Part shown: positions 1 through 64,000 of the stretch, in pieces | Numbering within the stretch: position 1 is the first letter of the stretch | Layout of the letters: each line of letters starts with the position of its first letter | NCBI GenBank assembly: GCA_021604105.1 | Contig: BQIW01000005.1 | Span: 12,621-76,620, forward strand | Origin: Nitrospirales bacterium | Lineage (GTDB): Bacteria > Nitrospirota > Nitrospiria > Nitrospirales > UBA8639 | Length of the DNA stretch: 64,000 bases | Direction: 5' to 3' | Program-made: the position numbers and the translations under genes | The notes under the pieces: generated by a model | What the model saw: only the letters and a program-made list of their open reading frames with translations | Told to the model about the DNA's origin: nothing | Database searches by the model: none

Positions 1-274
1 CATGCGAGCCGATCAACGCTACACGTTTAGGAGAAATGCCGGAGTGCTTGATAGCCAACAACGCAGTTTTGGCAAATAGTTCGCCCAGGACCACATTGAG
101 GTGGCAGATCTCCCCTACGGTTCCCTGCTCACAAATTTGTAGAATACGTTGACGAAGCCTGGGGGCATACGGACGGCCAACATGGTTGAGGAGGACACTC
201 TTGAGACGATGTCCAGTTCCTCGAATATTCACGACTGCGGCATCCACCCCATCCGCCGACGTCCCTGACATCAT
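1..274 (-). CDS. anmK: anhydro-N-acetylmuramic acid kinase, N-terminal part (gene runs off the left edge)
   Basis: Reverse translation from the ATG at 274 gives MMSGTSADGVDAAVVNIRGTG..., which carries the MSGTS.DG.D N-terminal signature of AnmK. The frame stays open to position 1. It is absent from the ORF track because it is truncated. Confidence 0.6.
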   Translation of the reverse strand, partial: MMSGTSADGVDAAVVNIRGTGHRLKSVLLNHVGRPYAPRLRQRILQICEQGTVGEICHLNVVLGELFAKTALLAIKHSGISPKRVALIGSH

Positions 275-366
275 CCCCACAACAATCATCCATTATCTCT
301 ATTCATTGGGTTGCACACCCCCCATGGAGTAACAATCGATATGGGATAAGCCTCGCCATGGCCCAT

Positions 367-798
367 CTATCCATTAAATGGTTCCACGGGAGGAGCGACA
401 TGTTTGCCCCGATCCCAGACCATACCAGTCTGTTCTTTATCAGAAAATCCCAACGAAGCATAAAACCCCTGATACCGCCTGGTGCAAAGCCAAAATAACT
501 CCACCCGTGCTAATTTGGGATGCGTTAAAATTTGCTGGATAATTCCTTTACCAATATCCCGATCCTGATAGGCCCGATCCACGATCACATCCCAAATCGA
601 AGCCCGATAGATAAAATCCGTCAACACCCTCCCAAACCCGACGAGTCTTGAGCCATCCCAGGCGGAAATGGCCACATCCGTATGAGCCAGCATGTTTTCA
701 GTGTCATTCAGTGAACGTTGACAAGCCCAATCCGTTTGGCAGAACAATGCCAAAAGCTGTTGCGCCTGAATGTCATGGGAATCCGAAAATTTGATCAT
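367..798 (-). CDS. GNAT-family N-acetyltransferase
   Basis: 143-aa ORF with an acetyl-CoA-binding-type segment (RLVGFGRVLTD...VDRAYQDRDIGKGIIQQIL) typical of GNAT motif A. Confidence 0.7.
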   Translation of the reverse strand: MIKFSDSHDIQAQQLLALFCQTDWACQRSLNDTENMLAHTDVAISAWDGSRLVGFGRVLTDFIYRASIWDVIVDRAYQDRDIGKGIIQQILTHPKLARVELFWLCTRRYQGFYASLGFSDKEQTGMVWDRGKHVAPPVEPFNG

Positions 799-873
799 GC
801 GTTGGCAGATTGTGGCAAGATGTATTACACTAAGTCTACTAAAAATACGTGATAAAAAACTGGAGTCGTGCCG

Positions 874-1053
874 ATGTCGATGTTAGTCAGAAAATGTCCA
901 AAATGCGGTAAGTTATTTTGGAAAAAAGAAGAAGAAATCCAATATGTCGACGAAAATACCTTGAAAGTTGTCTGCAATCACTGTCATCAGACTCTGCGAA
1001 TTCCGCTCATCACAGAAGGCGCCAATGCCGGTGCACCGAAAATGGGACATTAG
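874..1053 (+). CDS. small zinc-ribbon protein
   Basis: Two CxxC pairs (CPKCG ... CNHCH). GGAG lies 8 nt upstream of the ATG at 874; the track ORF starts at the GTG at 868. Confidence 0.45.
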   Translation: MSMLVRKCPKCGKLFWKKEEEIQYVDENTLKVVCNHCHQTLRIPLITEGANAGAPKMGH

Positions 1054-1160
1054 GATTATTAAAAATCCGCCTTCCGGTATCAGAGTTGCACGTTTACCAA
1101 TTCATAGCCAATCGAACATATTCCCCCTTCTCTCTTTTTCATCATTAGATTTTTGACCGT

Positions 1161-1886
1161 ATGCGACACGAGCATTGGGCCGGTTTAGATGTCTGTATTA
1201 CAGGTGGTGTGGATCGCCAAGGGAGCGGCGAGGGACCACTTGTGGTTCTCTTGCATGGATTCGGAGCACCAGGGGATGATTTAGTCGCCTTATGGCGATA
1301 TCTCAATATTCCGGATGAAGTCCGTTTCCTCTTTCCTGCCGCTCCCCTACAATTGGGCATGGGCTTTGGAGACGCCCGAGCTTGGTGGATGCTGGACATG
1401 GAACGCCTCACACAAGCCAGGGCTCAAGGACAGTGGGATGCGTTGTCACAGGAAATCCCTCGTGGCTTGCCCCAGGCCCGTACACTAATGCAGGATCTTC
1501 TCTCTCTTGCCACAGAAACCTTATCCGTACCACCAGCGTCGCTGGTCCTAGGAGGTTTTTCCCAAGGCGCCATGCTGGCAACCGACTTGGCCCTACATAC
1601 CAACATTCCATTCGCAGGCCTGGTACTACTTTCCGGCACCCTCATTGCCAGGCAAGAATGGCTCACTCGCCTTCCCAACCGCCAGGGTCTCCCGGTATTT
1701 CAAAGCCATGGCACCGACGATCCTATTTTATCGTTTTCCATGGCACAGCAACTTCGCGAGCATATCCAAACGGCTGGATTACCCGTCAGTTGGGTAGAAT
1801 TCCGTGGGGGCCATGAAATTCCCCTTGAAGTGTTGCAGGGCCTCGGAGCCTTTCTGCAATCAAGTCTTTATCCTTCTCCACTTTAA
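1161..1886 (+). CDS. alpha/beta hydrolase, phospholipase/carboxylesterase family
   Basis: 241 aa with a GFSQGA nucleophile elbow (GxSxG) and late D/H residues (HGTDD, GGHEI) in the order expected for the family. Confidence 0.7.
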   Translation: MRHEHWAGLDVCITGGVDRQGSGEGPLVVLLHGFGAPGDDLVALWRYLNIPDEVRFLFPAAPLQLGMGFGDARAWWMLDMERLTQARAQGQWDALSQEIPRGLPQARTLMQDLLSLATETLSVPPASLVLGGFSQGAMLATDLALHTNIPFAGLVLLSGTLIARQEWLTRLPNRQGLPVFQSHGTDDPILSFSMAQQLREHIQTAGLPVSWVEFRGGHEIPLEVLQGLGAFLQSSLYPSPL

Positions 1887-2121
1887 AAAAAAATGAGTTT
1901 AAAATTTAGGAGTCAGGAGACAAAAGGAGAACGTCTTCTTCACACCTCACTTCCGATCAAAGCCTTTCTCAACACCGTTGGGGGCAGGACAAAATATCGT
2001 GCCCCCCAAGGAACTATTCGCTCTGAAAAGATTCCAGACCCGCATTGCGCAGAAAATTCTCTCTCCGGTATAGTGGGATCTGAATATCTTATTATTTTTC
2101 ACCAGGATTACAATTTTTCTT

Positions 2122-2370
2122 ATGATGACATTTGAAGAGCTGAGCACTCAACTTCAGCAAGCCTTAGGCGATGCCGAGGTTTCGGTCCTTGATCGAACCG
2201 GTACCATGGACCACTTTACGGTCAAAGTCATTTCCAATGCCTTTGAAGGAAAGAATTTGCTGGACCGTCATCGAATGATTTACCAAGCACTCGACGCGCC
2301 CATGAAAGACGGACGCATTCATGCCCTCGAAATTCAAGCCAAAACCCGCAATGAAGCCCAAGGAGGATAA
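2122..2370 (+). CDS. bolA: BolA-family protein
   Basis: 82 aa with a BolA-like core (FTVKVISNAFEGKNLLDRHRMIYQAL...IHALEI), immediately upstream of a monothiol glutaredoxin. Confidence 0.8.
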   Translation: MMTFEELSTQLQQALGDAEVSVLDRTGTMDHFTVKVISNAFEGKNLLDRHRMIYQALDAPMKDGRIHALEIQAKTRNEAQGG

Positions 2371-2374
2371 ACTT

Positions 2375-2707
2375 ATGAGTTCGCCCATTGAAGACGAAAT
2401 TAAGAGAGAAATCGCCCAACACAAAATTCTCATCTACGGGAAGGGCACCAAGTCTGCGCCACAGTGCGGATTCACCGTGGAGACTATGGAATTTTTTAAC
2501 AAATTCGGTTATCCCTATGAATTGATCAACGCCTTGCCGAATCCTGAAAAACGAGAGGCTCTTTCTAAAATGACCAACTGGCCGACTTTGCCAAAAGTTT
2601 TCATTAATGGCCAGTTTTATGGGGATACGGATGTCTTGGGTCCTATGGAAGAAAAAGGGGAATTGCAGCCACTCTTAAAAGCAGCGTTTCCCGATCAAGC
2701 CACTTGA
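2375..2707 (+). CDS. grxD: Grx4-type monothiol glutaredoxin
   Basis: CGFT active-site motif (APQCGFT) and WPTLPKVFINGQFYGD. AGGAGG lies at 2361-2366, 8 nt before the ATG at 2375; the track ORF (2321) is an upstream extension. Confidence 0.85.
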   Translation: MSSPIEDEIKREIAQHKILIYGKGTKSAPQCGFTVETMEFFNKFGYPYELINALPNPEKREALSKMTNWPTLPKVFINGQFYGDTDVLGPMEEKGELQPLLKAAFPDQAT

Positions 2708-2736
2708 CAATCACACCAAACGTTTCCTGGCACTAC

Positions 2737-2772
2737 AAGGCTCACCTCATTTATAAGGTGGGCCTTGTTTTT
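2737..2772 (+). terminator. intrinsic terminator candidate after grxD
   Basis: 11-bp stem AAGGCTCACCT / AGGTGGGCCTT (one G-U pair) with an 8-nt loop, followed by GTTTTTG. Confidence 0.6.
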
Positions 2773-3107
2773 GTCTCCGACCTTGTCCCTGTCGGAACAC
2801 TCTTCCAGCGAGACCTGACCTTTCCTTTTTCCAGCACGGAAACTACCAATACACCCCAAACGCTTTCTTCATTGATGCCTCTATGAACCCGGTACCTGCT
2901 GCTTGACTCATGGTTTGAATCCGGGAGGGTTATCAAGCATTCTAAGCCGTTCGATCATTTTTCAACCACATATTTTCTCCTGTTGGCCGTAACTCGTTTT
3001 TTTAATTGGGTTTTGGCCATTTGGTCAACCCTTCACGCGTAATCCCTTAAGCATGTTGCCTATTGTCCGATACATTCAACATGGAACCTTTGAGGTAATG
3101 AACAATC

Positions 3108-3896
3108 ATGAAAACTCCCATCTCAGAACCAAGGGCAAAAGCTAAGGGAACATTTAGGGTATTTAGGGCATCCTCAGTCACCTTCATTTGTAATATTTTT
3201 ATTAGTCTAGGAGCATTGACCGGGTCTTCCGCCCTGGGAAGCCATTTAACACTTCCCGGCTCTCAAGACTTGAGTCATGGAGATGAGTCTGATTCTCAGC
3301 CTTTCATCCGGCAACTAGAAAAGATTAACAACTATATCCCCCCTCACACTCAATCTGATCCCAAAAACACCAGCTCATCACACATTGAGAACGCCACTCT
3401 TCCTACCAATCCCCTTTACCCGTCGACCACCGAACTGAAGCCTTTAGGACCTCAACAATCCCCTTCCACTCCATCAAAGAAACCCAGAAAACCCATACAT
3501 ATAGCAGTCCTGCTTCAGAACATTGACACACAAGACCAGACAAAACTGGGATGGCACTCATTGCTAAAGGGTCAGCCGGAAGACGCGATTGCGGCTTATC
3601 AAGAATCCCTCAAAACAGATCCCACATCAGCCGAGGCATATCTCGGCACGGGCATTGCGCTTAAAAGCCTGGGCTTTATTGACCAGGCCAAAGACGCCAT
3701 TCAACATGCGCTTGAAATCAACCCTCATCTCTCTTCAGCACTCGTTCATCTGGGATACCTCTATGTAGATGGTCACATCGGCCATTCAGATCACAAAGCC
3801 GCTCACCGACTTTTCAATCAAGCCTCTCAACTCGGGGATCCATTTGCCGGCATCGCACTCCTAGACCTGCAATCCCGCTCACGGCCGCAATCCTAA
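3108..3896 (+). CDS. TPR/Sel1-repeat protein with N-terminal membrane anchor or signal
   Basis: 262 aa. The C-terminal half shows TPR-like repeats (AIAAYQESLKTDPTSAEAYLGTGIALKSLG..., ALEINPH...) and a Sel1-like end. Confidence 0.55.
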   Translation: MKTPISEPRAKAKGTFRVFRASSVTFICNIFISLGALTGSSALGSHLTLPGSQDLSHGDESDSQPFIRQLEKINNYIPPHTQSDPKNTSSSHIENATLPTNPLYPSTTELKPLGPQQSPSTPSKKPRKPIHIAVLLQNIDTQDQTKLGWHSLLKGQPEDAIAAYQESLKTDPTSAEAYLGTGIALKSLGFIDQAKDAIQHALEINPHLSSALVHLGYLYVDGHIGHSDHKAAHRLFNQASQLGDPFAGIALLDLQSRSRPQS

Positions 3897-4034
3897 TATC
3901 TGCGAAACGACTGGGCTTAAGAATGCCATCCCCTATGCCGATGGATTTTTTATGGGCGTGTCATCCATACCATTTTCCATATTCAGGCTGAAACACGGCC
4001 AAACGAAGTGCCCCTCGTAAAGGAGAACGGACAG

Positions 4035-4718
4035 ATGCCAAGAAAGCTTTTTCGGCCACTTCATCATTCCCAGGGCTTTACCTTGGTGGAAATGATCGGG
4101 GTTTTGGCCATCATCGCCATACTGATTGCCTTGTTATTGCCAAAAATTTTCACCCTGATTGCGTCGTCTAAAGCCAGTTCCCTGGCTGCCGCTGTGAGAA
4201 CGTATGAGACCGCCGTCGCAAAGTATTATGGAGATATCGGAACCATCTGGCCTCTCAATGCCGCTGGAACTCCGGCACAAGAGACCGGAGGGAACAGCGC
4301 CACTGCTACCTCTCTTGGAGCGCGTTTAACACTTGACGCCTCCGATCCGTTGAATACCGGAACCAATCAATGGAGCCGATTCCGAGGACCTTACCTAGAG
4401 AAATTCAATACCAATACGCCACCGGGACTGGGCACAACCATGTACATGCCGGCGCAAACGGCAGTTGCACTCGGGACAGCGACAACAGGGACGAATGTCG
4501 GATGGGATCTGAAGGGTGATGATGGCAACAGCGATCTCCCCACTGGAGCCAGAGTGGCCTATCTCAGAGTCGACGGAATTTCCGATACGGAATTCAATGA
4601 AATTGATGGAGTCATCGATGCCGGTATCGGTGCAAGCTTAACCGAACGCCAATTACGCGGACGCGTGAAATACAACCCGGGCAATGATCGCATGTATATT
4701 TATCTTACCCATCAATAA
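4035..4718 (+). CDS. type IV pilin / pseudopilin (prepilin-type N-terminal cleavage/methylation domain)
   Basis: Canonical G|FTLVEMIGVLAIIAILIALLLP motif after a short basic leader. AAGGAG lies about 10 nt upstream of the ATG at 4035; the track start (4008) is a GTG extension. Confidence 0.8.
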   Translation: MPRKLFRPLHHSQGFTLVEMIGVLAIIAILIALLLPKIFTLIASSKASSLAAAVRTYETAVAKYYGDIGTIWPLNAAGTPAQETGGNSATATSLGARLTLDASDPLNTGTNQWSRFRGPYLEKFNTNTPPGLGTTMYMPAQTAVALGTATTGTNVGWDLKGDDGNSDLPTGARVAYLRVDGISDTEFNEIDGVIDAGIGASLTERQLRGRVKYNPGNDRMYIYLTHQ

Positions 4719-4848
4719 TTCCCATCCTCGTTCATTGAGGGATGATTGAGAAAATCCCAACAATGGCTGTGCTCCCTCCTCCTATACGTTCCTTACAGGC
4801 GAGCACCCATTTGCTGTCACCCATAAACTTCTCCTAGCAGTCCGGCCT

Positions 4849-6537
4849 ATGCCAACCGCACCCACGCCACCAGCAGCCGCGCGGCCTCTCCTCGGAACCT
4901 CCCTTCTCCAAGACGGTTGGATCACTCAAGAACAATTGGACTTGGCGGTCCGGGAGACGAAGAGAAAAGGGGTGATGCTCGGCCAAACGCTCATTGGCCT
5001 GGGATTCATTACCGAAAAAGTCCTGGCCCATTATCTGGCTGAAGGCACCCAAACCGGCTTAGTCGACCTCTCCACAATCTTCATCCCACCGGACATTATC
5101 AATCTCATTCCCTACGACATCGCCACCCAATTTCAAGTCCTCCCTCTTGGCAAACAGGGGAATGTATTGAACCTGGCCATGGCGGATCCGTTGAATATTG
5201 TCGCGGTGGATACCATTGAAAGTCGCATCGGGCTCAATGTCCACACCCACACGGCCCCTGCCCAAGAGTTAATTGAAGCGATCGAGCGGCACTATGCGCA
5301 CCGGGAATCCATTAAGCAACTGCTTGATGAATTAATGGTCAAAGGGATCTCGGATCTCGGGGAAGACGGGAGCCGGGTGGCGCCGATGATTCGCTTGTGC
5401 AATCAACTCATTACCGCCGCGATTCAATCACGGGTCACCGATATCCATGTCGAGCCGGATGAGTACTATTTACGAGTCCGAATGCGCATTGACGGCATTC
5501 TCACACAAGAAATTCTCATTCCAAAACCGCTTCAAGCGCCCATTACCGCTCGGTTTAAACTCATGGCCAATCTTGATCTCACAGAAAAACGGACTCCCCA
5601 GGACGGCCGCATCCCCTTTACGTTAGGCACTCGCCGGATTGATCTTCGTGTGTCGACTCTTCCAACGAATTTTGGAGAAAGCATTGTCCTCCGAATTCTG
5701 GATAAAGGGGCATTGAAATTAGAATTCCTGGCGTTGGGGTTTACACCCAACGACCAATCGCGCATCCAATCCCTGATCCAACGTCCCCATGGCATTATCC
5801 TCGTGACGGGTCCCACAGGGAGTGGAAAGACCACGACGTTATATACGGCCCTCCGTCATGTCGATGCCAAAGAAAAAAGTGTGTTTACACTGGAAGACCC
5901 GATCGAATATCAAATGCCTCTCATTCGCCAAACGCAAGTCAATCCGGACATCGGCATGACCTTTGCGGCCGGACTTCGTGCCCTACTTCGGCAGGATCCT
6001 GACGTCATTCTTGTTGGGGAGATCCGTGACCAGGAAACGGCCGATCTGGCCATGCGCGCGGCCTTAACCGGACATTTGGTTTTTTCCACCCTTCACACCA
6101 ACGATGCGCTGGGAGCCATTCCACGTTTAATCGACATGGGCGTGGAAGCTTTCCTCCTCGCCTCCGCTCTGACCGCCATTATCGGACAACGACTCGTCCG
6201 GTGTATTTGTCATGAATGCAAGGTTGAACGGACAGATGCCGCCACTGTCCTTGCAGATCTTCGAGTGGAATTGCCGGACAACATCCCCCCGACTCTTTGG
6301 ATAGGAAAAGGATGCCACGCATGCGGCCAGACAGGCTATAAAGGTCGAGCAGGTATTTACGAAATTATCCAGACTTCAGAGGAACTCCATGGGCCTATCG
6401 TGCACGGCCCGGATATGGCAGGTATTCGGGCAATTATCCGACGGGATCGAATGCCAACGATGTTTGATGACGGACTCATGAAAGCCCTTCAGGGAATCAC
6501 TACTCTCGAAGAAGTGTTGAGGGTGACCGGTGGCTAA
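4849..6537 (+). CDS. GspE/PilB/MshE-family secretion ATPase with N-terminal T2SSE_N (MshEN-like) domain
   Basis: Walker A GPTGSGKTTT, Asp/His boxes, a tetracysteine motif (CxxC...CxxC), and an N-terminal tandem LGxxLLxxGxI...L motif. Confidence 0.9.
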   Translation: MPTAPTPPAAARPLLGTSLLQDGWITQEQLDLAVRETKRKGVMLGQTLIGLGFITEKVLAHYLAEGTQTGLVDLSTIFIPPDIINLIPYDIATQFQVLPLGKQGNVLNLAMADPLNIVAVDTIESRIGLNVHTHTAPAQELIEAIERHYAHRESIKQLLDELMVKGISDLGEDGSRVAPMIRLCNQLITAAIQSRVTDIHVEPDEYYLRVRMRIDGILTQEILIPKPLQAPITARFKLMANLDLTEKRTPQDGRIPFTLGTRRIDLRVSTLPTNFGESIVLRILDKGALKLEFLALGFTPNDQSRIQSLIQRPHGIILVTGPTGSGKTTTLYTALRHVDAKEKSVFTLEDPIEYQMPLIRQTQVNPDIGMTFAAGLRALLRQDPDVILVGEIRDQETADLAMRAALTGHLVFSTLHTNDALGAIPRLIDMGVEAFLLASALTAIIGQRLVRCICHECKVERTDAATVLADLRVELPDNIPPTLWIGKGCHACGQTGYKGRAGIYEIIQTSEELHGPIVHGPDMAGIRAIIRRDRMPTMFDDGLMKALQGITTLEEVLRVTGG

Positions 6538-7741
6538 TTTTCAGTACCGCGCCATCGACGCCCATGGGAAGCCGATAGAGGGAGAAATGGCGGCGCCGGA
6601 TCTTTTCCACCTGGAACGCCAGCTCCAGGACATGGGACTCTGGCTCGTGCGCACGTTGGAATCCAAACCGAAGTCCCTCGCACGAACCACTCAAAAAAAA
6701 GGGAGAGTCAAACCCCGCGATCTCATGGAATTCTCCACACACATGTTTACCCTCCTCGAGGCCGGCATTCCCCTTACCCAGGCTTTGAAAAGTTTGTCGA
6801 TTGAGACTCCTAACCTTCATTTGCGTTCGACCTTACATGCCATCTTTCAACAAGTCGAGGCCGGAAACACCTTGCATGATGCCATGAAGCAACATCCCAG
6901 GATTTTTCCTCCTCAAATCACCAATCTGGTGCATGCCGGAGAAGACAGCGGCACATTGACCGATACCTTCAAAGAATTAGAACGATATCTGGATTGGCTC
7001 GATCAGATCCGTGGAGACATGCGTCAGGCTACCATTTATCCGAGCATTGTCATGGTCGCAGTGATCGGATTACTGGTGTTGCTCTTTACGTTCGTCATTC
7101 CCCGATTTGTCCCTATCTTGGAAGGTCTGCATGTGCCTCTCCCGAGTATTACCATTCTCATTATTACCCTCAGTGAACTTTTTGTGGGGAGCTGGTGGCT
7201 CTGGAGTTCGTTCCTCCTGCTCGGCCCAATGGTGTGGACCCTGGGGCAAAAATACCTGCCGGGATTCGCTCACTGGCGGGACCGCATGGTCTTACGACTC
7301 CCAGTTCTGGGGGAACTCATCCGTATGCTCACGATATCCAAATTTGTCCAAAACTTTGCCGTCTTGTATCGAGCCGGTATCCCTGTTCTGCAATGCCTGC
7401 AACTGTGCCAGGGATTGGTGGGCAATTCTGTCATGGAACGGGCGCTTCAGGACACGCAGCGCGCCGTGTCCGAGGGCTCCACCATCAATGAATCTTTAAA
7501 CCGTCATCCGGTCTTTCCGCCAATGGTGATTCAAATGATCTCAGTCGGGGAAGCCACCGGGACATTACCCCACACGCTCATGAATGTGGCTCATTATTAT
7601 AATCGGGAAATTCCGCGCAGAATCAAAAAAGTTTTTGGCATTCTCGAGCCTCTGATTACTCTGGGATTAATCGCAATTGTGGGTATCGTCGCACTATCGC
7701 TATTTATGCCCATGATGAGTTTAATGGGTGGAATCCATTGA
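6530..7741 (+). CDS. GspF/PilC-family inner-membrane platform protein
   Basis: 403 aa with a MANFQYRAID start, two T2SSF-type repeats and three TM segments. It overlaps the upstream ATPase gene by 8 nt. Confidence 0.9.
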   Translation: MANFQYRAIDAHGKPIEGEMAAPDLFHLERQLQDMGLWLVRTLESKPKSLARTTQKKGRVKPRDLMEFSTHMFTLLEAGIPLTQALKSLSIETPNLHLRSTLHAIFQQVEAGNTLHDAMKQHPRIFPPQITNLVHAGEDSGTLTDTFKELERYLDWLDQIRGDMRQATIYPSIVMVAVIGLLVLLFTFVIPRFVPILEGLHVPLPSITILIITLSELFVGSWWLWSSFLLLGPMVWTLGQKYLPGFAHWRDRMVLRLPVLGELIRMLTISKFVQNFAVLYRAGIPVLQCLQLCQGLVGNSVMERALQDTQRAVSEGSTINESLNRHPVFPPMVIQMISVGEATGTLPHTLMNVAHYYNREIPRRIKKVFGILEPLITLGLIAIVGIVALSLFMPMMSLMGGIH

Positions 7742-8541
7742 CAGGCAACCTGAGCCACACCGGCGTTGCCTTACCTTCCCCGCTCCGCCGCTGGAATGCC
7801 TCTGACCCGGAAGCCGGAACGACCCTCATTGTTTTTATCGGCCTGTTGGCGATTCTATCTATAGGGCTCGCTGTTGTGTCGCCCTCCATGGTCAGAGTCT
7901 GGGATCCAACGAGTGAAGACCGTGAAATCCGTGATCTTCAGCTCATCGCCAACGGAATCATCTCGTATCTTCGACAGAACCACGCGTTCCCCTCTTCGTT
8001 ACTCATCCTTTCCCCTGACTTTGTGCCATTGCCTCAGGCCCGAATGACGCGAAACGCACGAGGATTTCCCCGCTATTATTCGGTGCATCCCTCCATAACC
8101 GGATTCCAAAACTCGACGGGACTGACTGGCGGTGAACTCGGCAATGCCCGGTTTCTTCTCATATCCAATCTCGCACAAGATGCGGCCACGGCCATCACCA
8201 CACCCGTCTCCTTTGAAACCTGGTGGAACATGAATGACAGCACGACTCCTCCGCTCATAATTCATCGTGGAACGGTCAGCCATCTTTTTTATATGGTAGA
8301 CCTTATCCCCAAGGGAAATGGCGGAAGTTTTTCCATTGACCACCAACCAACTCATTCCAACGGCGCTCTTCTTCCAACACATAGCCGCTTTCACCTTCTG
8401 GGCACCGAAATCGGTTTGGACGAGGACAATAACTACAACACCCCTGATTTTGAGTTCTCTCTTACCACCAATACCGGTTATTGGTTCGACCCTTTGTGCG
8501 TCGCCACCAAACGATGGAATCCTCTGCCTCCGCCCTGTTAG
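7738..8541 (+). CDS. pilin-like protein with non-canonical N-terminus (paralog 1)
   Basis: TTG start overlapping the gspF stop. It has an N-terminal hydrophobic helix (AGTTLIVFIGLLAILSIGLAVV) but no Glu at +5. The C-terminal ~190 aa align with the next gene (FPRYY/FLRYY, ETWW, IHRG.V.HLF, terminal Cys pair). Confidence 0.55.
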   Translation: MTGNLSHTGVALPSPLRRWNASDPEAGTTLIVFIGLLAILSIGLAVVSPSMVRVWDPTSEDREIRDLQLIANGIISYLRQNHAFPSSLLILSPDFVPLPQARMTRNARGFPRYYSVHPSITGFQNSTGLTGGELGNARFLLISNLAQDAATAITTPVSFETWWNMNDSTTPPLIIHRGTVSHLFYMVDLIPKGNGGSFSIDHQPTHSNGALLPTHSRFHLLGTEIGLDEDNNYNTPDFEFSLTTNTGYWFDPLCVATKRWNPLPPPC

Positions 8542-8741
8542 GCGGAAAGATTCTCGAGACGTTCTCGCTCCCTGACGCGGCAAAAAATGACTGCTCTCCC
8601 ACCTCCCTAACCTGACCTCCGGCTGATCGTCCCGCCCCCTGAGGTCCTCGCAAACCCGCCATGATCATTTGAAAAATTTAAGAAAATTAAGATTGGCTTT
8701 TTAAACACCGAAAGAAGGGTTGGTGGACTACCAGGCGGGAT

Positions 8742-9743
8742 ATGCCCGATGGAGAGAAGAGCACTCACACGCACCACCGAGACAAAAACCACGCTGAGAA
8801 AGAGCAAAACGGGATCGGACTCATGACGCGACGCAATGACTTTCCCACTCAGGCCATAAGGCTCCAAATAACCTCATTCGCATTCCAGACAGGCTGGCGT
8901 CCCGGCACCGGCCTCCAGTTCACTCAGTGCGGTACCCGGAACACGGTTCAAAGAATAGACCGGAAAATTTTCGGAATATTTGAGGCCTCACGCTGTCTAT
9001 CTACACATGGATTTACCCTTGTGGAAATGATTGGCGTCATGGCAATTCTCGCCATTCTTGCCAGCCTCATTGCGCCAAACGTGATCAATCAACTGGCCGC
9101 AGCGAAGCGGGATGCCGAGGATGAACAATTGGCGACAATCGCCCGAGGCATTGAACTCTACGTTCGGCAGACCCGTTCATTTCCGGCAACACTTACCACG
9201 CTGAGTCCGGATTATGTCGCGGCCTCGCTGGGACAACTCACCACGAACCCGAACGGATTTCTCCGCTATTACTTCGTGCAACCCAACATCAGTGGGTTCA
9301 CCAACGCCACAGGTCTCCCCACGACCGCCCTGGCCGACGCACGATTTATGGTCATTACCCATCTGTCCCAAAATGTGAATCCCTCCATTACCACGGATGC
9401 CGACTTTGAAACCTGGTGGAGCACTGATGAAACAGGAACACCGAATCTGAAAATTCATCGCGGGCACGTTGGTCATTTATTTCATCTCCTCAGCCTCTCC
9501 TCCAATGGAGCCGGAGGCAGTTACGCGGTCGATGGGAGCTCGACTGATTCCGGTAGCGGGACGCTTGTTCCGCACAGTCGCTATCACGTCTCGGGAACCA
9601 CGGTTAGTTTGGACGAAGCGAATACATTTAGTGATCCGGAAACACAATTCACCCTGACCAGCGAAGCCGGGTTTCAATTCGACCCCGACTGTGCGGCAGG
9701 ATCCAAATGGCGAATCAACAGTAGCGGTTGCTATAGCCCCTAA
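8742..9743 (+). CDS. prepilin-type protein (paralog 2); start codon uncertain (8742 or 8823)
   Basis: Canonical HGFTLVEMIGVMAILAILASLIAPNVI at aa 88-115 of the track ORF. The C-terminal domain is paralogous to 7738..8541. Confidence 0.65.
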   Translation: MPDGEKSTHTHHRDKNHAEKEQNGIGLMTRRNDFPTQAIRLQITSFAFQTGWRPGTGLQFTQCGTRNTVQRIDRKIFGIFEASRCLSTHGFTLVEMIGVMAILAILASLIAPNVINQLAAAKRDAEDEQLATIARGIELYVRQTRSFPATLTTLSPDYVAASLGQLTTNPNGFLRYYFVQPNISGFTNATGLPTTALADARFMVITHLSQNVNPSITTDADFETWWSTDETGTPNLKIHRGHVGHLFHLLSLSSNGAGGSYAVDGSSTDSGSGTLVPHSRYHVSGTTVSLDEANTFSDPETQFTLTSEAGFQFDPDCAAGSKWRINSSGCYSP

Positions 9744-9747
9744 TATT

Positions 9748-11229
9748 ATGATCGACATCCCGCAATCACCCACATCATGTGCCGACGCTCAGACACCCAG
9801 ACTGGAGATCCCACTGAACCTCCAGAAAACCCTGGTGAAGAAAAAACAGACGATTTTAAGCGTCAGCCTTTCAAATAATCGATTGAAAGCCTTATCAATT
9901 GTGAAAAATACCATTGGACGGAGTTGGGAACGTCCAGGCCGGCACGTATCCCTAGACACACTTCGGGATGCGTTGGAGGAAGCGATTCACCACACTCAAT
10001 TTCCCGGCACGCACCTCTCCATGCTTGTTGACCATCCGCGGCTTGCCTCGCGGACCATTCAAATCCCTCCGATGCTCCTCACTGACCTCCTTCCCTTTCT
10101 CGAACGAAAGGTCCAACAGGAAAAACCGTGTGAGGGACCCGCGGCTTGGCGATATCAGATTGGCCTGGAAGCGCGAGGAAAATTACATATTCACCTTGAT
10201 ATTTGGCCACAAGACTATATCGATAAGATCGTGCACATCTGCCAAGAGTTGGGTTTATCTCTTCGTCAGTTGGCTCCTCTTTCTACTCTGGCTGAGAGTC
10301 AACTCAGCACGTTGCCCGTCGAACCGGGACAAGGTTCGATCCTGATAACCATGCTAGAAGGCAAAATCATGATTGCCGCAGGAAAGGATGATGGAACCCC
10401 GATCTGGACGCGACATCTGTTCCCCGCTCAAGACTGGGTTCCACTTGGAGAGCGGATCGGAACCGAGGCCAATCGAACGATAATGTTTATCACACAACAA
10501 ACAAATTTACAGTTTCCCTGCATCTGGTTTTGGGACGATGAAGAACGGGTAACCGCGGGTGAAATACAGCCACACGTGAACACTCCCCTAGTCCCATACC
10601 CCATCAAACCGGACTGGAATTACTGGCTGTGGGTCGGTGCGATGCTTCCGGTCAATCTGCACCGTAACTTCACGCCCACGCAGGTTCTCCAAGCCCCGCT
10701 ACGAAAGACCCTCACCAAAGCTTTCGTCGCCATGCTTGCGGTTTTTATTCTTTTCGGAGTTGGAACAACCAGCGTCATCGAAGGGTATTTGGCCAGACAT
10801 CGCGCTGCGATGCAGACCATGACCGACCAGGTCACCACCCTCCAGCAGGATCACGCGCAATGGGAACATCGCCTCATGTCGTTAGACACGAAACGGCAAT
10901 GGGCCCAATCCGTCAGAGAAACCACCAGGCCGGAATTAGAAGGCCCGTTTCTCAGCTATCTGGGATCCATTATCCCGGCACAGGTCATCTTGCGCAAAGC
11001 CTTTGTGGAGCGAACCCAGGACGGATGGAACGTGGAGCTGGACGGTAGCGCTTCTACCAATCTTGCCGCCACATTGCTTGTCGTGGATCAATTCGTGCAA
11101 CAGCTGGCGGATGGACCATATCATGTGTCCCTGCATGAGGATTGGCGGGATCAACTCTTGACCCAAACCGCCACCTCAAGCAATGAGCGTCCACTCTATC
11201 GGTTCACCTTGAAGGGAACCATGTTATGA
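9748..11229 (+). CDS. GspL-like / fused PilM-PilN-like assembly protein
   Basis: The ATG at 9748 follows the stop of the upstream gene. The architecture is a ~330-aa cytoplasmic domain, one TM (AFVAMLAVFILFGVGTTSVI), a coiled coil and a ~130-aa periplasmic domain. The call rests on architecture and position in the cluster. Confidence 0.45.
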   Translation: MIDIPQSPTSCADAQTPRLEIPLNLQKTLVKKKQTILSVSLSNNRLKALSIVKNTIGRSWERPGRHVSLDTLRDALEEAIHHTQFPGTHLSMLVDHPRLASRTIQIPPMLLTDLLPFLERKVQQEKPCEGPAAWRYQIGLEARGKLHIHLDIWPQDYIDKIVHICQELGLSLRQLAPLSTLAESQLSTLPVEPGQGSILITMLEGKIMIAAGKDDGTPIWTRHLFPAQDWVPLGERIGTEANRTIMFITQQTNLQFPCIWFWDDEERVTAGEIQPHVNTPLVPYPIKPDWNYWLWVGAMLPVNLHRNFTPTQVLQAPLRKTLTKAFVAMLAVFILFGVGTTSVIEGYLARHRAAMQTMTDQVTTLQQDHAQWEHRLMSLDTKRQWAQSVRETTRPELEGPFLSYLGSIIPAQVILRKAFVERTQDGWNVELDGSASTNLAATLLVVDQFVQQLADGPYHVSLHEDWRDQLLTQTATSSNERPLYRFTLKGTML

Positions 11230-11813
11230 AGTGGCTTCGCCGTTTTGAGTGGCCCAATCCCCAACAGCTCAAAAGCACGGCCCTGGTGGTGCTCCTGATT
11301 GGCACGTTATCCATTGTGGGCTGGGTGAGTCTGGATAAACTTTTCACCATTCAGAAGCGCCAATCGTTGACTCAAGATGCGATCGGCTTGGAACGACAAG
11401 TGTCGGAGCTTCGCTCTCAATACCTTCAGGCTCGTCCGGATGCGCTTGACACCCACCTCCAACTGGCTGAACAACGCTTACTCCACAACTTCACCCATTT
11501 AGCACAATGGGCGCAAACGCTTCAAACCGACGGCAAACAGTGGAACCTCCTCATCCAGTATCGGATTTTGAACACAGAACGCACCACCGCTCCCATCCAG
11601 GGAGTGACATTGGTTCCGTTGGAAATTCAAGTCAACTCGCAGGGACACACCAATGCGTATCGTTCCTATCTTCAATTTCTAAAATCTCTCACCAGATCCG
11701 GACCAAGAGTCGACATTCAGAATGTGACGGTCATGGGGGATGGTCAACAAGCCACTCATTTAACCATTGGATTGTCGGTATGGATGAAAATCAGCGATTC
11801 CGTCGAGCTTTAA
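11226..11813 (+). CDS. PilO/GspM-like bitopic assembly protein
   Basis: 195 aa with an N-terminal TM, a coiled coil and a periplasmic domain. A 4-nt start/stop overlap suggests translational coupling to the upstream gene. Confidence 0.45.
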   Translation: MKWLRRFEWPNPQQLKSTALVVLLIGTLSIVGWVSLDKLFTIQKRQSLTQDAIGLERQVSELRSQYLQARPDALDTHLQLAEQRLLHNFTHLAQWAQTLQTDGKQWNLLIQYRILNTERTTAPIQGVTLVPLEIQVNSQGHTNAYRSYLQFLKSLTRSGPRVDIQNVTVMGDGQQATHLTIGLSVWMKISDSVEL

Positions 11814-12298
11814 AAAATCCGTTTGTCACGATTGGTCTGTGCCTTCTGGCAGGATTCGCAGTCTATACCAATATCGTGGATACGGCATCCGATGCACCGG
11901 GAATCATCTCCGTGGGACTGAATCGACTGCTTTCTGCCCCGACTCTCTCTCCCCTTACCTCTGCGGGGCGACCCCATGACGATGAGGCTGGTCAATGGAT
12001 CGAATACTCAAGCCGTGATCCTTTTGCCCCCATGATGGTCGCCTCTCAGGCTCCCTCGTCCCCACCATCAATGGGAGGGGACCAAACAGGTAGGCACCCA
12101 CAGATGAAACATGCGCTTACCCTTAAAGCCATTGCCGTCGAAGGCGAACAACGGAGTGCCGTGATCAACCGGACCGTCGTGTATGAAGGAGAAACGATTA
12201 AGGGGTATCAGGTCCTGTCCATTCAGGCCAAAGGCGTATGGCTCAAACATCAGGGAAAAACCCAGTGGTTAACATTTTCTGAGAAAGCCACGTCATAA
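11780..12298 (+). CDS. PilP/GspC-like protein
   Basis: Internal ATG at 11780 with an N-terminal TM. The C-terminus (LKAIAVEGEQRSAVINRTVVYEGETIKGYQVLSIQAKGVWLKH) resembles the PilP/GspC HR beta-domain. The track ORF from 11507 overlaps the previous gene and is an extension. Confidence 0.5.
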   Translation: MDENQRFRRALKNPFVTIGLCLLAGFAVYTNIVDTASDAPGIISVGLNRLLSAPTLSPLTSAGRPHDDEAGQWIEYSSRDPFAPMMVASQAPSSPPSMGGDQTGRHPQMKHALTLKAIAVEGEQRSAVINRTVVYEGETIKGYQVLSIQAKGVWLKHQGKTQWLTFSEKATS

Positions 12299-12314
12299 CT
12301 TTCCTCAACACTCT

Positions 12315-13937
12315 ATGAAAGACGACATGCGACACAACACTATAGGGATCCCTCAGACCTTCATGATGTCCGGTCAACCGTTCAACGGGGCATATAACAC
12401 ATATGGCGTCCGAGTCATTCAAATCCTGGCTATCTTGGGCATGTTCAGCCTGTGGGGATGTACCATCTCCAACCCGGATGTAGACCTGTCAATTCCAGAT
12501 ACCAACACCACACAGACCTCCCATAAATCTTCCTTGAATTCAGAATTATCCCCCCTACCCGGAAACAATCCTCAGTCAACATTTTCGCTAGAGGATCGCA
12601 TGTGGCTTACCGGCGATCTTCCCAAAGCTCCGGCACCAGCACCTGCCCCTTCTTTGGGGCCTTTGTATTCGTTTCGCGCACAGGACCTGCCTGTCATCGA
12701 CGCCTTGGCGTTGTTTGCTCGGAGCAATCATTTAAATATTGTGGCCGGGCCAGAAATCACCGGCACCATCACCGTCGACTTTTATCAACTTCCTCTGGAA
12801 CAGGCCATGTCGGCCATTTTGGAAGCTCACGGCTATTATTGGGAACACCACCAGAACCTGATCCATGTCAGACAATTCAAAACGAAAACATTGAACGTCG
12901 ATTACATCCGTCTCGTTCGAAGTGGAACAGGACAAAACCGCGCGCAGCTCAGCTCCGGTTCCAGCGGGGGGAGCGGAGGCGGGGCATCACAGGACACCGG
13001 ACAAATCACGGTGAACCAGGAGGACGAAATAAAATTCTGGGAAGAATTGGAAATGCAAATTAAGACCCTGATGTCCGAAGAGGGACGACTCGTGGTCAAT
13101 CGTCTCTCGGGAACCATTCAGATATCCGATCGATATAAACGGGTCGATGAAATTGACGATTTTCTCAAAAACGTTCACGAGGCTCTGTACCGACAGGTAG
13201 AGATCGAGGTACGAATTTATGAAGTCGCCCTGGATGATCAATTTAGCCTTGGCATTGATTGGAGCAGAATTAATTTCGATGGCACAAATGGCGCGATTGC
13301 CCTTGCCAACATTATTACCGCTCCATTCGGAGGGTTCATGGCGAAGGCTGCCACGACCACTATCTCTTTCGAGGATGGGAGCTTTGATGGAGTTCTCGAA
13401 GCCTTGGAAGAACAGGGTGACGTTCGTGTGGTCTCGCAACCTCGCGTGGTCACCATGAATAATCAACCGGCCTTGGTTAAAGTTGCCACTGATCAACCCT
13501 TCTTTTCTTCAACCGTTGCTCAAGGAACTGCCGGTAGCGGCAATATTGTTACTGAGCAGGTGCGATCCGTGACGGTAGGCTTAGTCCTTTCCGTTACCCC
13601 TCAAATTTCCGAGGATGGTTGGATCATGCTGGATGTGACCCCTATTCTCTCCCGACTTCGTGCCATTGAGAAATCGCCAGGAGCTGAAAGAGGAGAGGCC
13701 GGGTCCACTGCTCCGGTTTTAGATGTCAAGCAATCCTCAGGATTGGTCAGGCTGAAAGATGGAGAAATGGTCATCATCGGTGGACTCATCCAAGAGGAAA
13801 GCTCAGAAACCGAGCGCAAAGTTCCTCTCTTAGGGGATATTCCCTATCTTGGTCGATTATTTAAGGGAACATACACCGCTAAAAGGAAAAGCGAACTGGT
13901 CATCTTTCTCTCCCCTAAGATTATACGAGCCTCATGA
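12315..13937 (+). CDS. secretin (PilQ/GspD/MshL family), probable lipoprotein
   Basis: Lipobox LWGC, an N0/STN-like domain (DLPVIDALALFARSNHLNIV...), and the C-terminal secretin signature VPLLGDIPYLGRLFK...ELVIFLSPKII. Confidence 0.9.
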   Translation: MKDDMRHNTIGIPQTFMMSGQPFNGAYNTYGVRVIQILAILGMFSLWGCTISNPDVDLSIPDTNTTQTSHKSSLNSELSPLPGNNPQSTFSLEDRMWLTGDLPKAPAPAPAPSLGPLYSFRAQDLPVIDALALFARSNHLNIVAGPEITGTITVDFYQLPLEQAMSAILEAHGYYWEHHQNLIHVRQFKTKTLNVDYIRLVRSGTGQNRAQLSSGSSGGSGGGASQDTGQITVNQEDEIKFWEELEMQIKTLMSEEGRLVVNRLSGTIQISDRYKRVDEIDDFLKNVHEALYRQVEIEVRIYEVALDDQFSLGIDWSRINFDGTNGAIALANIITAPFGGFMAKAATTTISFEDGSFDGVLEALEEQGDVRVVSQPRVVTMNNQPALVKVATDQPFFSSTVAQGTAGSGNIVTEQVRSVTVGLVLSVTPQISEDGWIMLDVTPILSRLRAIEKSPGAERGEAGSTAPVLDVKQSSGLVRLKDGEMVIIGGLIQEESSETERKVPLLGDIPYLGRLFKGTYTAKRKSELVIFLSPKIIRAS

Positions 13938-14761
13938 TGACGACACTAGATCTCAGCATGTGCTATGAGGAATTGGGGTTTTCGGAACCCCCATTTCGCC
14001 TAACGCCGGATACCGATTACTTTTTCCCCGGAAGCCACCATCTGGAAGCCCTGAACCATCTCAGATTTGGCATAGCCAGTGGTGGACTCACCATGCTGAC
14101 CGGAGAAGTGGGTCTCGGCAAAACACTATTGTGCCGGCATTTGCTTCGGCATCCGCCGACCGGGGTCCGGTTCGCCTACCTTATGAATCCGGACCAGTCC
14201 TATTCTGATTTACTTGTATCCATTTATGAAGATTTGACCGGAACATTACCTGGGGATCAGTCACTTGGGGCCTTACAACGGGAATTGCCTAAACTGTTGC
14301 TTCGTCTAGCCGTGGAAGGAGAACGGGTCGTCGTGTTGGTAGACGAAGCCCACCGGTTGAGTGGAAAAGTCCTGGAAGGACTTCGGCTTCTCTCTAATCT
14401 GGATACCGAAAAAGATAAGTTGATGTGTCTCCTGCTGGTTGGACAACCGGAATTAGAACAAAAGCTGGCGACTCGTACCCTTCGTCCATTACGCCAACGC
14501 ATTAGCGTTCGCTATCGCCTTGAATCATTTACCTGGCAGGAGACTCGTGCATACATCCGACATCGACTGCATATCGCCGATGCCAGACACCGCCTGCATT
14601 TTGGTGTGGGAGTGCTCTGGCTCATTTATGTCTGGAGTCGTGGAGTTCCGCGACGCATCAATCAACTGTGTGACCGGGCTCTGTTAGCCGCTTATGCTCA
14701 AGGACGACATACAGTGACTCCCCTGATGATCTGGCGCGCAACCAAAGAATTTCTCCCATAG
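13934..14761 (+). CDS. ExeA/GspA/MshM-type AAA ATPase
   Basis: Walker A GEVGLGKT, Walker B VVLVDEAH and LLLVGQPEL. It overlaps the secretin stop. Confidence 0.85.
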   Translation: MMTTLDLSMCYEELGFSEPPFRLTPDTDYFFPGSHHLEALNHLRFGIASGGLTMLTGEVGLGKTLLCRHLLRHPPTGVRFAYLMNPDQSYSDLLVSIYEDLTGTLPGDQSLGALQRELPKLLLRLAVEGERVVVLVDEAHRLSGKVLEGLRLLSNLDTEKDKLMCLLLVGQPELEQKLATRTLRPLRQRISVRYRLESFTWQETRAYIRHRLHIADARHRLHFGVGVLWLIYVWSRGVPRRINQLCDRALLAAYAQGRHTVTPLMIWRATKEFLP

Positions 14762-14788
14762 CGAGAGGATCACGGAAACCCAACAACC

Positions 14789-16138
14789 ATGAGTATCATC
14801 GCCGATACACTCCAGCGACTTCAGACTCAGGCCAAAAATGAAACGACTGAGACGACCCAACAGGCCCCCCTTGTTCTTCCGGCCAGGGTAAGAAGAGAAC
14901 CGGGCTGGCACCGCCGACCCTCTCCATTAAAGTTTTGGTTGATTGGGATGGGCATGGCAATCGGATTGTGCAGTCTCGGTATGACCGCTTACTGGATCGG
15001 TTTCCACCTGGACATTGGAATGCCAACGGAAGCCTCTTCTTTTGCCAGACAGCCTGTGGCCCTCTTACAGTCTCCTCCACTTTCGGAGACTCCACCTGGT
15101 CCTTCGGTTTCTTTTGAAGGCTCGCAGATACCAATTGCTGACCCGGTTGAGAGCCTTCCAGTATCTGCTGCCCAGGAACCGGATGAGGAATTGCCCACAT
15201 CCCAAGATAGTGCGTCAATAGAGCCATCCTCCCCATTAAATGTCAAACCTGCCCTCCCCACACAACCCGCGGGAGAAACTCCTGACTCCACCGTACCTGC
15301 AACACGATTAATACCCTCCACATCCGATGAGCCTCAACAGAAAACCGTGGCCACAGCCATTTCAATTTCTCACAACACCACAGACCTCGCACCGACACAC
15401 CCGATCACTGATCCGAAGGAAATCGGAAACACTCCTGCGGTCTTAGCCCTTGCCCAAACAGAACAACCTGATTCGGTCATTGTCGAATTCGCATCCGTGG
15501 ATGAGACAGACACCCCCATCCCGTTGGAAGCCGATCCAGAGGAAGTAAAAGGGAATCCTGATGAACCCACGACCACCACGTCTCTTGTGATTGATGAACC
15601 TTCTGCCCCTGTGAACACGACAGCTCTTCCTCTGAAAAACGAGAGATTTCAGATGGACAATCCGGACTTAGGACCACCACAGCAATCTCCAGCCAATTGG
15701 CTCCATCGCGCCCGAGAACTTATCCAAAATGGTGAATACCACGAGGCACAAGCCATACTCTCTCCCCTCTTCCATGATCCCCCCATCACTTGGGAACCAT
15801 GGTTTTGGATGGGAACGGCGTATTTGGGGGCAGGCCAACTTGAAGAGGCCGATCAGTATTTTTTGAGCGGCCTCGCACGAAACGACAAAGTTCCCCAATT
15901 GTGGATCCAACGAGCACTGGTGGCTCAGCAACAAGGGAGTTTCCAACTTGCAGTGCATGAACTTCGGCAAGCCGAGGCACTCCAACCGGATTTGCCCCAT
16001 ATCCATTTGAATATGGGCTATGCGTATGAGCGAATGGGAAATAATCGGTTAGCGAATCAATATTTCGTGAAATTTTTACAATTAACGGAAGGCCAGCCTG
16101 AATTCTTTTCTATCAGAAAAAAACTGTTTGCCCGCTAA
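14789..16138 (+). CDS. membrane-anchored TPR protein (MshN-like position)
   Basis: One TM, a long Pro/Ser/Thr/Glu-rich linker and C-terminal TPR repeats. It sits downstream of the ExeA/MshM-type gene, as in MSHA loci. Confidence 0.55.
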   Translation: MSIIADTLQRLQTQAKNETTETTQQAPLVLPARVRREPGWHRRPSPLKFWLIGMGMAIGLCSLGMTAYWIGFHLDIGMPTEASSFARQPVALLQSPPLSETPPGPSVSFEGSQIPIADPVESLPVSAAQEPDEELPTSQDSASIEPSSPLNVKPALPTQPAGETPDSTVPATRLIPSTSDEPQQKTVATAISISHNTTDLAPTHPITDPKEIGNTPAVLALAQTEQPDSVIVEFASVDETDTPIPLEADPEEVKGNPDEPTTTTSLVIDEPSAPVNTTALPLKNERFQMDNPDLGPPQQSPANWLHRARELIQNGEYHEAQAILSPLFHDPPITWEPWFWMGTAYLGAGQLEEADQYFLSGLARNDKVPQLWIQRALVAQQQGSFQLAVHELRQAEALQPDLPHIHLNMGYAYERMGNNRLANQYFVKFLQLTEGQPEFFSIRKKLFAR

Positions 16139-17057
16139 ACGTCTATAACTCCGTCGCAGACCTATCTAACCGATACCACTTTAAGACTTCGGTGAAAAAG
16201 GAAACGACCACCCACCAAACCCGATTTTCATCATTGTAGACGAGTGTCGGGACCGGATCCCCTCAACGGTCACGCTTTCAACAGCCGTCAGTCGTATTCC
16301 ATGTAAAAGAGCTGTAACCTCATCACGAGGTTCCTCCACCCATCCGGTCTACATCCATGAGTGAGTCGTTTTGCCATCCATGAACAACATCATCCCCCTC
16401 ATGGTCTCTGCGCTTGGGAATGAATATGCCCAACCATGGAATCAGTTTGCTCTTTTGGACCTACTGTAAGAAATAGAAACTCACCGGAACAGAAGATATT
16501 TTCCAGAATCGTCGCCGTGGGAGCGTATAAAAAAGTCCGGGAAATTGCCATGAAATGCGACCAGGTCTTGAATCGAATCAATATCGAGGTCCAACAACGT
16601 CAACCCGCCAACCAGGTCCTTCAAGAAAACCTAGGCAAGATCCGCATACGCATCAATCACACCCTGGACGGCATTATCGGACACTACCCCCTAGAATCCT
16701 GACGATTTGGAAAATCTCATGATCATGTCACCATGAATCTGAATAAAATGTGTTGATGGGCAATCGTTTACCAGATCTTTCCCGTTATATATTGGACCCA
16801 TCCCGTCTCTTATGCTGACTGATTCGCCATCTTTCATGGCACGCCATTCTCATCTCGTTTTAACTCTTTTTCGAATCTCCCCCTTAATTTTGCCTTCGTT
16901 CCGTCCGACAAAATCAATGGGCAACATTTTTGTAGAAAAAAAGGCCCACAACGGGCCAGACAACCTGCATGTTCTTTGCCCTATGACCACACACAACAAC
17001 AGGACTCAATTACCGGACGAGCCCAATCATGACTAATGACTAAAATCGTGAGCTAAC

Positions 17058-18437
17058 ATGCCCTTCGTTCCTCTTCACGCAAACGCTCTGCGACTGGGAT
17101 TGTACATCAAGATTGAGGGATCCTGGTTCAGTCATCCTTTCCCAACCAATTCATTCAAAATCGAATCGGCAAAAGACCTTGAAACACTTCGTGGACTCAC
17201 GAAAGTCAAGTTGTATTTCGATCCAGATCGTTCCGACCCCGAAGGAATTCGTTCCGACCACATCAAGGAGCCTGACCGGAAGGATGTTCCAAGCACGGTA
17301 GAACCAGACAAAGAACCCTCGACAGAATATGAGCCCCTCACCTCACACGATTTTTCAGAAAATGAAGTCACTACGGAAGATCCTATACAAAGGAAAGTCG
17401 CCCAACACCAGGCCTTCCAGGTCTACCAGGAACATTTGCAGGCAGTTGGGGGTCAATTTCAGGAGGTGGTGCACGAAGCCAAACAGGTTATGCAGGACGT
17501 GATCACTGGCCGACCTCGAGGACTCCGGACGGCACAGAAAATTGTCGGAGAGCTGTATGAGATCCTTGATATAGCCGACAATTCAAGAGCGCTGCTGAAC
17601 CTGATCGGTTCCAACGAAACTAAGGAGGAATTTTTTCTCCATGCACTCAATGTGTGTTCACTATCTCTCATGGTTGGGCAGGATTTAGGGTTATCGCGCG
17701 AAGACGCAGAAAAGCTGGCTCTCGGGGCTCTATTTCATGATATAGGCGAACTCAAGTTTCCGGCAGAGCAATTATTACGAAAAGGGTTGATGTCTGCATC
17801 CGAACGGAAAATTTTTTTGAGCACTCATCCGAAATACGGGGTAGAGTTGGCCGAGAAGTTGCCCAATTTTCCCTATGAAGCGATTGACGTGATTCGCCAG
17901 CACCATGAACGTCTCAACGGGTCAGGATTTCCAACAGGAAGAAAAGAGGAACAAATCAGCCAATTCGCCAAAATTGTCATGGTGGTGGATGAGTACGATG
18001 AACTATGCCATCATCCGGATCCAGCCAAATCTCTCATTCCCTCAGAGGCTCTATCCTATTTATACGTCAAATGCCGGCACACACTCTGGCATGACGCCGT
18101 CGTCTCGTTAATCAGCCAGTTGGGTGTCTACCCTCCAGGCTCACTGGTCAATTTGAGTAATCAGAAAATTGGAATCGTCACCAGTGTGAACCTTGCGAAC
18201 CGGCTTCGACCAGTCATTCTCGTCTATGATGAATCCACATCTCCGGATGAACCGATTATTCTGAATCTGTCTGAGGAGGATGAAGCGCTCTCTATCGTCA
18301 GCGCCATTCGACCCGTCGACCTTTCTTCCAAAATCAGGGAATGCCTTAACCCTCGTCGAATCATCAGCTACTTTCCCTCTGGCTCTTCTACAGAAACCGG
18401 GATCGGAGGTCGCCATACTCTTGCTGGATCTACTTAA
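17058..18437 (+). CDS. HD-GYP domain c-di-GMP phosphodiesterase with DUF3391-like N-terminus
   Basis: FHDIGE ... HPKYG ... HHERLNGSGFPTG (HD and GYP signatures). The N-terminus (LRLGLYIKIEGSWFSHPFP) is typical of DUF3391. Confidence 0.85.
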   Translation: MPFVPLHANALRLGLYIKIEGSWFSHPFPTNSFKIESAKDLETLRGLTKVKLYFDPDRSDPEGIRSDHIKEPDRKDVPSTVEPDKEPSTEYEPLTSHDFSENEVTTEDPIQRKVAQHQAFQVYQEHLQAVGGQFQEVVHEAKQVMQDVITGRPRGLRTAQKIVGELYEILDIADNSRALLNLIGSNETKEEFFLHALNVCSLSLMVGQDLGLSREDAEKLALGALFHDIGELKFPAEQLLRKGLMSASERKIFLSTHPKYGVELAEKLPNFPYEAIDVIRQHHERLNGSGFPTGRKEEQISQFAKIVMVVDEYDELCHHPDPAKSLIPSEALSYLYVKCRHTLWHDAVVSLISQLGVYPPGSLVNLSNQKIGIVTSVNLANRLRPVILVYDESTSPDEPIILNLSEEDEALSIVSAIRPVDLSSKIRECLNPRRIISYFPSGSSTETGIGGRHTLAGST

Positions 18438-18501
18438 TCCCTGCACAGGAACGTCCGCTAGACCATCCTGACCAAACTTGGTCTGGTGATACGTGAAAAC
18501 C

Positions 18502-18873
18502 TTATGGGAGTAAGGACCGCCCAACAATCTGACGGATCCAGGCTAACCACCATGTTTTCCTCGTTTCAAGGGGAATCTCGGGATCAGGATATTCCACCCA
18601 CAGCTCCTGATTCCCAAGATACTGCTCCCCAATAAAGATACGTTGGGTTCGTAATTGCCGATAGCCCCTCTCATGTAACACGTGTATGAGTCCTTGCAGA
18701 ACCTGGTCTTCGGTAGGAACGGGATCAACATCTATCTGAAGCGATTCATAGCGGAGCCGAGCCTGGAATCCTCCTTCACAGGGAATAACATGGACTTGCC
18801 GATTGAACCCACGGTCACGGTCATCCAACCCGGCAACGTGATAAATATGGATGGAAGGAGATGTGGAACTCAT
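18502..18873 (-). CDS. hypothetical protein
   Basis: 123-aa ORF with ordinary composition. I recognise no family and see no clear SD. Confidence 0.35.
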   Translation of the reverse strand: MSSTSPSIHIYHVAGLDDRDRGFNRQVHVIPCEGGFQARLRYESLQIDVDPVPTEDQVLQGLIHVLHERGYRQLRTQRIFIGEQYLGNQELWVEYPDPEIPLETRKTWWLAWIRQIVGRSLLP

Positions 18874-19113
18874 ACGTGTAAAGGTCTATCATACCTCCGT
18901 TTGTTATCATCGCATAAGAGGAAAAAGGCCGTCGAGCCTTCGGAGCCACTTCCAGCTCTTTCGCCTTCGCACACAAATTCTCTTCAGAACTCAGCATGTC
19001 TTCTTCAAAAAGCCGGCGTCCTCGACTGACAACATAGAGCATCAATTTCCGCTGATTCCTCTTGCCTTCACCGGCGTGCTTTTCGTATCGTGGTACTCAA
19101 TGATTGTGACTGA

Positions 19114-20892
19114 ATGATGGGAGAAGATTTGTGTCGTATTTCCCATTTTCATGTACTCCCATATGACCACATGCCAAGCTCCCTGTCCCTTCAAAACCCG
19201 GTTGAACGTCCTCAAAAAAACCGTGGGCAAGTCTTAGCTCTAGCCCTGCTTGTGGCCACACTGGTCTTCGTCGTGGATCTCTTCCTCCCTATGGGAGTCG
19301 CCGAAGCGGTCCCTTATGTCGCCGTTGTGCTGATTGCCCTCAGGTCTCCGGATAAAAATGATCCATTGCGCCTGGCAGGACTTTGTACGGTGTTAGCGAT
19401 TGTCGGACATTATCTTTCGCCGCTGGGAGCCGAGCCGTGGATAGGGATAACAAATCGGTCGATTGCTTTATTTGCGATTTGGTCAACAGCTCTGTTAGCC
19501 ATGCAGGTGAGAGAATCTGACGAAGCCACTCGCGACCAGAGTTCCATGCTGACCGGCATATTGTCGAATATGCCGGCGGTGGCATTTCGAATCGATCAGG
19601 AAGGGGTCATGCATGATTCCTTTGGTCGCGGCCTGACTCGTTTCGGGCTAAAGGAACTGACCGCCCTTGGCCGAATTCCCCTGGAACCACCTGATCGGAT
19701 AAAAAACCAAATCAAACAAGGCACACTTGCCAATTCAGTGTTTTACGAAAGCAATGGAATCTTGCAGGGAAAGCCCTGGTGGTTTTTAAATTGTCTGTGC
19801 AAATTGGAAGGCGACCAACCGGGCCTCATTGGGTTTGGTATTGATATTACTGATCGTAAGCGTGCGGAGCGACGCCTGGCATTACACGACGCCATCGCAG
19901 ACATCTTGACCACTGCGACTAGCGTTTCAGAGACATATCCCCAAATTCTCAAAGCCATTTGCCACACGCTGGATTGGAGGGTGGGCATCCTCTGGCGGAT
20001 GGACTATCACCGACAGGCCCTGGGAGCCGCCGCCATTTGGCCATCCGACTCTCCTCAAGCGCAAGCGATGTCAACTTCACACGCCGGTTGGGCACTCACG
20101 CCTCCTGCGGGACTGGCTGGGCAGGTGTGGGACATTCGAAACCCTCTTTGGATCAGAGACCTTGCCGACTACCCCAAAGACCCTAGGAGCCAGGCGGCGC
20201 TGGAAGTGGGACTTCACGCCGGTTTCGCCATTCCCATTTGCCTAGCCGGCAATACGAGAGCGGTTCTCGAATTTTTCTCTCCATACCCTGAAGAAGCGGA
20301 TGATATGTTGCTTCAACGGCTTTCGAATATCGGTTTTCAAATCGGCCAGTGCATCGAACGGGAACATAAGGAACGTCGACTGGCCACGCATCACAGTTTA
20401 ACCAATGTGCTCGCCGAATCAGCTGGAATGACGCAGGCGGCTTCCCCTATCCTGGAAACCATTGGTGAAAATTTAGGATGGGATCTCGGAGCTATTTGGA
20501 CACTGGACTCTTCACAACAGGTCTTGCGTTGCCTTAATGTCTGGCACTCCCCTCACTTAAACCTCGATGCCTTTCGTCAGGCCTCCCAAGCGATAACGTT
20601 TTCACGAGGAGTGGGATTACCCGGTCGGGTTTGGAAAAGCGGCAAACCGTCATGGATCACCGATGTAGTGTCCGACCCGAATTTTCCGCGCGCGGCCGCG
20701 GCCGCACAAGAAGGTCTTCATTCCGGATTCGCCTTCCCCATGAAATCGGGGACCGAAATTGTTGGCGTTATCGAATTTTTTCACAGGGATATTCAAAAGC
20801 CCGACAAAGAACTATTGGACATGTTTGCATCCATTGGTCTTCAAATCGGCCAATTCATCCAGCGGACCGCGAAGCAAAGTCTTAATGGATAA
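19114..20892 (+). CDS. membrane-associated PAS-GAF-GAF sensor protein without recognisable output domain
   Basis: N-terminal hydrophobic segments, a PAS-like block ending in GIDITDRKRAE, then two GAF-like repeats (each with ...GLAGQVW / GLPGRVW ... W I.D.). I see no HisKA, GGDEF or HTH motifs. The start is uncertain. Confidence 0.65.
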   Translation: MMGEDLCRISHFHVLPYDHMPSSLSLQNPVERPQKNRGQVLALALLVATLVFVVDLFLPMGVAEAVPYVAVVLIALRSPDKNDPLRLAGLCTVLAIVGHYLSPLGAEPWIGITNRSIALFAIWSTALLAMQVRESDEATRDQSSMLTGILSNMPAVAFRIDQEGVMHDSFGRGLTRFGLKELTALGRIPLEPPDRIKNQIKQGTLANSVFYESNGILQGKPWWFLNCLCKLEGDQPGLIGFGIDITDRKRAERRLALHDAIADILTTATSVSETYPQILKAICHTLDWRVGILWRMDYHRQALGAAAIWPSDSPQAQAMSTSHAGWALTPPAGLAGQVWDIRNPLWIRDLADYPKDPRSQAALEVGLHAGFAIPICLAGNTRAVLEFFSPYPEEADDMLLQRLSNIGFQIGQCIEREHKERRLATHHSLTNVLAESAGMTQAASPILETIGENLGWDLGAIWTLDSSQQVLRCLNVWHSPHLNLDAFRQASQAITFSRGVGLPGRVWKSGKPSWITDVVSDPNFPRAAAAAQEGLHSGFAFPMKSGTEIVGVIEFFHRDIQKPDKELLDMFASIGLQIGQFIQRTAKQSLNG

Positions 20893-21015
20893 TCGATGAT
20901 CCTGTGCATCAAGGTTCCGCCTAAGTTCCCGGTAAACAACGACATGTACGCGACGCATCTTCTCCTAGTAGCATGTGTGACCTTCCATCGGAATCTACTG
21001 CCTTCCTCCTAAAAA

Positions 21016-22725
21016 ATGGCTGCTACATTTCCATTGCTTTCATGGGTTCATGGCCTTCATTTCAATAACATACGGGGAGACCTGTATGGTGGATTAGTGG
21101 CAGCAGTCGTAGCATTGCCGCTAGCCTTGGCCTTTGGAGTGACATCGGGACTCGGGGCCATTGCCGGTCTGTATGGAGCTATTTTTGTAGGATTTTTCGC
21201 TGCCCTGTTCGGTGGAACTCCTGCACAGGCCTCAGGACCGACCGGTCCGATGACTGTGGTGATGGCCGGCATCATCCTGAACTTTGCCGATGAACCGGCA
21301 GTGGCATTTACGGCCGTCATCCTCGGCGGGGTATTTCAAGTCTTATTTGGACTGATGGGGTTTGGTCGTTATATCACTTTGGTCCCCTATCCTGTCATTT
21401 CCGGATTCATGAGCGGCATCGGAGGAATTATTCTTATTCTTCAGGTCGCCCCTTTTCTCGGCTTGGAAGCGAAGTCCAAAGTCGTGGACAACCTCATGGC
21501 AATGCCTGAATACCTCTCATCGTTTTCTTTCTCCGCAATCTTGGTAGGTTCTCTCACATTGGCCATTGTCTATCTCACTCCTCCCTCTATCGGCAAACGT
21601 CTTCCCCCAGTGTTGTTGGCACTCATCGTTGGAACGATCGTCGCTGAGATATTCTTTCCAACTCTTCCGGTTATCGGAGACATTCCGACAGGATTCCCCA
21701 CATTGATTTGGCCAACCATGCATACCGATGCTCTTGTCATGATGATCGAAGAAGCCCTTGTTCTGGCATTATTGGGAACGATTGATAGCCTGCTAACTTC
21801 TCTCGTGTGTGACAACATGACACGGACCCAACATGACTCCAATCGGGAATTGATCGGCCAGGGCATTGGCAATATGGCTGCGGGGTTTTTCGGAGGCCTT
21901 CCCGGAGCCGGGGCCACCATGCGATCCGTAGCAAACATTCGAACCGGAGGCCGCACGCCTCTCTCTGGCATGTTTATGGCGGTCGTCCTTCTCGGCACTC
22001 TGCTTGGATTAGGCCCTTTGGCCGAAAAAATTCCCCTTGCGGTTCTCGCAGGTCTCCTTGTCAAAGTTGGATTCGACATTATTGATTGGCGATTTCTGAA
22101 GCATATGGTACAAGCTCCACGAACCGAGGTTCTGGTGATGATCGTAGTCTTGTTGGTCACTGTTTTAGTCGACCTCATCACCGCGGTGGGAATTGGCGTG
22201 GTACTGGCCAGCGTGATGTTCGTAAAACGAATGTCCGACCTGGAACTTGAAAATCTCAGTCTGATCACGGGTACCTCGCTAGAAACACCGCTGTCAAAAG
22301 AGGAACAACGCATCCTGAGCCGAAACTCCGAACGCATTATCTTGATTCATGTGAATGGGCCGATGAGCTTCGGATCCGCTAAAGACATGGTTCGTCGATT
22401 AGAATCTGTGAAAAATTTTAATATTTTTTCCGCTGTGGTTCTCGATCTCACATCGGTGCCTTCCATCGACGGAACCGCTGCATTAGCCATCGAGGACATG
22501 GTGGCAATGGTGAAAACTCATCAGCAGCAGGTCTTTTTCGTGGGTATGCGTCCGGGGGTCGCTCGAGTTCTCAAAGGACTCGGGGTGCTCAATCAGGTCC
22601 CACCTGAACATCGATACCCTTTTCGATTGGATGCGTTACGCCACGCAGCCCATATTGGCGGATCGACCCATCCGTACGATGTTCCTCCCACAGAAGTGCA
22701 ATCTGAACACCTAGAATCCTCATGA
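21016..22725 (+). CDS. SulP-family anion transporter with C-terminal STAS domain (copy 1)
   Basis: 569 aa with the SulP N-terminal signature (GDLYGGLVAAVVALPLALAFGV.SG...GPTGPM) and a STAS end (VVLDLTSVPSIDGTAALAIEDM). Confidence 0.9.
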   Translation: MAATFPLLSWVHGLHFNNIRGDLYGGLVAAVVALPLALAFGVTSGLGAIAGLYGAIFVGFFAALFGGTPAQASGPTGPMTVVMAGIILNFADEPAVAFTAVILGGVFQVLFGLMGFGRYITLVPYPVISGFMSGIGGIILILQVAPFLGLEAKSKVVDNLMAMPEYLSSFSFSAILVGSLTLAIVYLTPPSIGKRLPPVLLALIVGTIVAEIFFPTLPVIGDIPTGFPTLIWPTMHTDALVMMIEEALVLALLGTIDSLLTSLVCDNMTRTQHDSNRELIGQGIGNMAAGFFGGLPGAGATMRSVANIRTGGRTPLSGMFMAVVLLGTLLGLGPLAEKIPLAVLAGLLVKVGFDIIDWRFLKHMVQAPRTEVLVMIVVLLVTVLVDLITAVGIGVVLASVMFVKRMSDLELENLSLITGTSLETPLSKEEQRILSRNSERIILIHVNGPMSFGSAKDMVRRLESVKNFNIFSAVVLDLTSVPSIDGTAALAIEDMVAMVKTHQQQVFFVGMRPGVARVLKGLGVLNQVPPEHRYPFRLDALRHAAHIGGSTHPYDVPPTEVQSEHLESS

Positions 22726-22925
22726 GGTCTATTTTGTAACAATGGAACTTTCCCTGATTTTGAAGGGGCATTCGTAGGGTAAGCTGAGTAACTCCTCACG
22801 ACTCGCACCACCTGAAAGGTCCCGATTCGAGAAAGATCACCAATCTACGTAATGACCATAGTGGTATTAATTTAATCAGTCAGACTCCATCTGAGACCAC
22901 CGGTCCGAAAGGTCACCCAACTGAA

Positions 22926-24518
22926 ATGAAGACGACCGTTCCACAAGCGCTCATACAGAATTTCCTGAACCACACTCCAACCTGGTACAAGCTGACCATT
23001 CTGGGATTCTTAATCCTCAATCCCATCTTATTGATGAGCATTGGGTCGTTTTACACCGGATGGGTTCTCATCCTGGAATTTATTTTTACGCTGGCACTGG
23101 CTCTCAAAAGTTATCCTCTACAACCCGGTGGCTTGCTCGCACTTGAGGCCGTTTTATTGGGGATGACTACACCCGCGACGGTTTATCATGAAGCACTCAA
23201 TAATTTCCAAGTGATCCTGTTATTGATTTTCATGGTGGCCGGAATCTACTTCATGAAAGATTTGCTCTTGTTTCTGTTTACGAAAATTTTATTGGGCGTC
23301 CGTTCAAAAATGTTGTTGGGACTCTTGTTTTCTATCATGGGTTCCTTTCTATCGGCTTTCCTTGATGCCTTGACCGTCACCGCGGTTATCATTGCCGTCG
23401 CGTTGGGTTTCTATAACATTTACCACCGCGTTGCCTCTGGCAAATCGTCTCAAACCTCTCATGATTCGACAAGCGATCACGAAATCGACGCACTTCACAG
23501 GGAAAATTTAGACAATTTTCGAGGCTTTCTTCGCAATTTATTAATGCACGGAGCCGTTGGGACGGCATTGGGCGGAGTCTGTACTCTCGTGGGGGAACCC
23601 CAAAATTTATTGATTGCGGACAAAGCGGGCTGGGAATTTATGGAGTTCTTCTTGCGCATGTCCCCCATAACCCTTCCAGTCTTGGTCACGGGATTGATCA
23701 CCTGCATGATCGTCGAGAAATTACGTTGGTTTGATTACGGCTTTCAACTCCCGGATTCGGTTCGTCTCATTTTGGTAGATTTCGAAACCGAACAACAGAA
23801 ACGACGGGATTCCGGGGACACCGCAAAGCTTATCATTCAAGCGATTGCAGGTATGTGGCTGATTGTGGCCTTAGCCTTTCACCTCGCGGAGGTCGGAATC
23901 ATCGGACTCTCGGTGATCGTGTTTATTACCGCCTTCAACGGGATTATCGAAGAGCATCAACTTGGAGAGGCGTTTAAGGAAGCGCTTCCCTTCACGGCGC
24001 TCCTTGTTGTCTTTTTCGCCATTGTGGCCGTCATCCAGGACCAGAACCTGTTTTCCGGCATCATCGGGTATGGATTGAGTTTGGAAGGATCGTATCAAAT
24101 CGGCATGTTTTACCTGGCCAATGGAATTCTGTCCGCCATCAGCGACAACGTCTTTGTTGCGACGGTTTACATCCAGGAAGTGCTCCGTGCCTTTCATGCG
24201 GGCACCATTACCCGCGATCAGTTTGACCTTTTAGCGGTTGCCATTAATACCGGCACCAATATCCCAAGTGTGGCCACCCCAAACGGACAAGCCGCATTTT
24301 TGTTTTTATTAACCTCCTCGCTGGCTCCGGTAATCCGCTTATCCTATGGGAAAATGGTGTGGATGGCGCTTCCCTATACCTTGACCATGGCGAATGTCGG
24401 CCTGTTTGCCGTGTATTTTTTCTTAGATCCGGCGACGGCATTTCTATACGACACCGGATTCATCCACCATCATAGCTTGACTGACTCAGGCAATCCCACA
24501 GAACCGCTAGCACATTAA
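22926..24518 (+). CDS. nhaB: NhaB-type Na+/H+ antiporter (copy 1)
   Basis: 530 aa. The N-terminus ([21 protein letters not shown]) and overall length and topology match NhaB. Confidence 0.85.
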
Positions 24519-24669
24519 TGGTTGAAGATATCAGATAGTAACTGAGAGAGAGAAAACAGCACCTCTGCAGGAAAATGGACCCATTGCTGAAAGTAGGAGG
24601 GAAATTGAATAGTAAAGACTCAGAAATTCACCTCTGAAGCCATACCCTTGCCGTAACTTCCGCCTCTGA

Positions 24670-25749
24670 TTACCGGGCCAGTGTCGCAACGGCTTCATTT
24701 TCCTGGATAACTCGCTCAGGATAGAGGACTATTTCTACTCGGCGATTTTGGGCTCTCCCCTCCTCGGTCTCATTAGTTGTGACCGGTCGCTTATCGGCAT
24801 AGCCGGTGGCTGAAAATTGCTTTGGATCCATTCCTGTTTGCTCAATCAGATACCGCAAGACTGTGGTGGCCCGTGCGGTTGAAAGTTCCCAGTTCGTCGG
24901 ATACTGTTTTTGCAGCCGGCCATAAATCCGGTGGCTGTCCGTGTGGCCTTCGACTTGGATATTTTTCCCCGGCAAGGTCGCTAACACCTGGCCCACCTGT
25001 TTCATAATCTCGAGCCCCAGGGGAGTCAAATCCGCCTCACCGGAATCAAACAGGACTTGCCCCAACATGGTCAGGACTAATCGGTCATGGTGTTGAGTCA
25101 CCACCAGACTTTTGCCAAATTTATCTTCAAGCGCCTTGGTAATGCGATCAATCTCTTCACCGACTGTGAGCACTTCATACTTGACCTTTGCCAATTGCGC
25201 TTCCTGAGCTTCCCGAGCTTTTCGGACCAGTTCCAATTCATGTTTTAAACGCTCTACCTCTTTGAGCCTGGCCTCCAATGCCGAAAGCTCGTTTTCCAAG
25301 AGCCCATTCTGTTCACGAAGGTGGGACATCTGGCTGATTTGCCCGTTTAAACCGGATCTGACCTTTGCGAGGGCTGCTGCCAAATCATGAAAATCCACCG
25401 GCTCTCCTCCAAAAAGAGGATCGGTCAGAGAAACGGTTCCTTCCGTGTTACCGAGTTTCCGAATTTGCGTATACAACGCTTCGACTTCTTGTTGAACCGC
25501 GGCTAATTGTTCTTCCTTCATTTGGTCTTGCACTTCTACGGTATGCTCGAGGGCCGTCTTCGATTCTTGAAGCTGCATGACTTCAATTTGCTTCTCTTCA
25601 ACAGCCTGCTGCAAGCGTTCGAGTTCCGCTATCGTGGACTCTTGGCTTTTTTCGTATTCCTGCAAAGCACGTTCATGTGATTGCTGACTCACACACCCGA
25701 CCACAACCGTACACGCCATTGCCACAAGTAAAGTGTTGCCCAGTTTCAT
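24670..25749 (-). CDS. OmpA/MotB-family lipoprotein with long coiled coil
   Basis: ATG at 25749 with an AGGAG SD, lipobox VVGC, a ~200-aa heptad-rich region and a C-terminal OmpA-like domain (GHTDS...N.ELS.ARA...NRRVEI). The track ORF is extended upstream. Confidence 0.8.
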   Translation of the reverse strand: MKLGNTLLVAMACTVVVGCVSQQSHERALQEYEKSQESTIAELERLQQAVEEKQIEVMQLQESKTALEHTVEVQDQMKEEQLAAVQQEVEALYTQIRKLGNTEGTVSLTDPLFGGEPVDFHDLAAALAKVRSGLNGQISQMSHLREQNGLLENELSALEARLKEVERLKHELELVRKAREAQEAQLAKVKYEVLTVGEEIDRITKALEDKFGKSLVVTQHHDRLVLTMLGQVLFDSGEADLTPLGLEIMKQVGQVLATLPGKNIQVEGHTDSHRIYGRLQKQYPTNWELSTARATTVLRYLIEQTGMDPKQFSATGYADKRPVTTNETEEGRAQNRRVEIVLYPERVIQENEAVATLAR

Positions 25750-26225
25750 GGTGCCTGCTCCTTCCCCTTCACCGCCTCTTCTCACCCCAGGTTCTCTACT
25801 ATCAATGACACCTGAGAATTCAAGACTGGTTGGTAACTTTGGGCCTATATGGTTTCGAGCCACTCTTCTGGGTGCCATGTTCATCCTTCCGGAGTGACCG
25901 GAGAATTCGTCTACCACCAAAAAGAGCAGAGAAGATTATTCTCGGCATTCCGGATAGGACACTTGAGGAAACCAACAGGAACAAGGAGAAAGTTGCTCAA
26001 AGAGGTCAGAATGGCCGGTCAATATCTCCCAATGAGATCAAATGACACGGTTTCAATTCACAAGGGATAAATAGGAAAAGATAAAAAGGGGAGGAATATT
26101 GGCACGAAGAGTATTGGCCTATGGAAGAGACTTGATCGTCATCACTCTTTCTCACCAACCCAGAGATCTCTCAGAATGGGGCCTTCAGGAGGTCGACTTT
26201 GTCCCTACTGCTGCAGCCTCGTCGT

Positions 26226-27734
26226 TTACCGAAACACCACCTCGTGAACCATGCCAACCTGATATTGAGCCATATGCTGAACCAAATTTGTGACACTGGA
26301 ATCCATCATTTCCATAAGTGGAGACGGGTACAGGCCGATCACCAAAATCAGAGCAGCAAGTGGGATCACGGTGGTCAACTCCCGTATACTCAGATCAGGA
26401 AGTTGTGCAATGGTCGAATTCTTGGGTTGACCCAACACCACCCGTTGGAGCATCCAGAGCATATACGCCGCCGCGAGGACAATGCCCCCCATGGACAACA
26501 ACACCATCATGTAGCTTTCAAAAGATGTTCCGACAAGAACCAAAAATTCTCCAATAAAATTGCACGTGCCAGGCAGTCCGAAGGATGCCACTGAAAACAG
26601 ACAAAAAAGTGCCACAAACCGAGGCATCGATTTTTGCAATCCTCCGTAATCCTGAATCGACCTGCTATGAGTCCGATCATACAATTGACCCACAGCCAAA
26701 AAGAGGGCTCCTGTGGTTATTCCATGATTCACCATCTGCAAGATGGCTCCTTGAATACCATGGTTATTGAACACGAAAATTCCCAATGTTACGAATCCCA
26801 TATGCGAAATGGACGAATACGCCACCAGCTTTTTCAGGTCCGACTGGGCCAAGGCCATATACCCTCCATACACAATAGCCGCCACGGATAGCCACAAGAT
26901 AAACGGAGCAAAGGTCACGGAGGCTTCAGGAAACATGGGGAGACAAAATCGTAGAAATCCATATCCACCCATTTTCAAGAGCACGCCTGCCAACAGAACG
27001 CTACCGGCAGTGGGAGCTTCGGAATGGGCATCCGGTAGCCATGTGTGAAACGGCAACATGGGTAATTTAATGGCAAAGGCCATGAAAAACGCCAGAAATA
27101 TCCAAAACTGGGCGTCAGGGGAATACGTGTTCTCTGCCAACGCTAAAATATCGAATGTCCGCCCCCCTTCCACGTACAACCCGAGTATCGCCAAGAGTAA
27201 GATTAGGCTACCTGACAAACTGTACAGAACAAATTTGATGCCAGCCGCTATGCGTTGGGGCCCCCCCCACAGAATGATCATAAAATACATAGGAATCATT
27301 GTGACTTCCCACAACATGAAAAACAAAAACAGGTCTAGAGCGGTAAACACCACAATCATGGCCCCTTCCACCAACAAAATCATGGCCATAAATGAGCGTA
27401 CACGAGTGGTAATTGACTTCCAGGAGCATAGGACGCAAAAGGGACAAAGCAGAGTCGTGAGTAAAACCAGAAGAAGACTAATGCCATCCACTCCAACAGC
27501 ATATTGAATATTAAAGGTCGGCATCCATGCCATCCGCTCGACGAATTGCATGCCTTGAGTGGAGAAATCAAATTCTCTCAAAAGCACGAGTGCAAGAACC
27601 CCATCCCCCAGCGTACACCCTAGAGTCACGCGCCGAATCCATTCCTGATTCTGTATACAAGCGATAATCCCAATGCCTAAAAACGGCATCGCAATCATGA
27701 TACTCAAAAGATGTTCAGTGAAGATTGTGTTCAT
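26226..27734 (-). CDS. NuoM/MrpD-like proton-pumping antiporter-type subunit (PF00361-like)
   Basis: 502 aa with ~14 TM and conserved WLPDAH.EAPT..SV.LA motifs. Confidence 0.85.
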   Translation of the reverse strand: MNTIFTEHLLSIMIAMPFLGIGIIACIQNQEWIRRVTLGCTLGDGVLALVLLREFDFSTQGMQFVERMAWMPTFNIQYAVGVDGISLLLVLLTTLLCPFCVLCSWKSITTRVRSFMAMILLVEGAMIVVFTALDLFLFFMLWEVTMIPMYFMIILWGGPQRIAAGIKFVLYSLSGSLILLLAILGLYVEGGRTFDILALAENTYSPDAQFWIFLAFFMAFAIKLPMLPFHTWLPDAHSEAPTAGSVLLAGVLLKMGGYGFLRFCLPMFPEASVTFAPFILWLSVAAIVYGGYMALAQSDLKKLVAYSSISHMGFVTLGIFVFNNHGIQGAILQMVNHGITTGALFLAVGQLYDRTHSRSIQDYGGLQKSMPRFVALFCLFSVASFGLPGTCNFIGEFLVLVGTSFESYMMVLLSMGGIVLAAAYMLWMLQRVVLGQPKNSTIAQLPDLSIRELTTVIPLAALILVIGLYPSPLMEMMDSSVTNLVQHMAQYQVGMVHEVVFR

Positions 27735-27868
27735 AGTCTCCCCTTCATGACATGCCGATCACGGCACATCCAGGACATGAAAGACGCCCTCTCGTTTTTC
27801 ACGCACCCCGAGCTGAAATTTCAGTGTCGTGTTCGTTCCCTTTAATCACTGACAAACTATCTGCAGAG

Positions 27869-30046
27869 TCACACGACAAGCCAAAACAACAACCCAATCC
27901 CCACAATGAGCCAGAATATCATGACCAGTAAGTGGTGCTGTAACGTGCGGGGTTCCATTTCCTGCATCATATTCCCTGTGCTCGCTGCTTGATTTCCGGC
28001 ACGAATCACGTTCTTATCGAGAACTCTAATCTCGATTCTTTTCCATAACCAGTTGGCGATACCTAGGCTGCGTTGGCCGATACCCACGACGACCCGATCG
28101 ACACCACGAAGGTCCACCACCCGCCAAAGCCAACCGGCCATTCCTACGCTGTTCCGTCCCAAGCCTACTACCAGCCCGTCAATCCCCCGAAGGTCCACGA
28201 CCCGCCACATCCACTTTGCCGCCGCCACCGACACATTTGCGATTCCCATGATCATGGCGTCAAACACATTCCGGTCGACAACTCGCCAGAGCCATCGGGC
28301 CAACCGGAGGGTGGGCACCACAACATACGCATCATATATTTCGTCAAAATACAATTTATTCAGAAAGTGGACATACCATCGCTTACTCATTTTCGATTGT
28401 TGAAACCAGGAACCCGAAAATTTTGTCAAGGAAAAGTACCCAACTGCGATACCGCCTACTGCCACAGCCAATGCAACAATAAGTTGCAAGCCGGTCTCCC
28501 TCGAAGTGTGCCTCTGAATCGGAGCCATCCGATGTCCCACGACAGGGGAAAGAAATTCCGAAAACCAACTCCACAAGACCAGCAACAGGCTTCCAAACAT
28601 TCCAATGACAAACAAGATTCCCAGAAGATGGATGGGGGAAAAGAAGCGCGGCTTCATGGCCTGCTTTCCCATTCCACTTCCATAGCCTGTCGAAAGCGGT
28701 TCACCAAACAACACCAGCACACCCCGCATGACATACATGGATGAGAAAAATACTGTCAGAAATCCCAGAATCCAAAACGTCCATTGGGCTGAGGATCCCG
28801 GTTGAATCATCCACAATTGCTCATACGGCCCGAAAAAAATCAGGAACGGGGGAAGGCAGGCCAACAGCAGAGCTCCTAGCACTAAAGGCCCCATAGAAAG
28901 CATTGAGGACCCACGACGAGCAAGCGACGAAGGCGCATGCCCATGGGAGCCAACGGAACGAAGTGCATTTCCCGTCGATAAAAATAAGAACCCCTTTAAA
29001 CAGCCATGGGCCAACATATGAAAAATCGAGATGACAAAGGCTCCGACTCCGCAGGTCATGATCATGAAACCGATTTGACCAATGGTGGAAAACGCCAGCA
29101 TGCGCTTAATATCAACCTGAGTCAGGGAAACAAGGGTTGCAAAAAGTGCTGTCATACCCCCGATAACCGCAATGACAGTCATGGCTTCTGGCGAAAGTAT
29201 CACGAGGGGACTCATGCGAACCAACAAAAAGGGGCCCGCATTCACCATGGTCGCGGCGTGAATCAACGCGGAAACAGGGGTGGGCGCTTCCATGGCAAAG
29301 GGGAGCCAGACATGGAATGGCACTTGTGCGGATTTTCCCATGGCTCCCAGGAAAAGAAACAGTGTAATGAGAGTCAGGATGTGAATGGGCACGTCCACCC
29401 CCAGCCAGCCGAACAGATTGATGGTATTTCCCTGGAGCGATGGAGCTTCCGCTAAAATGGTCTGGATATCGAGTGTTCCAAAAATGGAATAAGTCAGAAT
29501 GATTCCAAAACCTAAGCCCACATCCGCGACCGAATTCACGAGAAAGGCCTTGGTCGCGGCTTGAGCCGATGATTGCCGCTCCCCCCAATGAGAAATTAGC
29601 AAATAAGAACAGATACCCATGATCTCCCAGAACACAAACATCATGAGCAGATTATTGCTCAAAACCAGCATGATCATGGCGAACGTAAACAGGGCAATGA
29701 CCGCAAAAAAACGATTATACCGGGGATCGCCGATCATATAACGCGACGCATACACATGCACCACGCTGCTCACACCAGTCACCAAGAGCAGGAGCAACAC
29801 CGTGAGCTGGTCGATGTAGAGACCCAAATCTACAATCAGGTCTCCCGATTTCATCAATCGATAGAGAGGAATGGAGAACGCCCCGTCAGTTGCCACTTGA
29901 GCAAACGCGATAGCGGAAAAAGCGAAAGAGAGGGCCATGGCAGGGATGCCGATCTTATGGCCTTGCTCTCCCAGCCAGGGTTTTCCCAGCACGAGAACCA
30001 GAACGGCCATCAGAGGAAGGAGGGGAATAAGGATGAGGAATGTCAT
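27869..30046 (-). CDS. NuoL/MrpA-like antiporter-type subunit with expanded lateral-helix region
   Basis: 725 aa with HVWLPFAMEAPTPVSALIHAATMV and a FDEIYD segment followed by repeated W.WRVVD units and a final TM. Confidence 0.85.
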   Translation of the reverse strand: MTFLILIPLLPLMAVLVLVLGKPWLGEQGHKIGIPAMALSFAFSAIAFAQVATDGAFSIPLYRLMKSGDLIVDLGLYIDQLTVLLLLLVTGVSSVVHVYASRYMIGDPRYNRFFAVIALFTFAMIMLVLSNNLLMMFVFWEIMGICSYLLISHWGERQSSAQAATKAFLVNSVADVGLGFGIILTYSIFGTLDIQTILAEAPSLQGNTINLFGWLGVDVPIHILTLITLFLFLGAMGKSAQVPFHVWLPFAMEAPTPVSALIHAATMVNAGPFLLVRMSPLVILSPEAMTVIAVIGGMTALFATLVSLTQVDIKRMLAFSTIGQIGFMIMTCGVGAFVISIFHMLAHGCLKGFLFLSTGNALRSVGSHGHAPSSLARRGSSMLSMGPLVLGALLLACLPPFLIFFGPYEQLWMIQPGSSAQWTFWILGFLTVFFSSMYVMRGVLVLFGEPLSTGYGSGMGKQAMKPRFFSPIHLLGILFVIGMFGSLLLVLWSWFSEFLSPVVGHRMAPIQRHTSRETGLQLIVALAVAVGGIAVGYFSLTKFSGSWFQQSKMSKRWYVHFLNKLYFDEIYDAYVVVPTLRLARWLWRVVDRNVFDAMIMGIANVSVAAAKWMWRVVDLRGIDGLVVGLGRNSVGMAGWLWRVVDLRGVDRVVVGIGQRSLGIANWLWKRIEIRVLDKNVIRAGNQAASTGNMMQEMEPRTLQHHLLVMIFWLIVGIGLLFWLVV
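27989..28294 (-). repeat. 3.8 tandem copies of an 81-bp / 27-aa unit inside the NuoL-like gene
   Basis: WLWRVVDRNVFDAMIMGIANVSVAAAK / WMWRVVDLRGIDGLVVGLGRNSVGMAG / WLWRVVDLRGVDRVVVGIGQRSLGIAN / WLWKRIEIRVLDKNVIRAGNQ (aa 585-686). Confidence 0.9.
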
Positions 30047-30075
30047 ATCAGCAGTACACCATATACCCGATCCTA

Positions 30076-31545
30076 CTACAGCCCTGGTGGAACCGCGTTC
30101 TTGAGGAGAAAGTTGACAATGTGATCGCTCATCAGTCCCAAAACAATGACCGCCACTGACGTAGCGCCGAGACCAATTTGAACCGCCAACGGAATTTCAC
30201 GGATGAGAGGAGACTGCTGAGCTGACCGGTCCCGAAACACTCGTTCAAATACTTTCACGAAGTAAGCCAGAGTTAACAGAGTCGCAATTAACACCGCGCC
30301 AATGGCAAGATAGTTCTGCGCTTCCACCGCGCCAAGAATGATATACCATTTTCCAAAAAATCCCCCGGTTGGAGGAATCCCGATCATCGACAGGGCTATA
30401 ACCACCAGGGCAACAGACATCCATCCCGCTCCTCCTTGTGATCGCCCAAGATCCTCAATCGTCCGAACTCCATACAGATGAATTATTGCCCCCGCCCAAA
30501 AAAACAATCCCGCTTGCATCACGGCATCATTCAAAAGATAAAACACTCCTCCGACAAAACCTGTTTGATTTCCGAGACTAATCCCCACCAGAATCAATCC
30601 GATATGCGAAAGCCCTCCATACGCAAACATCCGCTTAATTTCTACCTGGGACAGAGCCAGAAATGCGCCAACCAGAGCTGCAAGAGCACCCAACAGTCCC
30701 ACTAAAAACAGGATAGGGATCTGGTAGACCACTGCCTGAGCTCCGAGCACCCAAAACATAATGCGAATCCATCCATACAACGCGACCTTGGTCACTAACG
30801 AGGCCAGGATGGGTGACACTCTGTCTGGCGCATACGTATACGCATCCGGCAACCACCCATGGAGGGGCACCAAAGCCATCTTGATGCCCAGCCCAATGAA
30901 CATGAATAACACCCCAACCGCAAGGGCCTTAGACGTCACCAAAGGGGGCACCCGCTGAGCCAGATCTGCCATGTTGAGCGTACCCGTCTCGGCGTACAAA
31001 TATCCCACTCCCAGCAGATACAAGGAGGCTCCGAAGGTACCTAAAATTAAATACCGGAATCCGGCGACAAGAGCCTTCCCACCACCCAACCCGACCAAGG
31101 CATAGGCGCACAGGGCGGATACTTCTAAAAAAACGAATAGATTGAACAAATCACCGGCAAACACCATGCCGGTCAAGCTGGCTATCAATAATAAGACCAG
31201 GGTATAAAATGGGACAATCCGGCTACCGAGGTAAGGAAACAGGGCAGAACTGAGGAAGGTGATACACACCAATCCGACGAGACTCAAAGCCACGGTCATG
31301 ACACTGGACAAGCCGTCCGCCACCCACTCAATCCCGACCGGAGCGGCCCATCCCCCAAAGTCATAATGAATGGTCCCGCTTTGAAGAACTCCCACCAGAT
31401 TAGCGAAAGAGACCGGGACCATCGCCCCCAGCACGCCAATCGATAATGGCCGACACCACTCTCGATGCTTGATCCCGATTAGTGGTAAACCAATGGCCAA
31501 ACTGAGAGGTAAGAGGAAAAGAATTGCTGGAAGGTGTCGCGTCAT
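30076..31545 (-). CDS. mrpD: MrpD/NuoN-like antiporter-type subunit (PF00361-like)
   Basis: 489 aa, polytopic, with LHGWLPDAY. Its start overlaps the mrpC-like stop. Confidence 0.8.
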   Translation of the reverse strand: MTRHLPAILFLLPLSLAIGLPLIGIKHREWCRPLSIGVLGAMVPVSFANLVGVLQSGTIHYDFGGWAAPVGIEWVADGLSSVMTVALSLVGLVCITFLSSALFPYLGSRIVPFYTLVLLLIASLTGMVFAGDLFNLFVFLEVSALCAYALVGLGGGKALVAGFRYLILGTFGASLYLLGVGYLYAETGTLNMADLAQRVPPLVTSKALAVGVLFMFIGLGIKMALVPLHGWLPDAYTYAPDRVSPILASLVTKVALYGWIRIMFWVLGAQAVVYQIPILFLVGLLGALAALVGAFLALSQVEIKRMFAYGGLSHIGLILVGISLGNQTGFVGGVFYLLNDAVMQAGLFFWAGAIIHLYGVRTIEDLGRSQGGAGWMSVALVVIALSMIGIPPTGGFFGKWYIILGAVEAQNYLAIGAVLIATLLTLAYFVKVFERVFRDRSAQQSPLIREIPLAVQIGLGATSVAVIVLGLMSDHIVNFLLKNAVPPGL

Positions 31546-31922
31546 TCCAGCCTTTTGAGAATTTCTTCTTCGTCCAGGCTGCCGTATTTTTTATAAATGG
31601 CATCGGCCAACGCCAACGATACTCCAAGGGTGGCGACACCCACCACAATCGCCGTCAATGTCAGCACATGAGGGAGAGGATTCGCATAGACTTCTGGTTG
31701 AACGGTCTCGGTAGTGGAGAGCAAAATGGGCACCGTGGCACCTCGCTTGGCACTGGTGGTGACGAGGAAAAAGATCACACTTGTTTGCATGAGATACATC
31801 CCGATAAGTTTTTTCACCAGATTGTACCGGGTCACCATAATATAGATACCCCACAGAAACAGCAGGACAAAGGCAATGTAGTTGGGGCGCTGCAGCCACC
31901 CCCCGATCATCTCAAACATCAT
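31542..31922 (-). CDS. mrpC: MrpC/NuoK-like subunit
   Basis: 126 aa with 3 TM. The call rests on NuoK/MnhC-like size and position. Confidence 0.75.
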   Translation of the reverse strand: MMFEMIGGWLQRPNYIAFVLLFLWGIYIMVTRYNLVKKLIGMYLMQTSVIFFLVTTSAKRGATVPILLSTTETVQPEVYANPLPHVLTLTAIVVGVATLGVSLALADAIYKKYGSLDEEEILKRLE

Positions 31923-32361
31923 ATTCCTGCTCGGTATCGTGATAGGCCAAGCTGAGAACGATGGAGATCCCTGTTACCGCAACATCCACGGCCACGCCGA
32001 TTTGTGCCAGCAGAATCCCCGTATACCGACGTGCAGGAGCATCCAAACCCGGAATTTCCAAATTGGCATAGTTCAGAAATTCCCCACCTCCAATGAGACA
32101 TAAGCCACCCACTCCCACAAAAATAATCAATCCGATCCCATCGCCATGCAAGACCTTTTCCACCAAACGTCCCTGAGGTGACTTCAGCCCAAATACCAAA
32201 AAAGCCAGGATCATACTCGTCGTCCAAATGACGCCGGCCACAAACCCTCCTCCCGGGCCGTACTGGCCGAAGAACAAAACGTACAGGGCAAACAACTGCG
32301 CCAGAGGAATGAGCAAACGACTCATGGTCTGAACGATGATGCTGTCGTGGATCTGTTTCAT
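31912..32361 (-). CDS. mrpB: MrpB-like subunit (MnhB domain, C-terminal part)
   Basis: 149 aa with the GQYGPGGGFVAGV motif typical of the MnhB domain. Confidence 0.7.
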   Translation of the reverse strand: MKQIHDSIIVQTMSRLLIPLAQLFALYVLFFGQYGPGGGFVAGVIWTTSMILAFLVFGLKSPQGRLVEKVLHGDGIGLIIFVGVGGLCLIGGGEFLNYANLEIPGLDAPARRYTGILLAQIGVAVDVAVTGISIVLSLAYHDTEQEYDV

Positions 32362-32891
32362 GAGCCTGGCTCCCGTAATAACAAGGCACAGGCAATGCCG
32401 GCGGTAAATATCACCACGGTCTCAATCAACGTATCAAATGCCCGATAGTCCATCAGCACCGAGGTGACCACATTCGGCGTGAGCGTGTCCGCAAAGCTAT
32501 TCTGTAAGTACAGAGGAGAAATGTGCACGTTGGGCGGAGAGGTTGGGTCACCAAACTGAGGAAGATCATTCGCCGCTAATAATAACAGAATGCCCAACAA
32601 CGGCAATCCGAGCACTCCAGCAAGAGGAGGAGGGGGACGACGAAGGCGGCTATCCTTTGGAGCGGTATCAAACAACGTAATAAGAAACAACACGGTGGCC
32701 AACCCGGCCCCAATCACGGCCTCCACAAACGCCACATCCACCGCACCCAGCCAGGCCCAAACCAGGGACAGGAAGAAACTATACGACCCGAGGATAAACA
32801 CTGAACTCATCAATTCCTTGACCAAAAAGGTCGCGCTTGCCGCCGTCAGAACCAAAAGTAACAGCAAGGCAATATTCACGGAATACATCAT
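32358..32891 (-). CDS. DUF4040/MbhD-like plus MnhB N-terminal-type subunit
   Basis: The start at 32891 (MMYSVNIALLL) overlaps the mrpG stop. It contains VVTSVLMDYRAFDTLIE, typical of MnhB. The track ORF is extended upstream into mrpG. Confidence 0.6.
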   Translation of the reverse strand: MMYSVNIALLLLLVLTAASATFLVKELMSSVFILGSYSFFLSLVWAWLGAVDVAFVEAVIGAGLATVLFLITLFDTAPKDSRLRRPPPPLAGVLGLPLLGILLLLAANDLPQFGDPTSPPNVHISPLYLQNSFADTLTPNVVTSVLMDYRAFDTLIETVVIFTAGIACALLLREPGS

Positions 32892-33187
32892 TGGTCTTCC
32901 TCCGTCTGAGGTTTGAGGCCGGCCCGATACGCGGCTCGAACGGTTGCATGAGCGATGACCGGATTCAACAGCATGAGCAAGACCAGGACGACCAGAATCT
33001 TCAGCATATTGATCCCGAAACCCTGGTACAGAGCAAGGCCCGCGAGGACACAAATCGCGCCCAGGGAATCGGTCAGGGAGACCGCATGGGATCGCGAAAA
33101 CACGTCGGGGAGGCGTATCGTGCCAATTGCAGCCACCACAAGGAAGAAGATCCCCACCAGAATTAACCCGATGGCAAGAACGACCAT
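32888..33187 (-). CDS. mrpG: MrpG-like subunit
   Basis: 99 aa with the GTIRLPDVFSRSHA motif typical of MnhG/PhaG. Confidence 0.8.
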   Translation of the reverse strand: MVVLAIGLILVGIFFLVVAAIGTIRLPDVFSRSHAVSLTDSLGAICVLAGLALYQGFGINMLKILVVLVLLMLLNPVIAHATVRAAYRAGLKPQTEEDQ

Positions 33188-33457
33188 TTAGGGTGTCCCT
33201 CGTTGCTCAAGAAATTTGGCAATAGCAAATGCCCCCACCAGGTTTAGAAGCGCATATCCCGTAGAGATGTCCACAAACATCTCCACACGGTCATAGACTG
33301 TTCCCATGACGACCCCCAGAATGATGGCTTTGGTCGAAATTCCCGCTAATCCTAATACCCGATCAAACACCGTGGGACCCTGAATCACCCGGTACAAATA
33401 CACGAGGATCAGAAATGACAAGGTAATTAACAAAAATAGAAAGAAATCAATCATCAC
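33188..33457 (-). CDS. mrpF: MrpF-like subunit
   Basis: 89 aa with 3 TM and an MnhF/PhaF-like sequence (DRVLGLAGISTKAII). Confidence 0.75.
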   Translation of the reverse strand: MMIDFFLFLLITLSFLILVYLYRVIQGPTVFDRVLGLAGISTKAIILGVVMGTVYDRVEMFVDISTGYALLNLVGAFAIAKFLEQRGTP

Positions 33458-33945
33458 AAATTCGTGTCTTCCTGAAAGACCCAGGCAAGTTTGCGCTCCA
33501 TCCGGCCGGTGGTAAAATCATTCCCTGCTGACTCATCTATGGCATGCACGAGGAAAGTATTGCCGTTGATTTCAACCGTAATAGTACCTGGCGTGAGGGT
33601 CACAGAATTCCCAAGCACAACGATCGCGCCCCGATGTTTTAATTGAGACCGGTAGGTGATAAGTCTGGGCTTAATGGGTAACGAGGGATTCAGAATGAGT
33701 TTCGTCAAATGTAGACTACTCTCCACAATCCGTAAAAAGAGCCAGGGGCAGTACAGCACCATACGGCCCCATGGGAATTGCTGAAAGGGAGAATGAGGGA
33801 ACCCCGTATTTAACCATGCGACTCCGCAAGAGGCCGTGAATCCGAGAACGAGGTGAAAATTGTCGTACTTCCCTGACAACACAAGCCAGCCACAAAATAA
33901 GGCCAAGGTGTTAGCGACAAACTGTTTGGGAAAAGAAGATTTCAT
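33454..33945 (-). CDS. mrpE: MrpE-like subunit
   Basis: 163 aa with the SVTLTPGTITVEI motif typical of MnhE. Confidence 0.8.
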   Translation of the reverse strand: MKSSFPKQFVANTLALFCGWLVLSGKYDNFHLVLGFTASCGVAWLNTGFPHSPFQQFPWGRMVLYCPWLFLRIVESSLHLTKLILNPSLPIKPRLITYRSQLKHRGAIVVLGNSVTLTPGTITVEINGNTFLVHAIDESAGNDFTTGRMERKLAWVFQEDTNL

Positions 33946-34002
33946 TCTATATTATCTTCAGATCAAAACCTGAACGGCTCGAATCACCAAACCCGATAAA
34001 AT

Positions 34003-34059
34003 ATAAAAAAAGCCAACCAAATGTTTTTCGAATGAGGTGTTCAAAAAACCTGGTTGGCT
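34003..34059 (-). terminator. intrinsic terminator (hairpin element A) between dabA and mrpE
   Basis: On the minus strand: AGCCAACCA...TGGTTGGCT (9-bp outer stem, further inner pairing GTTTTTTGAA/TTCGAAAAAC) followed by TTTTTTTATAT. Confidence 0.6.
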
Positions 34060-34430
34060 TGTACTGTCTCCAGCCAATCGGAACTAACCAAATGCCGGGA
34101 ACCCTACTGCCATGATGAATAATATTTCGGCACACCGGATGCTACCACTCTTCCGACTCAGCCTGCGCCAAATAAAAAAATGGGCCTCATCCTTTTGAAC
34201 AATCTGCAAGCCTCCGACCTTATACCAGGCACCCTCTTCCCTCCACAACTCCGAATCAAAGAGATAGGTTCGACTGGAGTCGTTTAACCTACCTGCTGGG
34301 GGCTGCTTGGACCTGTAAATGGAAACGAAAGCCCTAAGGAATACTCATCCCACGTGGGAGATGATAGGAGTTTCGATCAGGAATTCAAAGCACGGCAGAA
34401 GTCAAAAAGTCGTTCATTCGTATCGTCAAA

Positions 34431-37400
34431 TCATATGTTCATCGTAACCGGTTCCCAGGTGAAGTCAGAGAGATACCGAGAAAAGCTTTTGGAGCCCGGA
34501 TCAAACGCGACGACATGCATCCATTGGTTATGGAAAACATGTTGAAGCAAATCGTGCTTCTGAATGATGCACCGTATTCGATCCGGCGGCGCCTCAATGA
34601 TGGCAAGTAAGCGCATGGGTTCATGGTAGTGCCGTGCCCCATCGTTTACCGATTGAAGGGGAAGGCCTTTTTGCAGGTCACTTTGGCTCCCTAACATCAC
34701 ACCAACTCCGGCAACCATATTGTGAATGACCTTGCTTCCGCTCCCAAAAGCCCAGGGATCCACAGCCGAAAAGTAATAGGTTAAGTTAATCAATTCGCCC
34801 ACGATGAGAGGTGCGGTCATGATTTTTTCAAGAAGGCCCCCATCAGGATCCGAACCAGGGTCATAAGAATGCAAAAAGACTCTCCCTTCCAAATCTAGAC
34901 CTTTTGTAAGAGCCCGCCTGCCAATCAAAAATGCAGCATTCCCTGACAATCCCCATTCAGGACGCGAATTAGCCCAATCCATGCTCCGTTGCCTGACATG
35001 CTTAAATGCATCACGGGGAGACACCCCTGTGGGAGCCCCTGGAATTCGCCGGCATCGCTCCAATGCCTGATTGGTGCCAGCCTTCTCCAAGTCCTTCACC
35101 AACAGTGCTAAATCCTCTACATGGGTAGCTGGAATATCCTCAAGGTCGTACAACGTCACTCGATCCGTAGTCGTGTTGTGTTTGGCGGGAAGAAACCAGG
35201 TATCTTCCGGAATGACCAAATTGTGATCGTTCAGAATTTTCCGGACCTCCGGATTATTCGCCATAGCCGAAAAAACCCGGGCATTTGGATCACCATGACT
35301 TCCTCCACAGGCGCCACAATCCAAGGCCGCATAATAGGGATTATTATCTGACTGGCTTCCATGGCCGCAGACCATCACAAACCGGCCAAACTGTTTCGTC
35401 AGTCCGATCACACGCAACCCGCCTTCCACGAAGGCCGCTTGTTCCAAAATGGTGAAGCCTCGCGTCAACTCTCCCAGACGCTTCCTTGCCTGCGTGTCTT
35501 CACTGGAAGGCTCAACAGGAATTTGTGTGGCCACGGTGTTCCCGAGTCCTCTGTGTACCCACCGTTTAATTGTGTCGAAGGATGTTCGAAACAGGGTTTT
35601 TCCTAACAACCCGACGCTAAAAAACATCCCCAGCACATCAATTAACAAAAAAGAAGCAAATGGGTTGTGCTTCAGATCATGAAAGAGGTGATGACTGAGT
35701 TGGTGCCACCTGGTGCCGGAGAGATAGTCTTTCACATTATCATTCTGCCCGACTCGCGGCATTTCACTGACTTCCGCTGTGGGTGTCAATAAAATGGGAC
35801 ATAACGCCAGGTAGTCGTGGCTATCAAAACCCACATAACTCATGGGCACCCCAAAGAATCCGGCATATCCAAACGTTTCGTACGGCCCCTGGTCCTCAAG
35901 ATGACGACGAAAGGACTCTGAGCGCGCATCGATACAAAAAATCCCTTGCCCCCGAGGCCGGTCATTAATAACTGGGGCCGCGGTTTGATGCCCGCTGATG
36001 GTCTTCAATAGTTGCTCCCGATAGACCTCTTCATACGCATCTAGCCATACCGGCCCATGCGCAGATTCAGGAAAAAGATCCAGCCATTCCAGTAATGTGG
36101 AAACGTCGGTTTGAGATAATTCGTGGACCTCAAAGAGAGTCAATTCCAAAAACTGAGCCAGGTGAAATATGCGCCAAGCCTGACGACACACCCCATCAAT
36201 ATAAGGGTCGGTCGTGTGAGAAGAAAGACGGCGCAACGCTTGTTCATCCTCACCAAGTTTGTTCCAATGGTCTAGCAGAGCAGGCAATGTCCCCTTGATC
36301 CCCCATTCACGTTGGCAGAGTCCCTCCACCATTCCCGATTCATAAAAAAGCCGAACGGCGAGATATTGCAAGGGATCGATGGGGTAGTCTGCTTGTGCAG
36401 GATATCCGGTATGGTCTCCACGCCAACGGATAAATCCCGCCCATCCAGGTAATTGCGCCAGATGTCGCGACAGATACTCTCGCCATCGATCCTTCGGAAT
36501 ATTGAGATCCTGCAAATGTCTGCACAGCATCTCCTCTGGGGAATCAGACAATTCGCGGAACTTTTGTCGAAGATGGGGAATCCCGAGAAATCTGCCTGAG
36601 AGATCCCCTTGCGCGAGTTCACGCCAGGCAGCATAGAAACCCTTTTCTCTTTCAGGCATGCTCCATCCGGCAACCCCCTCGTCAACAAATGCCGCAACCC
36701 ACTTGATCATGTGCGTATTGATGGTCCCAACGATCTCGCTCCCCGTCACACGGTCCAGCCAATCACCCAGCGTTCTGTTGGTAGGTAAATCAACCGGGAC
36801 CGAATGAGCCTCTTCCCTTAAGAAATTTGATCTTCGACTGAGAGCAGATGCATGAGAAGGAGACGTACCCAACAACGGGTCAGCCAATTGACAAGCCTCC
36901 AACGAACTTTTCCAGAGGTTGTGCAGATAGGCGAATTCCGGATCATGCCGGCACTTCTCGCACTCACGGATCATGCGGTCAATAATCGTTGTGCGAGAAT
37001 CCTGCGGAACATCGGATCGGAAACGAGTTGTTGCACCTTCTAATTCTATCATCCAGGAATGAAGGACAGGATTGAGCTCTTCAATGCCGTAAATGGCATG
37101 AATCCTCCAAATGTCTCTCACATGAATGGCACGTCCACAAATTTGGATGGTCGCGGGAGAAGGAAGTGGAGGCCCCACTTGCCGAAGAGCCTGTTCGAGA
37201 GCCCCCGGAGTAATTCGGCCTTGATGAAAAAATTGGCGGTACTCTTCAACAGGCAAAAATCCCTTGGCACCCAACAACTGATTCGCCGCCTCAATCGCAC
37301 GGCGAAATGGTAAATGCTCGAGATCCCGAATGGGGTTGTAGTAGGCAAATGTTTTCATCGGCCAATACGGCCCTATAGGCTGAGAGGCCTCCACAACGAT

Positions 37401-37457
37401 TTCTCGCAGCCATTTCCAATTTGTCACGGTTGAACGATCTTGCTCTACGTTGAACAT
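34431..37457 (-). CDS. dabA: DabA (DUF2309), putative inorganic-carbon pump / vectorial CA subunit
   Basis: 1008 aa with the N-terminal PIGPYWPMKTFAYYNP signature, FCIDARSE (C508-x-D510-x-R512) and VCGHGS...ALDCGACGG (H699, C714). Confidence 0.9.
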   Translation of the reverse strand: MFNVEQDRSTVTNWKWLREIVVEASQPIGPYWPMKTFAYYNPIRDLEHLPFRRAIEAANQLLGAKGFLPVEEYRQFFHQGRITPGALEQALRQVGPPLPSPATIQICGRAIHVRDIWRIHAIYGIEELNPVLHSWMIELEGATTRFRSDVPQDSRTTIIDRMIRECEKCRHDPEFAYLHNLWKSSLEACQLADPLLGTSPSHASALSRRSNFLREEAHSVPVDLPTNRTLGDWLDRVTGSEIVGTINTHMIKWVAAFVDEGVAGWSMPEREKGFYAAWRELAQGDLSGRFLGIPHLRQKFRELSDSPEEMLCRHLQDLNIPKDRWREYLSRHLAQLPGWAGFIRWRGDHTGYPAQADYPIDPLQYLAVRLFYESGMVEGLCQREWGIKGTLPALLDHWNKLGEDEQALRRLSSHTTDPYIDGVCRQAWRIFHLAQFLELTLFEVHELSQTDVSTLLEWLDLFPESAHGPVWLDAYEEVYREQLLKTISGHQTAAPVINDRPRGQGIFCIDARSESFRRHLEDQGPYETFGYAGFFGVPMSYVGFDSHDYLALCPILLTPTAEVSEMPRVGQNDNVKDYLSGTRWHQLSHHLFHDLKHNPFASFLLIDVLGMFFSVGLLGKTLFRTSFDTIKRWVHRGLGNTVATQIPVEPSSEDTQARKRLGELTRGFTILEQAAFVEGGLRVIGLTKQFGRFVMVCGHGSQSDNNPYYAALDCGACGGSHGDPNARVFSAMANNPEVRKILNDHNLVIPEDTWFLPAKHNTTTDRVTLYDLEDIPATHVEDLALLVKDLEKAGTNQALERCRRIPGAPTGVSPRDAFKHVRQRSMDWANSRPEWGLSGNAAFLIGRRALTKGLDLEGRVFLHSYDPGSDPDGGLLEKIMTAPLIVGELINLTYYFSAVDPWAFGSGSKVIHNMVAGVGVMLGSQSDLQKGLPLQSVNDGARHYHEPMRLLAIIEAPPDRIRCIIQKHDLLQHVFHNQWMHVVAFDPGSKSFSRYLSDFTWEPVTMNI

Positions 37458-37653
37458 TGCCCCTCTTTCTACTTTTTCAACAGTACAGACATCTCATAGC
37501 GTCAAATCAAGATTTAAAGGATCCATTGGTGCTCTTACCGGTTAAAATAACGGGAATCAGGGTGAAATGGCAGAGGGAAAAACCTGACAAGACCATGCAC
37601 CCAACTCATGAGATTTAAGTTAATTTAGCAGCGTGCAAAAATCTCTATTTTCA

Positions 37654-37714
37654 ATAAAAAAGCCAACCGATAGGTGTCTCCTCTTTCCAGTTACAGGAGA
37701 TTACTCGGTTGGCT
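37654..37714 (-). terminator. intrinsic-terminator-like hairpin (element B) upstream of dabA
   Basis: On the minus strand: AGCCAACCGA...TCGGTTGGCT (10-bp stem, inner TCTCCT/AGGAGA pairing) followed by TTTTTTATTG. The stem and flanks resemble element A. Confidence 0.5.
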
Positions 37715-37975
37715 TATTCTATCGCGTACCTCAGTCACACAGTGAATGATGCAGGCGATCCGACAAACCCGTTCTACGATCAAGGTCAAAACCAGCACAG
37801 ATACCACCCTCCTCAGACATTCGAGGAGAAGTTCATTCTCTTCTTGACCTCCCTTGAACAATACGCTTATATCAGGGGGATACGCTGTTCCTCAAGTTCC
37901 TGTGATTTTATTTGGGGAATGTGCAAGAATCCGGAATGGATGGATAAGATTGCTCTTGCCAGAAAGCGTCACCGC

Positions 37976-38347
37976 ATGAAACGCACCGTCACTCGAGGTG
38001 AAATGGAATCGGCGATCCGGAATGCCATCATTAAATTTGAACAGGAATTCATGGGTCGCGGCCCCACCGATGTTCGGGCCAGCATTCTACGCGATACCAT
38101 CCTCATTCGGCTCAGAGGCGTTCTTACGCCAGCCGAACGCCAGCTGGCTAAGAGTGAAGAAGGCATTGGAATGGTCAAACAGATGCGCCAAAATCTCATC
38201 TCCCAAGGAAGAGAGCAACTGTGTCGTGAAATGCTGGAGATCACCGGTGCAAAAACAACTGCCCTGTTTACGGATATCGATACCCGGATCGAAGAACGCA
38301 TCATCGTCCTGACTTTAGATCGTGATTTGGAAGCGACATTCCGGTAA
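37976..38347 (+). CDS. DUF2294 protein (MpsC-like)
   Basis: A 123-aa version from the ATG at 37976. RGEMESAIRNAIIKFEQEFMGRGPTDVRASILRDTILIRLRGVLTPAERQLA matches the DUF2294 pattern as I recall it. The track ORF (37709, TTG) is probably an extension. Confidence 0.65.
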   Translation: MKRTVTRGEMESAIRNAIIKFEQEFMGRGPTDVRASILRDTILIRLRGVLTPAERQLAKSEEGIGMVKQMRQNLISQGREQLCREMLEITGAKTTALFTDIDTRIEERIIVLTLDRDLEATFR

Positions 38348-38437
38348 ACAGCCATGTAAATAGCTGGGGCGTTTACACCGTTTGCGAATTCTCATGCACT
38401 GGCTTTCAATTTTCCTTGTTCTCTATTTCCTGGCTTT

Positions 38438-39166
38438 TTGAATGGACAGAAAAATTTAAGCCTTGACTTCCCAGAGATTTGCCTTATCTTTGAAAGTATG
38501 AAAGAACAACGTGTTTTAACCCATGATGAAAAAAAAGCTTCTGAGGCGGCCTTTCGAGGATTGCCGATGAATGATTCGTGGACGGATTCCGCTAAAGCCG
38601 TCTATGTGGGTCTTCTTCAAGCATTAGGGAAGACTCCTTTGAACGATCCTATTCATTCAGAAAGTGAACACACCCAGTCTCCGGAAAGATCGGATCTTTT
38701 GCCTTCAGATCTCTCTGAAGCGTCCCAATCGACTCTTTCACTCAGTTCAGGGGATATCCCTGCTGAATTTGAATCACTCCCGATCCGATCCCGAAAGGAA
38801 GCCATTGAGTCCGGGATCCTCAAGGATGTCACTTCAACTGCCCAAAGCGTAGGCTTGGACTTCTGTGTGGGCATGACCAACCCCCTTTGGGATCAATTCA
38901 TCACGTCTTCACCGGATTTTACAGAAGAACGTATTCAAACCCGCTTGCGCGATACACTGGTTGCGGTACGCCTCCGATTAGCCAGCCTGAAAACACCAAC
39001 GGCACTGGTCGATGTTCCCGTATTATTGCAGTTCCCCCCGGAACCGACTCCGCAGCTCTGCTTAACCTTCGCACTATTTCACAAGGATCCGGTTGATGGC
39101 GATTGCCTGCTTTTGATTCATCCAGGCGAGGTCTTCGCCACCCGTCAAGCATTTGAGAATAATTAA
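38438..39166 (+). CDS. hypothetical soluble protein (start uncertain; ATG at 38498 is an alternative)
   Basis: 242-aa ORF with a Ser/Glu-rich middle. I recognise no family. Confidence 0.4.
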   Translation: MNGQKNLSLDFPEICLIFESMKEQRVLTHDEKKASEAAFRGLPMNDSWTDSAKAVYVGLLQALGKTPLNDPIHSESEHTQSPERSDLLPSDLSEASQSTLSLSSGDIPAEFESLPIRSRKEAIESGILKDVTSTAQSVGLDFCVGMTNPLWDQFITSSPDFTEERIQTRLRDTLVAVRLRLASLKTPTALVDVPVLLQFPPEPTPQLCLTFALFHKDPVDGDCLLLIHPGEVFATRQAFENN

Positions 39167-39438
39167 CTCACTCACCTGTGCCACACCTCAGGGCATTTTT
39201 GTCGGCGAGCAAAGTCTTCTCCCGATCCCCCCATACCGCTTGTGATTGTTCCCCGCTAATATTGCTCAAAATAGACCCTCAACATTGTTTTGGAACGCAT
39301 ACCAAGGAGTGGTGAGGCGAAAAGCAAGGGAATGAGAAGCATGGAAATTGAAAACCATGTGGTTTGTTCCTCCTTCTTGTTCCACCACACAAAAATGAAA
39401 CCGCCAATGGGAGACATTTTCCATTGCAAGAGAGGGTT

Positions 39439-39469
39439 CACGCCCGTGAGCTTAGGGCTCACGGGCGTG
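39439..39469. other. perfect 13-bp-stem hairpin downstream of two convergent genes
   Basis: CACGCCCGTGAGC-ttagg-GCTCACGGGCGTG, with no U-tract on either strand. Confidence 0.5.
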
Positions 39470-39504
39470 ATTCCATGAAGCAGATAAGAGCGAAGGAAAA
39501 CCCC

Positions 39505-41118
39505 TTATTCCAAATCTCTGGGATTGTTGAATAATGAAGGCAAGGCAATATTCCCATGGCCGTACTGGGGGAAATTCGGGGCCTGAGAATCTCCAGGATT
39601 CAAGTTGGAAGCCGTATCGTCCGGCGGAAACAAGACCAGGGTCTGTAAAAAATCGATAATCTGCCCCTGCTGCTCCTCTGATAACCTAGCAAAGCGATCT
39701 CGGGAATTTTTCGCCTCTCCTCCATGTCGCATAATGACAGACCATAGATCGATACTCCGCCCGTCATGCCCGTAAGGAGCCGTCGTACCCACTCCCCATA
39801 GCGGTTCGGTCATAAACTCCTTAGTCAAAGAACCATCAAAATTGCGTTCCCAATAGGTGGAACCTAAGTCATGACGTTTGAAATCCGCATAGATATTCTT
39901 GACGACAAACCGCTTCCCATTGGGTTTCTTTACCGATGGCGAACCTGAACCGCGAACTTCTTGGAATTGGGGAGTCGCGATGGCGAACAGGTCGTTAAAT
40001 ATCCCTTTCTTTTCGTTATAGGAAGTTTCCACATCAGCCACCCGTCGATCTCTCTCAATGACCAAATTTTGGATATGACACCCCGTGCATTGAATGTCCT
40101 GAAAAAGTTTCTGCCCCCTTCGACTATCTCTCGTCTCGCGCCCAATAGCGGGTTTAAAATAATTCAACAAATAGAACTCGAGGTGGTCCACCAGACTCAC
40201 AGGAATTTCATTGGCGACCCCATCTCGATCCGGATCATCACTTTCACTGGTAGCCGGAGGCGCTTCGATGGTGTCGGTCTTTCCATCCAACACCATTCCC
40301 GATGGCGTCACCACTTCCTCACCGCCAACCGCTTTGGCAAGATCGGGATCAAAGGCTTCAAGTCCCATCTCTGCATTCAATGCTCCTACCACAAATTCCC
40401 TGATGGATATGGTACCACCATGGTGAAAAAATGGCCGTACCCGTAGATCCGAATCGACGCCTTCTAATCGTGATGGGTCCGCCGATCCGTCAGGATTCAC
40501 CCTAATTCTTCCATAAGAAATACCTTTGCTCTTTAACGACACCTCCACCGATCGCCCTCTTTGCTTAGCTTGGACAATGGCCCGATCCCGGGCTTGCCGT
40601 AGATCTTGAGTAATTTCATCCGCAAGCATCTCAATAATCCCTAATCCAAACAAATGCGGGGCATCTCGGCTATCTGGTCGGGTAAACACCTCTCCACCAA
40701 ACCCCGCAGCTCCACGTGGTCGCCCGTGGCAACCCGCACAACTATCGACAAGCCCGGCACCGATCGACCCCTCAGTCGCAATATCCCCATGACCATCCCC
40801 CGTCCGCGGACCAAAGCCCTGTTCGACAGTAAACTTTCGCTGGAAAAGACTCCGACCACGCCGAATGGACCGAAACGGGTCCCGATTAATAATATAGATC
40901 GAGGAATCGGGAGTGTTGATATCTCCCCGACCCGCCCCAATTTGCTGCTCTAACGTTTTCTGAATTCCCGCTTGTTCATTATTCGGGGTTTGCGTAATAT
41001 CCGTTTCCTGTGCCTGCGCTCCAGGTAAACATATTACAAACGACATCGTGCTCAGCACTATGAACAAAAAGAACATGGACAGACCACTTTTCACATACTC
41101 TCGCATAAGGAATCTCAC
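39505..41118 (-). CDS. DUF1111-family di-haem cytochrome c (peroxidase-like) protein
   Basis: Signal peptide, two CxxCH motifs (CAGCH, CTGCH) and a length of ~540 aa typical of DUF1111. Confidence 0.75.
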   Translation of the reverse strand: MRFLMREYVKSGLSMFFLFIVLSTMSFVICLPGAQAQETDITQTPNNEQAGIQKTLEQQIGAGRGDINTPDSSIYIINRDPFRSIRRGRSLFQRKFTVEQGFGPRTGDGHGDIATEGSIGAGLVDSCAGCHGRPRGAAGFGGEVFTRPDSRDAPHLFGLGIIEMLADEITQDLRQARDRAIVQAKQRGRSVEVSLKSKGISYGRIRVNPDGSADPSRLEGVDSDLRVRPFFHHGGTISIREFVVGALNAEMGLEAFDPDLAKAVGGEEVVTPSGMVLDGKTDTIEAPPATSESDDPDRDGVANEIPVSLVDHLEFYLLNYFKPAIGRETRDSRRGQKLFQDIQCTGCHIQNLVIERDRRVADVETSYNEKKGIFNDLFAIATPQFQEVRGSGSPSVKKPNGKRFVVKNIYADFKRHDLGSTYWERNFDGSLTKEFMTEPLWGVGTTAPYGHDGRSIDLWSVIMRHGGEAKNSRDRFARLSEEQQGQIIDFLQTLVLFPPDDTASNLNPGDSQAPNFPQYGHGNIALPSLFNNPRDLE

Positions 41119-41502
41119 TTTCCCGGGGGAACACAGTTGTAATCAATGAGGGGGAGTCAAACTTCTCTGACAACAGCAGTGGAAATTACTGAGGGGGAAC
41201 CAGACTTCTCTCCTAATTCGGAAACAATTTTCCCTTCATGAATGAATAAATTTAGACAAAAAAGACTTTGAGATTTACTTTTTGTACAAATACAAGCATC
41301 AGCAATTTCAATGCCAATACATACAGATTGGAAAAATTACAGGCATTTTTCCTTTTAGGCCGCATTGGACTTAAGATCATGAAATGTCATTCTGGGAAAT
41401 TCTGTATGGTTCACCCTTCGGTTTGCATTTGTCTGATTGAGAAACGTTCAATACATTTTTTGGTCACCGTAGTTTCATGGACCCCGCTTTGCCAGAACCA
41501 TT

Positions 41503-42327
41503 TTGAAAGAGGAGATGGCCTTGTCCGCTGAACACTCACCCCTTCAAGAACCGCCACCCAATCCTTTCGGAGGGAAAACGTTAATTGTGGACGCGGAGAG
41601 TCCAGGTTGCTTCACCCTACCCAGCGAAGCTCTCGCTCACGCGCAACAAGAAGATCAAATATTCATTCAACCGGGGGTTTATGAGGATCGGTTGGTAATA
41701 ACTAAACGAACCATCCATCTTGTCGGCGCCGGACGAGACCAGGTCACAATATTCAATCGGCGGAGCGGTCCTTGCTATCTTCAACGAGTTTCCGGCGGAC
41801 AGATCAGTGGTATCACGTTTCGGTATGTGGGCAGCGACCAACATTCCGCCCTGAATATTTTAGATTCGGTGTGCACCATATCTCACTGCAGGGCCACAGA
41901 AGGCCTTTTATCCGGAGTCGTTATTTATGGACCGGATTGCCGCCCGACCTTGCTCAACAACGAGATTTCTCATAATCGGGAATCCGGTATTTTTTCGTTT
42001 GCCGGAGCTCAACCGTATCTCCGCGAAAATACATGTTTTGGAAATCATCATTTTGGGATGGCCGCACGGGACGAGGGCACTCGACCCGATATGATTAAAA
42101 ACATCTGCCGGGAAAATATGCTAAGCGGCATTCTTCTCTTTCACCTCGCCAAGGCGCTTATTCTCGAGAATACTTGTGAAAAAAATGCCCATTGGGGAAT
42201 CGTGCTCACTCCGGATTGTGAACCCACACCAAAATCTGATGACCTCCCCCAGTCAAATCATTTGGCACATAACCCTCGCGGAGCCTATACCCTCACGACC
42301 GAACCTTTGGCTGATATTGGTCGCTAG
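41503..42327 (+). CDS. right-handed parallel beta-helix repeat protein
   Basis: Repeated ~22-aa units of the form I..N....N...GI (NNEISHNRESGIF, ENTCFGNHHFGM, KNICRENMLSGIL, ENTCEKNAHWGIV). The start is uncertain (TTG 41503 or ATG 41515). Confidence 0.6.
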   Translation: MKEEMALSAEHSPLQEPPPNPFGGKTLIVDAESPGCFTLPSEALAHAQQEDQIFIQPGVYEDRLVITKRTIHLVGAGRDQVTIFNRRSGPCYLQRVSGGQISGITFRYVGSDQHSALNILDSVCTISHCRATEGLLSGVVIYGPDCRPTLLNNEISHNRESGIFSFAGAQPYLRENTCFGNHHFGMAARDEGTRPDMIKNICRENMLSGILLFHLAKALILENTCEKNAHWGIVLTPDCEPTPKSDDLPQSNHLAHNPRGAYTLTTEPLADIGR

Positions 42328-42438
42328 CGATCAAATCGCCGCGCGGCTGATCATTCAACAAGACCATGCAGGATGCCGGGGAACGAGGGTCTATGATAAG
42401 GTGGGCAACGTTAACAGGACTTTCCAGGACGATTCGAG

Positions 42439-42879
42439 ATGAATGATCATTTGTGGCATCAACTGAACGCTGTGTTGGGTAGCCTCACCGTGACGGTGGG
42501 ACTCTGGCTATTAGTGGGAGCCTTACCGGTGCCTATGGGAATGGCTCTGGCCATCGGGCTGGCCATCCTGTTGGCCTGGAGAAGTCCGTCTATTGGATCG
42601 ATCTGGGCGACTTCCACATTCCTTTTAGGAGTGGAAAGTTTGGCGTGGCCCATCATGGAAATGGCCGACCTTCAAAAGCTGGGACCAGAACCTCCACTAG
42701 AAGAATTGGAACGGATTTTCACCGCCGTGTTGTTTGGCCTGTTTTCCGGCGTGTTCTGGATGACCTTTGCCTATGGCATTTTCAAACGCACTCGAGAGAA
42801 GAACACCCCGGCCTCCCCTTCAAGCACCCTTCCCAAAACAAAAAACCAGAAGAAACAGGCAAGAAGGCGATCAGGCTAA
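42439..42879 (+). CDS. small integral membrane protein with Lys/Arg-rich tail
   Basis: 146 aa with about four hydrophobic segments. I recognise no family. Confidence 0.45.
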   Translation: MNDHLWHQLNAVLGSLTVTVGLWLLVGALPVPMGMALAIGLAILLAWRSPSIGSIWATSTFLLGVESLAWPIMEMADLQKLGPEPPLEELERIFTAVLFGLFSGVFWMTFAYGIFKRTREKNTPASPSSTLPKTKNQKKQARRRSG

Positions 42880-43122
42880 TCACACGATGAGTCCAACCTG
42901 CTTCTATTGGGATTGTTGAATAATAAGGATGTTCAAGGAAAATTTGCGCAGGATGAGATTCCTCATCAAAGGCTCCGGGTCGTTTCAAAAAAGCATGCCC
43001 TGAGTCTTCCCGAAGGGTCCGTCCAGCAAAACCGCAGCCGTTTGTACGCGCGGAGCGTACGCTTCGTACGTGAGCACGGGAAAAGGGCGAGAACGCCGCT
43101 GGCGGCTTTTTTCAACCGACCC

Positions 43123-45432
43123 CTATTGAATGGCCATGGGGTCCACGTTAAATTCAACCACCACAGGACTTTTGGGAAACTCTACCTCATACTCCCGCTG
43201 AATTTGTTGAAGACCTCTCCGTGCTTCCGATAAGTCAGTCGTTTTTATCAAAAAAAGGACCCGATTTTTTTTGATCCGCCCTGGTTTCTTGGATGCCATC
43301 GGACCCAGAACCATTGGCGCTCCCATGACCCCTTTTCCTGCTGCACCAGAAAAACTTCTCCCTTCAAACTCTTTCAATCGTTGATGGAGAAAGTCCACGA
43401 TTTTTTGCACGCGTGGCGCCTGCTCCCCCGTCACAACCAACAAAATTACGTGGGTAGCCGGGGGATACCCTAAGAGGTCACGCAACTCAAGTTCCTGGTC
43501 ATAAAACATTCGGGGACACTGGTTCTCAATGGCTGTGAGGACATGATGATCAGGAATTCGGGTTTGGAGAATCACCTCCCCGGGATCCTTTCCATTCCTG
43601 GCCAATCTGAGAGCCTTCGACAACATCTGAAACGTTCGTTCAGCTGATCGGAATTCAGGAATATGGAGCCCAAGATCCGCTTCAGGAAATCCAATGACAG
43701 GAGCCGTAGGTGGTTCTGATTGATGAACTAAAAATTCCGTCCCGATCATGACCCCAATATCCCTTTGCCGGAATTGGCGTAACATCGCATCAGCCGCTTC
43801 GGGGGTTTTCACATTCTCCCGATCGAACCGGGCAACAAAGACCGCCGGGAAAAGACGGCTCACCTCTGCTTCCAGCCGCTGCGTGCCCGTGCCGGAAAAT
43901 CGGAACACCCTCCCCTGACATGTTGGGCAGGTTTCAGGTGTTGATTGAATCCTCTCACAGTAGGTGCACACCAAACGGGAAGGTCGCTGATAAAGTTTCA
44001 ATGAAACCCCACAGCTGGGACAGTTCGAAGCCTTGCCACAATCCCGACACACCAGCGCACCGGAAAACCCTTTACGATTGAGAAGTAGTATGACTTGCTC
44101 TCCCTCGTCCAATGACCGAGTCATCCTGGTGATTAAAACCGGGGACAGAATGGTCTCATACGGTAAGGTTCGTACATCCACCATTTTCACATGGGCAATC
44201 TGCTGTGATGGGCGTTCCAATGCCTCACCGACCTGGTCGGTAAAGCGTCCATAGAGTTCCAAGGAAGGAGACGCAGAACCATACACCACAAGAGCCTGAT
44301 CACATTCTCCTCGCATTCGCACGACTTCCCGAGCGTGAAAATACGGAAGATGCTCATCTTTGTAGGACGGATCCTCCTCTTGACTGATCCAAACCATCCC
44401 CAAATCAGGAATAGGCAGAAATACTGCGGATCGAGTCCCCACCACAACTTGCACATCGCCCTGTCGAATTCGTTCCCAACGAGCAGCACGAACCATTGTC
44501 GAGAGATGGCCATGATAGACCTCAACCTGAATATTGGAGAGGAGTCGTACCTGCTCGCCAATGATTTCAGTTTGCTGCACTTCTGGAAAAAGGATGAGGA
44601 CGCGACGGCCTTTATCCAGAATGGTCTCAATCATCTTGAACAACAGATCCTGTCGAACTGATTCCGATCCCACAACCGGCACCTCTTGAAAACCGCCGTT
44701 TTGGAGGGCAACCAACAAATGCTTCGCTAACCGGTTGTCTATGAACCCCGTTCGTTGAACGGATTCCGGGAAGTTCCTGGGTTCTTCAGGAGAATCAAAT
44801 AATCCTCGGGCAACTGAATGCACCGGATTTCGCCTACCCCTGCTTCCATGGACCGGACTCTGAACCTTGGATGCTGAAGGCAAAATCGTCTGTTCCATAA
44901 TCCAACCCTTCTTTTTCGCGCGGGTCAAAATATCTGAAACATTGCGCATCGTTCGCATAAGAGAGGATCGGAGCAATCCACTGGGAGCCCGTTCTAACTT
45001 GCGAAGCACCAACTGGATGTCAGATGCCAGCGAGCGATCCAATACGGCCTGTCGACCTTTTTCCGTTAGGGAGATTCGCCTCATCACTGAAATCGAATGT
45101 GGGGGAACAATCAACCGCAAGCATGCGGAAAGAGGAGCTAGATAATACTCTGAAATTTTTTGAAGTAGCCGAAGAAGGTTGTGTTCCAAAGGACGGCTTC
45201 CCACATCGGCCTCCAACGAAAGAATGGCACGCAACGGTTTTTGCCGGAACAGCGGTTGCGGGGAAGAGGAGACTTGTGCTTCAAAGAGGGTAACGACCAC
45301 TCCAGAGACGACGGTAGAACCTAAAGGTACCACCACGGGGCTTCCCACATGCAACAGGGGAAGCAGATGGGGAGGAACTTGGTAGGTAAAGATCTGAAAC
45401 CGTCTGGCCGGCAGAACAACGTCAGCAAGCAT
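43123..45432 (-). CDS. priA: primosomal protein N' (PriA) homolog with degenerate ATPase motifs
   Basis: 769 aa with a PriA-type 3'-BD/WH N-terminus and a Cys-rich region (CRDCG..CPSCG...CTYCE...CPTCQG). Positions equivalent to Walker A and Walker B read VVGSESVR and ISQEED. Confidence 0.8.
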   Translation of the reverse strand: MLADVVLPARRFQIFTYQVPPHLLPLLHVGSPVVVPLGSTVVSGVVVTLFEAQVSSSPQPLFRQKPLRAILSLEADVGSRPLEHNLLRLLQKISEYYLAPLSACLRLIVPPHSISVMRRISLTEKGRQAVLDRSLASDIQLVLRKLERAPSGLLRSSLMRTMRNVSDILTRAKKKGWIMEQTILPSASKVQSPVHGSRGRRNPVHSVARGLFDSPEEPRNFPESVQRTGFIDNRLAKHLLVALQNGGFQEVPVVGSESVRQDLLFKMIETILDKGRRVLILFPEVQQTEIIGEQVRLLSNIQVEVYHGHLSTMVRAARWERIRQGDVQVVVGTRSAVFLPIPDLGMVWISQEEDPSYKDEHLPYFHAREVVRMRGECDQALVVYGSASPSLELYGRFTDQVGEALERPSQQIAHVKMVDVRTLPYETILSPVLITRMTRSLDEGEQVILLLNRKGFSGALVCRDCGKASNCPSCGVSLKLYQRPSRLVCTYCERIQSTPETCPTCQGRVFRFSGTGTQRLEAEVSRLFPAVFVARFDRENVKTPEAADAMLRQFRQRDIGVMIGTEFLVHQSEPPTAPVIGFPEADLGLHIPEFRSAERTFQMLSKALRLARNGKDPGEVILQTRIPDHHVLTAIENQCPRMFYDQELELRDLLGYPPATHVILLVVTGEQAPRVQKIVDFLHQRLKEFEGRSFSGAAGKGVMGAPMVLGPMASKKPGRIKKNRVLFLIKTTDLSEARRGLQQIQREYEVEFPKSPVVVEFNVDPMAIQ

Positions 45433-45848
45433 GAGTGATTACAGTTTTCATAAGCACAGAATCTACCAGTGAATTGCTCTGCCTACAACGCCATTCAACC
45501 TCAACCCCCGAATCAACAAATATATTGCTATATAGTGGGGCGAGAGCAAGTAGGCACTGAGTCTATAAAAATTCCCGACCGTCTCGCCTGCTCATCCAGG
45601 TAGGCAAGGGGTAACATCTGGCTTAGAGGAATATCCGGTTGCCATGGTCCATCACTGAAATTTCAAGCATTCCTGTTTGATACGACACCTGGACGATTTC
45701 GACAAAAATAGAAAGGACAGAAACGACTGATTGAAATCCTATCCAAGCTGTTAGGCAAGAATTCGGTCGGTTTACATTTTTTTTTGCGCTAAAATGCACA
45801 GCTGGAAAGATACACTCAGAAGCCACACAATCGTAGGAGGAGAGAAGA

Positions 45849-45941
45849 ATGGGAGGCTTGGAAATTCTTGGAATCCTGGCTCTGTTGGTTGGAATCATTG
45901 GCTTCGTTGTTCTTCTAAAAAGTCGAAAAATTTCACAATAA
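45849..45941 (+). CDS. candidate 30-aa single-TM peptide
   Basis: AGGAGGAG lies 6-8 nt upstream of the ATG. It encodes MGGLEILGILALLVGIIGFVVLLKSRKISQ and is below the ORF-track size cut-off. Confidence 0.3.
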   Translation: MGGLEILGILALLVGIIGFVVLLKSRKISQ

Positions 45942-46315
45942 CGACCAAACAATTCTCTCTGTGAACACAATGCCATTTAATGGGGCTATTGAATAAAGCC
46001 GCCAGCGGCGTTCCCTGCCTTCGCCGGAGCGGCTTCGCGCAGGCAGGTCGTCATTTTTTCCGTGCTCATGTACGTGAAGTACGCGCTGCGCGCAAAACTG
46101 GCTGCGGCCTTGCTGGACGAACTTATTTGAACTGACCCGATACCTCTGATTTCCAACGTACCAGTTGGCCTGTGGGCCTATAGGCCCTTGGGAATTATTA
46201 TTATTCATACACCCCTAATGGTTTTGAAAAACCACCTCAAGGAGTCAACATGATCCCAGGAGACGAACATGCGAACACCTTCATTAGGGGTTATTCCAGG
46301 CAACAACAGGTAGGG

Positions 46316-47704
46316 TCAAGAGTCAGGGATTTTCTTGAGCCGGCGGTCCAACGCAAAGCGCGTAATGCCAAGGTATTTAGCAGCGAGACTTTTATTATTA
46401 TCAGATACCCGCATGACTTCTTCAATCAAATCGCTTTCAATGCCCGCAAGAGTTTGCTCTCCGAGAATCATTTCCATGCGCACCACCTGTTGATCCCCTC
46501 GAGTGACCGCATTGACCGAGGAACGTGCCACTTCATGAACTTCACGAGGCAAATCCCCTTCCGTCAAGCTTTTCCCACGACAAAAAATAGCCGCACGCTC
46601 CATGATGTTTTCCAGTTCACGAATATTTCCCGGATAGGGATAGCGCTCCAACAGCCGTTGGGCTTCCGGCTCAATTGCCGTAACCTCTTTACCAAGATCA
46701 CTGCTTTGTCGAATCAACGTCGCAAGAGCCAGAGGGATAATATCCTCTGTCCGATCCCGTAATGATGGGAGATTCAAGGACACCACATTCAGTCGAAAGA
46801 ACAAGTCCTCCCGGAATCTGCCTTGCGACACATCTTTACGCAGATCCCGATTGGTGGCCGCAATCAGACGAAAATCCACCTCAATATCCTCCTGCCCACC
46901 CAACCGTCTAAACGAACGCTCTTGTAATACTCGAAGCAATTTCGCTTGCATTGAAGGATTAAGGTCTCCAATCTCATCTAAAAAGAGCGTCCCGCCTTCC
47001 GCCTGCTCACAGAGGCCGGGTTTGCGCTGGTTGGCCCCCGTGAAGGCCCCACGCTCATAGCCAAACAATTCACTTTCAAATAATTCCTGAGGAATGGCTG
47101 TGCAATTGACCCCAACAAACGGACCTTTGTCCCGGGGGCCGTTATGATGAAGGACTCGAGCGACAAATTCTTTCCCTGTTCCTGTCTCTCCAAACAGAAG
47201 AACCGTCGTTTTCAAATTTTTGGCCATTTCCTGAATTTGCCCGACCAATTCTTTCATACTGGGACTATTGGCAATCAAACTGTTGAAGGCGTACCGACCG
47301 GGTCTATCCTGCGTTTCAAAGTCGATACGGCGCCGGAGGGTCAGATAGTCCAATGCGCGATCGATCACAGGCTCTACACTGGAGAAATCGACGCTTTTAA
47401 TCAGAAAATCATAGGCTCCAAGTTTAATGGCCTCCACCGCATCCTCCACCGTGCCATAGGCCGTAAGGAGAATAACCAGGGACTGTTGAGATTTCGCACG
47501 AATTTGCTTGAGCGTCTCCAGTCCGCTTAACCCGGCCATTTTTAAATCTAATAAAATTAAATCTGGCATATCATGATCAAGGGCTTCCAATAAGGCTTCC
47601 CCCGAAGTAAAGCTTCGAACATGATGGTGTCGTTTGGCGATCCGCCGGCTGATGGCCTGGCGAACCACATCATCATCATCCGTAACAAAAATGTTAGCGC
47701 GCAT
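46316..47704 (-). CDS. NtrC-family sigma54-dependent response regulator (copy 1, canonical)
   Basis: REC domain (DLILLDLKM), Walker A GETGTGKE, GAFTGA, FREDLFFRLN, and a C-terminal Fis-type HTH. Confidence 0.9.
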   Translation of the reverse strand: MRANIFVTDDDDVVRQAISRRIAKRHHHVRSFTSGEALLEALDHDMPDLILLDLKMAGLSGLETLKQIRAKSQQSLVILLTAYGTVEDAVEAIKLGAYDFLIKSVDFSSVEPVIDRALDYLTLRRRIDFETQDRPGRYAFNSLIANSPSMKELVGQIQEMAKNLKTTVLLFGETGTGKEFVARVLHHNGPRDKGPFVGVNCTAIPQELFESELFGYERGAFTGANQRKPGLCEQAEGGTLFLDEIGDLNPSMQAKLLRVLQERSFRRLGGQEDIEVDFRLIAATNRDLRKDVSQGRFREDLFFRLNVVSLNLPSLRDRTEDIIPLALATLIRQSSDLGKEVTAIEPEAQRLLERYPYPGNIRELENIMERAAIFCRGKSLTEGDLPREVHEVARSSVNAVTRGDQQVVRMEMILGEQTLAGIESDLIEEVMRVSDNNKSLAAKYLGITRFALDRRLKKIPDS

Positions 47705-47707
47705 CGA

Positions 47708-49633
47708 TTACACCGTTGGGAGTTGGGGTTGGCATACACAAGGAAGCCACCATGTCATGGTGGTCCCAATACCTGACTGACTTTCCGCATGAATCTCTCC
47801 TCCATGGGCTTCAATGATATTTCGACAAATGGGCAATCCCAGTCCGGTTCCACGATGCTTGCCGGTGGTAAAAAACGGTTCAAAAATCCGAGGAAGAGCA
47901 CTTGAACTGATTCCCTTTCCATTATCTTTGACTGTAATACGCAGCCCCGGTGTTCGTTCAATGGTTTCCTCTTCCAGGGACAGAGATAGACATCCTTCCT
48001 CCGACATCGACTCAACGGCATTCTGGATCACGTTGAGTAATACTTGCTTCAATTGATCCCGATCTGCTTGGATGGAATCCAGATTGGGAGGCGAATGGAA
48101 ATCGATTTGAATCGCCTTTTGTTTTATGGGTTCATTGAGGACCTGCAAAGATTCCAGTATCAGATCTCGTAATTGAAAGGTCACCGGGAGCAGGTCTCTT
48201 GGTCGCGCAAAGTCAACAATTTGGTTCACAATGCGATCCAGTCTCCGGGTTTCCTTGAGAATGGTTACAAGATCATCATGCCGGGAATCACCATCAGGAA
48301 AATCTTCCATCAGCAACGTCGTGGTTGATCCAATCCCCACCAGCGGATTTCGTATTTCATGGGCAATACCTGCAGCCATTTGTCCTAATGTAGCCAATCG
48401 GTCAGATCGGTTCAATTGTGCACGCATATGCTCCAAAGCCGTGATATCCACATTAAATCCCTGGTACACCATGGTCTGCCCACCGTGGTCTTGAATCGGA
48501 ACCGCCCGACATAAGACCTTGCGAACAGCACCGTCCGGATGCAGGAAGCGAAGAACCCGCTCAAATGGCTCACTCTGGTGGCAGGCATCCTGAAACGTTT
48601 CACGCACCCCCGCTCGATCGTCCGGATGAATGGCTTCCCACATATGTTCAGGATCTAACACCTCATCGGGATTCCTCCCAGCCAAAACCCAATTCTGCCG
48701 GTTGCTAAAAATCAGATGATCCTTTTTTGCCGTGAATATTCCGATGGGCGCATAATCCACAATCCCTCGATATTTAGCCTCAGAAGAGGTTAAATCCTGA
48801 TTCAGTGTCCGGAGTTCCTGTTCCGATTGTTCAATACGCCGGATATGATTTCGGATTTGGGTACCCATAGTTTGCATGACTTTCGTCAATTCGCCAATTT
48901 CATCGTCCCGTTGGAAAACGGGGATATTCGGAATATTCCCCCCGGAAACATTTTCAACGGCTTTAACCAAGGTTGTTAATGGTCCTGTAATGGACCGTGC
49001 AATGAGATGAAGAGGCACCAACAATAAGATCAATGCCAACGACCCTCCCCACACGACCACTCCCATCAGGGCCGCTCGGTCTGCCGCGCTACTACCAAGG
49101 GCGTGTTGCAATTGCGTGACTTCCCGCCGGTCAAATCGAGCCATTTCCTCACGAATCGCCAGCATGAGGATACGACCTTTTTCACTCTCGACATAGTCCG
49201 TGGCCTCTTGTGGATACCCTGCTTTGACCCGATCAATCAACCGATCTTTGTCATTCATTAATTGTTCGACCATTCCTTGAACGGTTTCGATTACCTGTCG
49301 CTGATCTTCAACAGACTTGACCATCTGTCTCAATGAATTCCCGAGTAACAGGACTCGTTGCCTGGCTGCCAAATACGGCTGCAAAAATGGGGCTTTTTGT
49401 GTCAGAATAAACCCGCGAAACCCAGTTTCGAGGTCCACAACTAAGCGCATATATTCAGCCGACGCGCTTTGCACCAGATACACCTCATTAAGACGATCTT
49501 CATCCAGAGAAAACGTCTGAACGCTTCTATAGGTCACCAGGCTCAAAATTAAGACGGCCAGAACGGGGACACCAGAGACTAAAAGAAGCTTCCTGGCAAT
49601 TGGAAGATTTAAAAAAAGTTTATTGAGAGACAT
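47708..49633 (-). CDS. sensor histidine kinase: CHASE3-HAMP-PAS-HisKA-HATPase
   Basis: N-terminal TM plus a CHASE3-like segment (ETGFRGFILT), a PAS domain, an H-box (AAGIAHEIRNPL) and N/G boxes. It ends 4 nt before the regulator gene. Confidence 0.9.
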   Translation of the reverse strand: MSLNKLFLNLPIARKLLLVSGVPVLAVLILSLVTYRSVQTFSLDEDRLNEVYLVQSASAEYMRLVVDLETGFRGFILTQKAPFLQPYLAARQRVLLLGNSLRQMVKSVEDQRQVIETVQGMVEQLMNDKDRLIDRVKAGYPQEATDYVESEKGRILMLAIREEMARFDRREVTQLQHALGSSAADRAALMGVVVWGGSLALILLLVPLHLIARSITGPLTTLVKAVENVSGGNIPNIPVFQRDDEIGELTKVMQTMGTQIRNHIRRIEQSEQELRTLNQDLTSSEAKYRGIVDYAPIGIFTAKKDHLIFSNRQNWVLAGRNPDEVLDPEHMWEAIHPDDRAGVRETFQDACHQSEPFERVLRFLHPDGAVRKVLCRAVPIQDHGGQTMVYQGFNVDITALEHMRAQLNRSDRLATLGQMAAGIAHEIRNPLVGIGSTTTLLMEDFPDGDSRHDDLVTILKETRRLDRIVNQIVDFARPRDLLPVTFQLRDLILESLQVLNEPIKQKAIQIDFHSPPNLDSIQADRDQLKQVLLNVIQNAVESMSEEGCLSLSLEEETIERTPGLRITVKDNGKGISSSALPRIFEPFFTTGKHRGTGLGLPICRNIIEAHGGEIHAESQSGIGTTMTWWLPCVCQPQLPTV

Positions 49634-49948
49634 CGTGAATTCTCCGAAATTTTCTTAAAATCCTTTCAATCCCTTCTCTGACATACCTGACACAGCCAGG
49701 CCCTATCACTATACCCCAATAGCTGGTCTAATCTCATTATGAGAGGTCACCACTCCGGATCATTCCTCTATTCAGAGTCTATTGACTGAACAGGTTGCCC
49801 GGATTGTCCGACCACAAATAACGGGGAAATAAACCATGGTCGGATTAGAATTATCTGTAATCACAGGCGGAAAAAGATGGCGGACAAAGCCACATGGTGA
49901 ATACCGGTGTGTCTGCAATCGGGAGGGAGAGGAAGACGCACACAAGAC

Positions 49949-51589
49949 TTACTTGGATAAGATAGTATCAGCCATAAATACAGGAATCCCGTGATTTTGA
50001 TGGTCTTCTGCAACAGCCCGCACATGATGGGTCAGGATCCCCTGTGCATAGTACGCTTCCGTCACCGGTTGCAATAGCACATACACAGCCAGGAGCCCCC
50101 CGATTGTCATGGTGACCGTATACGGAAGCGCCATCCACACCATCCGGCCATACGAAAGACGGATAAGGGGGGCGAGAGCGGACGTCAATAGAAAAAGAAA
50201 GGCCGCCTGCCCATTAGGAGTGGCCACACTGGGAATATTCGTCCCCGTGTTAATTGCCACCGCCAAAAGATCAAATTGATCCCGGGTAATCACTCCCTGG
50301 TGAAATGCCTGCAGCACCTGTTCAATATAGATCGTGGCAACAAAAACGTTATCGCTGATCGCCGACAGGAAGCCGTTGACAATAAAAAACATGCCGATTT
50401 GGTCATCTCCATCCATACCTAAAACAAAATGAATAATGCTTCCGAAAAGTTGTTGCTCCTGGATCACCGCTACGATCGAAAAAAACACTACCAGGAGGGC
50501 CGTGAACGGGAGAGCTTCTTTGAAGGCCTCCCCCAACTGATGCTCCTCAATAATGCCATTCAAGGCCGTCACTCCCACGATGACCGATAACCCAATTATG
50601 CCCACTTCCGCCAAATGGAAAGCCAGAGCGACAATTAACCAGATCATAGCCAGCCCCTGGACGATTAACCGGGCTTTACACCGATGATCCATCTTTTGAG
50701 AGGTCTCCTGGTCAAACCGCCAAAGAATATCCCTGACGGCTGGGGGAAGACGAAATCCATATCCAAACCATCGGAATCGTTCAACCAAAACACAAGTCAG
50801 GAATCCCACAATCAACACCGGAATGGTCACAGGAGACATGCGAATAAAGAATTCCATAAAATTCCACCCCGCCTTCTCTCCGATCAACAGATTTTGGGGT
50901 TCTCCGACCAAGGTGCAGACACCTCCGAGTGCAGTTCCAACCGCCCCATGCATAAGAAGGTTTCGTAAAAACCCTCGAAACTCCTCTAAATTCGAGCGAT
51001 GGAGGGTGCCAACCCCATGATCCAGTGTATGATCATAATCATCCTGAATACCTTTCCCTGAAGCCACCCGATGATACACTTTGAAAAACCCCACGCCCAC
51101 GGCAATGATGACTGCCGTCACGGTGAGGGCATCCAGAAATGCGGACAAAAATGCTCCCATTCCCGCAAAAAGCAGAGCCAGTGTCGTCTTTGATCTGACC
51201 TCGAGTAGGACCTTCGCAAAAACAAACAACAACAAATCTTTCATGAAGTAAATTCCGGCCACCATGAAAATCAGAAGGAGGATGACCTGAAAATTATTCA
51301 ATGCTTCGTGGTAGACGGTTGCTGGTTTTGCCAGTCCGATCAGCACCGCTTCAAGGGCCAGCAAACCACCGGGTTGCAGAGGATAACTCTTCAACGCCAT
51401 TGACAAGGTGAAAATAAATTCAAGGACGAGGCACCAGCCCGTCACAAAGGGGCCGACGGTATACAATAAGCAGGGATTAATAATGAGGAAGGCGAGAATT
51501 GTCCCCTTGTACCACCTCGGGGCATGGTCGAGAAAATTTTGTTCAAATGCACGAAGAAAAAGTAACACCGGAATACACAATCTCCACAA
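49949..51589 (-). CDS. nhaB: NhaB-type Na+/H+ antiporter (copy 2)
   Basis: 546 aa. It shares long identical blocks with copy 1, e.g. [19 protein letters not shown] and [31 protein letters not shown]. Confidence 0.85.
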
Positions 51590-51625
51590 AAATGATTCGC
51601 CAGCGAGTGGTTAACCCACAGTGCC

Positions 51626-53425
51626 CTAGCTTACCGTTAAAGCCGGTTCTTTGTGGGCTTGTAGCCCAACCTCTACGGCCTTCTTTTCCACGATCTGCAT
51701 AGCGTTATCCAACGCCTCATTAAAATGTGTGCAGATATAGTCGTCCTTCAGTCTGGAAAGTTCATTTAAATCGCCAAGAACCTGTCGGGTTCGAGGGGAC
51801 ATGCCGGCTGTTAACACTGCCACCCCGCGACTATTAGCAGCTTCAATTAAGTCTCCTAACGCGTAAGCCCCCGACAAATCCAATTCATCCAACCATTTGC
51901 AACGAATGATGAGCACATCTTTGCTGTCAAGAAGTTCCACCGTCTCGTTCAACCAATCGATCGCACCGAAAAATAACGGACCGTGAGGACGGACGATGAT
52001 AATCCGATCTCGAACGATATGCTCAAAACGACCGCTGAGCTCTCCCATATTAGCCCCATTCTGGCTGATTTTTCTGGCATAATCCCTGGCGAAGGAAAAA
52101 ATGAGGTCTTCTTCTTCCTGTTTCACATCCTCATCCCGTTGACTGAGATCCGCTTTATAGCGATCAGACTGGTCTTTGACAAACCGGAAAAACGCCACCG
52201 CGAGTCCCATCGCCATGGCGGACAATAAATTCCAAAATACGGTCATGAAGACCACGAGTCCAAATACCATCAAATCAGAGGTCGGCAATCTTCGAACCAC
52301 CGGCAGAACTCGCATATCCAGAATGTCATAGCCCGCCTTGAGGAGAATACCCGCCAAGGCGGAGAGAGGAATGGATGCGGCCAATGAACCCAGACCAAGA
52401 ATGAACGAAAGCAGAACAAGCCCCATCGTAATGGACGATAAACGGGTTCGTGCCCCACTCTGAATATTCACCACACATGGCATCGTATTGGTAGCTCCCC
52501 CTAATCCTCCAACCAAACCCGAAAAGAAATTGGCTGATCCTTGGGCGACCAATTCCCGGTCACTATTGTGATGAGTTCCGGTCATATTATCGACAATAAG
52601 ACAAGTCAGGAGGCTATCGAATATACATAATCCAGCAAGAGCCGCAGCCGGGACGAAGGCTTTTTCTAGAATGTCGAGATTGGGAAGATACAACTCAGGT
52701 AAGCCGGTGGGAATATCTCCGATTTTAGGGATGTCCAGCCCCAGCACGACCGTGGTTATCGTACCGGCAAATAAGCCTATTAACGGGCCTGGCAACCAAG
52801 GAACAGGAGAAATTTTTGGCCAAACAATGACAAAAAGTAAGGTCAACACCCCGATTCCTACTGCCACAGGGGATGCATGGGCCAAACTTGAGGGCAATTC
52901 CGTTATAGCGGACGTAATACTCTTCACGCCGGGAAGCCCCAAAAACGGATTGAGTTGAAGCAACATATACAACACACCCAAACCCGTCATAAATCCCGAG
53001 ATGACTGAATAGGGCGTAAACTTGATAAATTGGCCGAGCTTTAATAATCCCAACACAATTAAAATAAAGCCGGTTAAGGCGACAGTCGTGAAAACGAAAA
53101 CCAGATCGGGACTCCCATCGGCCAACTTATTGGTTTGAGTCATGGAAAGGATTTGAATGGTCATCGGTCCTGTCGGCCCACCTACTGACCACGCTGACCC
53201 ACTGAGTGGACCCGCAATAAGACCGGCCGCCACTGCCGACCACATGCCTGCAATCGCCCCGATCCCGGAAGCCACTCCGAAGGCCAGGGCCATGGGAAGC
53301 ACCACCATCGCCACCGTGATTCCCGCCAACACATCCCCCCTCACATTGCTGGCAATCCCTTTAAAGTTTTCTTTGAAATTAAAATCTTTAAGATATTCCC
53401 CAATACCCGCAGTCAGGTGCTCCAT
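51626..53425 (-). CDS. SulP-family anion transporter with STAS domain (copy 2)
   Basis: SulP signature (LPMALAFGVASG...GPTGPM) and a C-terminal STAS domain. I prefer the ATG at 53425 because GGAGG lies 9 nt upstream; the track start at 53455 lacks an SD. Confidence 0.85.
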   Translation of the reverse strand: MEHLTAGIGEYLKDFNFKENFKGIASNVRGDVLAGITVAMVVLPMALAFGVASGIGAIAGMWSAVAAGLIAGPLSGSAWSVGGPTGPMTIQILSMTQTNKLADGSPDLVFVFTTVALTGFILIVLGLLKLGQFIKFTPYSVISGFMTGLGVLYMLLQLNPFLGLPGVKSITSAITELPSSLAHASPVAVGIGVLTLLFVIVWPKISPVPWLPGPLIGLFAGTITTVVLGLDIPKIGDIPTGLPELYLPNLDILEKAFVPAAALAGLCIFDSLLTCLIVDNMTGTHHNSDRELVAQGSANFFSGLVGGLGGATNTMPCVVNIQSGARTRLSSITMGLVLLSFILGLGSLAASIPLSALAGILLKAGYDILDMRVLPVVRRLPTSDLMVFGLVVFMTVFWNLLSAMAMGLAVAFFRFVKDQSDRYKADLSQRDEDVKQEEEDLIFSFARDYARKISQNGANMGELSGRFEHIVRDRIIIVRPHGPLFFGAIDWLNETVELLDSKDVLIIRCKWLDELDLSGAYALGDLIEAANSRGVAVLTAGMSPRTRQVLGDLNELSRLKDDYICTHFNEALDNAMQIVEKKAVEVGLQAHKEPALTVS

Positions 53426-53515
53426 TCCTAATTTCCTCCGACTCAATCCTCTCATTCGTCATCGCCTGGCAAAGAAGGTACACGTGCGCCTTTAAAATCC
53501 ATAGAAAATTTCATC

Positions 53516-53531
53516 CGCAACTTACATGCCA
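53516..53531 (-). promoter_or_regulatory. sigma54-type promoter candidate for sulP2-nhaB2
   Basis: Minus strand reads TGGCAT-GTAAG-TTGCG (GG-N10-GC), 60-105 nt upstream of the two candidate start codons. Confidence 0.55.
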
Positions 53532-53647
53532 ATAATACAGCAGATGGGGTTCGACAAAGATTTTTTTATTTTCCTTTATAACTTCCACAATATCTGCGTA
53601 GAAATCCCGTCCCAACTATAAATAGATTCCTCTGGGTAAGACTCGCT

Positions 53648-53661
53648 GTGCGAAATCGTAC
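53648..53661. promoter_or_regulatory. 14-bp near-palindromic upstream element (putative enhancer-binding-protein site)
   Basis: GTACGATTTCGCAC in gene orientation. A second ATTTCGCACAG copy lies 24 bp further upstream (53670-53680). The centre is ~122 bp from the -24 GG. Confidence 0.5.
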
Positions 53662-53777
53662 GGTGTGCCCTGTGCGAAATAACTCCCGTTACGGCATGAA
53701 CAGAGGAAGGGGATTTTTCCCATTATCGGAAAGTTGAAGGAATGGGAAAGTGAAGCCTATCAGGACTTAATGAGGAA

Positions 53778-55169
53778 TTAGAATGTCAATGTCGCCATGG
53801 TATAGACATAATTGACATCGGCTGTCCCAGGGCTTTGTGGCACTCGATCAAAATAGGAGCCTTTGAAAAAACGGGTATATCCTACTTCAAATACCGAATG
53901 TCGGAAATACCCTGCCTGAGGAGCCCACGTTATGGAGGTATCCAACATGTTGCCAAGAAAAGTGCCCGCTCGACCGGTCGGATCCTGCAGACCGCTACCC
54001 ACAAACGGGCCGCGGCCATCAGCCAGCCAGAAGGTGCGATGAGACACCATCAACCTGACTGTGGAGATCGGTTGGAGTGTCGAGCGAAACCCAATAGGTG
54101 AAAAAATATTGGATGGAAAGATGATGCCCAAAATTCCGGTTGGTCCATATTCTGCCCGGCGTTTGGCAAACAAGAAATCAAAATTCTTTTTCGGGTTCCT
54201 GTCTCCGGACGCATAGTCAAACAGATAGACGAAACGTAAGGGCCATTCGGTCGCAAAACTATAGCCCACCTCTCCGTGATGTCGATGTGCAAAGAGATTC
54301 GTATGATCGACCTCTCCAACCTGGTAGATCGATTCTATCTCGTAATCGAATTGTTCTTTCGCCGGCTTGGCAAACACACGAAATCCCATGGTGGAAAGAT
54401 TACGTTTTTGCAGGTTACTCCCCTCATTCAACTGAAAATAATATAACTCCCCATTCGCCCAGGGAACATGGCGGCTGGAAATCGCCGCACCGGAAAAGTA
54501 GCTAATGGGGCTAGTCCAATCCGGGCTGACGGTATGACGTTGGACCGGTCGTGTGACAAATACCCGGAGCCCCCAATCAGAGGGTTTATCTCCCCCAAGG
54601 GTCAATTGCACCCCATCAAATGATGGCGTAAAGCTTCCAAACCGATGCCCTGCCACAAGACGTCCTTTCCCAAAATCCATGATCAACCGGCCGACCTCAA
54701 ATTTGCCGGAACTTCCTGTTCCCAAAAAATTCTGCGACACCAGATCAAGATGGAGTTGAAAAATATCCAGATGATCGACAAAATTGGGATTGTGATCCTG
54801 CCCCCGATCAGCTACAGGGGCCCGAAAATCTGCGAGTTCCAGCGTGAATCGAATAGGGTCCCAAATATCCTTAATTCCCAACAAAATCCTCGTCCGCTGC
54901 GCAACCATCTGATTACTGCCTGCTGTGCCTTTCGTAAAACTTTGATTAAACGTTTCATAGCGGGTTCGATGTTCTACTCCCAAATCCAACCATTCCGGTG
55001 TCAGAGCAGAAAGAGTATTAGGCTGTCGCAAAACAGTTTTCAAGCGATCAAAGTCACTCGGGAATTCTTTCGTATGAGTTCCATTTCCAGCCCCATGAGC
55101 AGGGTTTTGTACTGACTGGACTCCAAGCAAGAACAGGAGGCTCAAACAAACGACTCCAGATTTTTTCAT
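53778..55169 (-). CDS. outer-membrane beta-barrel, alginate-export (AlgE)-like porin family
   Basis: Signal peptide from the ATG at 55169 (GGAGA SD), alternating beta-strand pattern, an HRTRYE motif near the N-terminus and a C-terminal ...TLTF aromatic end. Confidence 0.6.
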   Translation of the reverse strand: MKKSGVVCLSLLFLLGVQSVQNPAHGAGNGTHTKEFPSDFDRLKTVLRQPNTLSALTPEWLDLGVEHRTRYETFNQSFTKGTAGSNQMVAQRTRILLGIKDIWDPIRFTLELADFRAPVADRGQDHNPNFVDHLDIFQLHLDLVSQNFLGTGSSGKFEVGRLIMDFGKGRLVAGHRFGSFTPSFDGVQLTLGGDKPSDWGLRVFVTRPVQRHTVSPDWTSPISYFSGAAISSRHVPWANGELYYFQLNEGSNLQKRNLSTMGFRVFAKPAKEQFDYEIESIYQVGEVDHTNLFAHRHHGEVGYSFATEWPLRFVYLFDYASGDRNPKKNFDFLFAKRRAEYGPTGILGIIFPSNIFSPIGFRSTLQPISTVRLMVSHRTFWLADGRGPFVGSGLQDPTGRAGTFLGNMLDTSITWAPQAGYFRHSVFEVGYTRFFKGSYFDRVPQSPGTADVNYVYTMATLTF

Positions 55170-55464
55170 CGTATCTCCATACACAACCAAAGCAAACCAT
55201 ACTAATTTTCATTTTCAATAATTTCCTATTCACCTACTTGGGCCACGCAAAACCAATACCAAGTTCCAGATATTGAGGAATCTGCACGAGGCATTGAAAA
55301 AGCACAACGAAATACCATGGTTCCCTGCTCCTTACAAAATGTCTGAATCCTTAGGTTGGAGTGATGCCGTTGATTCCGATTAATTTTCAATATTGGGTGT
55401 GCGTCGGTATCAGATTTTCCCCTGACTACTGGCTTCATGCACAGTGGCCATCACTTGAAAAAAG

Positions 55465-55478
55465 GTGCCATTTCACAC
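55465..55478. promoter_or_regulatory. copy of the 14-bp upstream element
   Basis: GTGCCATTTCACAC, with a weaker TCATCGCAC half-site 24 bp downstream (55494-55502). Confidence 0.4.
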
Positions 55479-55634
55479 ACGACCTCCTGTGCATCATCGC
55501 ACGCCAGCTGAGTTTGTTCGGCAGTTTCCCGCAAACCTTTGGATGAGGAGGCAACGGCTAACAGTGCGGAACCGAAGGATACTATTGTCCTCGCTTAATA
55601 GGTTGAGCATGCTTAAATTATTAGGGAAAATCTG

Positions 55635-55649
55635 GGCATGCCCTTTGCT
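55635..55649 (+). promoter_or_regulatory. sigma54-type promoter candidate upstream of the second NtrC-family gene
   Basis: GGCAT-GCCCT-TTGCT (GG-N10-GC; the base before GG is G, not T), ~280 nt before the ATG at 55926. Confidence 0.35.
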
Positions 55650-55925
55650 GTCTACTTTACAACATGAGGCCATGCCTCTTCCTGGAGAATGGTTCATTGG
55701 AGTGGAGATCCTCGGAACCTCTGTCCTCACACCTATCCAACACCCCTTGGATACAGGACAATGGCCGGGGGCTCTTTCCAATGAGTCCAGCAAAAAACAC
55801 TCATACCGTATAAAAGATTACCGGTTCTCCGAATTTTTCTGCAGTTGATATCGATGACCAAAGATGGGAAAGTACCATGAAATGGGGGCACAACTTCTTT
55901 ACTGATCTACAAGACAGGGAATGCT

Positions 55926-57314
55926 ATGCGTGCAACAATTTATGTGACCGACGATGATCAAAACGTGTGTTCCGCGTTAAGTCGCCGGTTGGTAAAAAAA
56001 GGGCACCTCGTGAGAAGCTTTCATTCAGGACCCTCGCTCATTGAGGCCTTGGAACATGAACTTCCTGATTTGCTGTTCCTGGATCTTAAAATGCCGGAGA
56101 TGGATGGACTCGAGACCTTACGACACATTCGACAAAAGATCCCGAAAACCCTGATTGTCATGTTGACCGCTTATGGGAGCGTGGAAGATGCAGTGGAGGC
56201 GATGAGGCTCGGAGCTTATGATTTTCTGATTAAATCCATTGATTTCTCAACGGTTGAACCAGCCTTACATCGCGCCATTACCTTCCTGGAGCTAAGGCGT
56301 CGGATTGAGTTTTCTGCTTCTGAGAAACAACGGCAATATTCCTGGGAACATGTCATCGCCAGGAGTCCAGCCATGTCCAAGGTTATCGAACAACTCAAAT
56401 CTTTCGACGCTCAGGACGTCCCCTTAGTGTTTTTTCAAGGGGAGGTTGGGACGGGGAAAGAATTCTTGGCACGTATTCTTCATTATAATAGCCACCAACA
56501 GCTCGGCCCGTTTGTTACGGTCAGTTGCAACGAACAGAGGGGATCACTCCTTGAACCTCAATTATTTGGATATGAACGGGGAGCATTTAGTGGTGCCAGT
56601 CAAAGCATGCCGGGAGCATTTGAACATTCCGACGGGGGAACCCTATTTATTGATGAGATTGAACATCTGTCAATTCCCATTCAGGGATCATTGGCGGAGG
56701 CGATTCGTACTCGTGCATTTTGTCGAATGGGAGGTTTTGACCGCCTCCCCATCAAAAATCGACTTGTGGTAACCAGTGCGATTCCACTGGATCAACCGGG
56801 CCACCAGGAAATATTTCATCCAGAGTTACGTTCTCTACTCGAAAAACAACAACTCTTTATTCCTCCCCTCCGAGAACGGAAAGAAGATATCATCCCTTTG
56901 GTGATCAAAACCATTCACGCCTATGGTGAAGAAATCGGCCGTCCAAAACTCGATATTGATTCTTCGGTACCTCCACTTTTGGATACGTATCAATTCCCGG
57001 GAAATATTCGAGAATTAGAGGCCATGATTCGCAGGGCGGTATTATGCTCGCAGGGACCTGTCCTTACTTCACTGGACTTTTATTCTCAACATCCTGGCGG
57101 CGGAGAAGGTCTCTCTCCAAATACCGGTCGGGTTCTTTTTGAAATCGGCCAACACAGTCTACAGGACATCCAAGTCATGGTGATTGATGAAGTCTTGCGA
57201 TTCACCAAACAAGACAAAGAACAGGCAGCTGGCTATCTACACATTTCTACACAGGCACTGGATGAACATATTCAACTACGGAAAAACTTCTCCCCTGTGA
57301 CAGAGAGGTCCTGA
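55926..57314 (+). CDS. NtrC-family response regulator paralog (copy 2) with divergent AAA+ C-terminal motifs
   Basis: REC domain (DLLFLDLKM), Walker A GEVGTGKE, GAFSGA and Walker B LFIDEI. VVTSAIPL and FHPELRSLLE replace the AATNRDL and FREDLFFRLN seen in copy 1. A C-terminal HTH is present. Confidence 0.8.
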   Translation: MRATIYVTDDDQNVCSALSRRLVKKGHLVRSFHSGPSLIEALEHELPDLLFLDLKMPEMDGLETLRHIRQKIPKTLIVMLTAYGSVEDAVEAMRLGAYDFLIKSIDFSTVEPALHRAITFLELRRRIEFSASEKQRQYSWEHVIARSPAMSKVIEQLKSFDAQDVPLVFFQGEVGTGKEFLARILHYNSHQQLGPFVTVSCNEQRGSLLEPQLFGYERGAFSGASQSMPGAFEHSDGGTLFIDEIEHLSIPIQGSLAEAIRTRAFCRMGGFDRLPIKNRLVVTSAIPLDQPGHQEIFHPELRSLLEKQQLFIPPLRERKEDIIPLVIKTIHAYGEEIGRPKLDIDSSVPPLLDTYQFPGNIRELEAMIRRAVLCSQGPVLTSLDFYSQHPGGGEGLSPNTGRVLFEIGQHSLQDIQVMVIDEVLRFTKQDKEQAAGYLHISTQALDEHIQLRKNFSPVTERS

Positions 57315-57673
57315 GAGAAGGAGCCGACATTTCCTCCATTCATTCGTTTTTCCATTGTGGCGCATTCTTTCCAGGGTAAGTTCCTCCATGCTCCTTAAAA
57401 GGACTTTATGCATTTGACAGGCAGTTATCTGGTCCTCATCGACTGTTGTAAACACTTTCACTCTAGCTTTCCTTTCACATTTTCCTCAAAGCTCTCAACT
57501 GAATAGTGCCTAAGAGCTTCTGAACAAAGAATCTTCCTTACCAGAAGCCCCCGAATATTCCGCCTGGGAACCATTCTTTGACAAGTTCAATAGAGCGATG
57601 CATTGGTCTAACTATTATCCTCACCTGAATCCAAGCACATATAGTTCAAGAAATTTTTAGCACAGTTCACCTG

Positions 57674-57687
57674 GTGCGATTTCACAC
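57674..57687. promoter_or_regulatory. copy of the 14-bp upstream element
   Basis: GTGCGATTTCACAC, with a TTTTAGCACAG half-site 24 bp upstream. The centre is ~100 bp from the -24 GG at 57781. Confidence 0.55.
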
Positions 57688-57779
57688 CCCTTCCCTTCCG
57701 CCACGTTGTCGAGGGAAAAGAAAATATCAATAAATCCAAGAAATTCCGTGCTTTTTTCAAAAAAAACCGAATTAAGGAC

Positions 57780-57795
57780 TGGCACTTCTTTTGCT
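57780..57795 (+). promoter_or_regulatory. sigma54 promoter (perfect consensus)
   Basis: TGGCAC-TTCTT-TTGCT, 60 nt upstream of the ATG at 57855. Confidence 0.7.
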
Positions 57796-57854
57796 CTTTC
57801 TGTATTAGGAACCTTCCACTTTCCGAACACTCATCGAATAGGGAAAATGCACCA

Positions 57855-58622
57855 ATGCCGATTCTTTCAGCACCCCTTTCTTCTTCAACCGAAACACCTC
57901 CAGGGTCCTTCAATTTCAAGAAAACATTGGAACGGAATTTTCCAGGAGCCTACCCCTCCGATGCCTTCGTGGATTATTCCCAATTCCGGTTGCACCCCTT
58001 TGGCATGAATCAGAAAAACTCAATCGCCTGTGTGAGCGTGTGTCGGGACGAGATAGCCACCCCCTTCATGAACAGACTGCATCATGCCTGGAATGGAGTA
58101 TTTAACTTTTCAAGTCTGGCCGGAATGCTGTACCTGGGTATAACGGGATTTCAAGCCGCCCATCATCATGCACCCAATACTGATGCCAGAGAAAAATACG
58201 TGTATTTTGCCTTTCCCCATATCGCCATCGATGAAAATGGCACTCCCGGAAATTGCCGCCGCACAGGACGCCAAGCCTTGTCCCAAGCTTGCGGCGCATT
58301 GATTAAGATTCTTCAAGACCCACCTCGAGGGGAAGCCAGCTTGAACTTGGATCCAGACGACGTGGAGCAGAGTCTCCTCACCCAACGCCTGTTTAAAAAA
58401 TTTGGATTCGGAGAAATTCCTGATTTGGTCACTTTGACCAAAGGCACCCAACAGATCATCAGAGAAGACCTTGAACGGATGATACAACTAACCATCGATC
58501 CCAGGAGAACCGACTATGCGGTATTTACCGGTATACAAATTCACGGTCCAGCCCATAAGGACTGGATTTGGATTGAAACTTCATATGTTTTCGTTGATGG
58601 GGTAAGAAAACCATTACTGTAA
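57855..58622 (+). CDS. conserved hypothetical; candidate LCIB/LCIC-like beta-carbonic-anhydrase-fold protein
   Basis: 255 aa. Cys63 lies in VCRDE (C-x-D), followed by His122 (FPHIAID) and Cys146. The 59- and 24-residue spacings are close to the Cys/His/Cys zinc triad I recall for diatom LCIB4. The family call is from memory only. Confidence 0.4.
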   Translation: MPILSAPLSSSTETPPGSFNFKKTLERNFPGAYPSDAFVDYSQFRLHPFGMNQKNSIACVSVCRDEIATPFMNRLHHAWNGVFNFSSLAGMLYLGITGFQAAHHHAPNTDAREKYVYFAFPHIAIDENGTPGNCRRTGRQALSQACGALIKILQDPPRGEASLNLDPDDVEQSLLTQRLFKKFGFGEIPDLVTLTKGTQQIIREDLERMIQLTIDPRRTDYAVFTGIQIHGPAHKDWIWIETSYVFVDGVRKPLL

Positions 58623-59277
58623 AAATTAAAATTCTTTTTCCTAAAAAGCCGATTACTTCCTACATCAGAAGGTACCCAGCAAGCTGGGGGGCATCTCTTA
58701 AATGTGTTGTCGAATGACAATTGCGCATTCCTCCCCTCAGCAAGCTGAGGGGTATCCTGCGTTCATTTTATGAACTGAAAAAAAGATCAAGTTAACTATG
58801 AAAGGATGTACCCTGATTCGGCCTATCATTTGGGCGATTTCATCAAGCCCTTAATCGGTCACGTTCCTAATGTAAATGTAGCCGTCACCCAAAAAGTATC
58901 GAACAGTTTCATAGCTACGCAGGTACGAAATGGTGAAATTCATAGGTTCAGACAACTAGCCCAAGGACATCCAATCCACCATTCCTTCGACCTCATCAAG
59001 GTTATATCCAAAAAGATTGGGAAAAAATCCGCAAATGCCCTCACCTGAGGAAAAAGTAATACAGAAGCAGAGATTCTCCACCAGCCACCCCAATAAGCAC
59101 ACACCCAACAATGTCCCACACCTGGCTACCCCAAGACATGGAGAAAGAAAGTCCCTAATAATTTATCAAAAAGCTTATGTTCCAAATCATCATTTTGACT
59201 CTTCTCACCACCCTCCCTTTATAGCCAGTGTGTTTTTAGTTGTTCCTATCCATTTATATCTATTTCTTTCAAAATTA

Positions 59278-59291
59278 GAGCGATATCGCAC
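59278..59291. promoter_or_regulatory. copy of the 14-bp upstream element
   Basis: GAGCGATATCGCAC (the inner GCGATATCGC is a perfect palindrome). The centre is ~125 bp from the -24 GG at 59410. Confidence 0.5.
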
Positions 59292-59361
59292 AGTCATTGC
59301 TTAATAAATCCGCTCGTTTTCATGTATAGAAACGGATCCACTTTTATTCAAGATATACAAG

Positions 59362-59389
59362 TTTATGAATTCATTAATGAATTCATAAA
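59362..59389. promoter_or_regulatory. perfect 28-bp AT-rich palindrome between the upstream element and the sigma54 promoter
   Basis: TTTATGAATTCATT|AATGAATTCATAAA. Confidence 0.6.
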
Positions 59390-59408
59390 TCATCAAAATA
59401 AACCATTT

Positions 59409-59424
59409 TGGCATTTGCCTTGCT
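59409..59424 (+). promoter_or_regulatory. sigma54-type promoter candidate
   Basis: TGGCAT-TTGCC-TTGCT (GG-N10-GC), ~35-45 nt upstream of an AGGAGA SD and small ORFs. Confidence 0.55.
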
Positions 59425-59462
59425 TTTTATAGATCACAAGAGATCAAAAAAATCTTAGGAGA

Positions 59463-59528
59463 ATGATCCCAATGGAAGGTTTTACTCTTATTTTACTTAT
59501 CACCTGGGCCGTACTTTCGAGGTTCTAA
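59463..59528 (+). CDS. candidate 18-21-aa hydrophobic peptide
   Basis: AGGAGA at 59457-59462, with an in-frame ATG at 59472 (9-nt spacing). It encodes M(IPM)EGFTLILLITWAVLSRF. Confidence 0.3.
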   Translation: MIPMEGFTLILLITWAVLSRF

Positions 59529-59529
59529 C

Positions 59530-59604
59530 ATGGAACATGTCCCTCTTATCGCAATTTTGACTTTCATAGTCATTGCATTGATGAACCGTTTGGGTTTGGA
59601 TTAA
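59530..59604 (+). CDS. candidate 24-aa hydrophobic peptide
   Basis: GAGGT lies 6 nt upstream of the ATG, which starts 2 nt after the previous stop. It encodes MEHVPLIAILTFIVIALMNRLGLD. Confidence 0.3.
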   Translation: MEHVPLIAILTFIVIALMNRLGLD

Positions 59605-59821
59605 ATCCCGCACCCTCTTCGGTTTTCCTGATTCTTTACTGCACGTGGTTTGCTCTTCGCCCATCGTCCAATTGCCCTAGCCACAACTTTAGGTTTTTTC
59701 AAGAGAAAGAGTATGAGGTCTTGTGGATCTCCTGCTATAGTTTTGTATAACTCATACTCAAGCAATGGGTGAACTGTAAGCAAGAAAGATGGTATGCAGG
59801 CCTACAAGTCAGGTTAAATTT

Positions 59822-60397
59822 ATGACTCGTCAGTTCTTTTTCATACTCCTTTTCTCTATTCTCATTTCCCTGGGAATTGGTGTGGGTATCGGAGGCCAAC
59901 TTGCACCACAGGAAGGCATGCCTATCCGTGTGGTCGCAAACTATTTACACGCCGTTCTTCAAGCAGACCGGACCTTTTACACCCAACATGTCGTGGAACG
60001 GATGGAAGATATGCTTATTGTGACCGCAACGGAAAATTGGCGGGAAGAACGGACATTGCCTTTGCCCGCACAATTTTTTAAAGAAGCCTCCCGTGGATTA
60101 CAGGTTTCCGGCAAACCATTTCGATATCGGTTGATGGGTCTTTGGCCATTGAATCCCGAGAATGCGCCTCACAATGCCCGTGAACGTAAAGCCCTGGAGC
60201 AAGTTGTGGAATATGGAGAAGTGACTGATCAAGAAATCCAGATAGAGAATCAGTCTTATTATCAAGCTATTTTTCCTGATCGGGCGGTGAGCCGAGCCTG
60301 CATCAACTGCCATAATGCCCATAAGGACAGTCCCAAACGGGACTTTAAATTAAATGATGTCATGGGAGGACTGGAAATTTTAATTCCCCTTAACTAA
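59822..60397 (+). CDS. DUF3365 (Tll0287-like) c-type haem sensor-domain protein
   Basis: Signal anchor from the ATG at 59822 and a single C-terminal CxxCH (CINCHNAHK) followed by ...DVMGGLEILIPL, as in DUF3365. Confidence 0.7.
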   Translation: MTRQFFFILLFSILISLGIGVGIGGQLAPQEGMPIRVVANYLHAVLQADRTFYTQHVVERMEDMLIVTATENWREERTLPLPAQFFKEASRGLQVSGKPFRYRLMGLWPLNPENAPHNARERKALEQVVEYGEVTDQEIQIENQSYYQAIFPDRAVSRACINCHNAHKDSPKRDFKLNDVMGGLEILIPLN

Positions 60398-60575
60398 CCT
60401 CCCCGGTAGCAAAATTTACAGCCCATTTCGGCCTCCTTATTTTTCCCGCAATCTTATTCATTGTTTCCTCGTTATTCTTTTGAAAACCTACTTCACTTCC
60501 CACTTGACGAAGAACGGTGTGATAGAGTGAGATCCCCGCCCAGTTGGGCTTCATCTTTTTCCTAGGGCACGCTCA

Positions 60576-61346
60576 ATGAGACTTGTTCACGGGCTACAAT
60601 TCAACAACCTCTGCCGTGATATCTATGGAGGGATGGTTCACGCAGTCGTGGCCCTACCATTGGCGTCGCTTTAGGCGTGGTTTCTGGTCTAGGAGCCTTT
60701 GCCGGTTTATACGGGGCTATAGTTGTCGGATTTATTGCCGCGCTTTTCGGAGGTATCCCCGCTCAGGTTTCCCGCCCCACGGGCCCCATGACTGTGGTGA
60801 TGGCCGTAATCGTCACAATCTTCGCAGAGAATCCTGGTTTGATCCTGATGGCCGTGATTCTTGGTGGTGTCTTTCAAATCCTGTTGAGAACTTCCAGGGA
60901 GGGACAGTTCATCGCGTTGGTCCCGTATGCGGCTGGCTCGGGATTCATGAGCGGCATTGGCTATGTCATTCTCATTTTGCAATTGAGTCCTCTGGTAGGC
61001 CATGCCGCCAGACCTGAGGGTGTAGTCGCGATGCACAAGGCATTCAAGGAATTTATGGAAACCCGGTGGGGGATGCCACCCTTGCAGGGGTCCTTATTTT
61101 GGCCATTATGTATCCATGGTCCGACCTTTGGAAACCGTTCCGGGCTTTAATACAATTTCTGGCGTTGTTTTGGATTTATCCAAAGTCCCAACTATTGCCG
61201 GGACAGAGGCCCTGGATGGATCGGGAGGACTGGTGCAAATTCGGCCTGACCATGGTTTTGCCAGCCGGTTGAAGGCCCTGCAGAAAGGTTCCTTGGTAGA
61301 AGGAGCGATCCGAGTGACCAATCACGCCCCCTCGGCATCAAATTAG
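60576..61346 (+). pseudogene. decayed SulP-family transporter gene (frameshifts plus large internal deletion)
   Basis: Three reading frames together spell SulP1-like segments. They are MRLVHGLQFNNLCRDIYGGMVHAVVALPLASL*, then GLGAFAGLYGAIVVGFIAALFGGIPAQVSRPTGPMTVVMA...SGFMSGIGYVILILQ, then GDATLAGVLILAIMY, then the STAS-like ISGVVLDLSKVPTIAGTEAL. About 350 aa of the TM core are missing. Confidence 0.75.
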
Positions 61347-61379
61347 ATCTTCCTGCGACTCCCGGAGAAGAACTGATTT

Positions 61380-62756
61380 TTGGACACCAAAAATTGGGTA
61401 ATTAGAAATATGCACGAAACATCTATCCAGACCATCTTTGGTTTCTCTCCACTTTGGATAGCTACATCAATTTTAATATTGACCTATGCCGTCATTATTG
61501 CTGAACGGTTTAACCGGGCAATTGTGGCGCTTCTTGGAGCCACTGCCATTATTGGAACAGGAGTCCTCACGCAAGACCAAGCGATTCAAGGCATTGATTT
61601 CAATACCATCGGCCTACTCACCGGCATGATGATCCTGGTCGGAATTACCAAAGAATGCGGCATCTTTCAATTTCTCGCGATCAAAGCCGCGAAGGCAGCC
61701 AAGGGTAGTCCGTGGGGTATCCTCGTTATGCTCTCAATTGTCACCGCAGTGCTCTCGGCATTATTAGATAATGTCACGACGGTGCTGTTGGTCGCCCCGG
61801 TTACCTTGCTCATTGCAGACGAACTGGAAATCAGTCCGTATCCTCTGCTATTCGCAGAAATCAACGCCTCAAATACAGGTGGTACCGCGACGCTGATTGG
61901 AGATCCTCCCAACATTATGATCGGCTCGGCTACCAGTTTGACGTTTAATGATTTCGTGATTCATCTGACTCCCCTCGCCATTGTTGTCTTTAGTGCGACC
62001 CTTATTTCACTTTGGTTTATCTATGGAAAAACCATGTTCGCGTCCCCCGAAGCCCGATCCCGCATCATGGCGTTTAACGAATATGAGGCCATTCGGGATG
62101 TTGGCCTACTAAAATATTGTCTTGTGGTCTTTAGCCTGGTTATTCTCGGGTTTATCCTGGCCCATTCGATAGGTATGGAACCCGCCACCATTGCTCTGGG
62201 TGGCGCCGCCCTGCTCCTGTTACTCTGCACATTTTCCCTAAACATCGAACAAGCAGGGCATAAAGTTCATACCATGTTTGGACAAGTGGAATGGATTACC
62301 ATTTTCTTTTTCTGCGGCTTGTTCATTATCGTCACCGGCGTGGAACATACCGGTCTTTTACAGTCCATTGCAGATTGGACAGTAAGTCTAACCGCAGGAA
62401 ATTTCACGGTTACCACCCTGGCTATTCTTTGGGTTTCGGCTATTCTTTCATCAATCGTCGACAACATTCCATTTGTAGCCACGATGATTCCTATGATCAA
62501 AAGCATGCTCCCGGTCTTTCAACAAGCGGGTATTCCGCTTGAACAGGCCAAGTCCCTTTGGTGGGCATTATCGTTGGGCGCATGCTTAGGAGGAAATGGG
62601 ACACTGGTGGGAGCCTCAGCCAATTTGATTGTGGCGGGGATTGCGGAACGCAATGGCGTGCCATTTCGATTTCTACCATTTTTCAAAGTGGCCTTTCCTC
62701 TGATGATCCTACAAATACTGCTCAGCACCCTTTACATTTGGATGAGGTATTTATGA
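61380..62756 (+). CDS. ArsB/NhaD-superfamily (citrate-transporter-like) permease
   Basis: ~450 aa, polytopic, with LLDNVTTVLLVAPV and GGTATLIGDPPNIMIG motifs typical of this superfamily. The start is TTG 61380 or ATG 61410. Confidence 0.75.
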   Translation: MDTKNWVIRNMHETSIQTIFGFSPLWIATSILILTYAVIIAERFNRAIVALLGATAIIGTGVLTQDQAIQGIDFNTIGLLTGMMILVGITKECGIFQFLAIKAAKAAKGSPWGILVMLSIVTAVLSALLDNVTTVLLVAPVTLLIADELEISPYPLLFAEINASNTGGTATLIGDPPNIMIGSATSLTFNDFVIHLTPLAIVVFSATLISLWFIYGKTMFASPEARSRIMAFNEYEAIRDVGLLKYCLVVFSLVILGFILAHSIGMEPATIALGGAALLLLLCTFSLNIEQAGHKVHTMFGQVEWITIFFFCGLFIIVTGVEHTGLLQSIADWTVSLTAGNFTVTTLAILWVSAILSSIVDNIPFVATMIPMIKSMLPVFQQAGIPLEQAKSLWWALSLGACLGGNGTLVGASANLIVAGIAERNGVPFRFLPFFKVAFPLMILQILLSTLYIWMRYL

Positions 62757-63202
62757 ACGCCAAGGACATCATGATCCGGCAGGCCCACACCATTCCAGTT
62801 CAATGTACGATCGGAGAGGCCCTTCGCCAAATGGCGGATCTACGCATCCAGGCTTTTCCAATTGTAGATGAGAAAAAGATGGTAGTGGGAACACTGAGTT
62901 TCTGGCAGATTCTTGAATGGGCTATGCCTTCCTACATTTCTCAAGATGATCTTTCCGACGTTCGATTCGCTCCAGACCTTGCCCAGTTCCACGAACGGCT
63001 TGGAGAACTTAAACCCAAGCCAGTCACTCAGGTAATGAACCCCCAGCCCCCATGTGTCAGGCCGGATGACTCCGTACTTGCCTGCGCGGTCCTGATCATG
63101 AAAACCCCGAAAACCGTCTATTTACTTCCGGTGGTGGAAACAGACCAGCAACTGGTTGGAGTCATCTCTGCATGGGACATTATTAAGGAAATCACAGGGT
63201 AG
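62753..63202 (+). CDS. CBS-domain pair protein
   Basis: The ATG overlaps the permease stop (ATGA). It has two CBS-like repeats (AKDIMIRQAHTIPV...FPIVDE; VTQVMNP...LPVVETDQQLVGVISAWDIIK). Confidence 0.75.
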   Translation: MNAKDIMIRQAHTIPVQCTIGEALRQMADLRIQAFPIVDEKKMVVGTLSFWQILEWAMPSYISQDDLSDVRFAPDLAQFHERLGELKPKPVTQVMNPQPPCVRPDDSVLACAVLIMKTPKTVYLLPVVETDQQLVGVISAWDIIKEITG

Positions 63203-63206
63203 AAAG

Positions 63207-63251
63207 AACGGAAGGGAGATGCCTGCCATCCCGTTCCGTCCCTTACTTTTT
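63207..63251. terminator. possible bidirectional terminator between convergent genes
   Basis: ACGGAAGGGA / TCCC(G)TTCCGT stem with one bulge. A T6 run begins 7 nt after the stem on the plus strand. Confidence 0.35.
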
Positions 63252-63256
63252 TCCTT

Positions 63257-63718
63257 TCACGGGCCCGCATTAAACGATTCCGTATATACTTCCACTTGAT
63301 CGATCGCCCACCTGCCATCAGGATTCTTCAGCAGGATATACAACTCATCCTGCGGCTGATCACCCATTAGCGTGACAATATGGGCATGAACAATCACATG
63401 GGCTTCTTCTCCCACCATCTTCTCATGGGCTATTTTGGCCCGCACATATTTCAACTGTAGGCCCCGAAGATAGGGGCCTCGGATGGCAATCCATTCTTCT
63501 TTGGACACCCCCTCCCTAAAAGCCGTTGTCGTCAGCTCAGCCGCCCGTTCAATATTTCCCGGGTAGACTTCAAACCACTGTTCCACCACCTGGCGAGGTG
63601 TGGAGAAAGATGGCTCTTGAGACGCCGCTATCCCGCCACTGGCCGCGCACATGGCAATCGCTAGGCAGGTCCCTGTCCCCCAACGGAGAATCCCTCGCCC
63701 TTTGCCTTTTGACTTCAT
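63257..63718 (-). CDS. secreted hypothetical protein
   Basis: 153 aa with a GGGAGA SD and an N-terminal signal-like segment (CLAIAMCAASGG). I recognise no family. Confidence 0.5.
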   Translation of the reverse strand: MKSKGKGRGILRWGTGTCLAIAMCAASGGIAASQEPSFSTPRQVVEQWFEVYPGNIERAAELTTTAFREGVSKEEWIAIRGPYLRGLQLKYVRAKIAHEKMVGEEAHVIVHAHIVTLMGDQPQDELYILLKNPDGRWAIDQVEVYTESFNAGP

Positions 63719-64000
63719 GGTAGAGTCTCCCTTATTTGGAAAATACCCGATACCTTGAAAGAGTCCTTGGCCATATCATTGTAATTAACCTGTAGAGTCC
63801 AGAGGAAAAATCGAAATACTGTTCCAAGTTGGCATTGCCATTTCATGGCATCTCCCCTAGAGATCATTTTGTTAAAATCGAGAGTGACACGAAAATTGGT
63901 CACGCACAGAAAAAATTTAGGGCTCAATCGACATGGTACCATTAACAAACCAACCTGGATTCAATCAGCGGAAAAAACCTCGTCCCCAAGAACATCTCAC

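Follow-up and report, generated by a model that had tools for sequence, protein, structure and literature searches.

What role does an LCIB-type protein play in a nitrite-oxidising bacterium, where its gene stands among sigma-54 activators, an outer-membrane porin, and anion transporters? The question is raised by a gene in the window, the whole 64-kb (64,000-nucleotide) stretch of DNA analysed, which belongs to the genome of a nitrite-oxidising Nitrospirales bacterium (4.9 Mb, 218 contigs, 96% complete). The original prediction had described the product as a 255-amino-acid (aa) protein with Cys63 in a C-R-D-E context, His122, and Cys146, and the translated open reading frame (ORF) agrees with this description. 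The ORF runs from an ATG start through 255 codons to a TAA end, and the antisense strand of the same interval contains many stops.

57855..58622, plus strand: LCIB/theta-type carbonic-anhydrase-fold protein, 255 aa (ORF, PF18599, alignment, AlphaFold2 model)

Family, fold, and active-site residues

The LCIB-like character assumed in the original prediction is borne out by a Pfam search, in which the protein matches LCIB_C_CA (PF18599) with an E value of 4.1e-51; the score is 173.9 bits, where 25 is the cut-off, and the match spans model positions 2 to 221 of 223. A search of NCBIfam returned no family. The best matches by sequence among solved structures are LCIC (5b5x; E 1.4e-36) and LCIB (5k5w; E 9.8e-36) of Chlamydomonas reinhardtii, here CrLCIC and CrLCIB. 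They are followed by the "LCIB_C_CA domain" entries 9w05, 9vzj, and 6kfs (~1e-14) and then by PtLCIB4 (5b5y; 4e-11).

The candidate zinc ligands are Cys63 (V-C-R-D-E-I), His122 (F-P-H-I-A), and Cys146 (Q-A-C-G-A-L), with 59 residues from the first to the second and 24 from the second to the third, as had been read earlier. They align with the CRDE, FAFPHIAI, and ACGAL motifs of CrLCIB and CrLCIC. In the alignment to 5b5y, residues 23 to 156 of the query correspond to residues 21 to 151 of the chain, and the offsets agree with the Cys/His/Cys ligands. The reference spacing of about 56 and 24 residues, which the original prediction had quoted for LCIB proteins, fits a passage of PMC13147460 in which the Cys/His/Cys criterion is defined by C61, H117, and C141 of PDB 5B5Y, i.e., by spacings of 56 and 24. 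His105 and Arg136 align with the histidine of SHSP and the arginine of SRPGR in CrLCIB, which lie 32 residues apart. Part of PMC5876011 names His162/161 and Arg194/193 of CrLCIB/LCIC as important, and the step from 162 to 194 is likewise 32 residues. Among 35 aligned bacterial homologues, C63, R64, D65, E66, H105, R136, and C146 are invariant, and H122 is kept in at least 90%. A relative from Nitrospira sp. DJ (P0008, from locus L005) carries Arg in place of the zinc His, which suggests that some relatives can do without the function.

An AlphaFold2 model built on the alignment of the 35 homologues reaches a mean pLDDT of 87.5 and a pTM of 0.85. In a Foldseek search against the PDB, the eight top hits are all LCIB-family chains (E 2e-19 to 1e-15; TM 0.68 to 0.86), among them 5k5w_B (E 2e-19; TM 0.76/0.85) and 5b5y_A (TM 0.80/0.85). 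The structural similarity anticipated in the original prediction was thus found, with matches of the model to LCIB, LCIC, and PtLCIB4 at E values of 1e-18 to 2e-19 and TM scores of 0.71 to 0.85. Residues 1 to 17 are disordered (pLDDT < 50), rich in Ser, Thr, and Pro, and not hydrophobic, which points to a cytoplasmic location of the protein. A signal peptide had been considered and was rejected, the N terminus being polar and disordered.

Canonical beta-carbonic anhydrases (beta-CAs) share with the window protein a related fold, a Cys/His/Cys zinc site, and an Asp two residues after the first Cys. They differ from it in that their family, PF00484 (Pro_CA), gives no match to the LCIB-type protein at E values up to 10, and they rank after the LCIB chains in Foldseek (E ~4e-4; TM ~0.4). 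The residue at +4 from Cys63 is Ile67, so the arginine of the beta-CA CxDxR motif is absent, a feature already seen in the original prediction. The profile, the Cys/His/Cys ligands, the combination of Asp65, His105, and Arg136, and the fold all place the protein in the LCIB family/theta-CA group; the lack of the PF00484 profile and of the CxDxR dyad Arg sets it apart from canonical beta-CAs. Alignment and model together lend good support to the conclusion that the gene encodes a bacterial relative of algal LCIB with the residues of the predicted zinc site intact.

CrLCIB and CrLCIC are also the closest known systems, with top sequence matches at E ~1e-36, a fold similarity of up to TM 0.85, and the common motifs C-R-D-E, S/H-H-x-P, F-P-H-I-A-I, R-x-G-R, and A-C-G-A-L. 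The algal proteins, however, are about 450 aa long (448 aa in a passage of PMC5876011), are targeted to the chloroplast, and have additional N- and C-terminal parts, whereas the window protein consists of little more than the domain itself (255 aa, with a short disordered N terminus) and has a predicted sigma-54 promoter, in a bacterial host without a RuBisCO match or a pyrenoid. The diatom proteins PtLCIB3 and PtLCIB4 and the theta-CA (5b5y, 6kfs) share the family, the fold (TM 0.80/0.85), the Cys/His/Cys ligands, and the second spacing of 24 residues but show a far lower sequence similarity to the window protein (E 4e-11 to 4e-14). An S47R mutant of PtLCIB4 was reportedly made to mimic the algal Arg. 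The position of Arg64 in the window protein is occupied by Ser in the diatom enzyme, to judge from the title of 5b60. Diatom LCIB proteins are reported to be constitutively active (PMC9614477).

Predicted sigma-54 promoters and gene order of the locus

The LCIB-type gene is surrounded by the following genes.

34431..37457, minus strand: DabA, ~20 kb from the LCIB gene (Pfam)
46316..47704, minus strand: NtrC-type sigma-54 activator EBP1 with HTH_8 (Pfam, synteny)
47708..49633, minus strand: CHASE3-HAMP-PAS histidine kinase adjoining EBP1 (Pfam, synteny)
49949..51589, minus strand: NhaB Na+/H+ antiporter, 3' of SulP2 (Pfam)
51626..53455, minus strand: SulP2, SulP-family anion transporter with STAS domain (Pfam)
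53778..55190, minus strand: Alginate_exp-family outer-membrane porin, divergent from EBP2 (Pfam, synteny)
55926..57314, plus strand: EBP2, response-regulator-type sigma-54 activator with receiver and AAA+ domains and GAFSGA (Pfam, motif)
59789..60397, plus strand: Tll0287-like protein with CxxCH motif (ORF list, Pfam)
60555..61307, plus strand: third SulP gene, a remnant (pieces in three frames, ~265 codons missing)
61380..62756, plus strand: CitMHS/ArsB-NhaD-type permease, 458 aa (Pfam, tblastn)
62753..63202, plus strand: CBS-pair protein, 149 aa, whose ATG overlaps the permease stop codon (Pfam)

The presence of DabA in the same window (34431-37457, minus strand) had been noted in the original prediction and is confirmed. 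The window also carries two SulP-NhaB pairs and an Mrp-like module. EBP2 lies directly 5' of the LCIB gene and adjoins it in the related loci L001 to L008; it has the Walker A and GAFSGA motifs, and its match to HTH_8 is below the threshold (E 0.27).

The closest LCIB homologues come from Nitrospirales and Nitrospira genomes and show 72 to 91% identity; Nitrospira sp. T9 is a cultured relative with the locus. Over the eight related loci, seven retain the gene order and one is truncated. In L002 to L007, the left arm keeps the order kinase, EBP1, (NhaB), SulP, and porin, and the divergent right arm the order EBP2, LCIB, spacer, Tll0287-like gene, SulP, CitMHS permease, CBS, and hypothetical gene. 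L003 is an exception, being without SulP, NhaB, and porin, and L001 and L008 are incomplete loci. NhaB is fragmentary in L002, L004, L005, and L007, and the third SulP gene is whole in L002, L005, L006, and L007 and decayed in the window. Some parts of the locus, namely, the third SulP gene and NhaB, decay independently.

Four sigma-54-type elements and three palindromes are found in the intergenic regions of this locus.

53517..53531, minus strand: sigma-54-type promoter TGGCATGTAAGTTGC of SulP2-NhaB (identical or almost identical in L002 and L004-L008)
53648..53661, no strand: palindrome GTGCGAAATCGTAC, 117 bp 5' of the SulP2 promoter (palindrome scan, related loci)
55247..55261, minus strand: sigma-54-like element TGGTATTGGTTTTGC of the porin gene (TGGTAY-N5-TTTGC kept in L002 and L004-L008)
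57674..57687, no strand: palindrome GTGCGATTTCACAC, candidate enhancer-binding-protein site ~106 bp 5' of the LCIB -24 element (conservation)
57780..57795, plus strand: sigma-54 -24/-12 promoter TGGCACTTCTTTTGCT, ending 60 nt 5' of the LCIB ATG (exact match, conservation)
59278..59291, no strand: palindrome GAGCGATATCGCAC, 131 bp 5' of the sigma-54 promoter of the Tll0287 operon (palindrome scan, related loci)
59409..59424, plus strand: sigma-54-type promoter TGGCATTTGCCTTGCT of the Tll0287-like operon (motif scan, related loci)

The element TGGCACTTCTTTTGCT reads TGGCAC-N5-TTGCT and is the sole match without mismatch to TGGCAC-N5-TTGCW in the 64-kb window. When the upstream region is aligned with those of the eight related loci, two blocks are kept: the -24/-12 element, whose conserved block reads CTGGCAC-N5-TTTGC, and the palindrome GTGCGATCTCGCAC. 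The GG and GC dinucleotides of the element are intact in eight of the nine aligned loci (the window and L001 to L008), with L004 reading TAGCAC. The palindrome GTGCGA-N2-TCGCAC occurs three times in the window at up to one mismatch (53648, 57674, and 59278), each time 106 to 131 bp 5' of a sigma-54-type element; at up to two mismatches, seven occurrences were found, compared to 1.8 expected. The porin promoter has two weaker palindrome matches farther upstream. The pairs of promoter and palindrome recur at equivalent places in L001 to L008 wherever the region is present.

The original prediction had placed the LCIB gene under sigma-54 control, and this gains in silico support from the conserved promoter and the upstream palindrome. 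The consensus, the GG and GC dinucleotides, the distance to the start codon, a GAFTGA-type activator, and an upstream site are all found in silico, and rpoN is represented in the genome by a Sigma54_DBD match on contig C12. A consensus scan gave neither a sigma-70-like promoter 5' of the LCIB gene nor a plus-strand terminator 3' of it, and Rfam had no match between 53000 and 64000 at E values up to 0.1, i.e., no known leader or riboswitch. The predicted co-regulation with SulP-NhaB holds in part: it is supported in silico for the pair at 49949-53455, by the conserved promoters and the common palindrome, and fails for the first SulP-NhaB pair. The scan of the window detected no sigma-54 element or palindrome at that first pair or at the DabA cluster, and both were therefore rejected as members of the regulon.

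Distribution and neighborhoods of bacterial LCIB genes

The family itself is already known. Such proteins are labelled "low-CO2 inducible protein LCIB" in MAG records, and passages of two genome surveys (PMC10880623, PMC13147460) count theta-CA among the genes of the bacterial dissolved inorganic carbon (DIC) toolkit. The second of these, a 2026 survey of autotrophs using the reductive tricarboxylic acid (rTCA) cycle, lists in Supplementary Table S3 one "theta carbonic anhydrase" of 241 aa from Nitrospira japonica NJ11. This protein belongs to the same Pfam family and bacterial group as the window protein but matches in length a shorter form, like a 240-aa paralogue in the host genome described below, whereas the 255-aa form of the window has an N-terminal extension. 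Section 13 and related passages of that survey say nothing on the regulation or neighbors of the N. japonica enzyme, and the literature searched yielded no title or abstract on the regulation or gene neighbors of bacterial LCIB genes. The protein family is thus known from Pfam, MAG annotations, and surveys, and the layout of the regulon is absent from the literature searched. The family assignment alone adds little; the regulon layout and its link to a cassette of CBS and permease genes merit follow-up.

Within the host genome, contig C36 carries another LCIB_C_CA gene, which encodes the 240-aa paralogue, 50% identical to the window copy. This gene lies directly 3' of a 355-aa cation-exchanger-like gene, a homologue of which in locus L033 (78% identical) matches Pfam Na_Ca_ex. 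PF00484 has three matches on two contigs of the genome, two of them adjacent with a TAA stop between them, and alpha-CA has no match in the genome. With beta-CA genes and a second LCIB paralogue present, the genome offers further candidates for a cytoplasmic CA beside the LCIB-type protein of the window. The citrate-binding domain of ATP-citrate lyase is present, and the RuBisCO large subunit and the BMC shell protein have no match in the 96%-complete genome. The distribution of the LCIB family in the phylum is patchy, with LCIB_C_CA in 19 of 201 sampled genomes and in none of the two others of the genus or the 12 of the family.

The gene neighborhoods were compared in 80 metagenome loci with LCIB homologues, and the neighbors were classed by Pfam and tblastn. 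The pairs L019/L020, L023/L024, and L058/L085 represent either duplicate loci or two pieces of the same contig, so the counts slightly overstate the number of independent cases. A transport or porin gene directly adjoins LCIB in 41 of the 80 loci. Most frequent is a Na_sulph_symp/DASS carrier of ~505 aa 5' of LCIB, usually after a CBS protein (28/80); of the 36 loci whose upstream sequence extends over 1.5 kb or more, 20 have this carrier. A homologue of the 458-aa permease of the window, with 39 to 49% identity, lies 3' of LCIB in 19 loci, often behind a 162-aa CBS protein. Less common are a different CitMHS permease 3' of LCIB (4/80), Mrp subunit E 3' of LCIB (4/80), an Alginate_exp porin directly 5' (4/80), the Nitrospirales layout (3/80), and a Na_Ca_ex gene 5' (1/80). 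The remaining 39 loci, many of which are short contigs, are without any of the listed transport or porin neighbors.

A sigma-54 element within 250 nt 5' of the LCIB ORF occurs only in L015, L016, and L017 among the 80 loci, which indicates that sigma-54 control is not general to bacterial LCIB genes. L016 and L017 have close EBP2 homologues, and L015 contains the closest LCIB match (82% identity). Judged by its gene content, the window holds the widespread set of LCIB, CBS, and permease genes, which in this lineage is split into separate sigma-54 units and joined to the porin and SulP-NhaB. The recurrent pairing of LCIB with CBS proteins and Na+-family carriers in other bacteria suggests a wider, uncharacterised uptake cassette.

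Candidate roles in inorganic carbon supply

The reading favored here, which is considered moderately probable, is that the gene encodes a zinc CA of the LCIB/theta type within a sigma-54 inorganic-carbon regulon and that this enzyme supplies CO2 from bicarbonate for the rTCA cycle. The enzyme would be a cytoplasmic zinc CA with a beta-CA-like fold, whose active site would comprise Asp65, His105, and Arg136 besides the zinc ligands Cys63, His122, and Cys146. Its sigma-54 promoter is probably activated from the palindrome by one of the two nearby NtrC-type activators. The SulP2-NhaB operon and the operon of Tll0287, (SulP), CitMHS, and CBS would be driven by the same design of promoter and palindrome. 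On account of the sigma-54-type promoters, three of them with a palindrome, the LCIB gene, SulP-NhaB, the Tll0287 operon, and the porin gene would form one inducible inorganic-carbon regulon. Bicarbonate may cross the outer membrane through the Alginate_exp porin, Na+-coupled SulP transport would bring it into the cell, and NhaB would pump the Na+ back out. Once inside, the bicarbonate would be brought into equilibrium with CO2 by the LCIB-type enzyme, and those rTCA carboxylases that use CO2 would draw on this supply.

A comparable proposal exists for Nitrospira marina, in which BicA-like SulP genes lie beside NhaB genes; in a passage of PMC8115632, those authors propose bicarbonate uptake feeding the rTCA cycle. 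The equilibration step assigned here to the LCIB-type enzyme matches what that passage proposes for SulP-NhaB pairs and other CAs. A point against this reading is that carriers of the SulP class transport sulfate and other anions as well, bicarbonate being a putative substrate of SulP2.

Section 13 of PMC13147460 applies the word "mysterious" to the large complement of inorganic-carbon transporters and carbonic anhydrases in the Nitrospirota, and the LCIB locus is a concrete, testable piece of this puzzle. Since the LCIB gene and the candidate bicarbonate importers share the promoter type and the palindrome, they should respond together to one signal, and the palindrome and the two activators are direct handles on that putative inducing signal. 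A wider interpretation is offered only tentatively: the four sigma-54 units, three of them with the common palindrome, may form an inducible biophysical CO2-concentrating system run by a dedicated two-component/EBP circuit, and the combination of LCIB, CBS, and permease may be an undescribed bacterial cassette that predates algal LCIB. The host in this interpretation is a nitrite oxidiser that has no carboxysomes and relies on the rTCA cycle.

It is rather unlikely that the same enzyme works in net CO2 recapture, hydrating leaked or released CO2 in an alkaline cytoplasm for bicarbonate-using carboxylases, beside DabA. Such a role has been proposed for algal LCIB in the recapture of stromal CO2 (passages of PMC5876011 and PMC13275658), and DabA and the Mrp-like module share the window with the LCIB gene. 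That gene, however, appears to be co-regulated and is syntenic with SulP-type importers, not with DabA, whose cluster has no sigma-54 element or palindrome in the scan. Because a free CA is reversible, the direction of the reaction would be set by fluxes.

It is improbable that the protein, despite its LCIB fold, is not a free-running enzyme but assists the transporters or CBS proteins in a regulated or structural role, with activity confined to a complex or a modified form, even though a similar suggestion has been made for the LCIB-LCIC complex of Chlamydomonas and CBS sensor proteins flank LCIB genes at many loci. The position of Arg64 is marked out as one of functional interest by an S47R mutant of PtLCIB4, made and crystallised according to the title of PDB 5b60. 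Part of the review PMC5876011 states that truncated recombinant CrLCIB and CrLCIC, which also have the CRDE motif, were inactive as CAs in vitro, whereas a passage of PMC13275658 cites heterologous expression as supporting a CA-like activity of the CRDE-type CrLCIB. The catalytic-site positions, moreover, are invariant in the 35 bacterial sequences, with H122 as the one position kept in at least 90%, which argues for retained chemistry in LCIB-type proteins.

Some beta-CA-fold enzymes hydrolyse CO2 analogues such as COS or CS2. It is very improbable that the regulon serves another anion or gas in this way, or pH or Na+ homeostasis in place of carbon supply: the SulP, CitMHS/ArsB-NhaD, DASS, NhaB, Mrp, and Na_Ca_ex neighbors have putative substrates and several of them are cation/proton antiporters, in line with a pH or Na+ theme, but all characterised LCIB-family members named in passages of PMC5876011, PMC9614477, and PMC13147460 act on or are implicated in CO2/bicarbonate, and three more sets of inorganic-carbon genes, namely, DabA and the two SulP-NhaB pairs, lie in the window.

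Other genes of carbonic anhydrase families and their neighbors

The LCIB orthologue P0008 from locus L005 of Nitrospira sp. DJ carries an arginine in place of the zinc-ligand histidine (FPRITID) and a cysteine in place of the arginine of the conserved G-R-Q motif. These two replacements in the protein sequence suggest that P0008 is a degenerate copy. The genome to which the window belongs contains a second member of the family:

contig C36:26141-26770 (L009:1453-2175), minus strand, additional gene of the LCIB family, encoding 240 aa with 50% identity to the window's copy

This gene lies directly 3' of a 355-aa cation-exchanger-like gene, and the pairing of LCIB and exchanger genes is repeated in the metagenome locus L033, where the partner gene matches Pfam Na_Ca_ex. 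In four further metagenome loci (L078, L081, L087, and L094), an Alginate_exp-family porin gene is located immediately 5' of the LCIB gene on the same strand, so that the association of LCIB with porins of this family extends beyond the Nitrospirales. The genome of the window also shows a match to the β-carbonic anhydrase family (PF00484) on contig C72 (11368-11834, minus strand), divided into two pieces by a TAA stop codon, which may reflect either disruption of the gene or a mistake in the assembly.

The region between the LCIB and Tll0287-like genes

Two features occupy the stretch downstream of the LCIB gene:

58623-59400, ORF-poor spacer 3' of the LCIB gene, about 0.8-1.1 kb in length
59530-59604, plus strand, putative 24-codon hydrophobic ORF (MEHVPLIAILTFIVIALMNRLGLD), preceded by the sigma-54-type promoter at 59409 and followed by the Tll0287-like gene

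The spacer retains 76-79% nucleotide identity in the related loci L001, L004, and L006, and neither a long ORF nor a terminator was detected in it, nor any match to Rfam. In L007, it is widened by a transposase-like ORF of 447 aa. When translated, the frame of the putative 24-codon ORF shares 70-89% identity with its counterparts in seven relatives, but the antisense frames are conserved about equally, so this conservation does not mark the ORF as coding.

A further sigma-54-type element and the decay of transporter genes

A fourth exact TGGCAY-N5-TTGC element is found upstream of a cytochrome-like gene, with no GTGCGA-N2-TCGCAC palindrome detected near it:

41302-41316, minus strand, sigma-54-type element, about 185 nt upstream of the following gene
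39505-41118, minus strand, di-haem cytochrome c/DHOR-like gene

Within the proposed regulon, one transporter gene of the window is a remnant:

60555-61307, third SulP gene, with matches to the intact L006 protein spread over three frames

Compared to that protein, the remnant lacks about 265 codons, corresponding to residues 198 to 462; the gene is unbroken in L002, L005, L006, and L007. The NhaB gene 3' of SulP2 is in pieces in L002, L004, L005, and L007 (region homologous to window positions 49949-51589) but intact in the window and L006, indicating that parts of the regulon decay independently across lineages.
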